Shown here piece after piece: positions 1-64,000 of a stretch of 64,000 bases of DNA. The stretch spans positions 754,633 to 818,632 of the forward strand of contig OZ241855.1 in the NCBI GenBank assembly GCA_965202785.1. The letters are read 5' to 3'. Origin of the DNA: Thermodesulfobacteriota bacterium. GTDB lineage: Bacteria > Desulfobacterota_D > UBA1144 > Nemesobacterales > Nemesobacteraceae. The first letter of the stretch is position 1. Each line of letters begins with the position of its first letter. The translations under genes were made by a program, and so were the position numbers. The notes under the pieces are model-generated. The model made no database searches and had not been told where the DNA came from. It was given only the letters and a program-made list of their open reading frames with translations.

Positions 1-403
1 CCCTTTCGCGTTTTCGAGCCTGGCTTTTGAAGCCTGGGACACCCTCGAGAGCGGAATCCCGCTTACCGAGGGACATTTCTTCAAAAAGGACATAGCGAAG
101 GAAATTGCCAGCTTCAGGGAATGCAGCGGTGATATTTCTCCCCACTTCATGGAGCTTCACAAGAAAATCTTTGCCGACGGAGCCCTCAGCAAAAAAATGA
201 AAAGAGGCATAATAGGTCTTGCCTGCGCCCACGCGACTAAATGCCCTTATTGCATAAGGGGAACAGTGAAGGACGCGCATACCGACGGAGTGACTGCGGA
301 GCAGATGGCTGAGGCCATAAACGTTGCCATGGTCATGACTGCCGGTTCCTGTTACGCTCACACCAGCATTGCCATGGATACGCTTAAGAGTCTCGAGAAG
401 TAG
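1..403 (+). CDS. AhpD-like / carboxymuconolactone decarboxylase family protein (5' partial, open to the window edge)
   Basis: The reading frame is open from position 2. It has the CxxC-type AhpD-like core (ACAHATKCPYCIRGTVKDAHTDG). A strong terminator follows. Confidence 0.55.
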   Translation, partial: PFAFSSLAFEAWDTLESGIPLTEGHFFKKDIAKEIASFRECSGDISPHFMELHKKIFADGALSKKMKRGIIGLACAHATKCPYCIRGTVKDAHTDGVTAEQMAEAINVAMVMTAGSCYAHTSIAMDTLKSLEK

Positions 404-436
404 TTTTAACGGTTTTTTTGAAAATCTTCCTTATGT

Positions 437-476
437 GCCCTGAATGTTTCACGTGAAACATTCAGGGCTTTTTTTT
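437..476 (+). terminator. Rho-independent terminator: perfect 32-bp palindrome followed by a T8 run
   Basis: gccctgaatgtttcacgtgaaacattcagggc followed by tttttttt. The core palindrome recurs at 1932-1951. Confidence 0.8.
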
Positions 477-525
477 AGCTTTTTTCCTCTGACCGAATAC
501 GGCTTTATATGGTAGATTCTCTTTC

Positions 526-1920
526 ATGTCGTCACTTGTGCCCGAGCGCGAAAGCACCATAGCAGCCATTTCCACCCCGACTGGAGAGGGAGGAGTTGCC
601 GTAATCCGCATAAGCGGCGGTGAATCTCACTCGATTGCGAGAAAGATCTTCGTTCCCGCAGGGAAATCGGGTTTTTCCGAGAGAAAACTCTGTTTCGGGA
701 AGATAATCAACCCCGAAACAGGCGGGACGGTGGATGAAGTCCTGTGCGTTCTCATGAGTTCCCCCGATACCTATACGGGGGAGGACATAGCCGAGATACA
801 TTCTCACGGGGGACATATGGTTCCCCGGAAGATACTTGAAATTCTGATCGGCCTCGGGGCGACCCTCGCCGCCCCGGGCGAGTTTACCCAGAGGGCGTTT
901 CTTAACGGAAAAATGGACTTGGCGCAGGCCGAAGCGGTTTCCGACATTATAAGCGCCCAGACCGAACAGAGCCTCCGGTACGCCGAGGCTCAGCTTGAAG
1001 GCACCCTTTCGGGCAAGGTTAACGAACTTAAGGATCAAATTCTTGACGTTCTGGCGGAAATAGAGGCGAATCTCGATTTTCCTGAGGAAGATATAGATCC
1101 CATTGCGAAAAACCGCCTGAAGGAAGCGTCCGGATCCGTGGAAAAAGAACTTTCGGCACTCATCGATAGCTACGACACGGGCAGAATGTTCAGGGACGGG
1201 GTGACGATGGTAATACTGGGTAAGCCTAATGTCGGGAAATCGAGCATACTTAACTGCCTGCTTGAGACTCAGAGGGCTATAGTGAGCCCGATAGCCGGAA
1301 CCACCAGGGATTTTATCGAAGAGAAAATAAATGTCGGGGGAATTCCCCTCGTTATAACGGATACGGCCGGCATAAGGGATACGGAGGACCGGATAGAAAA
1401 GCTAGGGGTGGAATTTTCCCTGAAAAAAGCCGAGGAATCCGAGTTCGTGCTCGTCGTTTTGGACCAGAGCACGGAACTTGATGCCCTGGACAGGAAAATC
1501 CTCAAAACCGCCGCCAAAAAGAAGCATCTTGTCGTAATCAACAAGATGGACCTTGAAGAAAAACTAGAAAGATCGAAACTGCGACGGATTCTTGGGCGAA
1601 AAAAGCCGGTTGAAACCTCGGCACTTGCGAAAGAGGGGATAGTGCGGCTCAGGCAGACCATGTTTGAGACCCTTGTGGGCTCGCCTCGTGCCTCAGATGC
1701 CTCGGAACTGGTGCTTACAAATCTTCGCCACAAAAAATCCATGGAGAAAGCCCGCGACCAGCTGCACATGTTCCTTGAGCTTCTTGAGCGGAACGAGTAT
1801 CCAGAGATCCTCTCGATAGAGTTGCGAAACTCAATGAATTCGCTCGGCGAGATTACGGGAGAAGTGACCACGGAAGATCTTCTGGGCAGAATTTTCTCCA
1901 GGTTCTGCATTGGGAAGTAG
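526..1920 (+). CDS. mnmE: tRNA modification GTPase MnmE (TrmE)
   Basis: G1 motif GKPNVGKSS, TDTAGIR, C-terminal CIGK motif, 464 aa. Confidence 0.93.
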   Translation: MSSLVPERESTIAAISTPTGEGGVAVIRISGGESHSIARKIFVPAGKSGFSERKLCFGKIINPETGGTVDEVLCVLMSSPDTYTGEDIAEIHSHGGHMVPRKILEILIGLGATLAAPGEFTQRAFLNGKMDLAQAEAVSDIISAQTEQSLRYAEAQLEGTLSGKVNELKDQILDVLAEIEANLDFPEEDIDPIAKNRLKEASGSVEKELSALIDSYDTGRMFRDGVTMVILGKPNVGKSSILNCLLETQRAIVSPIAGTTRDFIEEKINVGGIPLVITDTAGIRDTEDRIEKLGVEFSLKKAEESEFVLVVLDQSTELDALDRKILKTAAKKKHLVVINKMDLEEKLERSKLRRILGRKKPVETSALAKEGIVRLRQTMFETLVGSPRASDASELVLTNLRHKKSMEKARDQLHMFLELLERNEYPEILSIELRNSMNSLGEITGEVTTEDLLGRIFSRFCIGK

Positions 1921-1931
1921 AAGCGGGGCGG

Positions 1932-1981
1932 AATGTTTCACGTGAAACATTGGGGAATTACCAAGTTAAGCCGGTAATTCC
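1932..1981 (+). repeat. Second copy of the 20-bp palindrome AATGTTTCACGTGAAACATT, followed by a 9-bp-stem hairpin (ggaattacc...ggtaattcc) that may terminate mnmE
   Basis: The palindrome is identical to the core of the terminator at 437-468. The hairpin at 1954-1981 is followed by CTTTGT. Confidence 0.5.
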
Positions 1982-2007
1982 CTTTGTATACACAGAGGAG
2001 ATGAATA

Positions 2008-2565
2008 ATGAAGAAATTTAGTCTTGTTTTCATGGTTTTTGTTTTAGCGATATTTCTTGCTTGCGATGATAACGATAGTGACACTATGGAGATGGAGTCG
2101 GAACCGACATCAGTGCCGATGAAAGGGTTTTTCGCCAGCATTGATGAAAACAACATGAACGACTGTCAAAGTGAAGACCTGACTCTGATGGTGGAAGATG
2201 AGTTGGTCATTGGCAGTAGCAACGTTACGGCACTAGGTGCGGGCGAAGCATTTGATGAAGCGGTATTCGGATATATAGGTATAAAGACGGAAAGCCATAT
2301 AGCTGCTTCTTATGTAACGTCAACAAGGGAAGGCAGTCTTGTCAATCCCGGCGTTCTTTACCTAAGGAAGAAAGGGGATATATACGTTGGATTCTGGGGT
2401 GGCGAAGCTACACGCCCAGAAGGCAATCCATCCGTTGTTTGTCCTTACATAATGGTTCCGGCAGGTATGGCGGAAGAAGATGGTTGTGAAGCGGAAGCGT
2501 ATTCTGAATATCTCAAGAACGAAGATGGTTTATTAAAGACTTGTACCGCAGCACCAAACAATTAA
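2008..2565 (+). CDS. Hypothetical lipoprotein in an AT-rich segment
   Basis: N-terminal signal peptide with lipobox (LAIFLACDD), acidic mature part. Local GC is clearly below its surroundings, and a 470-bp AT-rich non-coding stretch follows. Confidence 0.5.
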   Translation: MKKFSLVFMVFVLAIFLACDDNDSDTMEMESEPTSVPMKGFFASIDENNMNDCQSEDLTLMVEDELVIGSSNVTALGAGEAFDEAVFGYIGIKTESHIAASYVTSTREGSLVNPGVLYLRKKGDIYVGFWGGEATRPEGNPSVVCPYIMVPAGMAEEDGCEAEAYSEYLKNEDGLLKTCTAAPNN

Positions 2566-3038
2566 TGCACAAAAAGATTTCGTCAACTTAATTTGGTAAG
2601 TCCCAAACATTTCACAGGGCACTCGGCGAAATGAGTTAGAGGAATCGGACTGTTTGGAAGATTATTCAGTTATTTAAGGTAGTTAGAATACAGTCTGCGG
2701 AGTTCTGAGAATCCATTCACAATCTATCGACAAGAAAAAGTGTTTCATATCAGTGAATTAAGAAACTCCAAACGAATTTTTAATAATTTGTTAACAGCTC
2801 AAAAATTCTCTGAGAATTTTTCGTGCGGACACGCTTCTTTGCCCGCCTCGGGGATAACGTTTTTTCTCTTCGCCCGGTTAAAATTCCTGCCCGTTTGCGA
2901 CAACGGTTCCGCGGTCGGCCGGATTTGGTCAAGGATGTTTGAGAGGTATTTTTAATTTCTTAAATAATCTTTTGTTTTCAGCGGGTTAACTGTTGACCAG
3001 TTTTTTATACCGTGTAACCTAACTCGCCGGGTGAATTT

Positions 3039-5453
3039 ATGATTTTTCCTCTTGGATGGCTTACCGACTACCTCAAAATTGACGTTTCTCCAGAAGAACT
3101 GGGAGAAATGCTCACCATGGCAGGCCTGGAGCTTGAAGCCCTTGAAGACAAGGGCAAGGCTCTTGCCGATGTCTGTGTCGCCCAGATAAGCAGCATCGAA
3201 AAGCATCCGAATGCCGACAGGCTGAGTGTCTGCGAGATTACGGACGGAGAAACCCGCTACACGGTTGTCTGCGGTGCGGACAACATGAAAAAAGGGGATA
3301 AGGTCGCTTTTGCCAAGGCCGGAACCGTTCTTCCCGCTACCCCGAAGTTTCCGGAAGGCCTCCAGATAAAATCCTCCAAGATCCGCGGAGAGAATTCCGA
3401 GGGGATGCTGTGTTCTGCGGATGAAATGGGTCTCTCGGGCGACGAAGACGGGATAATGATTCTTTCCCCCAAGGCCGAGCTTGGAACCAGCATGAACGAG
3501 CAGATCGGTTACGACGGCGTTATCTTCGAGGTAGGGATTACCCCTAACCGTCCTGACTGCATGAGTATTTTCGGGATCGCCAGAGAAGTCTCGGCAATAC
3601 TGGGTGAGAATCTTCAGAAACCGGTTTTCTCCGTAAAAGAGCAGGGGGAAAACATTTCGGAAAAGGCCGCTGTAGTTGTTGAGGATGCGGAATCATGCCC
3701 CAGATACTGCTGCCGCCTCGTTGAAGGAGTCAGAATCGGTCCTTCTCCCGCGTGGCTTCAGGAGAGGCTTGAGTACTGCGGAATCCGTTCAGTTAACAAT
3801 GTTGTTGACGTTACGAACTTCGTTTTGCTTGAGCAGGGACAGCCTCTTCACGCTTTTGATTACGACAAGCTTGATCAAGGCCAGATCTCCGTCAGAAAAG
3901 CCAGGGACGGGGAAACGATAGAAACGCTAGACGGGGTCGAAAGAAAACTGCTCGTTGATGACCTGGTTGTCTGCAGCGGGGACCATCCCGTCGCACTTGC
4001 CGGGGTCATGGGTGGATCCGGCACCGAAATAGAGGATGCGACGAGCAATGTTCTGCTTGAAGCCGCCTACTTTTCTCCCGTGGGAACAAGGAAAACGTCC
4101 AAACGAACTGGTCTCAAGAGCGAATCTTCGAGCAGGTTTGAAAAAGGCATAGATATAAACAACGTTTCGTTTGCGCTTGACCGCGCCGCCGAGCTTATAA
4201 GCCGCTTATCCGGAGGAACAGTCGCCAAGGGGATTATCGACGTGTATCCCGAACCTGTTAGCCCGAGGGAGATCTCCATGTCAGTCGACAAGGTCTGCAA
4301 TCTGGTCGGAATATCCACCGATTCCCAGGAGATAGCGGAACTTCTCGAGAGTCTTGGGTTTGAGGTTCTAAGCATCTCGGCCGGGGAGCTTTTGCTTCGG
4401 GCTCCGACTTTCAGGGTGGATATAGAGCGCGAGGTGGATATAGTCGAGGAAGTCGCCCGTCTTCTGGGTTATGACAACATTCCCTCCGTCCTGCCGGAGG
4501 TTCCTATGGTAGCCAGGAAAACCAACGTGATAACCGTTATGGAGAAAAGGCTCAGGGACATTTTCGTCTCCTACGGTTTTCTTGAGGCTATAAACTACAG
4601 TTTCGAGTCTCCTGAACTTCTCAGGACGTTCGGCTTCGAGGAGTCGATCCGCATTATGAACCCGATATCACGGGAGCTTTCGGAGATGAGGATGAGCCTT
4701 CTTCCCTCGCTGGTGAAAAACGTGAGGCTCAACCTCTCAAGACAGAATCAGGACGTAAGACTTTTCGAGTCCGCGAAGGTTTTTTACCCCAAGGACATGG
4801 ACCAGCTGCCGAACGAAGTGAAGAAATTCGCGGCGATTGCCACCGGAAAAAGGGCGCCCGAGATATGGGACGGGGAGAAATTCGACTTCTTCGACATAAA
4901 AAGCGTGCTTGAAAGAAGCCTGGAGGTACTTTCGGTGGATTCAAGGATAGAGTTTGAGTCCGTTTCCCCCGATCATGGATTCCTTTGGCCCGGAAAATCT
5001 TCCGCCGTGCTGGTTGACGGAAACGTTCTTGGGATGGTAGGGGAGCTTCATCCGCATCTTCTGGAGAAGCTCGAGATAAGCGAAAGCGTGTACGTGCTTG
5101 AACTCGATCTGTCACTTCTCTCGGTCGTCTACACGAGTTTCGAGAGGAAATTCTCCCCGCTTCCCAAATTTCCTTCTCTTCGTCGCGACATAGCGCTTGT
5201 GGTCGATGATGCGGTTCCGGTACGGGAAATTCTTTCGGTTATAAAAAAGGCGGATTCCGGTATAATAGAAAACGCTTGGGTGTTTGACGTTTACAAGGGA
5301 GATTCCCTTGAGGAAGGAAAAAAGAGTGTCGCGCTTTCCCTGATTCTTCGAAACAGGGAAAGGACCCTTACCGACGAGGATGCAAACAGGGTTCAACAGG
5401 ATGTTCTTAAGAGTTTGGAAAAAACGATAGGGGCCGAATTGCGTTCGATTTAA
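3039..5453 (+). CDS. pheT: Phenylalanine--tRNA ligase beta subunit
   Basis: 804 aa, N-terminus MIFPLGWLTDYL, and tRNA-binding, B3/B4 and B5 regions recognisable. No pheS lies immediately upstream. Confidence 0.92.
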   Translation: MIFPLGWLTDYLKIDVSPEELGEMLTMAGLELEALEDKGKALADVCVAQISSIEKHPNADRLSVCEITDGETRYTVVCGADNMKKGDKVAFAKAGTVLPATPKFPEGLQIKSSKIRGENSEGMLCSADEMGLSGDEDGIMILSPKAELGTSMNEQIGYDGVIFEVGITPNRPDCMSIFGIAREVSAILGENLQKPVFSVKEQGENISEKAAVVVEDAESCPRYCCRLVEGVRIGPSPAWLQERLEYCGIRSVNNVVDVTNFVLLEQGQPLHAFDYDKLDQGQISVRKARDGETIETLDGVERKLLVDDLVVCSGDHPVALAGVMGGSGTEIEDATSNVLLEAAYFSPVGTRKTSKRTGLKSESSSRFEKGIDINNVSFALDRAAELISRLSGGTVAKGIIDVYPEPVSPREISMSVDKVCNLVGISTDSQEIAELLESLGFEVLSISAGELLLRAPTFRVDIEREVDIVEEVARLLGYDNIPSVLPEVPMVARKTNVITVMEKRLRDIFVSYGFLEAINYSFESPELLRTFGFEESIRIMNPISRELSEMRMSLLPSLVKNVRLNLSRQNQDVRLFESAKVFYPKDMDQLPNEVKKFAAIATGKRAPEIWDGEKFDFFDIKSVLERSLEVLSVDSRIEFESVSPDHGFLWPGKSSAVLVDGNVLGMVGELHPHLLEKLEISESVYVLELDLSLLSVVYTSFERKFSPLPKFPSLRRDIALVVDDAVPVREILSVIKKADSGIIENAWVFDVYKGDSLEEGKKSVALSLILRNRERTLTDEDANRVQQDVLKSLEKTIGAELRSI

Positions 5454-5468
5454 AAAGGGGGGCTTTTC

Positions 5469-5756
5469 ATGACAAAGAAGGATCTGGCAGGCGTTTTGTA
5501 CGAGGAAATAGGGTTTTCGAGAAGGGAATCCGCTGAGATAGTAAACTTTTTTTTCGACTTGATGAGAGAGAAGCTTATAGCCGGTGAAGAGGTTAAACTC
5601 CCGGGGTTCGGAACCTTCAGGGTCACGAGAAGGAAGTCCCGGATAGGAAGAAATCCTTCCACTGGAGAGGAAGTAGACATACCTTCCCGCCTCACGGTCG
5701 TTTTCAAGCCGAGCAGGTTTCTCAGGAAAAAGATTGACCAGAAACGGGGGGATTAA
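5469..5756 (+). CDS. ihfA: Integration host factor alpha / HU-family DNA-binding protein
   Basis: GFGTFRVTRRKSRIGRNPSTGEEVDIP arm motif. It sits directly after pheT, as ihfA does in many proteobacteria. Confidence 0.7.
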   Translation: MTKKDLAGVLYEEIGFSRRESAEIVNFFFDLMREKLIAGEEVKLPGFGTFRVTRRKSRIGRNPSTGEEVDIPSRLTVVFKPSRFLRKKIDQKRGD

Positions 5757-6435
5757 AATACCGGACTCAAAAACGCCCCAATCTTCTTTTTTCAAGCAGA
5801 GCTTCATTGCCGGCATCCTGATTATCGTCCCTTTCGGGGTGACTATTTTTGTTCTCTACAAGCTGATAAAGTGGATGCTTTTCTTTTTCAGCACAGGCCC
5901 CGCCGGGATACTCCGCCACTTCATAGACGTTCCGCCTTACGTGTTTCAGGGGCTCTCTTTCGTCATAGGGATCCTGGCCACGCTGCTGCTGATCATTTTC
6001 CTGGGAGCCGTTACCAGGAACTTCGTTGGCAGAAGGATGCTTCTGTTCGGCGAGTCTCTTATCTCGAAGATTCCGCTTGCGAGAACTTTCTACGTGAGCG
6101 TGAAGCAGGTCGTGCAGACGCTTTTTTTCACCTCCCAGATGCAGAGCATGAGTAGGGTAGTGATGGTTGAATACCCGAGAAAAGGGATTCATGCCATAGC
6201 TTTCGTGACGGGAGTTACGGAGCCAAGGAGGGGCCATAACACGACGGACAATAAGCTTGTCAGCCTGTTTGTCCCCACGACGCCGAATCCGACAAGCGGC
6301 ATTTACATTATGGTTCCGGAAGAAGATCTGCAGGAGCTGGATATTTCCGTAGAAGATGCGTTTCGGCTTATAGTTTCCGCCGGGATATCTCAAAGCGACT
6401 CCGATGTTTCTGGGCAAGATAAGAAAAACGGTTGA
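5734..6435 (+). CDS. DUF502-family membrane protein (start codon uncertain, possibly TTG)
   Basis: Two N-terminal TM helices followed by a conserved DUF502-like core. There is no ATG near the beginning of the frame. Confidence 0.55.
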   Translation: MTRNGGIKIPDSKTPQSSFFKQSFIAGILIIVPFGVTIFVLYKLIKWMLFFFSTGPAGILRHFIDVPPYVFQGLSFVIGILATLLLIIFLGAVTRNFVGRRMLLFGESLISKIPLARTFYVSVKQVVQTLFFTSQMQSMSRVVMVEYPRKGIHAIAFVTGVTEPRRGHNTTDNKLVSLFVPTTPNPTSGIYIMVPEEDLQELDISVEDAFRLIVSAGISQSDSDVSGQDKKNG

Positions 6436-7819
6436 TTCCTTCGGGATGATCGCTCCTGGGGACGTGATCGTCGCGGGAGTATCCGGTGGGTCAGACTCCA
6501 TGGCGCTTCTCTTTGCTCTTTGGGACCTGCGGGAGTTTTATCCGGGCACAGATGTGATCGTTTCCCACGTCAATCACGGGTTAAGGGGTGCCGAGTCGGA
6601 TGAAGACGCCGAATTCGTCAGGGAAGCGGCCCGGCGGCTCGGCTTTCCGTTTGAGTGCGTGCGGGTAGACACGGAGGGCTTCAGAAAAAAACACGGACTC
6701 TCACTCGAGGATGCCGCCAGGGAGCTTCGCTACGGCTTTTTCAGCGATATTCTGACGAAACATTCCGCCCAGAGGATCGCCACGGCGCACACGCTTAACG
6801 ATCAGGCGGAGACGGTCATAATGAGACTTATAAGGGGAAGCGGTTCCCAGGGGCTTGCCGGCATAAGACCGTCGGTCGGCAACATAATACGTCCGCTCAT
6901 AAACGTCGCCAAGCATGAAGTCCTCGAGTACCTCCGGTCAAAAGGAGAGTCCTGGAGGGAGGATTCGACCAACAGTTCGGATGAATTTCTGAGAAACAGG
7001 GTAAGAAACGAACTTATTCCCCTGCTTGAGAGCTATAATCCGGCCGTCGAGCAGGTTCTCTCCCGCGTGGCGGCGGTCTGTGCCACGGAGGCGGATTTCA
7101 TTTCGGCCGAAGCCGAGAAAAGATTCGGGAAAATTGCCCGCGTCGTGGCGGGAGGCGTGCTGGGAGACGCGGAAGAACTTCTTCGCGAGCCCGCGGCGAT
7201 CAGGTTTTCGGTGATGAGAAAATCTATTCTGGCCGCAAAAGGAGACCTGAACTCGGTTTCCGCCAAGCATCTTTTCTCGATTGACGAGGTGCTGCGCTCC
7301 GAGGAGTCCTCTTCGGAGATAAACCTTCCCGGTCGAGTCGTTTTTCATGTGGGACACGGGGTTTTCTTTTTTGTGCGCGAGGAGAAGCTTCGCGAGTTCC
7401 CGCGAACCGAGATAAAAACCCACGGGACTCACACAATCTCCCGGGATCTTGAGGTCACTGTTGAGCTTACGGATGACGCCTCCCTCTGGGGCGCGGCCGA
7501 CGTCGGATACTTCACGCCCGAGAAAGTCGGTTTTCCTGTAACGCTCAGAAGCTTTTCCGAAGGAGACAGGTTCGTTCCGCTCGGAATGAAGGGGGCCAAG
7601 AAGCTCAAGGATTTTTTCATTGACGAGAAAATCCCGAGATTTCTTAGGAAAAAAGTGCCGGTTTTCGAAACCCGAGACGGAATAATCTGGGTGGGAGGGT
7701 TAAGAACAGACAACAGGTTCAAGGCGGATAAGAGGAAAGGACCGTGGCTCAGGATAAGGATTTGCGGCTCTTCGCAGAAGCTGCTTGACCTTGCGATAAA
7801 AAGTTCCTGGGAGTCCTAG
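6404..7819 (+). CDS. tilS: tRNA(Ile)-lysidine synthetase
   Basis: PP-loop SGGSDS motif near the N-terminus (VIVAGVSGGSDSMALL), 471 aa. Confidence 0.88.
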   Translation: MFLGKIRKTVDSFGMIAPGDVIVAGVSGGSDSMALLFALWDLREFYPGTDVIVSHVNHGLRGAESDEDAEFVREAARRLGFPFECVRVDTEGFRKKHGLSLEDAARELRYGFFSDILTKHSAQRIATAHTLNDQAETVIMRLIRGSGSQGLAGIRPSVGNIIRPLINVAKHEVLEYLRSKGESWREDSTNSSDEFLRNRVRNELIPLLESYNPAVEQVLSRVAAVCATEADFISAEAEKRFGKIARVVAGGVLGDAEELLREPAAIRFSVMRKSILAAKGDLNSVSAKHLFSIDEVLRSEESSSEINLPGRVVFHVGHGVFFFVREEKLREFPRTEIKTHGTHTISRDLEVTVELTDDASLWGAADVGYFTPEKVGFPVTLRSFSEGDRFVPLGMKGAKKLKDFFIDEKIPRFLRKKVPVFETRDGIIWVGGLRTDNRFKADKRKGPWLRIRICGSSQKLLDLAIKSSWES

Positions 7820-7824
7820 CATAG

Positions 7825-7860
7825 CAATAGAAATGTATTAAATTCCATACATTTCTATTG
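7825..7860 (+). promoter_or_regulatory. Perfect inverted repeat (14-bp arms, 8-bp spacer) overlapping the -35 of the toxin-antitoxin promoter; candidate operator
   Basis: caatagaaatgtat-taaattcc-atacatttctattg. No T-run follows, so it is not a classical terminator. Confidence 0.45.
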
Positions 7861-7886
7861 ACAAAAAAACAAACATCTTTATATTT
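7858..7886 (+). promoter_or_regulatory. Sigma70-like promoter TTGACA-N17-TATATT for the HTH-Panacea/toxin operon
   Basis: TTGACA at 7858-7863 and TATATT at 7880-7885, located about 85 bp upstream of the ATG at 7968. Confidence 0.45.
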
Positions 7887-7967
7887 GTATATTGTTGCCG
7901 TCTAAGAAACTGGCATTGCTTACATTTTTTGTTGTAATCATTGATTTTATCGTGGGGTGACTAAAGA

Positions 7968-8747
7968 ATGCTTGGAAATTTCATACGTGAACAACGGAAA
8001 AAGCGCCGTATTGGGCAGGGAGAGCTTGCTTCAGAACTCGGTGTATCTCGTGCCACTTACGTGCAGATTGAGCTTGGAAAGCGTGAGCTTAAGGTAAGTG
8101 AAGCCAGAAAACTCGCTGAAGTTTTTGACATGTCTCTTGAGGATTTTCTTAATGAGGAAGAACAGCCGTCTCCAGATATTGAGATTAAAAAATCAGGGAA
8201 GAAAAAACCAGCTAAAAAACACAATATCCGTATCAGCGTTCCTCAGGAAAAAGCAGAGAAGTTCAAACAGGTTCTTTTGTATGTTCTGGCTCAAATAGGT
8301 GCCCAACCAAATATAGGCCAGACAGTGCTCTATAAGATTCTCTATTTTATTGACTTTGATTACTATGAAAAATACGAGGAGCAACTAATCGGTGCGAAGT
8401 ATATTAAAAATACTTATGGACCTAGCCCTGTAATGTTCGCCAAAATCATTGAAGAACTTGAGGAAGAAAACAAAATCAAAGAAGTAAAAGCCAAGTTCCA
8501 CAACTATGACCAAGTGAAATACTTAGTCAATTCAAGGGAACTGGATCTATCGTCTCTTTCATCCAAAGAACTTGAACATATCAACTGGGAAATACGGAGG
8601 TTAGGCCATATGACTGCTACGCAAATCAGCGAATTGTCGCATCTTGATACTCCTTGGATTGCGGCCGAAGACAAGGAGCACCTTGAGTATGAACATGTGT
8701 TCTACCGTCCTGGACTGACTTCCGTCAGAGAATATGAAGAACTTTAA
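7968..8747 (+). CDS. XRE-family HTH fused to a Panacea (DUF4065)-like domain; putative PanA-type antitoxin
   Basis: N-terminal HTH (QGELASELGVSRATYVQIELGKRE), a Lys-rich linker, then a C-terminal region with LYKILYFIDFDYYEKY...YGPSPVMF resembling DUF4065. Its 3' end overlaps the downstream toxin gene by 14 nt. Confidence 0.6.
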   Translation: MLGNFIREQRKKRRIGQGELASELGVSRATYVQIELGKRELKVSEARKLAEVFDMSLEDFLNEEEQPSPDIEIKKSGKKKPAKKHNIRISVPQEKAEKFKQVLLYVLAQIGAQPNIGQTVLYKILYFIDFDYYEKYEEQLIGAKYIKNTYGPSPVMFAKIIEELEEENKIKEVKAKFHNYDQVKYLVNSRELDLSSLSSKELEHINWEIRRLGHMTATQISELSHLDTPWIAAEDKEHLEYEHVFYRPGLTSVREYEEL

Positions 8748-9081
8748 TTCCCTGCCTGAATTCAAGGGGGAATTAAAAAAACTCTCTAAAAAATACGGCA
8801 CTCTTGACAGCGATTTAGAGACATTCAAACAGGTTCTTTCAAGTTCTCCTGGTGGTTTCGGAAAGAATTTTGCAGTTATCCATTCAACTGAAGTTGTCAA
8901 AATAATAAAAGCGCGTATGGCGTGTCGCTCTCTTCGCAACAGATCTCTTCGAATTATTTACGCATATGTTGAACACGAAGAGAAGATTGAATTCATTGAA
9001 ATCTATTACAAGGGAAATAAAAAAAACGAAGACTTTAGCAGGATTAAGGGCTACTTAAAATCAGTTGCCGGGCCTGATTAA
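8734..9081 (+). CDS. RelE/ParE-superfamily toxin-like protein
   Basis: C-terminal RSLRIIYAYVEHEEKIEFIEIYYKGNKKNED matches the RelE/ParE YRIIY...V.IL.IGHRKD pattern. It is 115 aa and translationally coupled to the upstream HTH gene. Confidence 0.55.
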   Translation: MKNFNSLPEFKGELKKLSKKYGTLDSDLETFKQVLSSSPGGFGKNFAVIHSTEVVKIIKARMACRSLRNRSLRIIYAYVEHEEKIEFIEIYYKGNKKNEDFSRIKGYLKSVAGPD

Positions 9082-9177
9082 AGCAATCTACTTTGGAACT
9101 CATGAAATTGTCAGATTATGGATGCTGTTACAAATTGTCTGGCAGAAAAAATTTTGGGACTTATATACGATGCTATA

Positions 9178-10122
9178 CTAGTAACTTTCCCCGAGCCCGT
9201 TTTTAGCCACGTAGCACGCTCCAAGCACCCCTGAGTCGTCTCCCAGAGCGGCTCTCTTTATCTGAAGTCCCCTCTCCATTCTCCCAAGACACCTTGTTTC
9301 GGCTTCCTCAAGCGTTTTCCCGATAAAAAGTTCCCATGCGCCTGAGAGCCCCCCGCCCACGACCACCGTTTTTACATCGAGAATGTTTACGAGAATTGAT
9401 ATTCCCACCCCCAAATTCGCCCCGAAGTCGTTCCATACCGATATGGCTGCTTGGTCTTTTTCGCGCGCGAGTTCCGCTAGGCTCTCGGGGAGGGCTGATT
9501 CTTCGGTTCCAGCAAGCCTTTCGCGGAGTTGCGGGTCCTCGCGGACGATTCTCCTTATCGCTACCTGCGAAACATAGGTTTCAATGCAGCCCCTCGCTCC
9601 GCAGGCGCAAAGGGGTCCTGACGGGTTAATCGTCATGTGCCCCAACTCTCCGGCGAAGCCGTTTTCCCCCGACCAGAGCTTGCCGTCGAGGATTATTCCG
9701 CCCCCGAATCCGGTTCCCAGGGTTATCATTACCATCGAGTTTGAGCCTCTACCCGCCCCCGCCCGGTATTCTCCGAGAGCCGCGCAGGAAGCGTCGTTTT
9801 CTATAAAAACGGGGGTTGCGGTTCCGATTTTCTCCGAAAGGACTTCTGTAAACGGGAAATTCTTGGTGTTTGCTATGTTCGGGGCCTGGACGAGAGTACC
9901 GCTTGCGCGGTCAATGGTTCCCGGTATTCCTATCCCGATTGCGGATACCCCTTCCCCGGCTAATCCTTCTATTAAGCCAGCGAGGTTCTCCATGAGCCGG
10001 GAGATACCCATGTGGGCGTCCGAGAGGGTTTTTCTCTCCCCGAGGGTTTCCCCCTCCTCGGAGATAATTTTTCCCCTGATGTTGGTCCCCCCTATGTCTA
10101 TGCCAAGGAATTTCCGCTTCAT
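9178..10122 (-). CDS. ROK-family sugar kinase (glucokinase / N-acetylglucosamine kinase-like)
   Basis: N-terminal LGIDIGGTNIRG, and the ROK zinc motif CACGARGCIETYVS. Confidence 0.85.
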   Translation of the reverse strand: MKRKFLGIDIGGTNIRGKIISEEGETLGERKTLSDAHMGISRLMENLAGLIEGLAGEGVSAIGIGIPGTIDRASGTLVQAPNIANTKNFPFTEVLSEKIGTATPVFIENDASCAALGEYRAGAGRGSNSMVMITLGTGFGGGIILDGKLWSGENGFAGELGHMTINPSGPLCACGARGCIETYVSQVAIRRIVREDPQLRERLAGTEESALPESLAELAREKDQAAISVWNDFGANLGVGISILVNILDVKTVVVGGGLSGAWELFIGKTLEEAETRCLGRMERGLQIKRAALGDDSGVLGACYVAKNGLGESY

Positions 10123-10296
10123 TTTCCGTTATTAAGCTGTGAAAAACCGTCCAGAAAACTCTATTTTACCCTGTCTTTTCAGAAAATATTGACTGCGGTG
10201 GCGGATGAAGACACCGGATTTTTGCGCAAGCCGCATGTAACAAGGTATAAATTTATCCTGATTAGCGGGCGTTTCGCGTCGTGTATTTTTCGGGAT

Positions 10297-11546
10297 TTAT
10301 GTATTTAAGTTGACGGATTAGATTCAAGCTGTAAACCGGGTATAATGCAGTGATGATAAGAACTTACAAGTGCAGGGTGAAGCTGTCCAAGGCTGGTCAT
10401 GAACGGTTGACCGAGATATTCGCGATGTCTGCGGAGCTGTACAACGCAGGCTTGGAATCCCGCATTGACTGCTACAAAAAGACAGGAGAAAGCCGCAGTC
10501 TTTATGACCAGTACAAGGAACTTGTGCAGGTAAGAGCGGAGTTGCCGGAGTTTGAATCTATATCCAATATTGTGTTTCGTGGCGTACTCTCAAGGCTTGA
10601 CAAGGCGTACAAATCGTTTTTTCGGAGGGTGAAGGCAAAGGAGAAAGCCGGATTCCCCCGTTTCAAGAGCCGGAAACGCTGGCGAACCATAGAGATAAAT
10701 GACAGGGCATGGAGTATGCTCAAGCGTGAGGGGAACAAACTGATTCTAAAGGTCAAAGGGTTTCCTCGGATCGAGGTAAGGCCGTCGAGGGAGCTTCCCC
10801 CGAATGCCCTGCTCAAGGCGATTCGGATTACCAGAAAGCCTCTGCGGACGGAAGTGGCGTTATCGTACGAATTGGCGACTCCCGAGGCAAAACCATTTAC
10901 CAGCCCCGTTGGAATAGATATGGGCATATCGAAGCGCCTGACCTTGAGCGATGGGGGAACCGTGGAGAAGCGGGAGATAGACAGAAAGAAACTGATACGC
11001 CTTCAACGCTCCGCATCCCGCAAGGTGAAGGGAAGCAAAAACAGGCGTAAAGCGGTGCGTCTGCTCGCAAAGGAATGGCAGAGGGTATCGGACGGGGAGA
11101 GAGATTATCTTCACCGCCTGACCAGAGAGATAGTCAAGATGTACGACTTCATTGCGGTAGAGAAACTGAAGACAGAAAACATGCTTCGCGACGGGAATTT
11201 AGCAAAGAGTATTTCCGAGCAGACTTGGGGCAGTACCATTACGCTGCTTAACGAGAAGGCCGAGAGTGCTGGCGTTAAGATGGTGGCAGTGAACCCCGAG
11301 GGAACTTCGCAGGAATGTTCTGCCTGCGGAGCAACAGTAAAGAAAGACTTGAGCGTGCGTGTCCATAAATGCGACTGTGGTTATGTCGCCGACAGGGACA
11401 TAAACGCTGCAATTAATATCCTTCATCGAGGTATCTCGATTGCGGGCGGGAATGTTACCCGCATGGTCGGAAGGATTAAAGAGAAGTCAGAAGTTGTTCT
11501 GACTCGGCCAAGAACAGTGTACGAAAGTGTCAACTTAAATACATAA
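10297..11546 (+). mobile_element. TnpB-only insertion element bounded by perfect 18-bp terminal inverted repeats
   Basis: TTATGTATTTAAGTTGAC at 10297-10314 and its exact reverse complement at 11529-11546. The right repeat ends precisely at the tnpB stop codon. Confidence 0.7.
10350..11546 (+). CDS. tnpB: IS200/IS605-family OrfB/TnpB RNA-guided endonuclease homolog
   Basis: RuvC-I GIDMG, zinc finger CSACG...CDCG, RuvC-III DRDINAAINIL, 398 aa. Confidence 0.9.
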   Translation: MMIRTYKCRVKLSKAGHERLTEIFAMSAELYNAGLESRIDCYKKTGESRSLYDQYKELVQVRAELPEFESISNIVFRGVLSRLDKAYKSFFRRVKAKEKAGFPRFKSRKRWRTIEINDRAWSMLKREGNKLILKVKGFPRIEVRPSRELPPNALLKAIRITRKPLRTEVALSYELATPEAKPFTSPVGIDMGISKRLTLSDGGTVEKREIDRKKLIRLQRSASRKVKGSKNRRKAVRLLAKEWQRVSDGERDYLHRLTREIVKMYDFIAVEKLKTENMLRDGNLAKSISEQTWGSTITLLNEKAESAGVKMVAVNPEGTSQECSACGATVKKDLSVRVHKCDCGYVADRDINAAINILHRGISIAGGNVTRMVGRIKEKSEVVLTRPRTVYESVNLNT

Positions 11547-11556
11547 TTCCCTTTAG

Positions 11557-12849
11557 ATGAACCAAAGAACCGCAGCTGTCCTGTCAGCCGTTTTCCTGCT
11601 CTTTTTCTACCTTTCCTGTGAAAGACCCCCGGAGATTCCGAGCCCCGAGTCCATGCGGGAGGTTCCCGCGTTCCCCGAGATGGACGACGACCTTTTCCCT
11701 GAGGGACTGAAGGAATCCATCGGCGCAAGCGTCGAGAAACTTTCGCAGAAAAAGGATTCCCAGCTTGTTTTCGGACAGAAAACCGTCTCCGCAGGGGACT
11801 ACGCGCTCGCACTCGGTTATCTTCTCGCCAAGCTTGAAGCGGGCGTTACCAAGGATGATTTCATAAAGGACGTAAGGGAAAATTTCGATTTCTACGGCTT
11901 TCCGGGAAAACCCTGGGGCAAGGTTTTTATAACATCTTACTTTTCTCCGGTGCTTTCCGCTTCCCGAACCAGGACACCGCAGCATACCCAGCCGCTATAC
12001 GGGGTTCCCGCCGACCTGGTGCGCCTGAGGATAGACAGGTTCGTCGAGCGATTCGAGAGATTTTCGTTTCTTGAGGACGACAAGATCGCCCGGGGAAAGC
12101 TTCAGTCCCTTTACGGCAGAGTCGCCTCCGGAGGCCCTGGCAGGACGTCGGAGCTGGTTCCCTATTATTCTCGAAGCGAGATAGACTCCGGGGGAAGGCT
12201 CAGGGGGAAAAGGCTTGAGATCGCGTGGGTAGACCCTGTTGATGCGTTTTTTCTTCAGGTTCAGGGCTCGGGTAAAATAAGGTTTGCGGACGGAGAAGAG
12301 CGGGTCGTGGGCTACGCCGCCCAGAACGGACACGATTACGTGGCGATAGGGAAATTTCTCTTCGAGTGGATTCCGAAGGAAAAAATGAGCCTTTGGGCCA
12401 TAGAAAGCCACCTGAGATCCCTCTCCTACGCGGAGAGGATGAAGATTCTTTACAAAAACCCTAGTTACATTTTCTTCCGCGGACTTGCGGGCAAGCCGGA
12501 AACTTCTTTCGGAACGGAAGTCGTCGACGGCAGGACTGTAGCGACCGACAAGGCTTTTTTCCCCAGGGGGGCGCTGGCGTTCATGGAGTTTGAGAGACCG
12601 GTTTTCGAAACTCCCTCTTCAGTTGAGCCGTCGCAGTGGGAACCGGTTTCCCGCTTTGTCGTTAACCACGACAGCGGCGGAGCCATAAAAGGGGCCCGGC
12701 GCGTCGACCTTTTCTGGGGGGAGGGAAAAGACGCCTCCCGGCACGCGGGTGTGATGAAAAACTGGGGAAAGTTCTTCTATCTGGTGCCGAAGGGGGAATT
12801 CCTGACGGTGCTTAGGGCAAAAAACGGCGGCCAGGGCCAAGGAGGATGA
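11557..12849 (+). CDS. mltA: Membrane-bound lytic murein transglycosylase A (lipoprotein)
   Basis: Lipoprotein signal (FFYLSC), and an MltA-like core (AWVDPVDAFFLQVQGSGKIRFADGE...GHDYVAIGK). Confidence 0.75.
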   Translation: MNQRTAAVLSAVFLLFFYLSCERPPEIPSPESMREVPAFPEMDDDLFPEGLKESIGASVEKLSQKKDSQLVFGQKTVSAGDYALALGYLLAKLEAGVTKDDFIKDVRENFDFYGFPGKPWGKVFITSYFSPVLSASRTRTPQHTQPLYGVPADLVRLRIDRFVERFERFSFLEDDKIARGKLQSLYGRVASGGPGRTSELVPYYSRSEIDSGGRLRGKRLEIAWVDPVDAFFLQVQGSGKIRFADGEERVVGYAAQNGHDYVAIGKFLFEWIPKEKMSLWAIESHLRSLSYAERMKILYKNPSYIFFRGLAGKPETSFGTEVVDGRTVATDKAFFPRGALAFMEFERPVFETPSSVEPSQWEPVSRFVVNHDSGGAIKGARRVDLFWGEGKDASRHAGVMKNWGKFFYLVPKGEFLTVLRAKNGGQGQGG

Positions 12850-12850
12850 G

Positions 12851-13786
12851 ATGACCGACGAAAAAACACTTGCATGCTCCCAGATGTCTTCCCAGAGCGG
12901 AGAACATCTCTACGGAACCGCTCTTGAGGTGAAAAACTGGTTTTTGCTTGAGTACTCCGGAGTATGGAAAAGGGATGCTTTTCCGGAAAGTGCGCTGCCG
13001 GAGGAGGTAAAGGAGCATCTTGGAGGCTTTCTCTCGTCTTTTGAGGAATCCAGGATTCAGCTGATAGGGGGGCCGGGCCCAAGCAAGGGAAACCCCGCTT
13101 TTTACTACGCGCACTCCTCTGAGTTTTCCCCGAAACTCTACAGGTTCGAGATAGAAACATACGAAGACCTCCTCTCGATAGACCTCCCCGAGCTTGTCCG
13201 CACCGGGGAGATAGAGAAATTCTCCTGCGAAGAAACGCTCGTTCTGGTCTGCACCCATGGAGCCCGCGACGGATGCTGCGCGGTCACAGGGGCTGAAGTT
13301 TACAGGGAGCTTCTAAAAAAAGAGGGGATTTCCGCGTGGAGAACCACCCACGTCGGGGGCCACCGCTTCGCCGCCAACATGATCATGCTTCCCGAGGGGA
13401 TATATTACGGGAGGGTAAACGGCGGAAATCTCGATGATGTCGTTTCCTCTCACCTTCGCGGCGAGATATTTCTTGACTGCTACAGGGGGAGGTCGTGTTA
13501 TTCCCAGACTTCGCAGGTTTCCGACTATTTTCTGAGAAGGGAGATAGAAAAACTCGGCATTTACGATATAAGATGGGAATTCGAAAAAGACAACGAGGAT
13601 TATACCGCGGTCGAGTTCGGGGTCGAAGGAGAAACCACGGTTTACGCCATAGGCACGGTGGTTATGAACCATAGCGTAAAGCTCCGGACGAGCTGCGATT
13701 CACAGGAAGTAAAGGGCATGCCTCAGTTCTTTTTCTACAGCATCGTACCCTACGAGCCTCAGAAGAAGGAAGAAGAGGATTCCTGA
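12851..13786 (+). CDS. Sucrase/ferredoxin-like (thioredoxin-like ferredoxin) family protein
   Basis: CTHGARDGCC motif followed by HVGGHRFA, 311 aa. Confidence 0.5.
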   Translation: MTDEKTLACSQMSSQSGEHLYGTALEVKNWFLLEYSGVWKRDAFPESALPEEVKEHLGGFLSSFEESRIQLIGGPGPSKGNPAFYYAHSSEFSPKLYRFEIETYEDLLSIDLPELVRTGEIEKFSCEETLVLVCTHGARDGCCAVTGAEVYRELLKKEGISAWRTTHVGGHRFAANMIMLPEGIYYGRVNGGNLDDVVSSHLRGEIFLDCYRGRSCYSQTSQVSDYFLRREIEKLGIYDIRWEFEKDNEDYTAVEFGVEGETTVYAIGTVVMNHSVKLRTSCDSQEVKGMPQFFFYSIVPYEPQKKEEEDS

Positions 13787-13794
13787 TCGCCCGC

Positions 13795-14748
13795 CTAGGG
13801 CGAAGCGCGCCGCCGTCCCAGAGATTCTGTGAAATCAAGAATTTCCTGCGAAAGACGCATAGAGCTTTCCTCGTCGGGGATTAGAGTGTCCGTGACGAAA
13901 ACACTTACTCCCAGGGCTTCTATGGCTGCCGCCTCTCCCGCATCCGAGCGGTCAATAACGAGCACGTCCAGAAAATCGGCGTAAAGCCTGGCCACCTGGG
14001 TAGAAGAAGCCTCCATTCCAAGTCCCCTCATGAGCTTGTCTGCCGGACCCTTAAGGGGTTTTCCGCGCATAAGGGGACTTACGGCAACCTTGAGTCCCGG
14101 CGCGCCGACCAGCCTTTCTCTCACTTCCTTTATCTCGAGTATGGGACCTATGCTGATTATCGGGTTGCTCGGGCATATGATTACAAGGTCGGCGCCATCT
14201 ATCGAGTCAAGAACCAGCGGGGCCGGAGACGCCTCGCGCGCCCCTTTTATCTTGACTCCGCGCACCTCGGGACGCATCGCGTGCTTTATGTAGTATTCCT
14301 GGAAGTGCATCTCGCCCGCGTCCGTCTCTATCCATGTCTCGACCCTGTCGTCGCTCATGGGCAGTATGCGCAGTTCCCCGAGGCCGAAGCGTTGCGCTAT
14401 CTTCGAAGTGGATTCGCTGAGGGTCCCGCCCCCGTCGGTAACGGCTTTTCTGAACAGGTGAGTGGCGAGATCCCTGTCCCCGAGCCCGAACCACGTCGGA
14501 AAACCGAACCTCGCGGCGGCTCCCAGGAACTCGAACGTGTCGCCTCGGAGCCCCCACCCTTTTTTTTCGTCTATGCTTCCCGAAAGCCTGTAGATTATGG
14601 TGTCTATGTCCGGAGAAACCCTCATTCCGTAAAGATCCATGTCGTCCGCAGTGTTCACTATTACGGTGAGTTCCGACGGGGGAATTATCCCCGTGAGTCC
14701 TTTAAGGAATTTCGCGGCTCCGCTTCCGCCGCCAAGTGCCGTTATCAT
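13795..14748 (-). CDS. CofD/YvcK (UPF0052, 2-phospho-L-lactate transferase-like) family protein
   Basis: N-terminal MITALGGGSGAAKFLKGL glycine-rich motif. The start was set at the internal Met, which has a GGAGAAA ribosome-binding site. Confidence 0.6.
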   Translation of the reverse strand: MITALGGGSGAAKFLKGLTGIIPPSELTVIVNTADDMDLYGMRVSPDIDTIIYRLSGSIDEKKGWGLRGDTFEFLGAAARFGFPTWFGLGDRDLATHLFRKAVTDGGGTLSESTSKIAQRFGLGELRILPMSDDRVETWIETDAGEMHFQEYYIKHAMRPEVRGVKIKGAREASPAPLVLDSIDGADLVIICPSNPIISIGPILEIKEVRERLVGAPGLKVAVSPLMRGKPLKGPADKLMRGLGMEASSTQVARLYADFLDVLVIDRSDAGEAAAIEALGVSVFVTDTLIPDEESSMRLSQEILDFTESLGRRRASP

Positions 14749-14898
14749 CTGAGTTTCTCCGTGCCCCGGATATTTCACCTGTAAGCTATTTAAGCCCCTT
14801 ATCCGTGTCAAGCCGGGAACTGCGCGGCCCCCTGCGGCGGCTTGAAAGTTAGTACCGGCTCATATAGAGTTTAGTTCGTCTTTTCAAGGAAAACCCCG

Positions 14899-16488
14899 TT
14901 GGCATTCGATATCATAAAAGACAAGCGGAGCCTTCTCACTAAGGCCCTACTTCTGCTGCTCGCCCTTACTTTCGTTATCGGTTTCGGATACGTTGGGGGA
15001 ATAAGCATAGGAGGGAGAGGTCCCAGCGGCGGAGTTGCGGTTGAGGTCAACGGGGACAAGGTTTCCCTCGCGGAGTTCTATAACCTCAGGGATTCGATGC
15101 TTGACCGCCTGCGCCGCAGCGACCAGCAGATCTCGGACGAGCTTTACGAATACGTGAATTTTTCCGTGATCGACTCGCTGGTTAACAAGAAGCTGCTCGC
15201 CCAGAAGGCCGAAGAACTGGGAATCAGGGTAAGCCAGGAGGAGCTTTCAGACGCAATAAGAAACGACCCGGGTTTCCAGGTGGACGACGCTTTCGTGGGG
15301 TTTGAGCGCTACCGGGACTTTATTTCAAGGGGACTTAACCGCACCGTGAAGGATTTCGAGGACTCCTACAGGGAGGATCTTCTTGTGGCCAAGCTCGTTT
15401 CGGTCCTTGACAGTTCCGTAACGGCGAGCGAAGAGGAACTTTTAAGCATCTACAGGGCGCGCGAGGAGAAAATCGATCTTCACTACGTCTCGTTTGCGGC
15501 ACGGGATTACCTTGAAGGCCAAAAACCGGGCGAAGAGGAAATCGCACGGTATTACAGAAAAAACACCGATCTTTTCTGGGAACCTGAGAAACGCGTGGCG
15601 CGCTACGTGAAACTCGCTCCCGGGGATTTCACCGAGGATGCCGAGGTTTCCGACGAGGAAATCGAGGCCTACTACACGACTTACCCGGAGGAATTTCTTT
15701 CCGAAGGGACCCCGAAACCGTTTGACGACGTAAAGGGGGATATAAAAAAGCAGCTCGTGGATGGCAAGTCCAAGCTTCTCTACGACCAGTTCCTTGAGGA
15801 GTTCCTCCAGAAACGCTCCTTCTCGGACCTTCTTTCCGAAAAAAGCTCGCTTGAGGTGAAAGAAACCGCGGAGTTTGCCCTCGGAGGCGTGAGCGGAGAC
15901 GTTCCCGGCGCCGTAAGAAGAGAGGCTTTTTCGGTGAAGAAAAAGAGGCTTTCAAGCGTGGTGCTTCGGGATTTCACCTGGTTTTTCGAGGTAACCAGGG
16001 TCAAGTCCTCAAAGCGGTCGGGAATTGAGCCCGCGCGCGGGGAGATTATAGAGGCGCTGAAAAGGGAAAAGGCCGTTGATCGGGCCAGAGAATCCGCCGG
16101 GGGCAGTCTCGCGAAAATAACCGCCTCTGGCAAAGGTTTCTCCGGGGCAGCCAAGTCCCTGGGTCTTTCGGTGGAGCGCACCGGTTTTTTCTCACGGTCC
16201 GAGGATCCCCTGGAAGTCGAATCCGGGGATTTCATCTCAGATGTCTTCGGCCTTAGAAGCAACCGTTCTACCCCCAATCGTGTCTACAAGTCGGGGGAGA
16301 CTTTCTACATAGTGTCGCTTGCGAAGACAAAGCCCGCCGACAGCGGGTACTTCGGGAACGAGAGGGATTCTCTTAGGCGCCAGGAGGTTTCGTTGCGAAA
16401 AATGCTTGTGATCGAACGCCTGCTTGAGAGCCTCAGAGAAAGCTCCAAGATCTCGCCCAACAAGAACCTTCTTTCCCAGGGAGGATAA
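14899..16488 (+). CDS. Periplasmic chaperone PpiD-like protein (SurA N-terminal domain); TTG start
   Basis: N-terminal membrane anchor, then a SurA_N-like region, 529 aa. The start codon appears to be TTG. Confidence 0.5.
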   Translation: MAFDIIKDKRSLLTKALLLLLALTFVIGFGYVGGISIGGRGPSGGVAVEVNGDKVSLAEFYNLRDSMLDRLRRSDQQISDELYEYVNFSVIDSLVNKKLLAQKAEELGIRVSQEELSDAIRNDPGFQVDDAFVGFERYRDFISRGLNRTVKDFEDSYREDLLVAKLVSVLDSSVTASEEELLSIYRAREEKIDLHYVSFAARDYLEGQKPGEEEIARYYRKNTDLFWEPEKRVARYVKLAPGDFTEDAEVSDEEIEAYYTTYPEEFLSEGTPKPFDDVKGDIKKQLVDGKSKLLYDQFLEEFLQKRSFSDLLSEKSSLEVKETAEFALGGVSGDVPGAVRREAFSVKKKRLSSVVLRDFTWFFEVTRVKSSKRSGIEPARGEIIEALKREKAVDRARESAGGSLAKITASGKGFSGAAKSLGLSVERTGFFSRSEDPLEVESGDFISDVFGLRSNRSTPNRVYKSGETFYIVSLAKTKPADSGYFGNERDSLRRQEVSLRKMLVIERLLESLRESSKISPNKNLLSQGG

Positions 16489-16506
16489 CTTTCCGCCCGG
16501 AAAGTT

Positions 16507-16542
16507 GAAAAACCACTTCATCTTGTGGTATAATTTAAATTG
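16507..16542 (+). promoter_or_regulatory. Candidate promoter TTGAAA-N18-TGGTATAAT (extended -10) upstream of smc
   Basis: It follows the ppiD-like gene and a ctttccg/cggaaag hairpin. Confidence 0.35.
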
Positions 16543-16742
16543 ACCGGAAGGCCTTGATCGATAAGGGATCTTTTTCACGTACCGCCGAAGAGTTATCCCG
16601 GCGGCTTTCTTCAGGATTCTGGCCCCTTCAGGACTTCTATATATAGATGCGGGAGTTTTAACTTTCCCGGCCACGGCGAGGGTTTTGCGTGAAACGGGCG
16701 GCGGCGCGCGTGGACGCAACGATGCCGGGCCGCGGTTCTCCC

Positions 16743-19700
16743 ATGAGAATTAAAGCACTTGAAATAGCAGGTTTTAAATCTTTTTACCTGAAGACGAGAA
16801 TAGACTTCTCCGAGGGCATAACCGCGATAGTCGGTCCCAACGGCTGCGGAAAATCCAATATTCTCGACGCCATCAGGTGGGTAATCGGCGAACACAACCC
16901 GAGACAGCTGCGCGCGGGGGGGATGGAAGACGTTATCTCCAACGGGAGCGCCGAGCTCAAGCCCCTGGGCATGGCCGACGTGTCCATGGTCCTCGAGGAG
17001 GTCGAGGGCTTCGGTTTCGAGGAAGTCAGGATCCGGAGGAAACTTTACCGCTCGGGAGAGAGCGAATACAGCATAAACGGGGTCAAGTGCCGCCTCAAGG
17101 ACATAACCGAGATGCTTCTTGACACCGGAGTGGGCGCGAGGGCCTATTCGATCGTCGAGCAGGGCCAGGTCGAGTCCTTCATAATGTCGAAGCCCGAGGA
17201 GAAAAGAAAATTCATAGAGGAAGTCGCGGGGATCGAGAAGTACAAGCTCAGAAGAAAGGAAACCCGAAGCAGGATAGAGTCGACGAGGGAGAACCTCTCC
17301 CGCGTTCTTGACATGAAGCGCGAGGTCTCGGACCGCATTGAGGCCGTGGCGCTTCAGGCAAAGCGCGCTAGGCAGTACGAGGAGCTTACCGGGCGGGCCC
17401 GCTCGCTTGAATTTGATGTTCTCTCGGCCAAGCTCTCAGGCTCGCAGCAGCGCAAAGAAGCGCTTGTTGAAAAAAAGCTCGGGGCGGAGCAGTTCGTCCG
17501 CTCAGCCGACGCCGAGCTGGAGCAAAAGCGCGGACTGCTTCAAGAGGCGAGGGAGAAAAACTCCGTTTCAGGCCAGGATCTGGGTTCCCTTGAGAAGGAG
17601 ATCTACGAGCTTCGGGCGCAGAAAAGGGAAAACGAGTACCGCAGGTCGTCGATCGAACGGGAGACCGCCGGTATTTCAAGCTACGTAAGGAACATTGAAG
17701 CCGAGATAGAGAGCCTCGGGCGCGAAGTCTCGGAGATGGAGGAGAAAAGCAGCCGCGCGGGGCGCCAGTCAGAGGAACTTAAAAACACGCGTCTTTCGGC
17801 TTCCGAGGAGATTTCGCACGAGGAACAGAACCTTGTGACCTTAAAAAGCGAATGGGAGCGGAGCAAAAAGGAACTCGAGGAAACTGCGGAGCTGGTCTCT
17901 GAAGTGATGACCAGAAGAAGCTCGCTTGGAAGCACCATAGGCGCTTTCTCAAAGGAGCTTGAGGAGCTTGCGGAGAAAAAAGAGGTACTTGAGGGGGAGG
18001 CTTCCGCCTTGGGACTTGAAAAACTCGAGTGCGAGAGAAGGCTTGCCTCGCTTCGCAGCCGGGAAGGGGAAATAAAAGACGAATTCACCTCGGCCACCAG
18101 AGAAAAAGAAGAGATCGATTCGCGTCTTTACGACCTTAGGGTCGAGCACGAGAAGAAACTCGGCGAACTGAGAGGTCTTGAAGGCAGAAAAAAAGACTGC
18201 GTCTCCAGAGTGGAGGCCCTTAACAAAATACAGAGCAACTACGAATGGCTTCCCGACGCCACGCGCAAGTTCGTGCTCGAGCGCAAGCAAAGGGGCGTGC
18301 TGGGGGTCGTTTCCGATTTCGTTTCCGTTCCGAGAAACTACGAAAGAGCGGTCGAGGCAGCCTTCGGGGAAAAACTCAACTGGATAGTTGTCGAAGGGAG
18401 TACGGAGGCGGTCGCCGCGGTTGAGCTTCTAAGGGAGTTTGACGCGGGAAGGGGAACCTTCATACCGGCAACCGACCAGTTCGCGGCAAACGGTTCAGAG
18501 AACGGAAACGGCAGGGCCAACGGACACGGCAAGCCGGATGCCACCTCCCTTAACAGCCTCCTTGACGTGAAAGTGATAGAGAAGAGCCTTGTTGACTCGA
18601 TGCTGCAGGAAGTTTACGTCGCTTCCGATCTGAGGGAAGCCATCAGGCTTAAGAGCCGGACGGGAAACGGTGCGTGCTTTGCCACTCTGGAGGGAGACTA
18701 CGTCGATTCCCAAGGGGCTGTGACGGGCGGAAAATCCCTGGCAGGTGTGTTTGAGAGAAAAAGGGAAATCGAGGAGCTTGAGGGGCAGACACAGACCCTT
18801 TTGGCCAACATAGAGAAACTCGAGTCCGCCTGCAGGGCGCTTAAAGAGGAGATGGATGCGCTTGCGGGCCGCCGGACGCAGGTCGAGGAACTTCTTCGGC
18901 GCTGCGAGATAAACTCGGTTGAGAACGCAAAAGACCGCTCGAACGCGGAGACCAGGATTGAAGAGCTGGGAACGAGAATCGCGAGCCTCGAGGTGCAGCG
19001 CGACGAACTTGAGGGCAAGCTCGGGAGCAAGAACCGCACCGTCGAGGAAATGGAACTGCTCATAGGGCAGCTTGACGGCCAGAGAGGCGAGCTTGAGTCA
19101 AGATACGGGGAAATCGAAAAGCGGGCTCTTGGGTTTGCGGAGGAGGAAAAAGCGCTTCAGGAGAGGATAACGAAACTCAGGATAGAGAACGCCGGGGTTC
19201 TTGAAAGGGAAAAGGCTCTTGAGCACGAGATATCGGAAGCCGAGAGAATAAAGGCGGTTATAAACGAGAAGCTTTCGCTCAGAAGAAAGGATGGAGAGCT
19301 TAAAAAACAGGAGGCCGAAGCGCTTGCCCTGTCGGGACGCCAGGCGGAAGAGGAGTTTGAGAAGATCTGCCGCGACCTCGACTTAAGAGAGGAGTCCTTC
19401 GGGGAACTCAGGGAAAGGGTGTCGCGCTACGCGGAGGAACTCCGCGGAAGCGAAGAGGAATTCGAAGCCGCCTCACAAGAACTTTCCTCGCGAAGAGAGC
19501 AGCTTGCCTCGGCCCAGGCGCGGCTTGAACGCGCGGAGGACGAGTTTGAGTATCTGAGCGAACGGTACGCAGAGACGTTCGGCGATGATCCCCCCGATAC
19601 CTCGCAAAGCCAAAATCTCTCCCATGTTTCGATACCCGATGCGGAAAGGGAGCTTAAGACGCTTCGGCGGCGCGTAGAGAATTTCGGTCCCGTGAACCTG

Positions 19701-20279
19701 CTTGCGCCCGAGGAATACGAGCAGCTTGAGGAGAGAAACGTGTTTCTCCAGCGCCAGACCGATGACCTCGCCCGGGCGCTTGATTACTTGGAAGGCGCCA
19801 TAAGGAAACTCGACAGGGAGTCGGTTTCAAGGTTCCGGGAGGCGTTTGAAACCGTAAACGGGAAATTCAGCGAAACCTTCTGCAAGCTTTTCGAAAACGG
19901 AGAGGCTCGCCTTGAGCTTATAGACCCCAGGAACCTGCTTGAAACCGGAGTGGAGGTCATGATAAGGCCCGGAGGAAAGCGGTTCCAGCCGATAAACTTG
20001 CTCTCGGGAGGGGAAAAGGCGCTTTCGGCCATAGCGGTCATAATCTCCGCGTGCCTGGTAAAGCCCGTTCCCTTTGTGTTCCTGGATGAAATAGACGCCG
20101 CGCTTGACGAAGTGAACACGGTGAGGTTCAACAAGATCCTGAGCGAGATATCGGCCCATTCCCAGGTGGCCGTCATCACGCATAACAGAAAAACCATGCA
20201 CGAGGCTGACGCGCTTATAGGAATAACCACAGACGGTACCGCCGCTTCTAGGGTCGTAAGCGTGAAGCTTGACGCCTGA
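16743..20279 (+). CDS. smc: Chromosome segregation protein SMC
   Basis: MRIKALEIAGFKSF...GPNGCGKSN Walker A, long coiled coils, a hinge, and a C-terminal LSGGEKAL signature. The ORF-track start at 16689 is probably an N-terminal over-extension. Confidence 0.92.
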   Translation: MRIKALEIAGFKSFYLKTRIDFSEGITAIVGPNGCGKSNILDAIRWVIGEHNPRQLRAGGMEDVISNGSAELKPLGMADVSMVLEEVEGFGFEEVRIRRKLYRSGESEYSINGVKCRLKDITEMLLDTGVGARAYSIVEQGQVESFIMSKPEEKRKFIEEVAGIEKYKLRRKETRSRIESTRENLSRVLDMKREVSDRIEAVALQAKRARQYEELTGRARSLEFDVLSAKLSGSQQRKEALVEKKLGAEQFVRSADAELEQKRGLLQEAREKNSVSGQDLGSLEKEIYELRAQKRENEYRRSSIERETAGISSYVRNIEAEIESLGREVSEMEEKSSRAGRQSEELKNTRLSASEEISHEEQNLVTLKSEWERSKKELEETAELVSEVMTRRSSLGSTIGAFSKELEELAEKKEVLEGEASALGLEKLECERRLASLRSREGEIKDEFTSATREKEEIDSRLYDLRVEHEKKLGELRGLEGRKKDCVSRVEALNKIQSNYEWLPDATRKFVLERKQRGVLGVVSDFVSVPRNYERAVEAAFGEKLNWIVVEGSTEAVAAVELLREFDAGRGTFIPATDQFAANGSENGNGRANGHGKPDATSLNSLLDVKVIEKSLVDSMLQEVYVASDLREAIRLKSRTGNGACFATLEGDYVDSQGAVTGGKSLAGVFERKREIEELEGQTQTLLANIEKLESACRALKEEMDALAGRRTQVEELLRRCEINSVENAKDRSNAETRIEELGTRIASLEVQRDELEGKLGSKNRTVEEMELLIGQLDGQRGELESRYGEIEKRALGFAEEEKALQERITKLRIENAGVLEREKALEHEISEAERIKAVINEKLSLRRKDGELKKQEAEALALSGRQAEEEFEKICRDLDLREESFGELRERVSRYAEELRGSEEEFEAASQELSSRREQLASAQARLERAEDEFEYLSERYAETFGDDPPDTSQSQNLSHVSIPDAERELKTLRRRVENFGPVNLLAPEEYEQLEERNVFLQRQTDDLARALDYLEGAIRKLDRESVSRFREAFETVNGKFSETFCKLFENGEARLELIDPRNLLETGVEVMIRPGGKRFQPINLLSGGEKALSAIAVIISACLVKPVPFVFLDEIDAALDEVNTVRFNKILSEISAHSQVAVITHNRKTMHEADALIGITTDGTAASRVVSVKLDA

Positions 20280-20382
20280 AGCCAGAAATTCCTTGTCTAT
20301 TTCCCACGGATTATTAGACTGTTTTAGGAGAGCTGTTCCCGAGCATTGCGGGAACCGTTAGCAAAGGAGACCGCTTCGGCGC

Positions 20383-23238
20383 ATGATTTCTTACGTCCTG
20401 AAAAAAATAGTCGGCTCGCAGAACGAAAGGGAGGTAAAGAGGCTCGGCGTTTTTGCAGAGCGGATAAATACCCTTGAAGAAACCCTGGTTAAGGTTCCCA
20501 CGGCGGAGCTTCGCGCGAAAACCTCGCAGTTCCGGGAACTGATACATTCCCGCCTCGGTACAAACGGAAATCCGTCCGACGAGAAATATTTCGCTGAGAT
20601 GGAGCGGGTTCTCGAGGAGATCCTGCCGGAGGCGTTCGCCGCCGTAAGGGAAGCGTCAAGAAGAACGATAGCCATGAGGCATTTTGATGTCCAGATGATA
20701 GGGGGAATGGTTCTTCACAGAGGCAGAATAGCCGAGATGAGAACCGGGGAGGGAAAGACACTGGTCGCCGTCTTGCCCCTTTACTTAAACGCCCTCACCG
20801 GGCTCGGTTCCCACCTTATCACGGTAAACGATTACCTGGCTGCAAGGGATGCCACCTGGATGTCGCCGATTTTTATGGTCCTAGACATGAAGGTGGGAGT
20901 TATAAATCACGACGCCTCCTACGTACTTGCCTGGGAGGACCCCAAGCGGGCCGAAGAGTCGGTAGAGAAAAACCTGACCGCGTGGCCAAACGAGTATCTG
21001 GCGAGCGATGTTCTTCCCGAAAAAAACCTCGACATCATAAATTCCTTCAAGACCTGCCTCGAGCCTTCATCCAGGCAGGATTCCTACCAGGCGGATATTA
21101 CCTACGGTACCAACAACGAGTTCGGTTTCGACTACTTGCGCGACAACATGAAGTTCTCTCTTGAGAGCTACGTTCAGCGCGGCCACAATTTCGCCATAGT
21201 GGACGAGGTCGACAGCATTCTCATAGACGAGGCTAGAACCCCGCTTATAATCTCAGGGCCTTCGGAGGACTCGACCGATCTTTACTACAAGGTGGACAAG
21301 GTGGTGAAGACGCTCTCCGGGAAGACCGATTTCACGGTGGACGAGAAAACAAGGCAGGTGGATCTTACCGAGGAGGGGGTTTCCAAGGTGGAGAGGGACC
21401 TCGACGTTGCGAACCTCTACGATCCCGTCAGCCTCAAGATTCTCCACCACGTTAACCAGTCGCTTCGTGCCAATGCCCTTTTCAACCTCGACGTCGACTA
21501 CATGATGCAGGACGGGAAGGTGGTTATAGTCGACGAGTTCACGGGAAGGCTCATGCCGGGGCGCAGGTGGAGCGACGGGCTTCACCAGGCGGTTGAGGCC
21601 AAGGAAGGGGTGGAAATCGAAAGCGAGAACCAGACGATGGCCACCATAACCATCCAGAACTATTTCAGGATGTACAGAAAGCTTGCCGGTATGACGGGTA
21701 CCGCCGACACAGAAGCGTTTGAGTTTAAGCACATATATGATCTTGACGTCACCGTGATACCGACCCACAAGCCGCTTGTAAGGAAAGATTACGAAGATGT
21801 TGTCTACAGGACCGAGCGCGAGAAATTCAACGCCGCGTGTGCGGAGATAAAGGAAATGAATTCCGCCGGCCGGCCGGTGCTTGTCGGCACCTCGTCGATC
21901 GAGCAGTCGGAAAAACTGGGCGAGTACCTTGAGAAGATAGGTCTTGGACACAACGTGCTTAACGCCAAACAGCACGGAAAGGAGGCCGAGATCGTCGCCC
22001 AGGCGGGCAGAATAGGGTCCATAACCATAGCGACCAACATGGCGGGTAGGGGAACGGACATACTGCTCGGCGGGAATCCCGAATTCCTTGCAAGGGATAT
22101 TCTCAGGAAAGAGCTCAGGGTCCAGCCCGAGGAAGCAGATCCCAAGCAGTACGAGGAAGCGCTTTTCGAGGCGAAATCGATCTGCGATTCGGAAAAGGAG
22201 AAAGTTAAGGAACTCGGCGGACTTCATATCCTTTCGGTCGAAAGACACGAGGCTAGGAGGATAGATAACCAGTTTAGGGGAAGAGCGGGAAGGCAGGGAG
22301 ATGACGGATCTTCTAGGTTCTATGTTTCCCTTGAAGACGACCTGATGCGTATTTTCGCCTCGGAGAGGATAACGGGAGTCATGGACAAGCTCGGATGGGA
22401 GGAAGGGGAGCCGATTGAGCACTCGATGATAAGCAAGTCGATTGAGAACGCCCAGAAAAAGGTCGAGGGAAGGAATTTCGACATCCGCAAGCATCTTTTG
22501 AGGTACGATGATGTTCTCAACACGCAAAGGGACGTTGTCTACAGCCAGCGCCGCGAGATACTTGAAGGCGGTGAGAGCCTCAGAGAGATAGTTTTTTCGT
22601 CTTCAGAAGACATCGTTCGGGAAGTTGTGAGCGACTACTTGGCAGGGCGGGACGACCGCCCGGAATCTGATTTCTCCGAGCTCTGCGAAGTTATCGGGAG
22701 AATTTTCGGAACGGAAATCGAGATAGAAGCCTCCGGCAAGGCGGACGGGGAAGTCATAACGGAAGAAGTCACCGGAAAACTGATTGCCGCATACCGGGAA
22801 AAAGCGGAGAAAATAGGCCCTGAGCACCTCTCGCAGGTCGAACGCTACGTCATGCTTCAGCACATCGACTACCTCTGGAAGGATCATCTTCTTAACATGG
22901 ATCACCTTAGGGAAGGGGTGGGACTCAGGGGATACGCACAGAAAGACCCCCTTCGGGAATACACCAAAGAGGGCTTTGACATGTTCACTCTCATGATGGA
23001 CAAGTTCAGGATGGATGTCTGCTCGAATCTTTTCAGGATACAGCCCGCGAGTGAAGAACAGATCGAGGAACTTGAGAGAAAAAGAGAGCTTGAGGAAAAA
23101 AAGATGGTGCTCGGGCGGGGAGAAGGGTCGGAAGAAAAGGCCAAGACGCCGGTCAGGAGAACGCAGAAGAAAGTCGGTCGGAACAGCCCGTGCCCTTGCG
23201 GCAGCGGCAAGAAATACAAAAAGTGCTGCGGTCGGTAA
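20383..23238 (+). CDS. secA: Preprotein translocase ATPase SecA
   Basis: DEAD-motor motifs, and a C-terminal zinc finger [14 protein letters not shown], 951 aa. Confidence 0.95.
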
Positions 23239-23260
23239 TAATATTGGATAGGGTGTCTTA

Positions 23261-23527
23261 ATGGCTGGGAAAATCTATGTTCGCAGGGGAAGAGTTCCTT
23301 TTTTCTCTCTTCCTTTCATCGCACTTTTCGTGGTCGTGGCCGTCTGCCTTTTCGCATTTTTCGGCTTTCTGGCTCTGGTTGCATTAGGAGTGCTCGGAGC
23401 AGGGGCCTCGGTTTTGAGGAAGCTGTTTCCGGGCAAGGATAGAAAACCCGGTCCCCGCGCGGGCGAACCCGGAGGGGATACTATTACCCTCGGAGAGGAC
23501 GATTACGAAGTAAGAGATGTAGACTAG
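23261..23527 (+). CDS. Hypothetical small membrane protein
   Basis: One or two TM helices followed by an acidic tail. It is not otherwise recognisable. Confidence 0.3.
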   Translation: MAGKIYVRRGRVPFFSLPFIALFVVVAVCLFAFFGFLALVALGVLGAGASVLRKLFPGKDRKPGPRAGEPGGDTITLGEDDYEVRDVD

Positions 23528-23555
23528 CTTCCCCGGACGGCGCGTGGAACTCGCG

Positions 23556-23846
23556 TCAGAGTGCCTTTTCTATTTCCTCCGCCAGACTCAGGTCTTTTTC
23601 CGTGATTCCACCCTCGCTGTGGGTTGAAAGGGTGATGGAAACCTTGTTCCACCGTATGAGAATGTCGGGGTGGTGGTCTGCCCTTTCGGAAAGAAGGGCG
23701 ACCTTGTTCACAAAACCCATGGAATCGACAAAATTTCTGAGAACGAAGGTTTTTTCTATCTCTTCTCCCTTCCTCTGCCACCCCTGAAGGCCGTCGAGTG
23801 CGGAAGAAATTTCTTTTTCGGTTAGAAGTGCCATATATTTTTTCAT
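23556..23846 (-). CDS. phhB: Pterin-4a-carbinolamine dehydratase
   Basis: HHPDILIRWNKVSITLSTHSEGGITEKD motif, 96 aa. Confidence 0.85.
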   Translation of the reverse strand: MKKYMALLTEKEISSALDGLQGWQRKGEEIEKTFVLRNFVDSMGFVNKVALLSERADHHPDILIRWNKVSITLSTHSEGGITEKDLSLAEEIEKAL

Positions 23847-23858
23847 TATATATTAACC

Positions 23859-24392
23859 GTGATGAGTATTCCATTGAATGACTCTGAAGCTTCGCCAAGT
23901 GTTGTTTTCATAGGTATCGGCGGCAACATCGGCCCCGTCCGCGAGAATTTCGCCAAGGCCCTTAAAAGCATCGAAAAGCGCGCGCGCGTGGCGGCCGTAT
24001 CCTCCCTTTACGAATCGGATCCCGTGGGACCGCAGGACCAGCCGAAGTTCACAAACGCTGTCGTTAAGGCGGAAACGGAACTCTCCCCTTTTGAGCTCCT
24101 TGATTACCTCAAGACAATCGAAAAGGAGATCGGGAGAAAAAAAACGAAGAGGTGGGGACCCAGGGTGATAGATCTTGACATAATCTTCTACGGAGACCTC
24201 GTAATAAGCACGGATTCCTTGGTAATTCCTCACCCGAGGGCGCACGAAAGAAGATTTGTCCTGGAGCCCCTGCTCGAGATAGAACCGGACGCCTGGCATC
24301 CCGCAAAGAACATGGCGGTAAGGGATATATGTTCCGGGCTAGGGGATTCGCAAGGGATTTCGAAAACTGACGGCCCAGGGGTGCTTCGCTGA
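23859..24392 (+). CDS. folK: 2-amino-4-hydroxy-6-hydroxymethyldihydropteridine pyrophosphokinase (HPPK)
   Basis: VFIGIGGNIG...GPRVIDLDIIFYG...PHPRAHERRFVLEPL. Confidence 0.88.
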   Translation: MMSIPLNDSEASPSVVFIGIGGNIGPVRENFAKALKSIEKRARVAAVSSLYESDPVGPQDQPKFTNAVVKAETELSPFELLDYLKTIEKEIGRKKTKRWGPRVIDLDIIFYGDLVISTDSLVIPHPRAHERRFVLEPLLEIEPDAWHPAKNMAVRDICSGLGDSQGISKTDGPGVLR

Positions 24393-24404
24393 CCCGGTTT
24401 GGGG

Positions 24405-25262
24405 CTACTTGTTCTGCGCAAATATCTCCGCCGCCTCAAGCGTGTTCCAAAGAAGCATGGTTACGGTCATCGGACCCACCCCGCCGGGAACGGGGGTTAT
24501 GTAGGAGGCCTTTTCCTTTACGTCCTCAAAGTCAACGTCGCCAACGATCTTTCCTCTCTCGTTCCTGTTGATTCCGACATCGACTACTACAGCTCCGTCT
24601 TTTATCATCTCTTTCTTTATGAACTGCGGGTCGCCTATCGCGACTATCAGTATGTCAGCCATGGTGGTTATGGACGGCAGGTTTTGAGTTTCGATATGGG
24701 CTATGGTGACGGTGGCGTCCCTGTTGAGCATCAAGGCCGCCGCGGGTTTTCCAACTATGTTGCTTTTTCCCACGACCACTACGTGCTTGCCTAATACCTT
24801 TATGTCGTAGTAATCGAGAAGTTTTTCTATTCCGTACGGAGTACAGGAGATGGCGCTAGGGTTTTCTTGGAACAGCTTTCCGGTGTTCTCGGGGTGAAAT
24901 CCGTCGGCATCTTTGTCCGGGGATATCTTTCTTATCACTCTTGCTGGATTCATATGGGAAGGAAGGGGAAGCTGTACCAGTATGCCGTGAATCTTTTCAT
25001 CCAGGTTGAGGCGCTCGATCAGAGAAAGAAGCTCCTCTTCTGAGGTTTCCTCAGGAAGATTGTGTTCTTCTGAAAGCATTCCGCATCTTCCGCATGCCCT
25101 TCTCTTGTTCCTCACGTATATTTCGGACGCGGGATCGGTGCCGACCAGGATGGAAGCAAGACCGGGCACTACGCCCGTGCGGTCTTTAAGTTCCTTGGTC
25201 TTTCGGATGATCCATTCTTTAATGTCTTGAGAGACCTTTTTGCCATCCATGATTTTAGACAT
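24405..25262 (-). CDS. folD: Bifunctional methylenetetrahydrofolate dehydrogenase/cyclohydrolase
   Basis: GLASILVGTDPASEIYVRNKRRAC...HGILVQLPLP, 285 aa. Confidence 0.92.
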   Translation of the reverse strand: MSKIMDGKKVSQDIKEWIIRKTKELKDRTGVVPGLASILVGTDPASEIYVRNKRRACGRCGMLSEEHNLPEETSEEELLSLIERLNLDEKIHGILVQLPLPSHMNPARVIRKISPDKDADGFHPENTGKLFQENPSAISCTPYGIEKLLDYYDIKVLGKHVVVVGKSNIVGKPAAALMLNRDATVTIAHIETQNLPSITTMADILIVAIGDPQFIKKEMIKDGAVVVDVGINRNERGKIVGDVDFEDVKEKASYITPVPGGVGPMTVTMLLWNTLEAAEIFAQNK

Positions 25263-25467
25263 GTTCAGTTCCCTTTTTTTCGAAAGATGGCCGGTTGGAA
25301 AATTATTAGTATAATCGACTCCGGCGGGTTAATCCACATTGGACCAGATTTATCTGGATAGTTTCGACAAGGTTGGTCAACTATGCACTTAGGCAGCAAT
25401 AGAAATTTTGGAGTTTCAGACCTTTTAGGCGACCGGCCCGATCAGAGCCGAACCTTGGGAAGCGTTA

Positions 25468-26202
25468 TCAATAACCCAGAACGCTGTAGTCGCCGTTCAC
25501 GATCAGACGAATGGAGACGTAGAGTCCCAGTAGCGCGAAAAGCACCCATGGAGAATTCATCCCCCAGATGTAGATGTACATATCCCCTCGGCTGATCTGG
25601 GTTTGCCGGTTGGCCGAGAAGAAACTGACCCAGTAGACTGAGGTTATGTATGTCAACTGCCAGAACAGCATCACTCCGACGATGCCCGCGACGGGGGCGG
25701 ACAAAATATCGAAGGTGAAGGCGGCGTAGAGAATTAACGTCGGGATCGGGCTCACAAAGCCGTTGGCAATATCCACAATGTATCCGTATGTGCGCCGGTC
25801 TGCGTAGGAACCGTCGAATTGGGAATACGTCGCCCAGACATCTGCCCATACCGTCGGCGACAACACCCTCGTCAACGGAATCTTTGTAATAAGAAATTCG
25901 GTGGATGGTTTTCGGCCCGTTTCCCGCCAGCGCTTGCGCCAATATCCGGTACGCTGCTCAATATAGTCGCGTCTGAGGAACAGGCATATCTCCCAATAGC
26001 AGATCACCAGATTAATCGAAAGAAACAGAATCAACAGGGCATGAATAACGTTGAAATCCCCGCGGGTCCAGTAACGCGCGCCAATGCCCGCCAATGTCAG
26101 AATCGCAATAACCAGCACCGTGAACAGCATCGCCGAAATTGCCAGCCGGGTCTGGCGTTCCCTAGGTTCGGAATGTGCTCGGTCGGTTCGGTTTTCGGGC
26201 AT
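25468..26202 (-). CDS. Hypothetical polytopic membrane protein (start uncertain)
   Basis: About 6 predicted TM segments and no recognisable motif. The start was set at the internal Met with an AAGGA ribosome-binding site; the ORF track extends to 26328. Confidence 0.35.
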   Translation of the reverse strand: MPENRTDRAHSEPRERQTRLAISAMLFTVLVIAILTLAGIGARYWTRGDFNVIHALLILFLSINLVICYWEICLFLRRDYIEQRTGYWRKRWRETGRKPSTEFLITKIPLTRVLSPTVWADVWATYSQFDGSYADRRTYGYIVDIANGFVSPIPTLILYAAFTFDILSAPVAGIVGVMLFWQLTYITSVYWVSFFSANRQTQISRGDMYIYIWGMNSPWVLFALLGLYVSIRLIVNGDYSVLGY

Positions 26203-26436
26203 GTGTTCTGATCCTTGCAAAAAGTCCGGCGTTACGGCTCGCTGCATTGCACCCTTCGGAGTGTTCCACGTCCCGGGCAAACGTGCCGTGCTCCAGACAG
26301 ACACTTTCGATAGGGAAATTATATACAATAGTCAAGAAAAAACCTGACTTCCCTGCCGAAATCCTTCGTCCTATACTCTTTTGCGGTGCGAAAGCTGTAA
26401 CGGTGCGCAACAGGCGAAATCGGTTAGCCTTGTGGT

Positions 26437-27231
26437 TCAGGTTTTTCCGAGGTGATTAAGGGGTCCGTGTCCCTTTCCTATCTCCAGAGAATTTCTTATC
26501 GCCTCCGTGACAAAGGCTTTCGAATTCTCAAGGGAAGTTGAAAGAGGCATTCCCTTTGCCAAAAAAGCGCACACGGCCGCCGAAAATGTGCAGCCCGTTC
26601 CGTGGGTGTTCTTCGTTTCGATTCTCTCGCTAACCAGTTCTTCAAATATCTCCCCGTCGAAAAAAATATCTACCGCCGGGTGTTCTTTCGCAAGATGTCC
26701 CCCTTTTACAAGAACCGCCTTCGCTCCAAACGAGAGGATCTTCTCGGCTGCGGTCTTCATATCGCTTATGCCGCTTATGCTGACAGAACTCAGTATTTCT
26801 GCCTCGGGTATGTTCGGAGTTACTATGAGTGCCCTGGGGAGAATCTCTTTTTTTAGAAGTTCCGTCGAGTTTTTTAAAAGGGCGGTTCCACCTTTTGAGC
26901 TCATCACAGGGTCGACAACGAGCTTCTCAATTGCATACAGGTCTATTTTTTCCGCCACGGCCTCAATGATTTTTTCGTTGGAAAGCATCCCGAGCTTAGC
27001 GGCGTCGCAGCCTATATCGCTCATCACGGCGTCAAACTGCAGCCCCACGAACTGCTCGGGAAGGTCGTGGATTGCGCTTACCTCCAGCGTATTCTGGGCG
27101 GTAACGGAGGTGAGCACCGAAAGTCCGTACACTCCCAGGGCAGTGAAAGTCTTAAGGTCAGCCTGGATTCCTGCCCCTCCTCCTGAATCGGACCCGGCAA
27201 CGGTAAGCGCTCTTGGGATTTTTTCCGCCAC
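26437..27231 (-). CDS. thiD: Hydroxymethylpyrimidine/phosphomethylpyrimidine kinase
   Basis: [30 protein letters not shown]-terminus, 264 aa. Confidence 0.9.
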
Positions 27232-27370
27232 GTAAGGATTCTACAAATTCACCTGTTTTTTACAAACCCGGACAAGGGCTTACGCCGCGGGTCTTTACTG
27301 GAATTGAAAACTGTTTTCAGTTGTATATAATTTCCCTTCACGTTAAGCGATCGTTTAAGGAGAGAGTGTC

Positions 27371-27778
27371 ATGAGCGAAGATATTTTCAGACAGGATTTG
27401 TTTTCAACCGACGATGAGGGCAGAGTGAGACTGATTGCGGGTTACTGCAAGGAATCCGACAACTGGACCTTTCCAAGGTATCTTGCGGATCCAGTGAGTT
27501 TTACAGACGATGTGGAAGAGAAGTTTCTAAGCCCCACAGGCATTCTGCATTCCTTCACGGTTGTGAGAAGAAGCATGCCGGAATTTAAGGTGCCCTACGT
27601 TCTCGCTCTTGTTGATTTTCCGGAGGGGGTAAGGGTCATGGCGCAGGTTGAAACGGAAGATCCCGATTCTCTTGAGTTCGGCGAGGAGATGGCCGTGACG
27701 ATCGGTGTGATAAAAACGGCGCCCGACGGAACGGATGTAAGCTCCTACAAGTTTATTCCCGTAAGAGAGTGCTCCTGA
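27371..27778 (+). CDS. DUF35-like OB-fold protein (acyl-CoA-associated Zn-ribbon/OB-fold family)
   Basis: It is 135 aa with the DUF35-type architecture. The zinc-ribbon cysteines are largely missing. Confidence 0.4.
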   Translation: MSEDIFRQDLFSTDDEGRVRLIAGYCKESDNWTFPRYLADPVSFTDDVEEKFLSPTGILHSFTVVRRSMPEFKVPYVLALVDFPEGVRVMAQVETEDPDSLEFGEEMAVTIGVIKTAPDGTDVSSYKFIPVRECS

Positions 27779-27947
27779 TCAGTAGCATTTTCCGTGCTAC
27801 AAAACTTTTTACTTTCTGCAACACTCTGCTTGTTTATTAATTTTAGCCGTACACGCAGATTCTAGGTTTTTTTGGAGGGTTAGGGGTGTGGAGGGATCCT
27901 TAAAAATTTCTTGCGTAGTGTACTGTAATACCGTACAGTAGATAAAG

Positions 27948-28239
27948 ATGGTCATTCGTTCTGTCCGCCACAGAGGATTGCGTCGGTTGATTGAGGATGA
28001 CAATTCCCGGTTCTTGGGGCGTGACTTGGTGGACCGTGTACGCAAGATACTAACGGCACTTACTTCTTGCTGAGAACATGGATAGTTTTATCACAGATGC
28101 ACCACCTAGATGGCGTGTTCATAGGCTTTTAGGCGATAGGCGAGACGAATGGAGCGTTTCGGTATCCGGTAATTGGAGGATCACTTTTAAAGAAGATGAA
28201 GGCGACATTTACCGCTTGAACTTGGAGGATTATCACTAA
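27948..28239 (+). pseudogene. higB: higB (HigB/GraT-type RelE-superfamily toxin) disrupted by a frameshift
   Basis: The frame starting at 27948 encodes MVIRSVRHRGLRRLIEDD...ILTALTSC* (41 aa, stop at 28071). The +1 frame continues ...RVHRLLGDRRDEWSVSVSGNWRITFKEDEGDIYRLNLEDYH* up to the TAATG overlap with higA. Confidence 0.7.
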
Positions 28240-28544
28240 TGACTGCTAAAAGCATTGAAGTGAATATGACCCCTTCGCATCCAGGTGACTTCATCCGCAC
28301 GGAGGTTGTTGAGGAGTTGAGCCTGACCGTGACTAAAGCAGCTGAGATTCTAGGGGTTCGCCGTGCAACGCTTTCCGATCTGCTGAACGGCAAAACCGCA
28401 CTGTCGCCGGAAATGGCCCTTCGCATTGAAAAAGCTTTCGGGGTGGGCATGGAAATGCTGTTACGGATGCAAGCATGGTACGATGCTTCACAAATGCGAG
28501 CCCGCGCAAGCGATATCAGTGTGCAGCGCTACGAACCCTCCTAA
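28239..28544 (+). CDS. higA: HigA antitoxin (XRE-family HTH)
   Basis: HPGDFIRTEVVEELSLTVTKAAEILGVRRATLSDLLNGKTALSPEMALRIEKAFG. Its start overlaps the higB stop in TAATG. Confidence 0.85.
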   Translation: MTAKSIEVNMTPSHPGDFIRTEVVEELSLTVTKAAEILGVRRATLSDLLNGKTALSPEMALRIEKAFGVGMEMLLRMQAWYDASQMRARASDISVQRYEPS

Positions 28545-28580
28545 TGAGCACAGCTTTTCCACTGGGGATTCATTGGTTTT

Positions 28581-29942
28581 TCAGGAAAATTTGGCGATCG
28601 TTTCTTTAAGCGTTCTCTCCACGATTTCCCTTATTTCCGCAAGCCTAGATTCGGTCTGAGCTTCGAACCGGAGCACAAGGGCAGGCTGGGTGTTGGATGC
28701 GCGGAGAAGTCCCCATCCGTCCGGGTACTCAACCCTGACTCCATCTATGTCAACCACTTCGTTTTGCTCCCCGAGCTTTTTCTTTACCGCTTCCGTTACC
28801 TGAAACTTGATCTCATCGGGACAATCAATTCTTATCTCCGGGGTTGCGAAGGTCTTAGGTAACCCTGTAAGCAGTTCCGAAGCCTTCTTTCCCGTTTTTG
28901 AGAGGATTTCAAGAAACCGAAGTCCTGCGTAAAGAGCATCATCGTATCCGAAAAACCTGTTTTTAAAGAAAATGTGGCCGCTCATCTCCCCTCCGAGTTC
29001 CGCACCCTCCTTTTTCATCTTGTCCTTGATTACCGAGTGGCCGGTTTTCCACATGATGGGATTCCCGCCGGCTTCCCGTATCTTGGAGAAAAGATTTCCC
29101 GAACACTTAACGTCCCCTATTATGGTTGCTCCCGGGTTCGTTTCGAGAAGATCGAGCGAATAGACAAGGAGAAGCATATCTCCGCTCATTGAGTTTCCCT
29201 GCTCATCGACAATTCCTATCCTGTCCGCGTCCCCGTCAAATGCCAAACCCACGTCAAGGCCGGCCTCCAAGATCTTTTTCTTTATGTCAGAGAGGTTCTC
29301 CTCGACCGTGGGATCCGGGTGGTGGTTCGGAAAATCCCCATCAGGATCCATGTAAAGCTCATGAACTTCGCAGCCGAATCTCCTGAGTATCTGCGGGCAG
29401 GCCACTCCGGCGGTTCCGTTGCCGCCGTCAGCTGCGACTTTTATTCCCGGTTCTATATGAAGATTCTGCTCTAAAAACCCGAGGTAGCGCTCAACTATGT
29501 CCGACTGTCTCTTTCTCCCCGTTCCCGTTTTGAACTTGCCCTCTTCGACCGATTCTCTTATTTTCTGTATGCCTTCGCCGAAAAGGGAATTCTGACCGAC
29601 GCACATTTTAAGCCCGTTGTACTCGGAGGGATTGTGACTGGCAGTTACCATCACCCCGCCGTCAACGCCCGATGTGAAGGTGGAGAAATAAACCATCGGG
29701 GTCGTTACCATCCCTATGTCGACCACACTAACGCCGGTTGAGGTTATTCCTTCGCAGAGTGCGTCCCGGAATGCCGGGGAGGATTTCCTGCAGTCGTATC
29801 CAACGGAAACCTCTGTCCCCCCGTCCTCGGCCACCATGGTTCCATAGGCTTTTCCGATTCTCTCGACGACCTCTTCTGTGATGCTCTCTCCCGCTATGCC
29901 CCTTATGTCGTATTCTCTGAATATAGCTTTGTCGGCAACCAA
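28581..29942 (-). CDS. Phosphomannomutase/phosphoglucomutase (alpha-D-phosphohexomutase family)
   Basis: Active-site TASHNPSEYNGLK and a metal-binding DGDADR loop, 453 aa. Confidence 0.88.
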   Translation of the reverse strand: MVADKAIFREYDIRGIAGESITEEVVERIGKAYGTMVAEDGGTEVSVGYDCRKSSPAFRDALCEGITSTGVSVVDIGMVTTPMVYFSTFTSGVDGGVMVTASHNPSEYNGLKMCVGQNSLFGEGIQKIRESVEEGKFKTGTGRKRQSDIVERYLGFLEQNLHIEPGIKVAADGGNGTAGVACPQILRRFGCEVHELYMDPDGDFPNHHPDPTVEENLSDIKKKILEAGLDVGLAFDGDADRIGIVDEQGNSMSGDMLLLVYSLDLLETNPGATIIGDVKCSGNLFSKIREAGGNPIMWKTGHSVIKDKMKKEGAELGGEMSGHIFFKNRFFGYDDALYAGLRFLEILSKTGKKASELLTGLPKTFATPEIRIDCPDEIKFQVTEAVKKKLGEQNEVVDIDGVRVEYPDGWGLLRASNTQPALVLRFEAQTESRLAEIREIVERTLKETIAKFS

Positions 29943-30048
29943 CCTTAACGTACCCCTTTATTTTTAAGCCCTTAATTATAATATCCACGGGGATTTATAA
30001 AAGGCGTTTTTCTTGACTTTAGTTTTTCGAGTCTTATCATTTCCTTCC

Positions 30049-31536
30049 ATGGTTTCTCCCTCCTACGAACAATTTCTCGAGAACCTCGAGCACGGGAATC
30101 TCGTACCCGTGTGGGAGGAAGTTCTGGCCGATTACGATACTCCGGTTTCGGTTTTCAGGAAGATAGACTCGCCCGATTACTCTTTTCTATTCGAAAGCGT
30201 GGAGGGCGGAGACAAATGGGCGCGCTACAGCTTTCTGGGCACGGAACCCTCGGTGGTGTTCCGCTCTAAGGGCCGAAACATCGAGATAATCCGCTCGGAC
30301 GGGGAAACCGAAACGTTCACGGGCGACCCGATTCTGGCGTTGCGGGACCTGCTTTCACTATACAGGCCGGTTTCCTCGGAGGAGCTTCCGAGATTTCACG
30401 GCGGAGCGGTCGGTTACTTCGGTTACGACATGATCAGGTTTATAGAGGATATTCCCGATACTTCTCCTGATGAGCTTAAGCTCTGGGACTCCGTTTACAT
30501 GGTAATGGATACCGTTTTGGCGTTCGATAACGTTACGAGCAAGATAAAGATCATCTCAAATGCCTATGTTCCCGACGTTAAAAATGCGAGGGAGGAGTAC
30601 GAAAAGTCCCTTGCGAAAATAGCCGAGCTTAAAAACAGGCTTAAAAGTTCGCTTAGTGAAAAGTTTACCAACGGTATTCCTCAAGATGTTGGCGAGGGAG
30701 AATTCAAGCTCGAGCCCAATTTCGAACCCGCACACTTCAAGGATGCGGTTCTCAGGACCAAGGAATACATAAAATCAGGGGACATAATACAGGCCGTAAT
30801 ATCCCAGAGATGGAAGACGGACCTGAGAGTCGATCCTTTTGATCTCTACAGGGCGCTCAGGATACTAAACCCTTCTCCGTACATGTTTTTCCTGAGGATG
30901 GGTGATGAGATACTCACCGGATCTTCTCCCGAGGTAATGGTGAGGGTCGAAGGGGAAAGAATTACGAGCCGGCCGATAGCCGGAACGCGGCCGAGAGGAA
31001 GAACCGTCTCCGAGGACGAAGGACTCGTGGCCGAACTCATTGTGGACCCTAAGGAGAGGGCCGAACACATAATGCTTGTCGATCTTGCGAGAAACGATCT
31101 GGGAAGAGTTTCCAATACGGGCTCGGTCAAAGTAGACGATTTCATGATCGTAGAGAGATATTCCCACGTGATGCATATAGTTTCGAACGTGACGGCCCTG
31201 CTTGCCGAGGGGGCAGATGCCTTTGACGTCATAAAGGCGACTTTCCCCGCGGGCACTCTTTCCGGGGCGCCAAAGGTAAGAGCGATGGAAATAATTGAAG
31301 AGACCGAACCGGCGACTAGAGGGGCATACGGGGGATGCGTCTGCTACTTCAGTTTCTCGGGCAACATGGACAGTTGCATAACCATAAGAACGTTTGTGAT
31401 AAAAGACGGCAAAGTCTACATACAGGCGGGAGCTGGCATAGTGGCAGATTCGAATCCCGAAACCGAGTATCAGGAAACGGTTAACAAGGTAAAGGCCTTG
31501 GTGAAATCGGTTGAGCTTGCGGAGGATGGACTCTGA
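30049..31536 (+). CDS. Anthranilate synthase component I-like / aminodeoxychorismate synthase component I (TrpE/PabB family)
   Basis: Chorismate-binding domain (IAGTRPRG...LVDLARNDLGRV...GAYGG). The start is uncertain: ATG at 30049 or TTG at 30013. No trpDCBA genes are nearby. Confidence 0.8.
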   Translation: MVSPSYEQFLENLEHGNLVPVWEEVLADYDTPVSVFRKIDSPDYSFLFESVEGGDKWARYSFLGTEPSVVFRSKGRNIEIIRSDGETETFTGDPILALRDLLSLYRPVSSEELPRFHGGAVGYFGYDMIRFIEDIPDTSPDELKLWDSVYMVMDTVLAFDNVTSKIKIISNAYVPDVKNAREEYEKSLAKIAELKNRLKSSLSEKFTNGIPQDVGEGEFKLEPNFEPAHFKDAVLRTKEYIKSGDIIQAVISQRWKTDLRVDPFDLYRALRILNPSPYMFFLRMGDEILTGSSPEVMVRVEGERITSRPIAGTRPRGRTVSEDEGLVAELIVDPKERAEHIMLVDLARNDLGRVSNTGSVKVDDFMIVERYSHVMHIVSNVTALLAEGADAFDVIKATFPAGTLSGAPKVRAMEIIEETEPATRGAYGGCVCYFSFSGNMDSCITIRTFVIKDGKVYIQAGAGIVADSNPETEYQETVNKVKALVKSVELAEDGL

Positions 31537-32126
31537 TGACCGAAGGGAAAAAGAAAATGATTTTAATGATCGATAATTACGATTCCTTTACCTATAACCT
31601 GGTCCACTACCTGGGGGAACTCGGTCAGCAGATCGAGGTGAGGAGAAATGACTGTCTTGATTTCGGTTTCGTGGATGATCTTGACCCTGACATAATCGTA
31701 ATCTCTCCCGGACCCTGCACGCCCAAAGAGGCAGGGCTTTCGGTCGACATAATAAAGAGGTATGTAGGAAAAAAACCCATTCTCGGCGTTTGCCTGGGTC
31801 ACCAGGCGGTGGGTTATGCGTACGGGGCGAACATAGTCCAGGCTGAGAGGCTTCTGCACGGAAAAACCTCCCCGATCATTCACGACGAGAAAACTATCTA
31901 TAAAGATCTTCCGAATCCTTTTGAAGCTACGAGATATCATTCACTTTTGGTGGAAGAGGCATCCCTTCCGTCCGACTTCGAGATTTCCGCCTGGACCGAG
32001 GAAGGTGAAATCATGGGGATAAGGCACAGGGAGTTTCCTGTTGAAGGCGTGCAGTTTCACCCCGAGTCCATCCTTACGGAGTGCGGGAAGGATCTTCTCA
32101 GAAACTTTATCGACTACTATGGATAA
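31536..32126 (+). CDS. Glutamine amidotransferase, TrpG/PabA type
   Basis: MILMIDNYDSFTYNLV, catalytic GVCLGHQ, and C-terminal HPES. It is translationally coupled to the upstream gene. Confidence 0.88.
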   Translation: MTEGKKKMILMIDNYDSFTYNLVHYLGELGQQIEVRRNDCLDFGFVDDLDPDIIVISPGPCTPKEAGLSVDIIKRYVGKKPILGVCLGHQAVGYAYGANIVQAERLLHGKTSPIIHDEKTIYKDLPNPFEATRYHSLLVEEASLPSDFEISAWTEEGEIMGIRHREFPVEGVQFHPESILTECGKDLLRNFIDYYG

Positions 32127-32398
32127 AGCCGATACGGCTTCCCCGTTTCTTTTTTCCTGTTTGAGAAACCCTTTCGACTTATTAAGATATTTAGAGCATA
32201 GGACCGCATTTTAACCAGCTTTTCCCCCAAATGCGGTCCTGAACCGAAAAAGCGGTTTACGGTCTGTTTTTGCTCGCTCACATTTCAGTGTGAGCGCAAA
32301 GTCCCGAAGCAGTTAAGTCTGTCAAGCTATGTATGAGTTAGTTAAACAAAGAGAGGTTTTAAGGGAGCAGGGTTCGAATCTGTTTCGCGGGAGGTCAG

Positions 32399-34174
32399 AT
32401 GGGCCTTCTGGTTGAAGCTTTCATTTTTCTGCTGGCGACGATTGTCGTTGTTCCTGTCTGCCGTAAGTTCGGATTGAGCAGCGTGCTTGGCTACCTGCTT
32501 GTTGGATTGCTGATTGGCCCAAGCGTGTTCGGGCTTGTGGGCAATGCAACGGAAGTTCTGCACTTTGCTGAGTTCGGAATCGTTTTGTTGATGTTTCTCA
32601 TCGGTCTTGAACTTCGTCCGCATCGCCTGTGGACCATGCGGAGATTTCTCTTCGGGCTTGGTACAACCCAGATACTCATAACTTCAGTCGTCATTGCGGT
32701 GTTCTGCTTTATGTTGCTGGGGATGGGCACGCCTGCGTCAATACTGATCGGGTTTTCTCTTGCTCTTTCAAGCACGGCATTTGTCGTGCAGTGGCTCGGA
32801 GAGCACAGGGAGTTCAACAGGCCCCATGGACGTGCGGCTTTCGGTACGCTGCTTATGCAGGATGTCGCCGTTATCCCTGCAATAGCCTTGATAGGTATCT
32901 TGTCTTCTAAGCCCGGGGATTCGGTGTCGTTGAACTTGATGCTTCTTATCGCTGTTGTGGCTGGATTCGTGGTTGCTCGGTTTACGCTTCGCCCCGCCCT
33001 GCGTTTTGTTGCCTCCACGGGAATCCATGAACTTTTCACAGCCGCTGCGCTTACACTCGTGACAGGTGCCGCCTTGGCAATGCACAGCATTGGTTTTTCA
33101 ATGGGGCTCGGGGCTTTCGTAGCGGGGGTTATGGTTGCCGATTCTGAGTATCGCCACCAGCTTGAAGCGGACATAATGCCCTTTAAGGGGTTGCTTTTGG
33201 GCCTTTTCTTCATTGCGGTCGGCATGTCGGCCAACTTGGGCTTGCTGATCAGCAAGCCGCTTTTGATCATCGGACTGACTGCGGTTCTCATGGTCGTAAA
33301 ATCGCTCGTTATATACCCGCTTGCCAGATTGCAGGGTCTTGAGCACGATGAAGCGGTGCGGACGGGGCTTGTGCTTTCCCAGGGCGGGGAGTTTGCCTTT
33401 ATTCTGTTTACCATAGGCGTTTCGGCGCAGCTTGTAGATCAATTCGTCGTCGATGTTGCCGTTTTGGTGGTAACGTTGTCAATGGCAGCAACACCTTTTC
33501 TCGTTGCGATCGGTTCCCGGTTCGGTGCCGAAAAGGACAGCGCACCTGCGCCGGCAGAGGAAACCCATGGATCGCAGAATTCCGTTATCATCGTGGGCTT
33601 TGGTCCGTTCGGCCAGACTGTAGCCCGGATACTGACCATACTTGAAATTCCGTTCACGGTGATTGAACTTGATCCCAAGAGGGTTGACTTCGTTCGTCAG
33701 TTTGCAAGTGAAACATACTATGGCAACGCATCGAGCCTGCGGGTTCTGCTGTCCGCTCATATTGACCGGGCTCCTGCGATCGTCGTGGCGATCGACGATG
33801 TCGAATCGTCTCTGAAAATAGTCGGTCAGGTATCTAATGCTTTTCCGAACCTTAAAATTATGGCGCGTGCTAGGAATCGTTTTCACGAAATAAAGCTCCG
33901 CGAGCTGGGGGTGACCTCCGTGATTCGCGAGACTCTGCTTTCAAGCCTTGCTCTTTCAACCCAGCTGCTTGAGCACCTGGGGGTTCCACCGACCGATTCA
34001 GCGGGGATAATTCAGGCGTTTCGTGAACATGATGCCCAAACTCTGGATAGCCAGATGGCGGTTTACCACGATAAAACCGGGTTTCCTGAAGAGGTGTTTG
34101 ATCCTACGCAGGAACTAAAGGAGTTGTTCAAGGAAGACAAAAAAACCAGTCTACGCACCGAAAAGGAAACTTGA
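32399..34174 (+). CDS. CPA2-family K+/H+ antiporter with a C-terminal RCK/TrkA-N domain (KefB/KefC-like)
   Basis: About 12 TM helices, then VIIVGFGPFGQTVARIL (Rossmann fold), 591 aa. Confidence 0.82.
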   Translation: MGLLVEAFIFLLATIVVVPVCRKFGLSSVLGYLLVGLLIGPSVFGLVGNATEVLHFAEFGIVLLMFLIGLELRPHRLWTMRRFLFGLGTTQILITSVVIAVFCFMLLGMGTPASILIGFSLALSSTAFVVQWLGEHREFNRPHGRAAFGTLLMQDVAVIPAIALIGILSSKPGDSVSLNLMLLIAVVAGFVVARFTLRPALRFVASTGIHELFTAAALTLVTGAALAMHSIGFSMGLGAFVAGVMVADSEYRHQLEADIMPFKGLLLGLFFIAVGMSANLGLLISKPLLIIGLTAVLMVVKSLVIYPLARLQGLEHDEAVRTGLVLSQGGEFAFILFTIGVSAQLVDQFVVDVAVLVVTLSMAATPFLVAIGSRFGAEKDSAPAPAEETHGSQNSVIIVGFGPFGQTVARILTILEIPFTVIELDPKRVDFVRQFASETYYGNASSLRVLLSAHIDRAPAIVVAIDDVESSLKIVGQVSNAFPNLKIMARARNRFHEIKLRELGVTSVIRETLLSSLALSTQLLEHLGVPPTDSAGIIQAFREHDAQTLDSQMAVYHDKTGFPEEVFDPTQELKELFKEDKKTSLRTEKET

Positions 34175-34457
34175 TAAGTTTTTTTTCTGCCCCTGCTTAT
34201 AGAAGCTGTCTCTCTTTTTTGAACAATAGCAGTAACATCCCTTGAAGTTCTTTATTTTCTTAAACCGAGGGCACGCACCTCCGATCTTCCTTATTTCACT
34301 AATTGGTATGGTTTCATCAATCGTTGAAAAGAGCTATGTACTGAAAAACTTGAGGTTAGCTCATAAACGGTATTTACAAAAGCCATCGTTTAAGTCTCAT
34401 CCGTGACTGGAAATTCTAGTTTTTTTAATTCAACTGTTCATGATGACTGGGGTCTTT

Positions 34458-34492
34458 TGCACAATTTGAAAGTACTACTTTCAAATTGTGCA
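34458..34492 (+). promoter_or_regulatory. Perfect 16-bp-arm palindrome (3-bp spacer), candidate operator in the 500-bp AT-rich region upstream of the first ANL ligase gene
   Basis: TGCACAATTTGAAAGT-act-ACTTTCAAATTGTGCA. Confidence 0.45.
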
Positions 34493-34679
34493 TTATTGGG
34501 GCAAGTTTCTCGGGCAATATTTTTGTCAGTTGTCTCTTTTTTAATGTCCAAATGTATGTGCGCAGGGTCCCGTTAACAGTTTTTTTTCAGGTAAACTAAA
34601 ATGTTCAGAATAGACAACGGTTAAAAACCGTCAAAACTGCCAATTTGTATTCTGAAACTAAAATACGCAAGAGGAAAAA

Positions 34680-36398
34680 ATGAAACTGCCTTTACGTCCG
34701 AGAGACGAAAAATACATAGGAAAAGGGACTCTTCCCAACGGTCCCTTAGACGACACCGACAACTGGCTTCCCATAACCAGGTACCTTGAGGCGGGGGCAG
34801 AGTCCTATCCCGAAAAAACAATGTTCAGCCTCGGGGATTCAGACGGCAAAGTAGCGGAAAGCTACAGCTACGGGGAAACAAATGCCTGGGCAAACAGGGT
34901 TGCGAATGGCCTCGTCGGGGAGTTCGGCATAAAAAGGGGGGACAAGGTCGGCATGTACATGCTCAACTGTTCCGAATATGTCATATCAATCATCGCCGCG
35001 CACAAATCGGGCGCCGTCCAGGTCCCTATAAACAAGGATGAAAAAGGCGATAGGCTGGCTTACGTAATAAACTACTCCGAGATGCGGGTGCTCGTTGTTG
35101 ATACCCAGAGCCTTCCCTACATAGGTGAAATAGCGGATAAGCTTGAGAATCTCGAAGCGATTTTTCTTGTCTCGGAGGAGGTTCCGGCGGACATAGGGGG
35201 TATAAAGGCATTTCCTTTTTCTGTCTTTGAGCAGTTCTCATCCGAAAACCCCGGGGTCGACGTGACGATTGCCGACAAGGAAAGATGCATGTTCACTTCC
35301 GGCACCACAGGGATGCCTAAGGGAGTTATACGCGATCACGGGGGAGTGATCATGACGGTCCGCTCCTTCATACAGCAGCAGGGACTCAGAAGCGAGGACG
35401 TCTTGATGACGGTTCTTTCCCTTGGACACGCAAACGCCCAGGTGATGTGCCTTTTTGTTTCAATAGCCGTTGGCGGCTCTGCAGTTTTCTTCCCGAGGTT
35501 CTCCGCTTCCAATTTCTGGAAGTGGGCTGCCGGCTGCGGGGCGACCGGGGCTAACATGCTCGGGGCGGTGCCCGAGTACATATGGTCTTCTCCGTTGTCT
35601 GAGTGGGATTCAAGGCACGGAATAAGGATGATGCTCTCGGGGCCCGCGCCTAAAAAGCTTCGCGAGTTCGAGGAAAGGTTCAACACGAAGATAGTGGAAG
35701 GCTACGGATCTACCGAAATGGGAATGCCGCTCTGGAAAGACCCCGAGGATGAAAATCCGGGTTCATGCGGACTTCCCGTCGAGGGATACCACCTCGAGAT
35801 AAGAGATCCCCTGAACACAGACGAGATCATAAACAAACCTTGGGACGTGGATAAGAATCCCGCTCCTGCAGAGGAGGAAAAGGGGCTTCTTTTCATAAAG
35901 CCTCTGGTTCCGCACACGACCCTAGATGAATATTTCAAGGACGAGAGAAGAACGAAAAACGCTTTTGACGACCAAGGCTTTTTCAATTCGGATGACCTGT
36001 TTGCCGTTGGAACCGATGGGAGATACTACTTCATGGGCCGCTACAGCAGAATACGCGTGTCGGGAGAGAATGTGGATCCGGTAGCCGTGGCAGATGTCTC
36101 GGAGGAACATCCTTCAGTTCGGGAGGCTGTGGCCGTAGGCCTTAGACTGCCCGACATATCGGATGACGAGATCAAACTTAACCTGATACTTAAGGAAGGG
36201 GCGGATTTCGATCCTGTGGGGTTCTGCGAGTGGATGGCCGAGAAAGTTATGGTGGCAATGGTTCCCAGGTTTATCGAAATCTACGAGGAATTTCCGCTTA
36301 CCTCGACCCAGAAGATTGCGGTTTCAGAACTTAAAAAGATATCCGATTCCACCTGGGACAGGCACAAAAGCGGGCTCAAGCTCAGGTCAAGAAAGTGA
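34680..36398 (+). CDS. ANL-superfamily AMP-dependent synthetase/ligase (acyl-CoA synthetase-like), paralog 1
   Basis: AMP-binding motif MFTSGTTGMPKGV, EGYGSTE, and a C-terminal GR..SRIRVSGENVDP hinge. It is about 70% identical to the product of 37517-39238. Confidence 0.8.
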   Translation: MKLPLRPRDEKYIGKGTLPNGPLDDTDNWLPITRYLEAGAESYPEKTMFSLGDSDGKVAESYSYGETNAWANRVANGLVGEFGIKRGDKVGMYMLNCSEYVISIIAAHKSGAVQVPINKDEKGDRLAYVINYSEMRVLVVDTQSLPYIGEIADKLENLEAIFLVSEEVPADIGGIKAFPFSVFEQFSSENPGVDVTIADKERCMFTSGTTGMPKGVIRDHGGVIMTVRSFIQQQGLRSEDVLMTVLSLGHANAQVMCLFVSIAVGGSAVFFPRFSASNFWKWAAGCGATGANMLGAVPEYIWSSPLSEWDSRHGIRMMLSGPAPKKLREFEERFNTKIVEGYGSTEMGMPLWKDPEDENPGSCGLPVEGYHLEIRDPLNTDEIINKPWDVDKNPAPAEEEKGLLFIKPLVPHTTLDEYFKDERRTKNAFDDQGFFNSDDLFAVGTDGRYYFMGRYSRIRVSGENVDPVAVADVSEEHPSVREAVAVGLRLPDISDDEIKLNLILKEGADFDPVGFCEWMAEKVMVAMVPRFIEIYEEFPLTSTQKIAVSELKKISDSTWDRHKSGLKLRSRK

Positions 36399-37349
36399 GC
36401 CCGAGATAAAGTAGAGAAACGCCGCGTAAACTACGAGAAGAAGGGCACCTTTCTTTTTTCCGATCCTGTTTTTACCAATCTGGGTTTTTCCAATTAGTAA
36501 TACGAAAAGAACTGTAAGCAGCAAAAAAAATGTGAATTCAGGAGTGGTTCCGAACATCTTCGGATTTACGTTTACGGGACGGATAAGTGCAACGAGACCC
36601 AGATACCCGAGGTTAAAGAAGTTGCTTCCTATGATGTTGCCGACGACTATGTTCTGTTCCTTCCTCCATGCGGCCACGAGCGAAGCGGAGAGTTCCGGAA
36701 GGGAAGTTCCGAGGGCAATTGCCGTTACGCCTATGAACAGTTCGCTTATTCCAATTTGTGTGGCAATTTCTACTGCGCTACTGACCAGAAAGTGGGCACT
36801 GCCCGCTAGAAGCACTGAACCCAAGACCACATAAAGAAGAAGTTTCCACCCGCTGTCGTCTTGCGATGCGGAAAAAGCCTCGTTTTCTTCTGTGGATTTT
36901 TTATAGGGTAGAAACAAAAGGACGCCAAGCAAGAGAAACAGCAGCACTCCTTCGCCTCTTCCGAGGGAGAATCCGGTGCGACTGAGACCGTAAGTGGCAA
37001 AAGTGATGAGCATCAAGAATAGAAGCGGGAGTTTCAGTTCTTTCCATGCTTTCCTGTTTATCACTATGGGACTTATAAGGACTGTCAGGCCGAAAATAAG
37101 CCCGACGTTGGCGATATTGCTCCCGACCATGTTTCCGACTGCTATGTCGCTTGAACCCTCTATAACCGCTACTAGACAGACTACGAACTCAGGAACGGAT
37201 GTTCCAAGTGCAACCACAATAAGTCCCGCAAAAAAGGGCCCCATGCTGGTTAGTTTTGAGATTCCTGCTGCGCCTTTAACGAGAAAAAGGCCACCTTTCC
37301 AGAGAAACGCGAAACTTAAGATAAAAATCAGCAGATTCGAAATTTCCAT
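36387..37349 (-). CDS. Ca2+/Na+ antiporter (CaCA / YrbG family)
   Basis: Two alpha-repeat regions (GSNIANVGLIFG... and GNIIGSNFFNLG), 320 aa. Confidence 0.8.
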   Translation of the reverse strand: MEISNLLIFILSFAFLWKGGLFLVKGAAGISKLTSMGPFFAGLIVVALGTSVPEFVVCLVAVIEGSSDIAVGNMVGSNIANVGLIFGLTVLISPIVINRKAWKELKLPLLFLMLITFATYGLSRTGFSLGRGEGVLLFLLLGVLLFLPYKKSTEENEAFSASQDDSGWKLLLYVVLGSVLLAGSAHFLVSSAVEIATQIGISELFIGVTAIALGTSLPELSASLVAAWRKEQNIVVGNIIGSNFFNLGYLGLVALIRPVNVNPKMFGTTPEFTFFLLLTVLFVLLIGKTQIGKNRIGKKKGALLLVVYAAFLYFISGSLS

Positions 37350-37421
37350 AAGGTCAGAAGCGGGATTCGGGCCGCATAGGGCAGGTCAAGGGGTTTTTCA
37401 GGAACCGTGAAAAAACAGGGT

Positions 37422-37450
37422 TTGCAATGAAGCACCGATTAACCTATAAT
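37422..37450 (+). promoter_or_regulatory. Sigma70-like promoter TTGCAA-N17-TATAAT upstream of ANL ligase paralog 2
   Basis: Near-consensus hexamers with exact 17-bp spacing, 66 bp upstream of the ATG. Confidence 0.5.
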
Positions 37451-37516
37451 AGTGTGGATTTTTACAGCGCCTTTTCATTTTCAAGCGCTATAAGACTGTT
37501 CAGGAGGTTACAGTAA

Positions 37517-39238
37517 ATGCAATTATTATTCAAACCGCGCGATGGCGTATATCTAGGAAGCGGAGATCTTCCCTTCGGTAAATTTGAAGACACTTCGCAG
37601 TGGGAACCGATAACCACAAATCTTGAGAAGGGTGCCGAGATGTTTCCCGACAAGGCAATGTTCAAGGTCGGAGACAGAGACGGAAACATCGTGGAGAGCT
37701 ACACTTATGCGGAAACCAACGCGTGGGCCAACAGGGTGGCAAACGGTCTTGCCCAAGGGTTCGGAATAAATAAAGGGGACAAGGTCGGCATGTACATGCT
37801 CAACTGTTCTGAGCACGTGATATCTATTATCGCCATACACAAGTGCGGCGGTGTGCAGGTTCCGGTAAACAAGGACGAGAAGGGGGAGAGGCTCGCTTAC
37901 GTAATCAACTACTCGGACATGAGGGCCCTCATTATTGACGAGGGGAGCATTCCTTTCATAGAGGAAATCGGCGACACCCTTGAGCATCTTGAAGTGGTTT
38001 TCGTGACGGTTGACAGTCCACCTGAAAACATCGGAGGCATAAAGGCGCTTCCTTTTTCGGAATTTGATAATTATGACGATACTAATCCCGGGGTGGACGT
38101 TACCACTGCCGACATGGAGAGGTGTATGTTCACGTCCGGTACCACAGGGATGCCAAAAGGGGTTGCCAGAGACCACGGAGGAGTGATCATGACAGTCCGT
38201 TCCTATCTGCAGCAGCAGGGAATAAGGAGCGATGATGTGCTCATGAGCATACTTTCACTCGGTCACGCCAACGCGCAGGTAATGTGCCTTTTCAGTGCCA
38301 TGGCGTCCGGTGCGACTGCCGTGTTTTTCCCCAGGTTCTCGGCTTCCAATTTCTGGAAATGGGCGGCCGGGTGCGGCGCGACATGCGTTAACATGCTGGG
38401 AGCGGTAGCCGAGTACCTCTGGGCGGCGCCCGAGAGCGAGTGGGATCAGAAGCACAGCATAAGGATAATGCTGGGCTCCCCAGCCCCGAGAAACTTGAAG
38501 GAATTCCAGGAAAGGTTCGGAGTCAGGGTGATAGACGGATACGGTTCGACCGAGATGGGCATGGTTCTCTGGAAAGACCCCGAAGATCACCGCCCGGGTT
38601 CATCCGGTTTCCCCATGGAGGGATATTACGTCGAGCTCAGAAATCCCGAAGACATCGATACGGTGGTAAGACCGTTCTGGGACTCTACCGACGATATTAC
38701 TCCTCCCGACGACGCCAAGGGACTTCTTTTCGTAAAGCCGCTTGTTCCGCATACGACCCTGAATGAATATTTCAAGGATGAGAGAAGAACCAGAGAGGCC
38801 TTTGACGATGATGGCTTCTTCAATTCGGACGATCTCTTCGCTAGAGGTATCGATGGGAGATACTATTTTGTCGGAAGGTTCAGCCGCATCAGGGTTTCAG
38901 GCGAAAACGTGGACCCGGTAGCCGTCGGGGACGAGGCGATGCAATACCCCGCAATTCAGGAAGCCATTGCGGTCGGTATAAGGCTCCCGAACGTTTCGGA
39001 TGACGAGATCAAACTCTGCGTTACGCTCAAGGCGGGCGAGGAATTCGATCCGATTGAGTTCTCCAAATGGATGGCCGAAAGGGTTATAGTGGCCATGGTG
39101 CCTAGGTTCATAGAGGTTTACGAGGATGGATTCCCGGTAACCGCGACCCAGAAGGTCAAGGTCGCCGAGATAAAGGAAATTACCGAGAATACCTGGGACA
39201 GAAACGAGACGGGCCTCAAGTTCAGCGCCAGGAAGTAG
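37517..39238 (+). CDS. ANL-superfamily AMP-dependent synthetase/ligase, paralog 2
   Basis: It carries the same motifs as paralog 1 (MFTSGTTGMPKGV), 573 aa. Confidence 0.8.
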   Translation: MQLLFKPRDGVYLGSGDLPFGKFEDTSQWEPITTNLEKGAEMFPDKAMFKVGDRDGNIVESYTYAETNAWANRVANGLAQGFGINKGDKVGMYMLNCSEHVISIIAIHKCGGVQVPVNKDEKGERLAYVINYSDMRALIIDEGSIPFIEEIGDTLEHLEVVFVTVDSPPENIGGIKALPFSEFDNYDDTNPGVDVTTADMERCMFTSGTTGMPKGVARDHGGVIMTVRSYLQQQGIRSDDVLMSILSLGHANAQVMCLFSAMASGATAVFFPRFSASNFWKWAAGCGATCVNMLGAVAEYLWAAPESEWDQKHSIRIMLGSPAPRNLKEFQERFGVRVIDGYGSTEMGMVLWKDPEDHRPGSSGFPMEGYYVELRNPEDIDTVVRPFWDSTDDITPPDDAKGLLFVKPLVPHTTLNEYFKDERRTREAFDDDGFFNSDDLFARGIDGRYYFVGRFSRIRVSGENVDPVAVGDEAMQYPAIQEAIAVGIRLPNVSDDEIKLCVTLKAGEEFDPIEFSKWMAERVIVAMVPRFIEVYEDGFPVTATQKVKVAEIKEITENTWDRNETGLKFSARK

Positions 39239-39253
39239 GTTTCCCTTTTATCC

Positions 39254-39718
39254 GTGACGGGGCAGTCCGATGAAAGCATTATGGCCTTGGCTATCGGGGA
39301 AGCCGAGCGGGCCGCTTCGGCAGGCGAGGTTCCCGTCGGGGCGGTCATAGTTGATGAGGGCGGAACCGTAATTTCGGCCGCCCATAACCTGAGGGAATCA
39401 ATTTCGGACGCTACCGCTCACGCCGAAATTCTGGCTATACGCCGCGCGTGCGAAGTTATCGGAAACTGGAGACTTTCCGGCACTTCTATCTACGTCACTC
39501 TAGAGCCCTGTGCCATGTGCATGGGAGCCATAGTCAACGCGAGAATAGACAGAGTGGTGTTCGGCGCTCCCGATCCCAAGGGCGGGGCGCTTGTAAGCAA
39601 CTTTGGAATCGGCACAGGAGGGGATCTCAATCACCAGGTGGAATTCTCGGGGGGAGTCTGCGGCGAGCGGTGTGCGCGCATTCTTGAGGATTTTTTCAGG
39701 ACGCTTCGAGATTCCTGA
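39254..39718 (+). CDS. tadA: tRNA-specific adenosine deaminase
   Basis: HAEILAIRRAC...PCAMCMGAI zinc motifs. Confidence 0.9.
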   Translation: MTGQSDESIMALAIGEAERAASAGEVPVGAVIVDEGGTVISAAHNLRESISDATAHAEILAIRRACEVIGNWRLSGTSIYVTLEPCAMCMGAIVNARIDRVVFGAPDPKGGALVSNFGIGTGGDLNHQVEFSGGVCGERCARILEDFFRTLRDS

Positions 39719-39720
39719 AC

Positions 39721-40373
39721 TCAGGCCTGAGGGCTAACGACGATTTTTTTCGAGTTACCCTTGCTTGGAACCGTCTCGTATTTTATGTCCTCTTGCTTCT
39801 TGAGTTCTATGTAGGCCATTTTCCTTTCGTAGGACGAGAGCCGCTCGATTGAGTGAGAATTTCCGCTTTCTTTTACTTTCTGTACGGTCTCCGCAACTTT
39901 TCTCGGCACGTCAGAGTCCTTTTTCTTTCCGTCGTGCCCGCCGATATTTATGGCGACCCGCTTGCTTTTTCCCTCGTTGCTGTTTCTCGAAGCTATCTTC
40001 CCTACTATGTACTCAAGGGACTTTATTACTTCCCCGTTTCTCCCTATGAGGAATTTCTTGTCTTTAACGGGCCAAACTTCAAGTATTATCCTGTTTTCAG
40101 TTTCTTCGGCCTTTACGCTCTGCGGGGCTGGAAACAGAAAACCTAGCAGGTTTTCAAGAGTTTTTTTCGCCCGAAACGCCTTTTCGCTCAGTCCGCCAGT
40201 TTTTACTTCCACTCTCACTATGGCGTTTTTGCTTCCTATGCCCAAAACCCCCTTGGAGTCTTCCCTTATAACTTCGATTTCCACTTCTTCTTTTGAGACT
40301 CCGAGTTCCTCACAGGCGTTCACTACGGCTTCGGAAATGGTTTTTCCTTCCTTTTCTATTACGGTGGCCATTG
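39721..40373 (-). CDS. jag: Jag/KhpB RNA-binding protein (KH + R3H domains)
   Basis: MATVIEKEGKTISEAVVNACEELGV N-terminus with a GGAGGA ribosome-binding site, and a C-terminal R3H-like region. The ORF-track N-terminal extension was rejected. Confidence 0.8.
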
Positions 40374-42044
40374 TTATCCTCCTTCTGGATCCGGGACCTG
40401 TCGATTGATGTATAGTTGCTGACCGACGGAGAGAATGTTGCTTACGGTCCAGTAAAGGATAAGACCGGAAGGCAGGCCCCAGAACATTACGGTAAAAATT
40501 ATAGGCATAAACTGCATAAGTTTCATCTGCAGTTCCATCGTCTCGCTTCCCGGGGCAGTCATTGGGGTAAGTCTCTGCGAGAGAAACCACGAGACACCCA
40601 TCAAAAGGGGCAGCACACGAAACGGTATCCCCAGCACGTCAAACAGGTGCTCGGGCTGGGAGAGGTCGTTTACCCAGAGAAACGAGCTGTGTCTTAGATC
40701 TATCGAATACAGAAGCGCGAAATAAAGAGCTATGAAAACGGGAAGCTGTATGAGCAGGGGGAGACACCCTCCGAGACTGCTGAGCGGGTTTATGTTATTG
40801 CTTGTGTAAAGCTTCATCATCTCTGCCTGCTGTGTCGATTTGTCGTCCTTGTATTTTTCTTTCAGCGCGTCGATTTCAGGTTTCAGACTCTTCATCTTGT
40901 TCTGCATTGCCTTCATCGATTTCATGCTTTTCACGGTAAGGGGGAAGAATATCACCCTGAGGGCGATCGTAAGCACTATTATGGAGATTCCGTAGTTGCT
41001 GAAAAAGTCGTTGACGAACTTAAGCAGCACGACGGCAATTTTGGTAAGTACTCCCGCATAGCCGTAGTCAATCGATTTCTCAAGCTTGTACCCCGCTTCC
41101 TTGAGGTCCAGTTCATTTTTCGGACCGAAATACGATTTCCACCCGACTTTGTAGTTTTTTCCTGCGGCTATTTTTTGCTCTGGATAGGAAAAACTCGCCC
41201 CGGCAAGACCTTTTTCATCAAGGGGCTGCAGGTAGACTCCCCGGTCTCCCCCTATTTCCGGCAGAAATGCACCGAGAAAGTACTTGTCACCGAACCCGAA
41301 CCAGTTCGTCTCTCCATTGTACGCCTTGGTTTCCTTAAGGGGTTTCTTGGTCCGCTTGACCTCGCCGCCGACCATTGAGATAAACTCGTAGAGACTGCTT
41401 GAGCCGCTCTCGTATACCGTATTTTCCCAGCCGACGTAAACTTTCTGGTTTATCTGTCCCCGCGTTCCGTTGAGAACCTCTAGGTTTTCCCTGATAAAGT
41501 ATTTCCCGGGGTAAAAGGAGATGGTTTTACGTACCGTAAGCCCGCCGGGCTTTCTCCAGACCAGATTGACATCAAGCCCCTCGGGGCCCACGACCAGATT
41601 CGTGCCTCCCTTGTAGGAAAAGGGGATGAGTTCCGGCATTTTTTCGTTTTTGACTCTGAGTATGGTGTCAAATGACTTTTTCTCTTCATCTATCACCGCC
41701 ACAGGCACCGAGTCCATCTCGACCGTCTTGTTGTATCCCAGAAGCTCCCAGCCGACAATCTTTCCTCCGAGAGTGTCTATCTCGGCAACATAAAGGTCGG
41801 ATCTGACTTTTATGATCTTGGAAGCGTAGGAAGATTTTATTGGTTCAAATTCCGCGGGAAGTTCCTGTGGGGAACCTGGTTCTTCGGAAAGATTCCCTGC
41901 AGCGGCGGGCGCCGATGCGGGCCGATCTATTTTTGCGGACTGCTTTTCCTCGGGGGCTTCTGCGAAAAACGCCGAGTAACCGACGATTACCAGTACCGAC
42001 AATACCAGAAATAAAATGTAGTTTCTCTTGAGGTCGCTGTTCAT
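40374..42044 (-). CDS. yidC: Membrane protein insertase YidC (long, Gram-negative form)
   Basis: N-terminal TM helix, a large periplasmic domain, and a C-terminal conserved 5-TM core, 556 aa. Confidence 0.92.
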   Translation of the reverse strand: MNSDLKRNYILFLVLSVLVIVGYSAFFAEAPEEKQSAKIDRPASAPAAAGNLSEEPGSPQELPAEFEPIKSSYASKIIKVRSDLYVAEIDTLGGKIVGWELLGYNKTVEMDSVPVAVIDEEKKSFDTILRVKNEKMPELIPFSYKGGTNLVVGPEGLDVNLVWRKPGGLTVRKTISFYPGKYFIRENLEVLNGTRGQINQKVYVGWENTVYESGSSSLYEFISMVGGEVKRTKKPLKETKAYNGETNWFGFGDKYFLGAFLPEIGGDRGVYLQPLDEKGLAGASFSYPEQKIAAGKNYKVGWKSYFGPKNELDLKEAGYKLEKSIDYGYAGVLTKIAVVLLKFVNDFFSNYGISIIVLTIALRVIFFPLTVKSMKSMKAMQNKMKSLKPEIDALKEKYKDDKSTQQAEMMKLYTSNNINPLSSLGGCLPLLIQLPVFIALYFALLYSIDLRHSSFLWVNDLSQPEHLFDVLGIPFRVLPLLMGVSWFLSQRLTPMTAPGSETMELQMKLMQFMPIIFTVMFWGLPSGLILYWTVSNILSVGQQLYINRQVPDPEGG

Positions 42045-42222
42045 GTGTTGTTTCTTAGGGCTTTATTGAGGATGTGGGGCGCTATCGTGATTTCTGCGAG
42101 ACACCTGTGAGACTGCTCCCGTTTTCTGTGCGTAGTTCTAGCATGTAGCAGGAAACCAAAGAGTAAGAATTCATGGGAGCAATGATACACGATAAGTTTT
42201 AATAGGAATAGAGGATTTTTAT

Positions 42223-42474
42223 TCACTCTTTTGCCTGCTTATCGCCTTTTTTCTTTACGGGATCATACCCCCCCGCGCTCAGCGGATGACATTGCAGTAT
42301 TCTTCTTATGGTCATCCAAATTCCCCTGAAAGCTCCGTGTTCCCTGAGGGCCTCAATTGAATACGCAGAGCAGCTGGGGTAGAACCTGCAGGTTTGGGGG
42401 AGCAGGGGAGAAATGGTTCTCTGGTAGCCCCTTACCAGAAAAACGAGGAACCTGACTGCGGGGTTTTCTTTCAT
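42223..42474 (-). CDS. yidD: Membrane protein insertion efficiency factor YidD
   Basis: [27 protein letters not shown]. Confidence 0.9.
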
Positions 42475-42830
42475 TTGATGCGGCCTGCGAGTTTTTTTAT
42501 CTCCGAGTAAAGTTCAGAGAACTTCTTGCCCGATACGTCGTTCTTTATTACGAACACCACGTCGTTTGAGGAAAACGCGGGCTTGTTCCTCCTGAAAACT
42601 TCCCTCAGCATCCTTTTCATCCTGTTTCTCCTGACAGAACTTGCCGACGCTTTTTTGCCCACGGACACTCCTAGGCGGGGAAACCCAAGAGTGTTGGGCT
42701 TCGCGTAGAGTATGAAGTTTTCCGAGTGGGTTTTAGTGCCTTCTGAGAGTATGTTGCGAAAGTCGCGGGATGTTTTTATCTTGAATTTTGAGGGAAACGA
42801 GTTGTCGAACTCAAACGCTACTTTTTCCAT
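42471..42830 (-). CDS. rnpA: Ribonuclease P protein component
   Basis: The basic RNR-like motif ([16 protein letters not shown]), 119 aa, located downstream of rpmH. Confidence 0.88.
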
Positions 42831-42967
42831 CTCCCAACTGTGAGAACGTATCTTCCCTTGGCAGTCCTTCTCCTAAGTATGCTCCTGCCTCCCCTTGTGC
42901 TCAGCCTGGCGCGGAAGCCGTGCGTTCTGAGCCTCTTTTTTACGTGCGGTTGATAAGTCCTTTTCAT
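42818..42967 (-). CDS. rpmH: 50S ribosomal protein L34
   Basis: Manual translation gives [44 protein letters not shown]... (49 aa). It is absent from the ORF track (under 60 aa) and overlaps the rnpA start by 13 nt. Confidence 0.85.
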
Positions 42968-43142
42968 AGTGGGGGGTCAGAATAACACGTAAGGATTTGA
43001 AGGTCAAGGGAAAACAGGGAACTCGGGAATCCGCGGCGTGGGCACGACACTGGAGGCTTCGCCGCAGATTGACAACAAACAAGTTCTTGTAAATAATTGA
43101 TACCCATCAAATTCAAACGGTTTTTGAGATTCTTCGTCCACT

Positions 43143-43367
43143 ATGATCCTTGAAGGCGTAAAACTCATGGTCATTGGTATGACCATAGTATATGTTTTTC
43201 TGCTTGTATTGATGATAAGCGTGATGCTGTCTGCGAAGCTTTTTAAAGACAGCGATGTGCATGCGCCCTCGGATTCCGGGGCGTCCAAAAAATCCAGAAG
43301 GGACGTCATTCCAGTCATAGCCGCGGCAGTTGCGGCCTACAAGGCGAAGCATGCCGGCGACGGCTAG
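43143..43367 (+). CDS. oadG: Oxaloacetate decarboxylase gamma subunit
   Basis: A 74-aa single-TM protein directly upstream of oadA. Confidence 0.65.
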   Translation: MILEGVKLMVIGMTIVYVFLLVLMISVMLSAKLFKDSDVHAPSDSGASKKSRRDVIPVIAAAVAAYKAKHAGDG

Positions 43368-43392
43368 ATCTTGAAAATCTCAGGGTCTTGTC

Positions 43393-45210
43393 ATGAAAAA
43401 AATATTATTTCAGGATACATCCTTTCGCGACGGGTTTCAGTCCGTTTTCGGCGCGAGGGTGCTTACAGAAGACTTCATCCCGGCTGTCGAAGCCGCCAGG
43501 GAAGCCGGGATAACCCACTTTGAGGCTGGCGGGGGAGCCAGGTTCCAGAGCCTGTTTCTTTACTGCGGGGAGTCCGCTTTTGATATGATGGACCGCTTCC
43601 GGGAGGCAGCGGGACCGGATGCTAACCTGCAGACCCTTGCAAGGGGGATCAATGTTGTTGCCCTGTCCCAGCAGCCCAAGGACATGATAGATCTCCACGC
43701 CAGGATGTTCAAAAAACATGGCATAACTCACATAAGAAACTTCGACGCCTTAAACGACGTAAGAAATCTCGAGTACTCGGGTCAGTGCATAAGAAATGCA
43801 GGCCTGCACCACCAGGCCGTGGTAACGCTCATGGAGCTTCCTCCAGGCTGCGAAGGAGCCCACGACGTGGATTTCTATATAGACAGGCTGAGGAAAATAC
43901 TTGATTCGGGGCTTCCCTACGATTCCATATGCTTCAAGGACGCTTCCGGGACCTCGAATCCCAAAAAGATTTACGAGACCGTGAAGGCCGCGAGAAAGCT
44001 TGTCGGAGAGGACGTCATTCTCTGGGTGCACACCCATGAGACGGCCGCCCAGGGAGTCAACCAGTACATGGCCGGCATAAACGGCGGTTGCGACGGGATC
44101 TGCGTCGCGAGAGCCCCCGTTTCCGGGGGAACCTCCCAGCCCGACCTTATATCCATGTGGAACGCACTTAAGGGGACGGAGTACACCTTGGATGTGGACA
44201 TAACCAAGGTTCTCGAGGCGAATTCCGTGTTCAGGGAATGCATGTCCGGCTATTATTTCCCGCCCGAAGCCCTTCGGGTCTCCTCGGAGGTTCTTCTCTC
44301 TCCGATGCCCGGCGGAGCGCTTACCGCAAACACCATGATGATGAGAGACACGGGCACCCTTGATCTTTATCCGCAGGTGATCGAGGCTATGAGCGAATGC
44401 GTTGCCAAGGGTGGATTCGGAACATCGGTTACCCCGGTTTCCCAGTTCTATTTCCAGCAGGCTTACGCCAACGTCACCCAGGGGACTTGGAAGAAGATCA
44501 CCGACGGTTACGGGAACATGGTGCTCGGCTATTTCGGACGCACGCCCGTCGATCCCGACCCCGAAGTCGTGGCGATAGCGGAAGAGCAGATGGGCAAGCC
44601 CCGCTTTGATGGCGACCCGCTCGACATACTTGAGCCCGGCATTCCGAAGGCAACCGAGATTCTCGAAAAAGAAGGCCTTCCCGTCACCGAGGAAAACATA
44701 TTCATAGTCGGGGCGCTTCAGACTCAGGGCGGAAACAAGGGCCTTGACTTTCTCAAGGGGAATTTCAGCGTCAACGTAAGAAAAGACAAGCCTGAAGAGC
44801 AGCCTCAGCAGGGACGCGGTCTCGGTACGAGCGTAGCGTCGAAGGTGTCCGGTACCGGGGAAAACTTCGTCATTACGGTTGACGGGAGAAGCTACAATGT
44901 GACCGTAAAGGAAGGAACTTCGGAGGTTGCCTCGGTAACTGAAGCTCCCGCTCCTAAGACATCCTCTGTGATGGATGAAGATTCTCCCGATGTTGTGGCC
45001 GTTACGGCGAGCGTGCCCGGCAACATATACAGGGTGCAGGTCAGCGTGGGTGACAAGATAAAGGAAAATCAGACGCTGATCATGCTTGAAGCCATGAAGA
45101 TGGAAACTCCGGTTGCCTCTCCGTGCGACGGGGAAGTGGTATCCATAGAGGTCGAACAGGGACAGGTAGTAGAGACGGGTCAGCTTATCCTCACCATTCT
45201 TCCCTCTTGA
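43393..45210 (+). CDS. oadA: Oxaloacetate decarboxylase alpha subunit (carboxyltransferase + biotinyl domain)
   Basis: N-terminal FRDGFQS, and C-terminal biotin attachment EAMKMETPV, 605 aa. Confidence 0.88.
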
Positions 45211-45214
45211 GCGC

Positions 45215-46513
45215 ATGAAAAAATTCATACTTATTTTCGCAGTCCTTGCGTTTTCCCTGGGAATGTTCACCGGGGCACCCGACTGTCTCGGGGAGACGGT
45301 AAGCGACGCGGCGGCCGTCGCGGAGCAACCCAACGAGCTTGCATCTTTTTCCCAGCTTTTGAAAAACGTTGCTACCAGTACCGGCATCTACGGATTTATT
45401 GCGGGCAACGCAATTTCTTGGGTTAACGGGTTCGGGATGTTCTTGATGATCCTGGTAGGATTCCTTCTTCTCTATCTGGGGATTGCGAAGAAATTCGAAC
45501 CTCTTCTTCTGGTTACGATAGCTTTCGGGTGCATATTGGCCAACATTCCGCTTGCGGGGATAAACGACCCCGGCGGGGTACTTTACTACGTGTACGATGT
45601 TGGTATAAAGACCGGTATTTTCCCCCTTCTGATATTCATGGGGGTGGGGGCGCTTACCGATTTCGGCCCGCTTCTGGCTAACCCCAAGACGGTTCTTCTG
45701 GGGGGTGCGGCGCAGTTCGGCATCTTCTCGACATTGATCGGCGCACTCGTGCTTACCCAGTTCGTGCCCGGAATCGATTTTTCCCTAAAAGATGCGGCGT
45801 CGATAGGAATAATAGGGTCAGCGGACGGACCGACCTCTATTTACATTTCTTCGCAGCTCTCCCCGAGGCTTCTCGGTGCGGTCTCGGTCGCCGCGTATTC
45901 CTACATGGCTCTCGTGCCGATAATCCAGCCCCCGATAATGAAAGCTCTTACTTCTCCTGAAGAGAGAAAAATAAGGATGAGCCAGCTTCGTCCGGTGGCG
46001 AAAAGAGAAAGAATAATGTTTCCGCTGATCGCTCTTACTCTCTGCCTTCTTTTTCTTCCATCTGCGGCGCCTCTAATCGGTTTTTTCGCTTTCGGCAACC
46101 TGATGAGGGAGTGCGGAGTGGTCGACCGGCTCTCGGATACGACGAGAAACGCGCTTATCAACATAGTTACGATCTTTCTCGGCCTCGGAGTCGGCTCGCA
46201 GCTTCTTGCCTCCGAATTTCTTTCCCTTGAGACTCTTGGCATACTTCTTCTGGGGATCGTGGCTTTCTGCATAGGCACGGCCTGCGGGGTGCTGATGGCC
46301 AAGCTTATGAATGTTTTCTCCGAAACCAAGATCAATCCCCTGATCGGTTCGGCAGGGGTTTCGGCGGTTCCGATGGCCGCTCGCGTCTCTCAGGATATGG
46401 GGGCCAAGGAAGACCCCCAGAACGTACTTCTGATGCACGCCATGGGTCCGAACGTGGCAGGGGTCGTGGGTTCGGCTGTAGCGGCAGGAGTGCTGCTTGC
46501 GGTTTTCCAGTAA
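45215..46513 (+). CDS. oadB: Na+-translocating decarboxylase beta subunit
   Basis: A polytopic 432-aa protein in the OadB family position, following oadA. Confidence 0.8.
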
Positions 46514-46554
46514 ATTTCTGACTTGTTAGAGGAGATGTTTCCGCGGAGTCTGCG

Positions 46555-47316
46555 ATGAGATTTAAAGGACGCTCGGCAATTATTACCGGTGGAGGAACGG
46601 GAATCGGGGAAGCGACGGCGCTTTTGCTGGCGCGAAACGGAGCCAGGGTTCTGATTACCGGAAGAAGGGAAGAGAAGCTAAAAGAGCTATGCAGCAGGGC
46701 AGAGGAAGAAGGACTTTCTATAGAGTACAAGGTCTGTGACGTTTCAATCGAGAGCGACTGCGCGGCCACCGTGGAGACCGCTTTTCGCGAGCACGGAAAG
46801 ATCGATATTCTTTTTAACAACGCCGGTATCATTTTTTCCGGCCCCTTTCACGAAGTCGAGACCGAAAGGTTTCAGCAGATTTTCGACATAAACGTGAAGG
46901 GACCGTTCATGATGTGCAAATACGCGATTCCTCACATGATTTCTGCGGGCAGAGGCTTTATCGTCAATAACTCTTCCGTTATAGGGTTAAAGGGTTTTGC
47001 TGGACTTTCGGCCTACTCGGCATCCAAAGGGGCCCTTGTTCAGTTAACAAGAAGCATGGCCCTTGAGTACGCGGACAAGGGACTCAGGATAAACGCTGTC
47101 TGTCCCGGCGGGGTTTGGACGCCAATGTTCGACTCCTATCTTGAGAGAGCCGAAGATGCCGAAGCGGCCCAGGCTTTTATGGAGTCGCTTCACCCCATGG
47201 GACGGCTGGCCGACCCGTACGAAATAGCTGAAGCGGTTCTGTTTCTCTGCGATGATAAGGTCATGTTCAACACGGGCTCAATGCTTTCAATAGACGGTGG
47301 TATTATAGCCAAGTGA
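46555..47316 (+). CDS. SDR-family short-chain dehydrogenase/reductase
   Basis: TGGGTGIGEA Rossmann motif, and an NNAG...YSASK catalytic tetrad. Confidence 0.85.
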   Translation: MRFKGRSAIITGGGTGIGEATALLLARNGARVLITGRREEKLKELCSRAEEEGLSIEYKVCDVSIESDCAATVETAFREHGKIDILFNNAGIIFSGPFHEVETERFQQIFDINVKGPFMMCKYAIPHMISAGRGFIVNNSSVIGLKGFAGLSAYSASKGALVQLTRSMALEYADKGLRINAVCPGGVWTPMFDSYLERAEDAEAAQAFMESLHPMGRLADPYEIAEAVLFLCDDKVMFNTGSMLSIDGGIIAK

Positions 47317-47454
47317 TTGCTGGGAACCGGCCTCGAGAAACGCCTTTTTTGCCTTCCGCCCATGTCTTTTCAATTCAGGTTTTTGCCCTTGACGGTTCAC
47401 AATAACTGATTACAATAAGAGCTAATTGAAAATCATTCTCATTTAACAATTCTC

Positions 47455-47901
47455 ATGAAGAAAGATTTTGAATGCACTCAAGAATCGTATGCCAGAGAGA
47501 TTCTGCGGGAAAAAGGGCTCAAATCCACTGTGCAGCGCCTAGCTGTCGTTCATGTTCTTCACACGAGCCGAAAATCGCTTTCGGTCGGTGAAATACACGA
47601 CAAGGTGAAGGAGATGCTCGACACCACGGGGCTTGCCACCATCTACAGAACCCTTGAAATGTTCGAGGACTTGGGCATCGTAAAGCGCCTTCATTTTCCC
47701 GACGGCAGTCGCGGTTACGCGTTTTCCCAAGGCGAACACGTTCATCACATGGTGTGCGTTGACTGCAGGGGGGTTTTCGATTTCCCCGAGTGTCCGGTGG
47801 AGAGTTTTGATTACGCTTCGGTTGAAAAGCAGGGGTTCAGAGTGAAGGATCATTTTGTACAGCTTTTCGGCCAGTGCGGGAAGTGCGCAGAGGCAGCTTA
47901 A
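47455..47901 (+). CDS. Fur-family transcriptional regulator (Fur/Zur/PerR type)
   Basis: Winged-helix region followed by HHMVCVDC...CGKC metal sites. Confidence 0.85.
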   Translation: MKKDFECTQESYAREILREKGLKSTVQRLAVVHVLHTSRKSLSVGEIHDKVKEMLDTTGLATIYRTLEMFEDLGIVKRLHFPDGSRGYAFSQGEHVHHMVCVDCRGVFDFPECPVESFDYASVEKQGFRVKDHFVQLFGQCGKCAEAA

Positions 47902-47905
47902 CAAT

Positions 47906-48295
47906 ATGATGAACCCGCTAAGAATTCAGAGACTCACCGATTACACCTCGATATCCCTTGCGGGTATCTGCGTCGTCCATTGTCTTCTGACGCCGGTGGC
48001 GCTCATACTGTTTCCGGTCTTGGGTTCGACGTTTATATTTGAAGAGTTTTTCCATGAGTTGCTGCTCTTTCTGGTCATTCCCGCAAGCGTGGTCGCCATA
48101 TTTCTCGGCTGCAAACGCCACAGGGATTTCAACGTGATAATGCTGGGAATCCTGGGACTGGGCTTCCTTCTGGTAGGAGCATTTGCGGCTACGGGCTACC
48201 AGGAATACGTTTTTACTTTTATCGGCGCTTTTATCATGATTTCCGGACACCTGCGCAATTTCAGGCTTTGCAGGAAATACTGCTGCGATCACTGA
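47906..48295 (+). CDS. MerC-domain-like small membrane protein
   Basis: Four TM helices with ICVVHCLLTP in TM1. It starts 5 nt after the fur-family stop; the ORF-track N-terminal extension overlapping fur was rejected. Confidence 0.35.
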   Translation: MMNPLRIQRLTDYTSISLAGICVVHCLLTPVALILFPVLGSTFIFEEFFHELLLFLVIPASVVAIFLGCKRHRDFNVIMLGILGLGFLLVGAFAATGYQEYVFTFIGAFIMISGHLRNFRLCRKYCCDH

Positions 48296-48374
48296 TCCCC
48301 AAAGAAATTTAAAATTTTTCTTGAAAACAGTTTTTTTTCGTGGATAATAACCATTCACTTTTTCGGGGGTTGCA

Positions 48375-48536
48375 ATGGGAAAGTCGTTAAACAGAGTACT
48401 TGTCAAGATGAAGAGCACCGAGAGTCCTTACATCTACTACACGAAGAAAAACAAGATGAATACTCCAGACCGTCTTGAATTGAAAAAGTACGACCCGGTG
48501 ATAAGAAAGCACGTCGTCTTTAAGGAGACCAAGTAG
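48375..48536 (+). CDS. rpmG: 50S ribosomal protein L33 (Cys-free form)
   Basis: Manual translation gives [53 protein letters not shown] (53 aa). It is not in the ORF track. Confidence 0.8.
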
Positions 48537-48551
48537 TCAGAGGAAATCACG

Positions 48552-64000: not shown

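Follow-up and report, generated by a model that had tools for sequence, protein, structure and literature searches.

A tnpB gene with no transposase gene beside it lies between inverted repeats just upstream of the host gene mltA, in the 64,000-nucleotide stretch of DNA that was analysed as a whole (the window). Where does this element begin and end, and what machinery brought it there? The original prediction had offered two readings of the repeats, either as the ends of a TnpB element mobilised in trans or as the arms of a long-range RNA duplex, and the comparisons below, made largely with related copies in Candidatus Dadabacteria genomes, bear on both.

The tnpB gene and the ends of the element

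The open reading frame encodes a TnpB, as had been predicted: it matches Pfam OrfB_IS605 (PF01385) and Cas12f1-like_TNB (PF07282) above curated cutoffs, scores 237.7 bits against NCBIfam NF040570 guided_TnpB (cutoff 100), and aligns to the ISDra2 TnpB (8h1j / 8bf8) with E = 7e-36. Scores on the NF038281 IS200_TnpB model (195.6 bits, cutoff 425) and the NF038280 IS607_TnpB model (97.8 bits, cutoff 350) remain below threshold. Inactivating substitutions at the catalytic positions were looked for on the alignment, in which RuvC residues D190, E271 and D350 fall on the ISDra2 catalytic residues and leave the D-E-D triad intact; a CxxC...CxC zinc finger (CSAC...CDC) is also present, and the gene is under purifying selection, with dN/dS of 0.13-0.24 among relatives. 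Translation more likely starts at ATG 10353, as in relatives, than at GTG 10350. The features of the element and its host gene are:

10353..11546, + strand: tnpB, 397 aa from the ATG; the frame also opens at GTG 10350 (398 aa)
10341..10346, + strand: invariant TATAAT, 6 nt before ATG 10353, kept in all aligned copies
10292..10314, + strand: left terminal inverted repeat (TIR) GGGATTTATGTATTTAAGTTGAC; similarity among independent copies starts exactly there
11529..11551, - strand: right TIR, which holds the last tnpB codons and stop as well as the 3' arm of RNA helix P6
11557..12849, + strand: mltA (murein transglycosylase A), the downstream host gene, with Pfam MltA and 3D domains

The conserved TATAAT is likely the -10 element of a tnpB promoter that would give a leaderless mRNA; in a strict sigma-70 scan neither tnpB nor mltA obtained a promoter. 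The right TIR also contains a CATAAT (11542-11547) from which mltA might be transcribed, as it might by read-through from tnpB.

The perfect 18-nt inverted repeat TTATGTATTTAAGTTGAC framing the intact gene was found as claimed, at 10297-10314, with its exact reverse complement at 11529-11546 and the tnpB stop codon within the right copy. Nothing else in the 64 kb matches it, with up to 3 mismatches permitted, and two matches were obtained in 0/100 shuffles. The full repeat is 23 nt long and contains a single mismatch (10292-10314 / 11529-11551, 96% complementary), and about 50 relatives in Candidatus Dadabacteria genomes, 70-93% identical, share TIRs of ~24 bp (23-25 bp) of the form GGGAATTATGTATTTAAGTTGAC. 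Similarity between independent copies is bounded exactly by GGGAW.../...WTCCC, so that the repeats are indeed terminal and conserved across the family, while the true ends lie 5 bp farther out than had been proposed. The element thus spans 10292-11551 (1,260 bp, of which tnpB occupies 1,194 bp), and its left end carries no subterminal hairpin. Because TTCCC belongs to the element, which ends at 11551, the mltA ATG is only 5 bp away and not the 10 bp originally given.

Target sites and the insertion beside mltA

Curated independent insertions are flanked by a perfect 8/8 target-site duplication (TSD) in 28 cases out of 30, and in each of six comparisons of occupied with empty alleles (window/L061, L003/L065, L077/L005, L005/L077, L020/L068 and L062/window) the empty allele has a single copy of the 8-mer. 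The target reads G|WWWNNTWW, an AT-rich 8-mer preceded by G. At position -1, directly 5' of the 8-mer, 30/30 reconstructed sites have G, and C is not favoured at the mirror position, +9. Such a strictly one-sided G is unusual for a symmetric DDE transpososome, and it falls where a TAM would be expected to end. At the window locus the relevant features are:

10283..10283, + strand: G at -1 of the target 8-mer, as in 30/30 reconstructed sites
10284..10291, no strand assigned: left TSD copy TATTTTTC; the corresponding empty site, from comparison with L061, is TATTTTCC
10222..10251, + strand: TTGCGC-N18-TATAAA in the native ROK-mltA intergenic region, conserved in empty sites L060 and L061

Compared with L061, the window copy lacks the right TSD copy and 17 nt more, a 25-nt deletion with its junction at 11552. 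An adjacent deletion would account for the absent duplicate, an explanation that is plausible and not proven. The insertion is missing from a strain with a 97% identical MltA (orthologues being 86-97% identical), and copies 91-92% identical to it occupy other loci with perfect TSDs, which together indicate that it is recent. That it parts mltA from its upstream region, as had been suggested, is borne out by the intergenic region conserved in L060 and L061, which lies to the left of the element here. TTGCGC-N18-TATAAA may be regarded as a promoter-like motif, although it failed the strict sigma-70 scan. Another locus, L035, has a left flank similar to that of the window and was set aside as non-orthologous, with no flanking gene or DNA in common, and exact-sequence look-ups for the window MltA, P0241 and P0244 returned no record.

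A structured RNA at the right end

The proposal of an omega-RNA scaffold in the 3' end of tnpB is well supported by alignment of 25 relatives, in which a structured, covarying RNA overlaps the 3' end of tnpB and reaches no farther than the right boundary of the element:

11425..11551, + strand: omega-RNA-like scaffold of six helices, from RNAalifold and pair counts in 25 relatives
Helices P1 to P3: P1 11425-31/11434-40; P2 11441-46/11458-63; P3 11464-69/11505-10
Helices P4 to P6: P4 11485-89/11500-04; P5 11490-92/11497-99; P6 11517-20/11541-44
11552..11571, + strand: predicted omega-RNA guide TTTAGATGAACCAAAGAACC, placed by analogy with TnpB architecture and covering the mltA start codon

Across these relatives 98.7% of cells are paired, a share that drops to ~40% if the partners are slid. 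Compensatory changes occur in 13 pairs, and the observed values were reached in 0/500 shuffles. The single-sequence fold has z = -1.9, and an Rfam scan of the region with E up to 10 gave noise and no family match. The hairpin first noticed at 11486-11503 (11485-11504 here) is one of the six. Variants at TIR positions 10-11 (GT, CC, AG, AT) change in step in both TIRs and in the internal arm of P6. With their strong covariation, the last ~125 nt look as would be expected of an omega-RNA scaffold.

The predicted guide does cover the mltA start, as had been anticipated, and its own start has to be moved: since the true ends lie 5 bp farther out, it would begin not at TTCCC but at 11552 (TTTAGATGAACC...). 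The overlap of this predicted guide with the mltA start arose, as far as can be judged, through the secondary deletion.

Candidate machinery and related systems

What, then, moved the element? Pfam scans of 23 ORFs from the window (20 out of 51 that do not overlap and have at least 110 aa, plus 3 others) detected no transposase of any kind, and thus no tnpA, as originally noted. A metagenome scan with a 22-base TIR pattern gave 14 matches, 14/14 of them beside tnpB and none beside a transposase. All-against-all clustering of ORFs from ~60 Dadabacteria loci and metagenome contigs together with the window left TnpB as the sole protein recurring across loci, and a generic screen of the same ~60 loci and window for inverted repeats with TSDs found no other 8-bp-TSD element. 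A tblastn search of plasmids had no hit exceeding 40% identity. The sequences examined showed no DDE_Tnp_IS1595 gene, and locus L080, considered as a source of the partner, holds just degenerate IS110 and DDE_Tnp_1 fragments whose ends do not match. The loci used in this search are short stretches around single genes, a small and unmeasured fraction of each genome, and the absence of a partner is consequently weak negative evidence.

The closest outgroup TnpBs (36-41% identity) adjoin a Y1 tnpA, with no inverted repeat of 10 bp or longer on their flanks, which indicates that the TIR architecture was acquired by the Dadabacteria clade; no Y1 HUH TnpA adjoins any of the ~50 related copies, and such genes were met only beside the outgroup TnpBs. 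At 1953-2604 the window holds another element, whose TIRs are homologous to these; it has a 7/8 TSD, a G at -1 and a cargo other than TnpB, which argues for a common trans-acting machinery.

We therefore favour, at a probability of about 0.8, a non-autonomous TIR transposon that carries tnpB and an omega-RNA scaffold and was most likely moved in trans by a DDE-type transposase. TIRs, 8-bp TSDs and empty sites together rule out IS200/IS605 or IS607 mechanics, and ~24-bp TIRs with an 8-bp TSD make a staggered-cut (DDE-type) transposase acting in trans the most likely mover; the family-wide TIRs and the empty-site-confirmed 8-bp TSDs likewise support the first of the two readings in the original prediction. 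The element would then be a mobile insertion cassette whose sole cargo is an intact tnpB with its 3'-encoded omega-RNA scaffold. The window copy is a recent insertion, its target being G|TATTTTCC in the leader of mltA, and a later 25-nt deletion at the right end would have removed the right duplicate and left the element 5 bp from the mltA ATG. The TATAAT of the element would drive transcription of tnpB, the 3' portion of this transcript would become the omega-RNA, with the 16-20 nt past TTCCC as guide, and TnpB would cut unoccupied alleles, in which G, the last TAM base, stands beside matching sequence. Occupied sites would be spared because the C of the TIR end takes the TAM-end position.

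Could this be a plain tnpB-only (IS1341-type) element of the IS200/IS605 family, with incidental inverted repeats, that a Y1 TnpA from another locus moves in single-stranded form? The protein does belong to the TnpB family, with its best scores on IS200/IS605-type models, and Y1 tnpA genes accompany its nearest outgroups; TIRs and TSDs conserved family-wide, with the duplication confirmed by empty sites, and the IS200_TnpB score below its cutoff nevertheless make this extremely unlikely. The second reading of the original prediction, that the repeats are no transposon ends and act in RNA, where they would pair the start of the tnpB transcript with its end, draws on the right repeat being part of a structured RNA (helix P6), and we find it hardly credible: the repeats are the exact limits of similarity between independent copies, with TSDs starting just outside, the left/right differences at TIR position 5 (C or T versus A) are not pair-preserving, and the left repeat lies upstream of the conserved TATAAT, so that it is probably untranscribed. 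Equally hard to sustain is the idea that this TnpB no longer moves and has been domesticated to control mltA by way of its guide, as TldR-type repressors do. In its favour, the mltA start codon falls within the predicted guide, and some copies have passed down vertically with intact ORFs, such as those of L023 and L026, whose elements are 88% and flanks 84-87% identical; against this, the catalytic residues are intact, while the TnpB-derived regulators known to us are nuclease-dead, the insertion is missing beside a 97% identical MltA, and the overlap of guide and mltA is a product of the secondary deletion.

An autonomous element, in which TnpB, an RNase-H-fold RuvC nuclease, performs or directs transposition with or without the omega-RNA, and in which the G at -1 is an insertion TAM, is also very unlikely. 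It would fit the failure to find a partner transposase in the loci, metagenome matches and window ORFs searched, the strict placing of the G on one side of the target, that of the omega-RNA, and the co-evolution of the TIRs with that RNA. The partner search was however of low power, we know of no TnpB that catalyses strand transfer, and two TIR elements without tnpB, with related termini and non-TnpB cargo, both have G at -1, which points to separate machinery. There is little chance that tnpB-only TIR elements need no dedicated transposase, or that TnpB and its omega-RNA help to choose or cut the insertion site; if they did, the G at -1 would be the TnpB TAM read at integration, and a prokaryotic TnpB would for the first time be tied directly to transposition of the TIR/TSD type, beyond post-excision homing.

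How does a TIR transposon moved in trans compare with known systems? TIRs and TSDs are both absent from IS200/IS605 elements (PMC13565253). The window element resembles their IS1341 group (ISDra2) in its homologous TnpB, with the same triad and zinc finger, and in a structured RNA over the tnpB 3' end that stops at the element boundary; it differs in having TIRs and 8-bp TSDs and in lacking a left-end subterminal hairpin. It likewise differs from IS607, with its serine-recombinase TnpA and without TIRs or TSDs, in its TIRs and family TSDs. With mobile insertion cassettes and MITE-like elements it shares TIRs, a TSD, a passenger gene, no transposase gene and several diverged copies per genome; unlike in mobile insertion cassettes, the passenger is an RNA-guided nuclease, and one TIR is fused to its guide-RNA scaffold and evolves together with it. 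The complete Dadabacteria chromosomes OX638332.1, OZ242294.1, OY763921.1 and OZ242322.1 are among those with several copies.

Insertions of IS630, ISL2 and IS1031 produce duplications of 2-4 bp, as against 8 bp here. These are the DDE partner families of TnpB named in the literature. For the ISNwi1 group we take the ends listed in ISfinder to be ggnnatTAT, with 8-bp direct repeats, a pattern that GGGAATTAT fits. The IS1595 family and Merlin superfamily have 8-bp TSDs and TIRs starting with GG (PMC8101967), and the TnpB element, with 8-bp TSDs and GG-initiated TIRs, resembles them, which makes them candidate partners. TnpBs within DDE transposons with inverted terminal repeats have been reported, including solo TnpBs (Altae-Tran 2023, PMC10691335), and in branches DDE-1 to DDE-6 solo copies with such ends are presumed to be mobilised in trans (PMC10691335). 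The window element agrees with that description in its inverted terminal repeats and in a TnpB 3' end less than 250 bp from the transposon end (PMC10691335), and differs in that no transposase-linked copy with matching ends was found among the 14 metagenome matches and ~50 genomic copies. In Fanzor elements a TnpB homologue rides on TIR/TSD transposons (DDE-type), and the region of the TSD lies next to the TAM (PMC13565253). Unlike eukaryotic Fanzor, the present element is prokaryotic, with a compact 397-aa TnpB, and gives no sign of close relationship.

So far, TnpBs on inverted-repeat, TSD-making transposons have been noted in one computational survey and one review. To our knowledge, TnpB biology has been worked out solely for IS200/IS605 and IS607 elements, in which scarless excision explains how the nuclease helps the transposon to survive. 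The Dadabacteria family offers a well-bounded natural example, with defined ends, empty-site-confirmed TSDs and one recent insertion, and it joins base sharing and co-evolution between scaffold and TIR to an asymmetric target whose invariant base is the TAM-end position. What benefit does TnpB bring to a transposon without scarless excision, and do the target choice of the transposase and the TAM co-evolve? For genome editing, too, a TnpB as compact as this one (397 aa), whose TAM is possibly minimal, may be of interest.

Three further sites in the window, matches to GGRAATTATATAC at 26314, 27335 and 9156, were initially suspected of being extra TIRs, and those at 26314 and 27335 were rejected as such for want of a TSD. 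The strand that the solo match at 9156 faces carries no gene, the match at 26314 faces an ORF ending at 26328, and that at 27335 points to a gene starting at 27371 and resembles a host -10-type motif.

Ends, target duplications and family

The element at 10292-11551 is a TnpB/OMEGA module carried by a non-autonomous element with terminal inverted repeats (TIRs) and target-site duplications (TSDs), i.e., a mobile insertion cassette, and we put the probability of this anatomy, including an omega-RNA scaffold, at roughly 80-85%. The local arrangement is as follows.

Upstream of the element, minus strand: ROK kinase gene
10292-11551: tnpB element, 1,260 bp
Start at 11557, downstream of the element: mltA

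The perfect 18-bp inverted repeats announced around tnpB in the original prediction were both recovered (TTATGTATTTAAGTTGAC at 10297-10314, exact reverse complement at 11529-11546), and no further match occurs in the 64-kb window with up to 3 mismatches allowed, while 0 of 100 shuffles contained two matches. Extended outward, the repeat reaches 23 nt and includes a single mismatch (GGGATTTATGTATTTAAGTTGAC at 10292-10314, GTCAACTTAAATACATAATTCCC at 11529-11551), and the earlier interpretation of a TIR-type TnpB element mobilised in trans is supported, except that its boundaries were off by 5 bp and are corrected here. The single ORF between the repeats (10350/10353-11546) encodes a protein matching OrfB_IS605 and Cas12f1-like_TNB in Pfam, scoring 237.7 bits against NCBIfam guided_TnpB (cutoff 100), aligning with ISDra2 TnpB structures (E = 7e-36), and keeping the RuvC residues D190, E271 and D350 as well as the CxxC...CxC zinc finger.

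Homologues of this TnpB number in the thousands, more than 100 of them at 73-93% identity, among which the sole named match is Candidatus Dadabacteria; TnpB and Dadabacteria were not found mentioned together in the literature searched. A scan of species-representative genomes yielded 37 close loci, and single chromosomes of 1.6-2.4 Mb carry 3-7 diverged copies. In flank alignments, similarity between independent copies starts at (A/T)GGGAATTATGTATTTAAGTTGACA and stops at ...TGTCAACTTAAATACATAATTCCC, and although TIRs vary by sub-lineage (...ATCCTTTTTAG..., ...ATAGYSAYAACTAGACAG, ...ATATACATWACTACACA), the left and right TIRs carry the identical variant in every one. A perfect 8-bp direct repeat lies right outside the TIRs in 28 of 30 curated independent insertions (e.g., TAAACTAT, TATGTTTA, TTGATTTG, ATATCGCT, TTAAGTTT), the other two matching at 7/8 and 6/8 positions. 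The empty allele holds one copy of the 8-mer in six occupied/empty comparisons between loci of related genomes (L003/L065, L077/L005, L005/L077, L020/L068, L062/window 26322-26350, window/L061). In the empty allele of the two cleanest pairs, L003/L065 and L077/L005, left- and right-flank alignments overlap by exactly 8 nt, which identifies a true TSD.

TIRs and TSDs are absent from IS200/IS605 and IS607 elements (PMC13565253); their presence here excludes membership in either group, and indicates that this tnpB family moves in some other way. Among outgroup TnpBs, the nearest (36-41% identity; Nitrospirota, Omnitrophota, Anaerolineae) and a more distant one from Bacillaceae (26%) adjoin a classic Y1 tnpA (YHxVWxxKYRR motif) and show no flanking inverted repeat of at least 10 bp, so that the TIR architecture is derived in the clade of the window TnpB.

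RNA scaffold and target motif

The terminal 240 nt from 25 relatives were aligned and folded with RNAalifold, which predicts six helices within the final ~125 nt.

11425-31 / 11434-40: helix P1
11441-46 / 11458-63: helix P2
11464-69 / 11505-10: helix P3
11485-89 / 11500-04: helix P4
11490-92 / 11497-99: helix P5
11517-20 / 11541-44: helix P6

Counted on the unfitted MAFFT alignment, 98.7% of cells are paired, versus 35-43% after a 1-3-column slide of the 3' partners; compensatory changes on both sides occur in 13 of 31 pairs, and the observed pairing values were reached by none of 500 shuffles. The hairpin pointed out earlier from the sequence corresponds to P4 and P5 together. Positions 8-11 of the right TIR form the 3' arm of P6, whose variable bases (GT, CC, AG, AT) covary three ways, between the right TIR, the internal 5' arm and the left TIR, which shows a double constraint on the TIR, as DNA end and as RNA. 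No Rfam family matches the scaffold region. Omega-RNAs are defined by this anatomy, a structured RNA that covers the tnpB 3' end and ends where the element ends, and the predicted guide would be 11552-11571 (TTTAGATGAACCAAAGAACC).

Thirty target sites were reconstructed, position -1 being the base that precedes the duplicated 8-mer when tnpB reads forward. This base is G in 30/30 sites, 87 of the 90 cells at +1 to +3 hold A/T (the exceptions being two C at +1 and one G at +3), and +6 is T in 21 sites, with no C preference at the mirror position +9. Such a one-sided preference would not be expected of a symmetric transpososome. If the guide starts right after TTCCC, the -1 G would occupy the place of the last base of the TAM (the motif adjoining the TnpB target); as the terminal C of the TIR takes this position in occupied sites, the difference would allow empty and occupied sites to be told apart. 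G at -1 is also seen in two TIR elements that lack tnpB, which suggests that the transposition machinery sets this preference; the TAM is predicted to match it, as in IS605. This guide and TAM logic is tentative, and we consider it somewhat less probable than its opposite. The duplicated 8-mers (TATAATTA, TATATTTA, TTATATAA, TAAAAATA and others; consensus WWWNNTWW after G) look like promoter -10 hexamers, and insertion may favour promoter or leader DNA.

The mltA locus and the age of insertions

In strain L061 (MltA 97% identical), the site is empty and reads ...GCGTCGTG TATTTTCC TTTAGAGAACCAACAGCTTTAGATGAACC..., whereas the window reads ...GCGTCGTG TATTTTTC [GGGATTTATG...CATAATTCCC] TTTAGATGAACC... 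The left target 8-mer is kept with one substitution, and 25 nt are absent relative to L061, namely the right 8-mer and the 17 nt that follow it. These differences suggest a recent insertion into G|TATTTTCC, which would have been followed by a 25-nt deletion adjoining the right end of the element. The more distant L060 (MltA 87% identical) is empty too, and a three-gene cassette (229 aa, 174 aa, and 372 aa with a weak Lactamase_B match) takes the position of the tnpB element between ROK and mltA in L057 (1406-4000), L058 and L059 (MltA 92-93%). With a cassette in these three, the tnpB element in the window and nothing in L060/L061, the ROK-mltA intergenic region is an insertion hot spot.

Empty sites conserve this region together with its TTGCGC-N18-TATAAA motif (10222-10251); in the window it now lies 1.3 kb from mltA, and the element ends 5 bp before the mltA ATG. 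A terminator-like hairpin with a T-run (GGCGTTTCGCGTC GTGTATTTTT, 10268-10291) in the mltA leader directly precedes the insertion point. A motif TGTATATAATTTCCC / GGTAATTCCC, which looks like a -10 box plus discriminator, is found just upstream of host genes at 26312-26330 (-), 27318-27337 (+) and 1973-1982 (+) of the window. Similar to this motif, and facing outward at both ends, are the outermost 10-12 nt of the transposon TIRs (CATAATTCCC), and a -10-like CATAAT (11542-11547) sits in the right end, 9 nt before the mltA ATG; this arrangement may permit outward transcription.

Pairs of tnpB genes give dN/dS values of 0.13-0.24. Some insertions are old and vertically inherited, as L023 and L026, which share a site in two species (element 88% identical, flanks 84-87%), and others are recent, among them the window copy; L062 and L063 are 91-92% identical to it, at other loci and with perfect TSDs. 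Degenerate copies include a pseudogene (L037), a tnpB broken after residue 308 by a ~2.3-kb insert (L034 3909-6196), whose 453-aa ORF by eye resembles a group II intron reverse transcriptase/maturase (YADD motif), and a 5'-truncated remnant (L046 3001-3263) reduced to the last ~255 nt, which span the zinc-finger codons, the complete RNA scaffold and the right TIR; the left TIR is gone.

Mobilisation and further elements

Altae-Tran et al. 2023 (PMC10691335) linked six TnpB branches to DDE transposases, all of them with inverted terminal repeats, and presumed that solo TnpBs bearing such ends are mobilised in trans. The present family is of this rare but known kind, and as a variant of it differs by its 8-bp duplication, its asymmetric target and the lack of any transposase-linked copy among the loci and metagenome matches sampled. 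IS630, ISL2 and IS1031 duplicate 2-4 bp. These are the DDE partner families named in a 2026 review (PMC13565253).

Mobilisation in trans by a DDE-type enzyme is probable. No transposase was detected among the 23 window ORFs scanned against Pfam, and TnpB is the only protein recurring across the sampled loci, which are short windows around single genes and an unmeasured but small share of each genome; a generic IR-plus-TSD screen of such windows returned no other element with an 8-bp TSD. In metagenomes, all TIR matches (14/14) adjoin tnpB. With coverage of this extent, these negatives count for little. The IS1595/Merlin group combines an 8-bp TSD with GG-initiated TIRs (PMC8101967). The same combination here provides a lead towards that group. 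ISNwi1-group ends, which we take to be 'ggnnatTAT', are matched by GGGAATTAT. Degenerate IS110-type (Transposase_20) and DDE_Tnp_1/_1_6 gene fragments in one Dadabacteria strain (L080 1452-3012) were rejected as partners, their ends being unlike the tnpB TIRs.

A second TIR-bounded element (1953-2604, 652 bp) carries a predicted lipoprotein of 185 aa (2008-2565), which has only 5 homologues and matches nothing in Pfam. Its left end is GGGAATTACCAAGTTAAGCC, the first 30 nt forming a hairpin, and its reverse-complemented right end, GGGACTTACCAAATTAAGTTGACG, has GGGAxTTA, a 5-nt gap and TTAAGTTGACG in common with the tnpB-element TIR; the element is flanked by the repeat AAACATTG / AAACATTT, preceded by G at -1. 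Locus L085 holds this element at the same site. The target was supplied by the right copy of a perfect palindrome, AATGTTTCACGTGAAACATT, found at 443-463 and 1931-1951 on both sides of ORF 526-1920 (the 464-aa orthologue in L085 has TrmE/MnmE Pfam domains) and also in L085; the palindrome may be a REP-like or terminator motif. In L029 (5834-6374), 541 bp between inverted GGAAATTATATRC...GTTCACC repeats (20/24 identical), flanked by GATAGAGG / GATAGGGG with G at -1, contain an ORF resembling by eye a Bcp-type peroxiredoxin, and could be one more cassette belonging to the same TIR superfamily. A 953-bp segment of L058 (544-1496), with perfect 25-bp inverted repeats (CGTGGTTTCAAGTTTGAAACGCAAC), a 3-bp direct repeat and a 177-aa ORF matching no Pfam family, may be an unrelated small mobile element.

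Follow-up and report, generated by a model that had tools for sequence, protein, structure and literature searches.

The 64,000-nt stretch of DNA analysed here (the window), from a sponge-associated Candidatus Dadabacteria genome, carries in a 0.8-kb islet a chromosomal type II higBA toxin–antitoxin (TA) module of the P. vulgaris type, the toxin gene of which has, with a probability that we put at roughly 80%, been pseudogenised very recently by a real one-nucleotide insertion. The module, with its toxin pseudogene, thus belongs to a TA family that is already known, and its evolutionary state is likewise of a known kind. The gene pair and the genes that flank it are laid out as follows.

27371–27778, plus strand: DUF35 / OB_ChsH2_C gene, 135 aa, left flank (Pfam PF01796, 56.2 bits)
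27782–27800, plus strand: terminator-like hairpin with a T run just past the DUF35 stop (weak match in a consensus scan)
27948–28073, plus strand: higB fragment 1, frame 0, from ATG 27948 to TGA 28071–28073, 41 codons
28054–28239, plus strand: higB fragment 2, frame +1, 61 codons, to TAA 28237–28239
28063, plus strand: inserted C in codon 39 (ATT to A[C]TT), the sole lesion in higB
28239–28544, plus strand: higA, intact HTH_3/HigA-family antitoxin gene, 101 aa, no interruption
28581–29942, minus strand: PGM/PMM gene, 453 aa, right flank (Pfam PGM_PMM domains I–IV)

A first-pass annotation of this DNA had placed the N-terminal 41 codons and the C-terminal part of a toxin in two different frames, the first stopping at 28071–28073 and the second running to a TAATG overlap with an intact higA, and the sequence bears this out in coordinates and frames alike. 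Frame 0 translates as MVIRSVRHRGLRRLIEDDNSRFLGRDLVDRVRKILTALTSC and then stops; codons 1–38 are native and are followed by T-S-C and the TGA. The frame +1 translation ends in ...LLLAENMDSFITDAPPRWRVHRLLGDRRDEWSVSVSGNWRITFKEDEGDIYRLNLEDYH and a stop, and contains an internal ATG at 28078 that corresponds to native Met44. The TAA of higB and the ATG of higA at 28239 share the TAATG at 28237–28241, and the toxin gene lies 5′ of the antitoxin gene, an arrangement found in all intact relatives. The single ORF of the HigB family is missing, because C 28063 breaks the frame ahead of the stop, and the window higB is a pseudogene of that family, not a functional member. For annotation, this means that 27948–28239 should be entered as a single-frameshift higB pseudogene instead of two small ORFs or a gap, and higA as an intact gene for an antitoxin and regulator that is probably expressed. 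Two antisense ORFs at 27809–28045 (78 aa) and 28187–28450 (87 aa) were attributed to the conservation of the sense genes, given that the one lying antisense to higA recurs in related loci.

The window was compared with 34 loci: six metagenome loci (L001–L006, of which L002 and L004 are from the same sample) retrieved by exact-sequence look-up of HigA, and 28 syntenic loci (L007–L033 and L039) obtained with the PMM protein as query of the GTDB genome collection, with PMM at 87% amino-acid identity or above. In the alignment of the loci carrying the same HigA, the window reads CTTACTTCTTGC where L001, L003 and L006 read CTTA-TTCTTGC, the C-less form in these three being CTTATTCTTGC. Removal of C 28063, and of no other single base, gives back the sequence of the relatives. 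Alignment with intact higB homologues, a check suggested in the first-pass annotation, therefore pinpoints a one-nucleotide insertion and narrows the frame switch, claimed there to lie around 28060–28075, to a single base in codon 39, where helix α2 ends. Without this C, the window higB encodes a 96-aa protein that is 100% identical to the intact HigB of L001; the two genes differ at 4 of 290 aligned bases, all without amino-acid change. Because the repaired protein equals L001 HigB and the nucleotide differences are all silent, the break in higB is recent and is the only defect of the gene.

The same picture would arise if the genome had an intact higBA like that of L001 and the additional C had entered through a faulty consensus, perhaps with the help of mixed strains, since the C is the one fault of the gene and its amino acids are otherwise those of L001. 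The allele with the additional C is known from this one sequence, and no second assembly of the strain was found: the exact 28-nt pattern of the higB/higA junction had no match in genome contigs or in metagenome contigs, exact look-up in the protein collection returned neither the 41-aa and 53-aa half-ORFs nor the repaired 96-aa HigB, the DUF35 and PMM proteins of the window had no record in the gene-position index or the protein collection, and a HigA-based scan of JGI metagenomes gave no close copies. The DUF35/PMM locus is moreover polymorphic among co-occurring strains, and such places are prone to consensus artefacts in metagenome assemblies; the lesion itself sits within the strain-variable mosaic tract described below. 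Against an error stands, first, the local sequence: the first-pass annotation had suggested a sequencing error in a homopolymer and had located the frame switch in a T/C-rich run, but C 28063 is flanked by A and T and lies in no homopolymer. Second, the window is 90.5% coding, with a longest ORF of 1,196 aa and no split-looking ORF tiled across ~58 kb of coding sequence, and in comparison with L001 thiD, DUF35, higA, PMM and trpE are free of indels; the chance that a lone random error should fall in the 291-bp higB is ~0.5%. Last, the independent lesions in the higB of L005, L007, L002 and L033 indicate that the toxin is frequently inactivated at this site, and these cannot be base-calling errors because they are not point changes. 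We infer that the lesion is real and regard an error, though possible, as unlikely.

The identity of the broken toxin was established on the joined 96-aa protein, which matches Pfam PF05015 (HigB-like_toxin) with 37 bits (gathering score 27) over profile positions 2–91 of 91; taken singly, the C-terminal half scores 23.1 bits and the N-terminal half has no match. Among solved structures phmmer places P. vulgaris HigB closest (4MCT, E 1.5e-14), in an alignment over the full length in which H58, D94, Y95 and H96 fall on its H54, D90, Y91 and H92, so that the aligned histidine and the C-terminal EDYH motif are conserved. All of 39 homologues have D94 and Y95, and nearly all have H96. HigB is a ribosome-dependent mRNA endonuclease for which these H/D/Y/H residues matter, and the PDB titles ‘HigB DeltaH92’ and ‘Y91A variant’ reflect their importance. 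An AF2 model of the intact orthologue P0001 (97% identical; pLDDT 91.3, pTM 0.82) has helices at 9–17, 25–40 and 44–50 and strands at 56–59, 67–71, 76–83 and 86–94. In Foldseek it superimposes on 4W4G, 4PX8 and 4MCT with TM 0.87–0.91 and rmsd 1.4–1.5 Å, which identifies the fold, as seen in this orthologue, as that of a RelE-like microbial RNase.

The first-pass label ‘HigB/GraT-type’ holds in its first half. Pseudomonas putida GraTA (6F8S) belongs to the same PF05015 family and likewise has a toxin-first operon with a HigA-type HTH antitoxin; GraT, however, matches the window toxin by sequence only over residues 49–96 (E 0.002) and by fold with a query-normalised TM of 0.58 (71 aligned columns). 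‘P. vulgaris HigB-type’ is the more precise name, because the GraT match is much weaker by both measures. The P. vulgaris HigB–HigA pair of plasmid Rts1 (PDB 4MCT, 4PX8, 4YPB and 9CHL) shares with the window module the toxin-first gene order, ~35% sequence identity, the conserved His and C-terminal D-Y-H of the toxin, and an HTH_3 HigA that is the best PDB match to the window HigA. In the window, too, a palindrome lies just upstream of higB, but its sequence is unrelated to that of the P. vulgaris operator, and HigA binding to it is putative. The two modules differ further in that the P. vulgaris higBA is carried on a plasmid whereas that of the window is chromosomal, in an uncultured sponge symbiont, and in that the window toxin ORF, unlike P. 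vulgaris higB, is interrupted by the +1 insertion.

Mapped on the AF2 model of the orthologue, fragment 1 would cover β1, α1 and α2 only, and fragment 2 covers α3, four β strands and all of the catalytic residues (H58, D94, Y95 and H96), out of frame. Translation of the window higB would thus shift frame in codon 39 at the extra C and end at TGA 28071–28073 after 41 residues. Because the α3/β-sheet core with its four catalytic residues is out of frame, no active toxin is expected from this gene, the ancestor of which was presumably an active toxin.

The toxin could nevertheless be functional and regulated if ribosomes underwent a programmed +1 frameshift, which the first-pass annotation had named as a rare alternative, or if they stopped at TGA 28071 and re-initiated at ATG 28078. 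Any +1 shift within 28054–28071 would give a near-native protein (skipping A28062 would change only I39 to L), and ATG 28078 (Met44) lies 4 nt past the stop, where re-initiation is sterically possible and would keep the coupling to higA. The shift is not conserved, however: in L001, L003, L011, L017, L020 and L030 the gene reads through in a single frame, and in L006 the frame is broken elsewhere and in the opposite direction. Direct reading of 28054–28073 finds no homopolymeric or X-XXY-YYZ slippery run, and the site has neither a Shine–Dalgarno-like stimulator nor a prfB-like CUU-UGA context. Transcriptional slippage was dropped as well, in the absence of an A/T homopolymer. Re-initiation would yield a 53-aa piece lacking β1 and α1–α2, with ~40% of the compact single-domain fold gone according to the AF2 model. 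Given the lack of conservation and of any slippery or stimulatory motif, we reject programmed decoding as highly improbable and continue with the reading of higB as a pseudogene.

The antitoxin, by contrast with the toxin, is intact. HigA scores 86.6 bits against the NCBIfam equivalog TIGR02607 (cut-off 47.7) and 44.8 bits against PF01381 (HTH_3), and among solved structures P. vulgaris HigA comes closest to it (4MCX, E 1e-11). The following elements lie around the genes.

27872–27878, plus strand: upstream TTGGAGG copy (TTGGAGGATT in relatives); a second copy lies at the higB 3′ end
27910–27947, plus strand: conserved 38-nt block upstream of higB, CTTGCGTAGTGTACTGTAATACCGTACAGTAGATAAAG, a putative control block
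27921–27940: inverted repeat TACTGTA-N6-TACAGTA within the control block, putative HigA operator
28224–28228, plus strand: GGAGG, putative Shine–Dalgarno sequence of higA, 10 nt 5′ of the ATG and within the higB 3′ end

In the intact module of the close relatives, this short control region with its palindromic operator would drive a two-gene operon, with higB (96 aa) first and its TAA overlapping the ATG of higA (101 aa), the product of which would act as HTH antitoxin and autorepressor. The control block is intact in the window and also precedes higB in L011, L017, L020 and L030, being conserved even across modules ~15% diverged in protein. A sigma-70 consensus scan of 27700–28700 found no promoter, and a manual reading of one as TTGCGT-17-TACAGT was set aside as too weak (3/6 and 4/6); an Rfam scan of 27200–28800 with E up to 1 gave no match. 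The GGAGG is invariant across all seven window-type loci and, lying 10 nt before the ATG, would make higA independent of translational coupling. With its own GGAGG, a promoter/operator region and an unchanged protein, higA should still be expressed in the window, and its product should still bind the operator and repress the promoter.

Pairwise dN/dS of higA, calculated for the GTDB loci, for which PMM and not HigA had served as query, ranges from 0.04 to 0.23 with a mean of ~0.085, and is equal for pairs with and pairs without higB. The L013–L015 pair, in which both loci are without higB, gives a higA ω of 0.09 at a dS of 0.67; among intact copies of higB, ω is ~0.05–0.27. The higA gene has therefore evolved under purifying selection, in pairwise values that mix the time before and after toxin loss and cannot isolate the latter, and the equal ratios suggest that selection on a solitary higA may be ongoing. 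The complete lack of non-synonymous changes in higA across L001–L006 was discarded as circular evidence of selection, since these loci were found by exact protein identity and the lack is there by construction.

The islet lies between the DUF35 gene (PF01796 is now named OB_ChsH2_C) and the convergent phosphomannomutase gene, a placement given in the first-pass annotation with which the Pfam matches agree. Its description there as an AT-rich islet of 0.8 kb is right as to length and overstated as to composition: its GC content of 47.5% compares with a mean of 51.3% for the window (sd 3.5% at 800 bp), and values this low or lower occur in 11% of 800-bp windows. The dip is due mainly to the 169-bp spacer upstream (38.5% GC); higA has 52.9%. 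No mobile-element genes were found beside the islet. The islet is an insertion at the point where two convergent housekeeping genes otherwise meet stop codon to stop codon, and three-way informative sites and sliding identity delimit a tract around it.

27385–28650: recombination tract of ~1.27 kb, comprising DUF35, the higBA islet and the 3′ tip of PMM

Inside this tract the window follows the L001 lineage, and outside it L007. In the flanks the window is closest to L007 (PMM 94.7% nucleotide identity; 95–99% in most 150-nt bins), and the L001 PMM is only ~87% identical to that of the window. Between ~27385 and 28650, the window is 95–99% identical to L001 and only 80–91% to L007, the DUF35 gene itself being 97.8% identical in nucleotides to L001 as against ~90% to L007, and at both ends of the tract the informative sites change over sharply, being L007-like outside and L001-like inside. 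Because of this switch in identity, DUF35 and the islet appear to have been imported by homologous recombination from a lineage with flanking genes ~13% divergent, though a chimeric assembly could in principle produce such a mosaic too. The mosaic, seen in this window only, points to homologous recombination as the way in which the islet was gained. Since the L007 module is nearly dead, the window lineage carries a fresher copy of the module, now with its first damage.

The same site in the relatives, the MAGs of which are labelled Candidatus Dadabacteria or Thermodesulfobacteriota in the GTDB loci, exists in the following states.

Empty site, the two stop codons abutting as TGATCA: 16 of the 28 GTDB loci
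Intact higBA: L011, L017, L020, L030 and the window-type L001 and L003 (n = 6)
Replaced higB 5′ end: L033, and L002 (= L004, same sample), with a TPR gene instead of DUF35
A different one-nucleotide lesion in higB, a deletion, and 31 bp missing from the control region: L006
Deletion between the two TTGGAGGATT copies, which removes promoter and higB: L005
Codons 8–89 of higB deleted between two CCGC, higA also frameshifted: L007
higA alone: L022, L023, L026
bPH_2 membrane-protein gene in the higB position: L013, L015
Unrelated cargo (SDH-type protease): L039

Where present, the left flank of the window-type loci is DUF35 in L001, L003 and L005 and the TPR gene in L002. The higA of L005, which has lost higB, is nucleotide-identical to that of the intact L003, and in L007 a 14-codon mini-ORF remains of higB, still coupled to the frameshifted higA. 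In none of the 19 module-bearing loci (the window, L001–L006 and 12 of the 28 GTDB loci) was higB found without higA. The states are scattered on a neighbour-joining tree of PMM, which argues for several independent events, so that the comparison of the same locus in relatives, another check proposed in the first-pass annotation, yields an independent series of toxin-first losses. Together with the one-nucleotide lesion and the intact higA, this series supports the earlier view of the module as a stage of TA decay with the toxin inactivated and the antitoxin retained. The islet at the DUF35/PMM site is repeatedly gained and eroded, and the toxin is always the first to go. L002 and L004 originate from a sponge metagenome. 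Dadabacteria are mentioned in sponge papers.

More tentatively, the DUF35/PMM site may be an arena of TA reinfection and immunity, in which the islet recombines among lineages, the toxin is lost and HigA is kept; we consider this possible but doubtful. The islet would spread by way of its conserved flanks among Dadabacteria lineages ~12–13% divergent, the 1.27-kb L001-like tract in the L007-like genome of the window being an example. The toxin would soon be lost, and HigA would be held by selection (ω ~0.085 even without higB). The retained HigA could then serve as an anti-addiction factor against a re-invading higB, as a domesticated regulator or as the antitoxin of a new partner, for which the upstream bPH_2 in L013 and L015 is a candidate.

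Plain toxin-first erosion, our preferred reading, has well-documented precedents. Chromosomal TA systems decay by deletion or nonsense mutations (review PMC7167474), and ccdO157 of E. coli (Mine et al. 2009, as cited in that review) is a case of chromosomal TA decay. In Photorhabdus chromosomes (Belot et al. 2026, PMC13617665), the toxin alone is pseudogenised in 185 copies and the antitoxin alone in 8, and TA modules were acquired repeatedly at the same location. As in these systems, the window module occupies a fixed chromosomal site between conserved genes and is patchy among relatives, its toxin is inactivated or deleted as the antitoxin persists, and independent acquisitions recur at one location. 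It differs in TA family and host phylum, in the visible ~1.27-kb homologous-recombination tract that carries the module and in that the islet is without flanking mobile-element genes. Because toxin-first erosion of chromosomal TA modules is so well documented, the window case is an ordinary finding. It is a clean natural example from an uncultured sponge-symbiont phylum, with one site that displays, over ~30 related genomes, the intact module, a point frameshift in higB, 5′ replacement and microhomology deletion of higB and, as later stages, the antitoxin alone, a frameshifted antitoxin and the empty site. The added value is modest and lies in the unusually complete decay series at one site and in the visible recombination tract; movement of the module by such short homologous-recombination tracts, as the mosaic suggests, would support existing models and would not change them.

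A rough background for these states comes from HigA-homologue loci in the JGI metagenomes, which are distant relatives (79% amino-acid identity or below). Among the 71 assessable loci, 42 have an intact HigB upstream, 13 a stopped, split or partial one and 16 no HigB match, in a crude count in which partial matches may reflect divergence. Since only 42 of the 71 retain an intact HigB upstream, toxin-less or broken states appear to be common in general.

The convergent DUF35 and phosphomannomutase (PMM) genes that flank the higBA islet enclose a site that is occupied differently across the syntenic loci fetched with the PMM protein. At the empty sites (for example, L008:5357-5366) the junction reads TGA|TCA, such that the stop codons of both genes abut, and filled sites carry TCAG at each end of the islet (window 27776-27782 and 28577-28595). 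The last five PMM codons also differ (...IAKFS against ...ISEIG). The TCAG ends and the changed PMM tail hint that the tail was rewritten by a microhomology insertion or by duplication of 4 bp. One syntenic locus, L039, carries cargo unrelated to higBA at this position:

L039:5360-6894, a ClpP-like serine protease of the SDH type (323 aa, PF01972) together with an open reading frame (ORF) of 64 aa.

Because of this unrelated cargo, the DUF35/PMM site looks like a small integration hotspot.

Loss of higB was also found in relatives. In L007, the syntenic locus closest to the window by flanking genes, an in-frame internal deletion between two CCGC sequences removed higB codons 8-89 (L007:5403-5902). 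What remains is a 14-codon mini-ORF with a GTG start, which still has its promoter block and its stop/start junction; higA is also frameshifted there, near codon 73. Comparison of two metagenome loci with HigA identical to that of the window, L005 (361-443) and L003 (221-646, higBA intact), revealed a deletion of the promoter and higB in L005; a 10-nt repeat, TTGGAGGATT, is present in two copies that bound this deletion exactly. The higA genes of L005 and L003 are nucleotide-identical, indicating that this deletion is very recent. In two further syntenic loci, the higB position is taken by another gene, approximately 58 nt upstream of higA, whose product is a membrane protein of 129-131 aa containing a bacterial PH domain (PF03703 bPH_2, 46.8 bits):

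L013:5706-6216, minus strand, bPH_2 membrane-protein gene in place of higB.
L015:5701-6224, minus strand, bPH_2 membrane-protein gene in place of higB.

The bPH_2 gene (75% amino acid identity) and higA (omega of 0.09) are each conserved between these two species; higA may have swapped partners here, or the pair may form a new two-gene unit.

The gene table of the 940-kb contig of L001, a metagenome locus with intact higBA, lists no gene for the intact 96-codon higB at L001:3711-3998, and the repaired 96-aa HigB of the window has no entry in the protein collection. The toxin may be overlooked by gene callers; a possible reason is its near lack of a leader or Shine-Dalgarno sequence. Two ORFs lie antisense to the module:

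Window 27809-28045, minus strand, 78-aa ORF overlapping higB.
Window 28187-28450, minus strand, 87-aa ORF overlapping higA.

The 87-aa ORF was found again in related loci; both are probably not genes.

Elsewhere in the window, a gene pair may constitute a second toxin-antitoxin module of the PanAT type:

Window 7968-9078, PanA-like antitoxin (HTH_3 and SocA_Panacea, 259 aa) followed by an overlapping 115-aa ORF.

The 115-aa ORF had no Pfam match. In L001, the Panacea gene directly adjoins the block upstream of thiD (L001:1196-1210), and therefore approximately 16 kb of the window (9084-25434) is absent from the corresponding L001 position.
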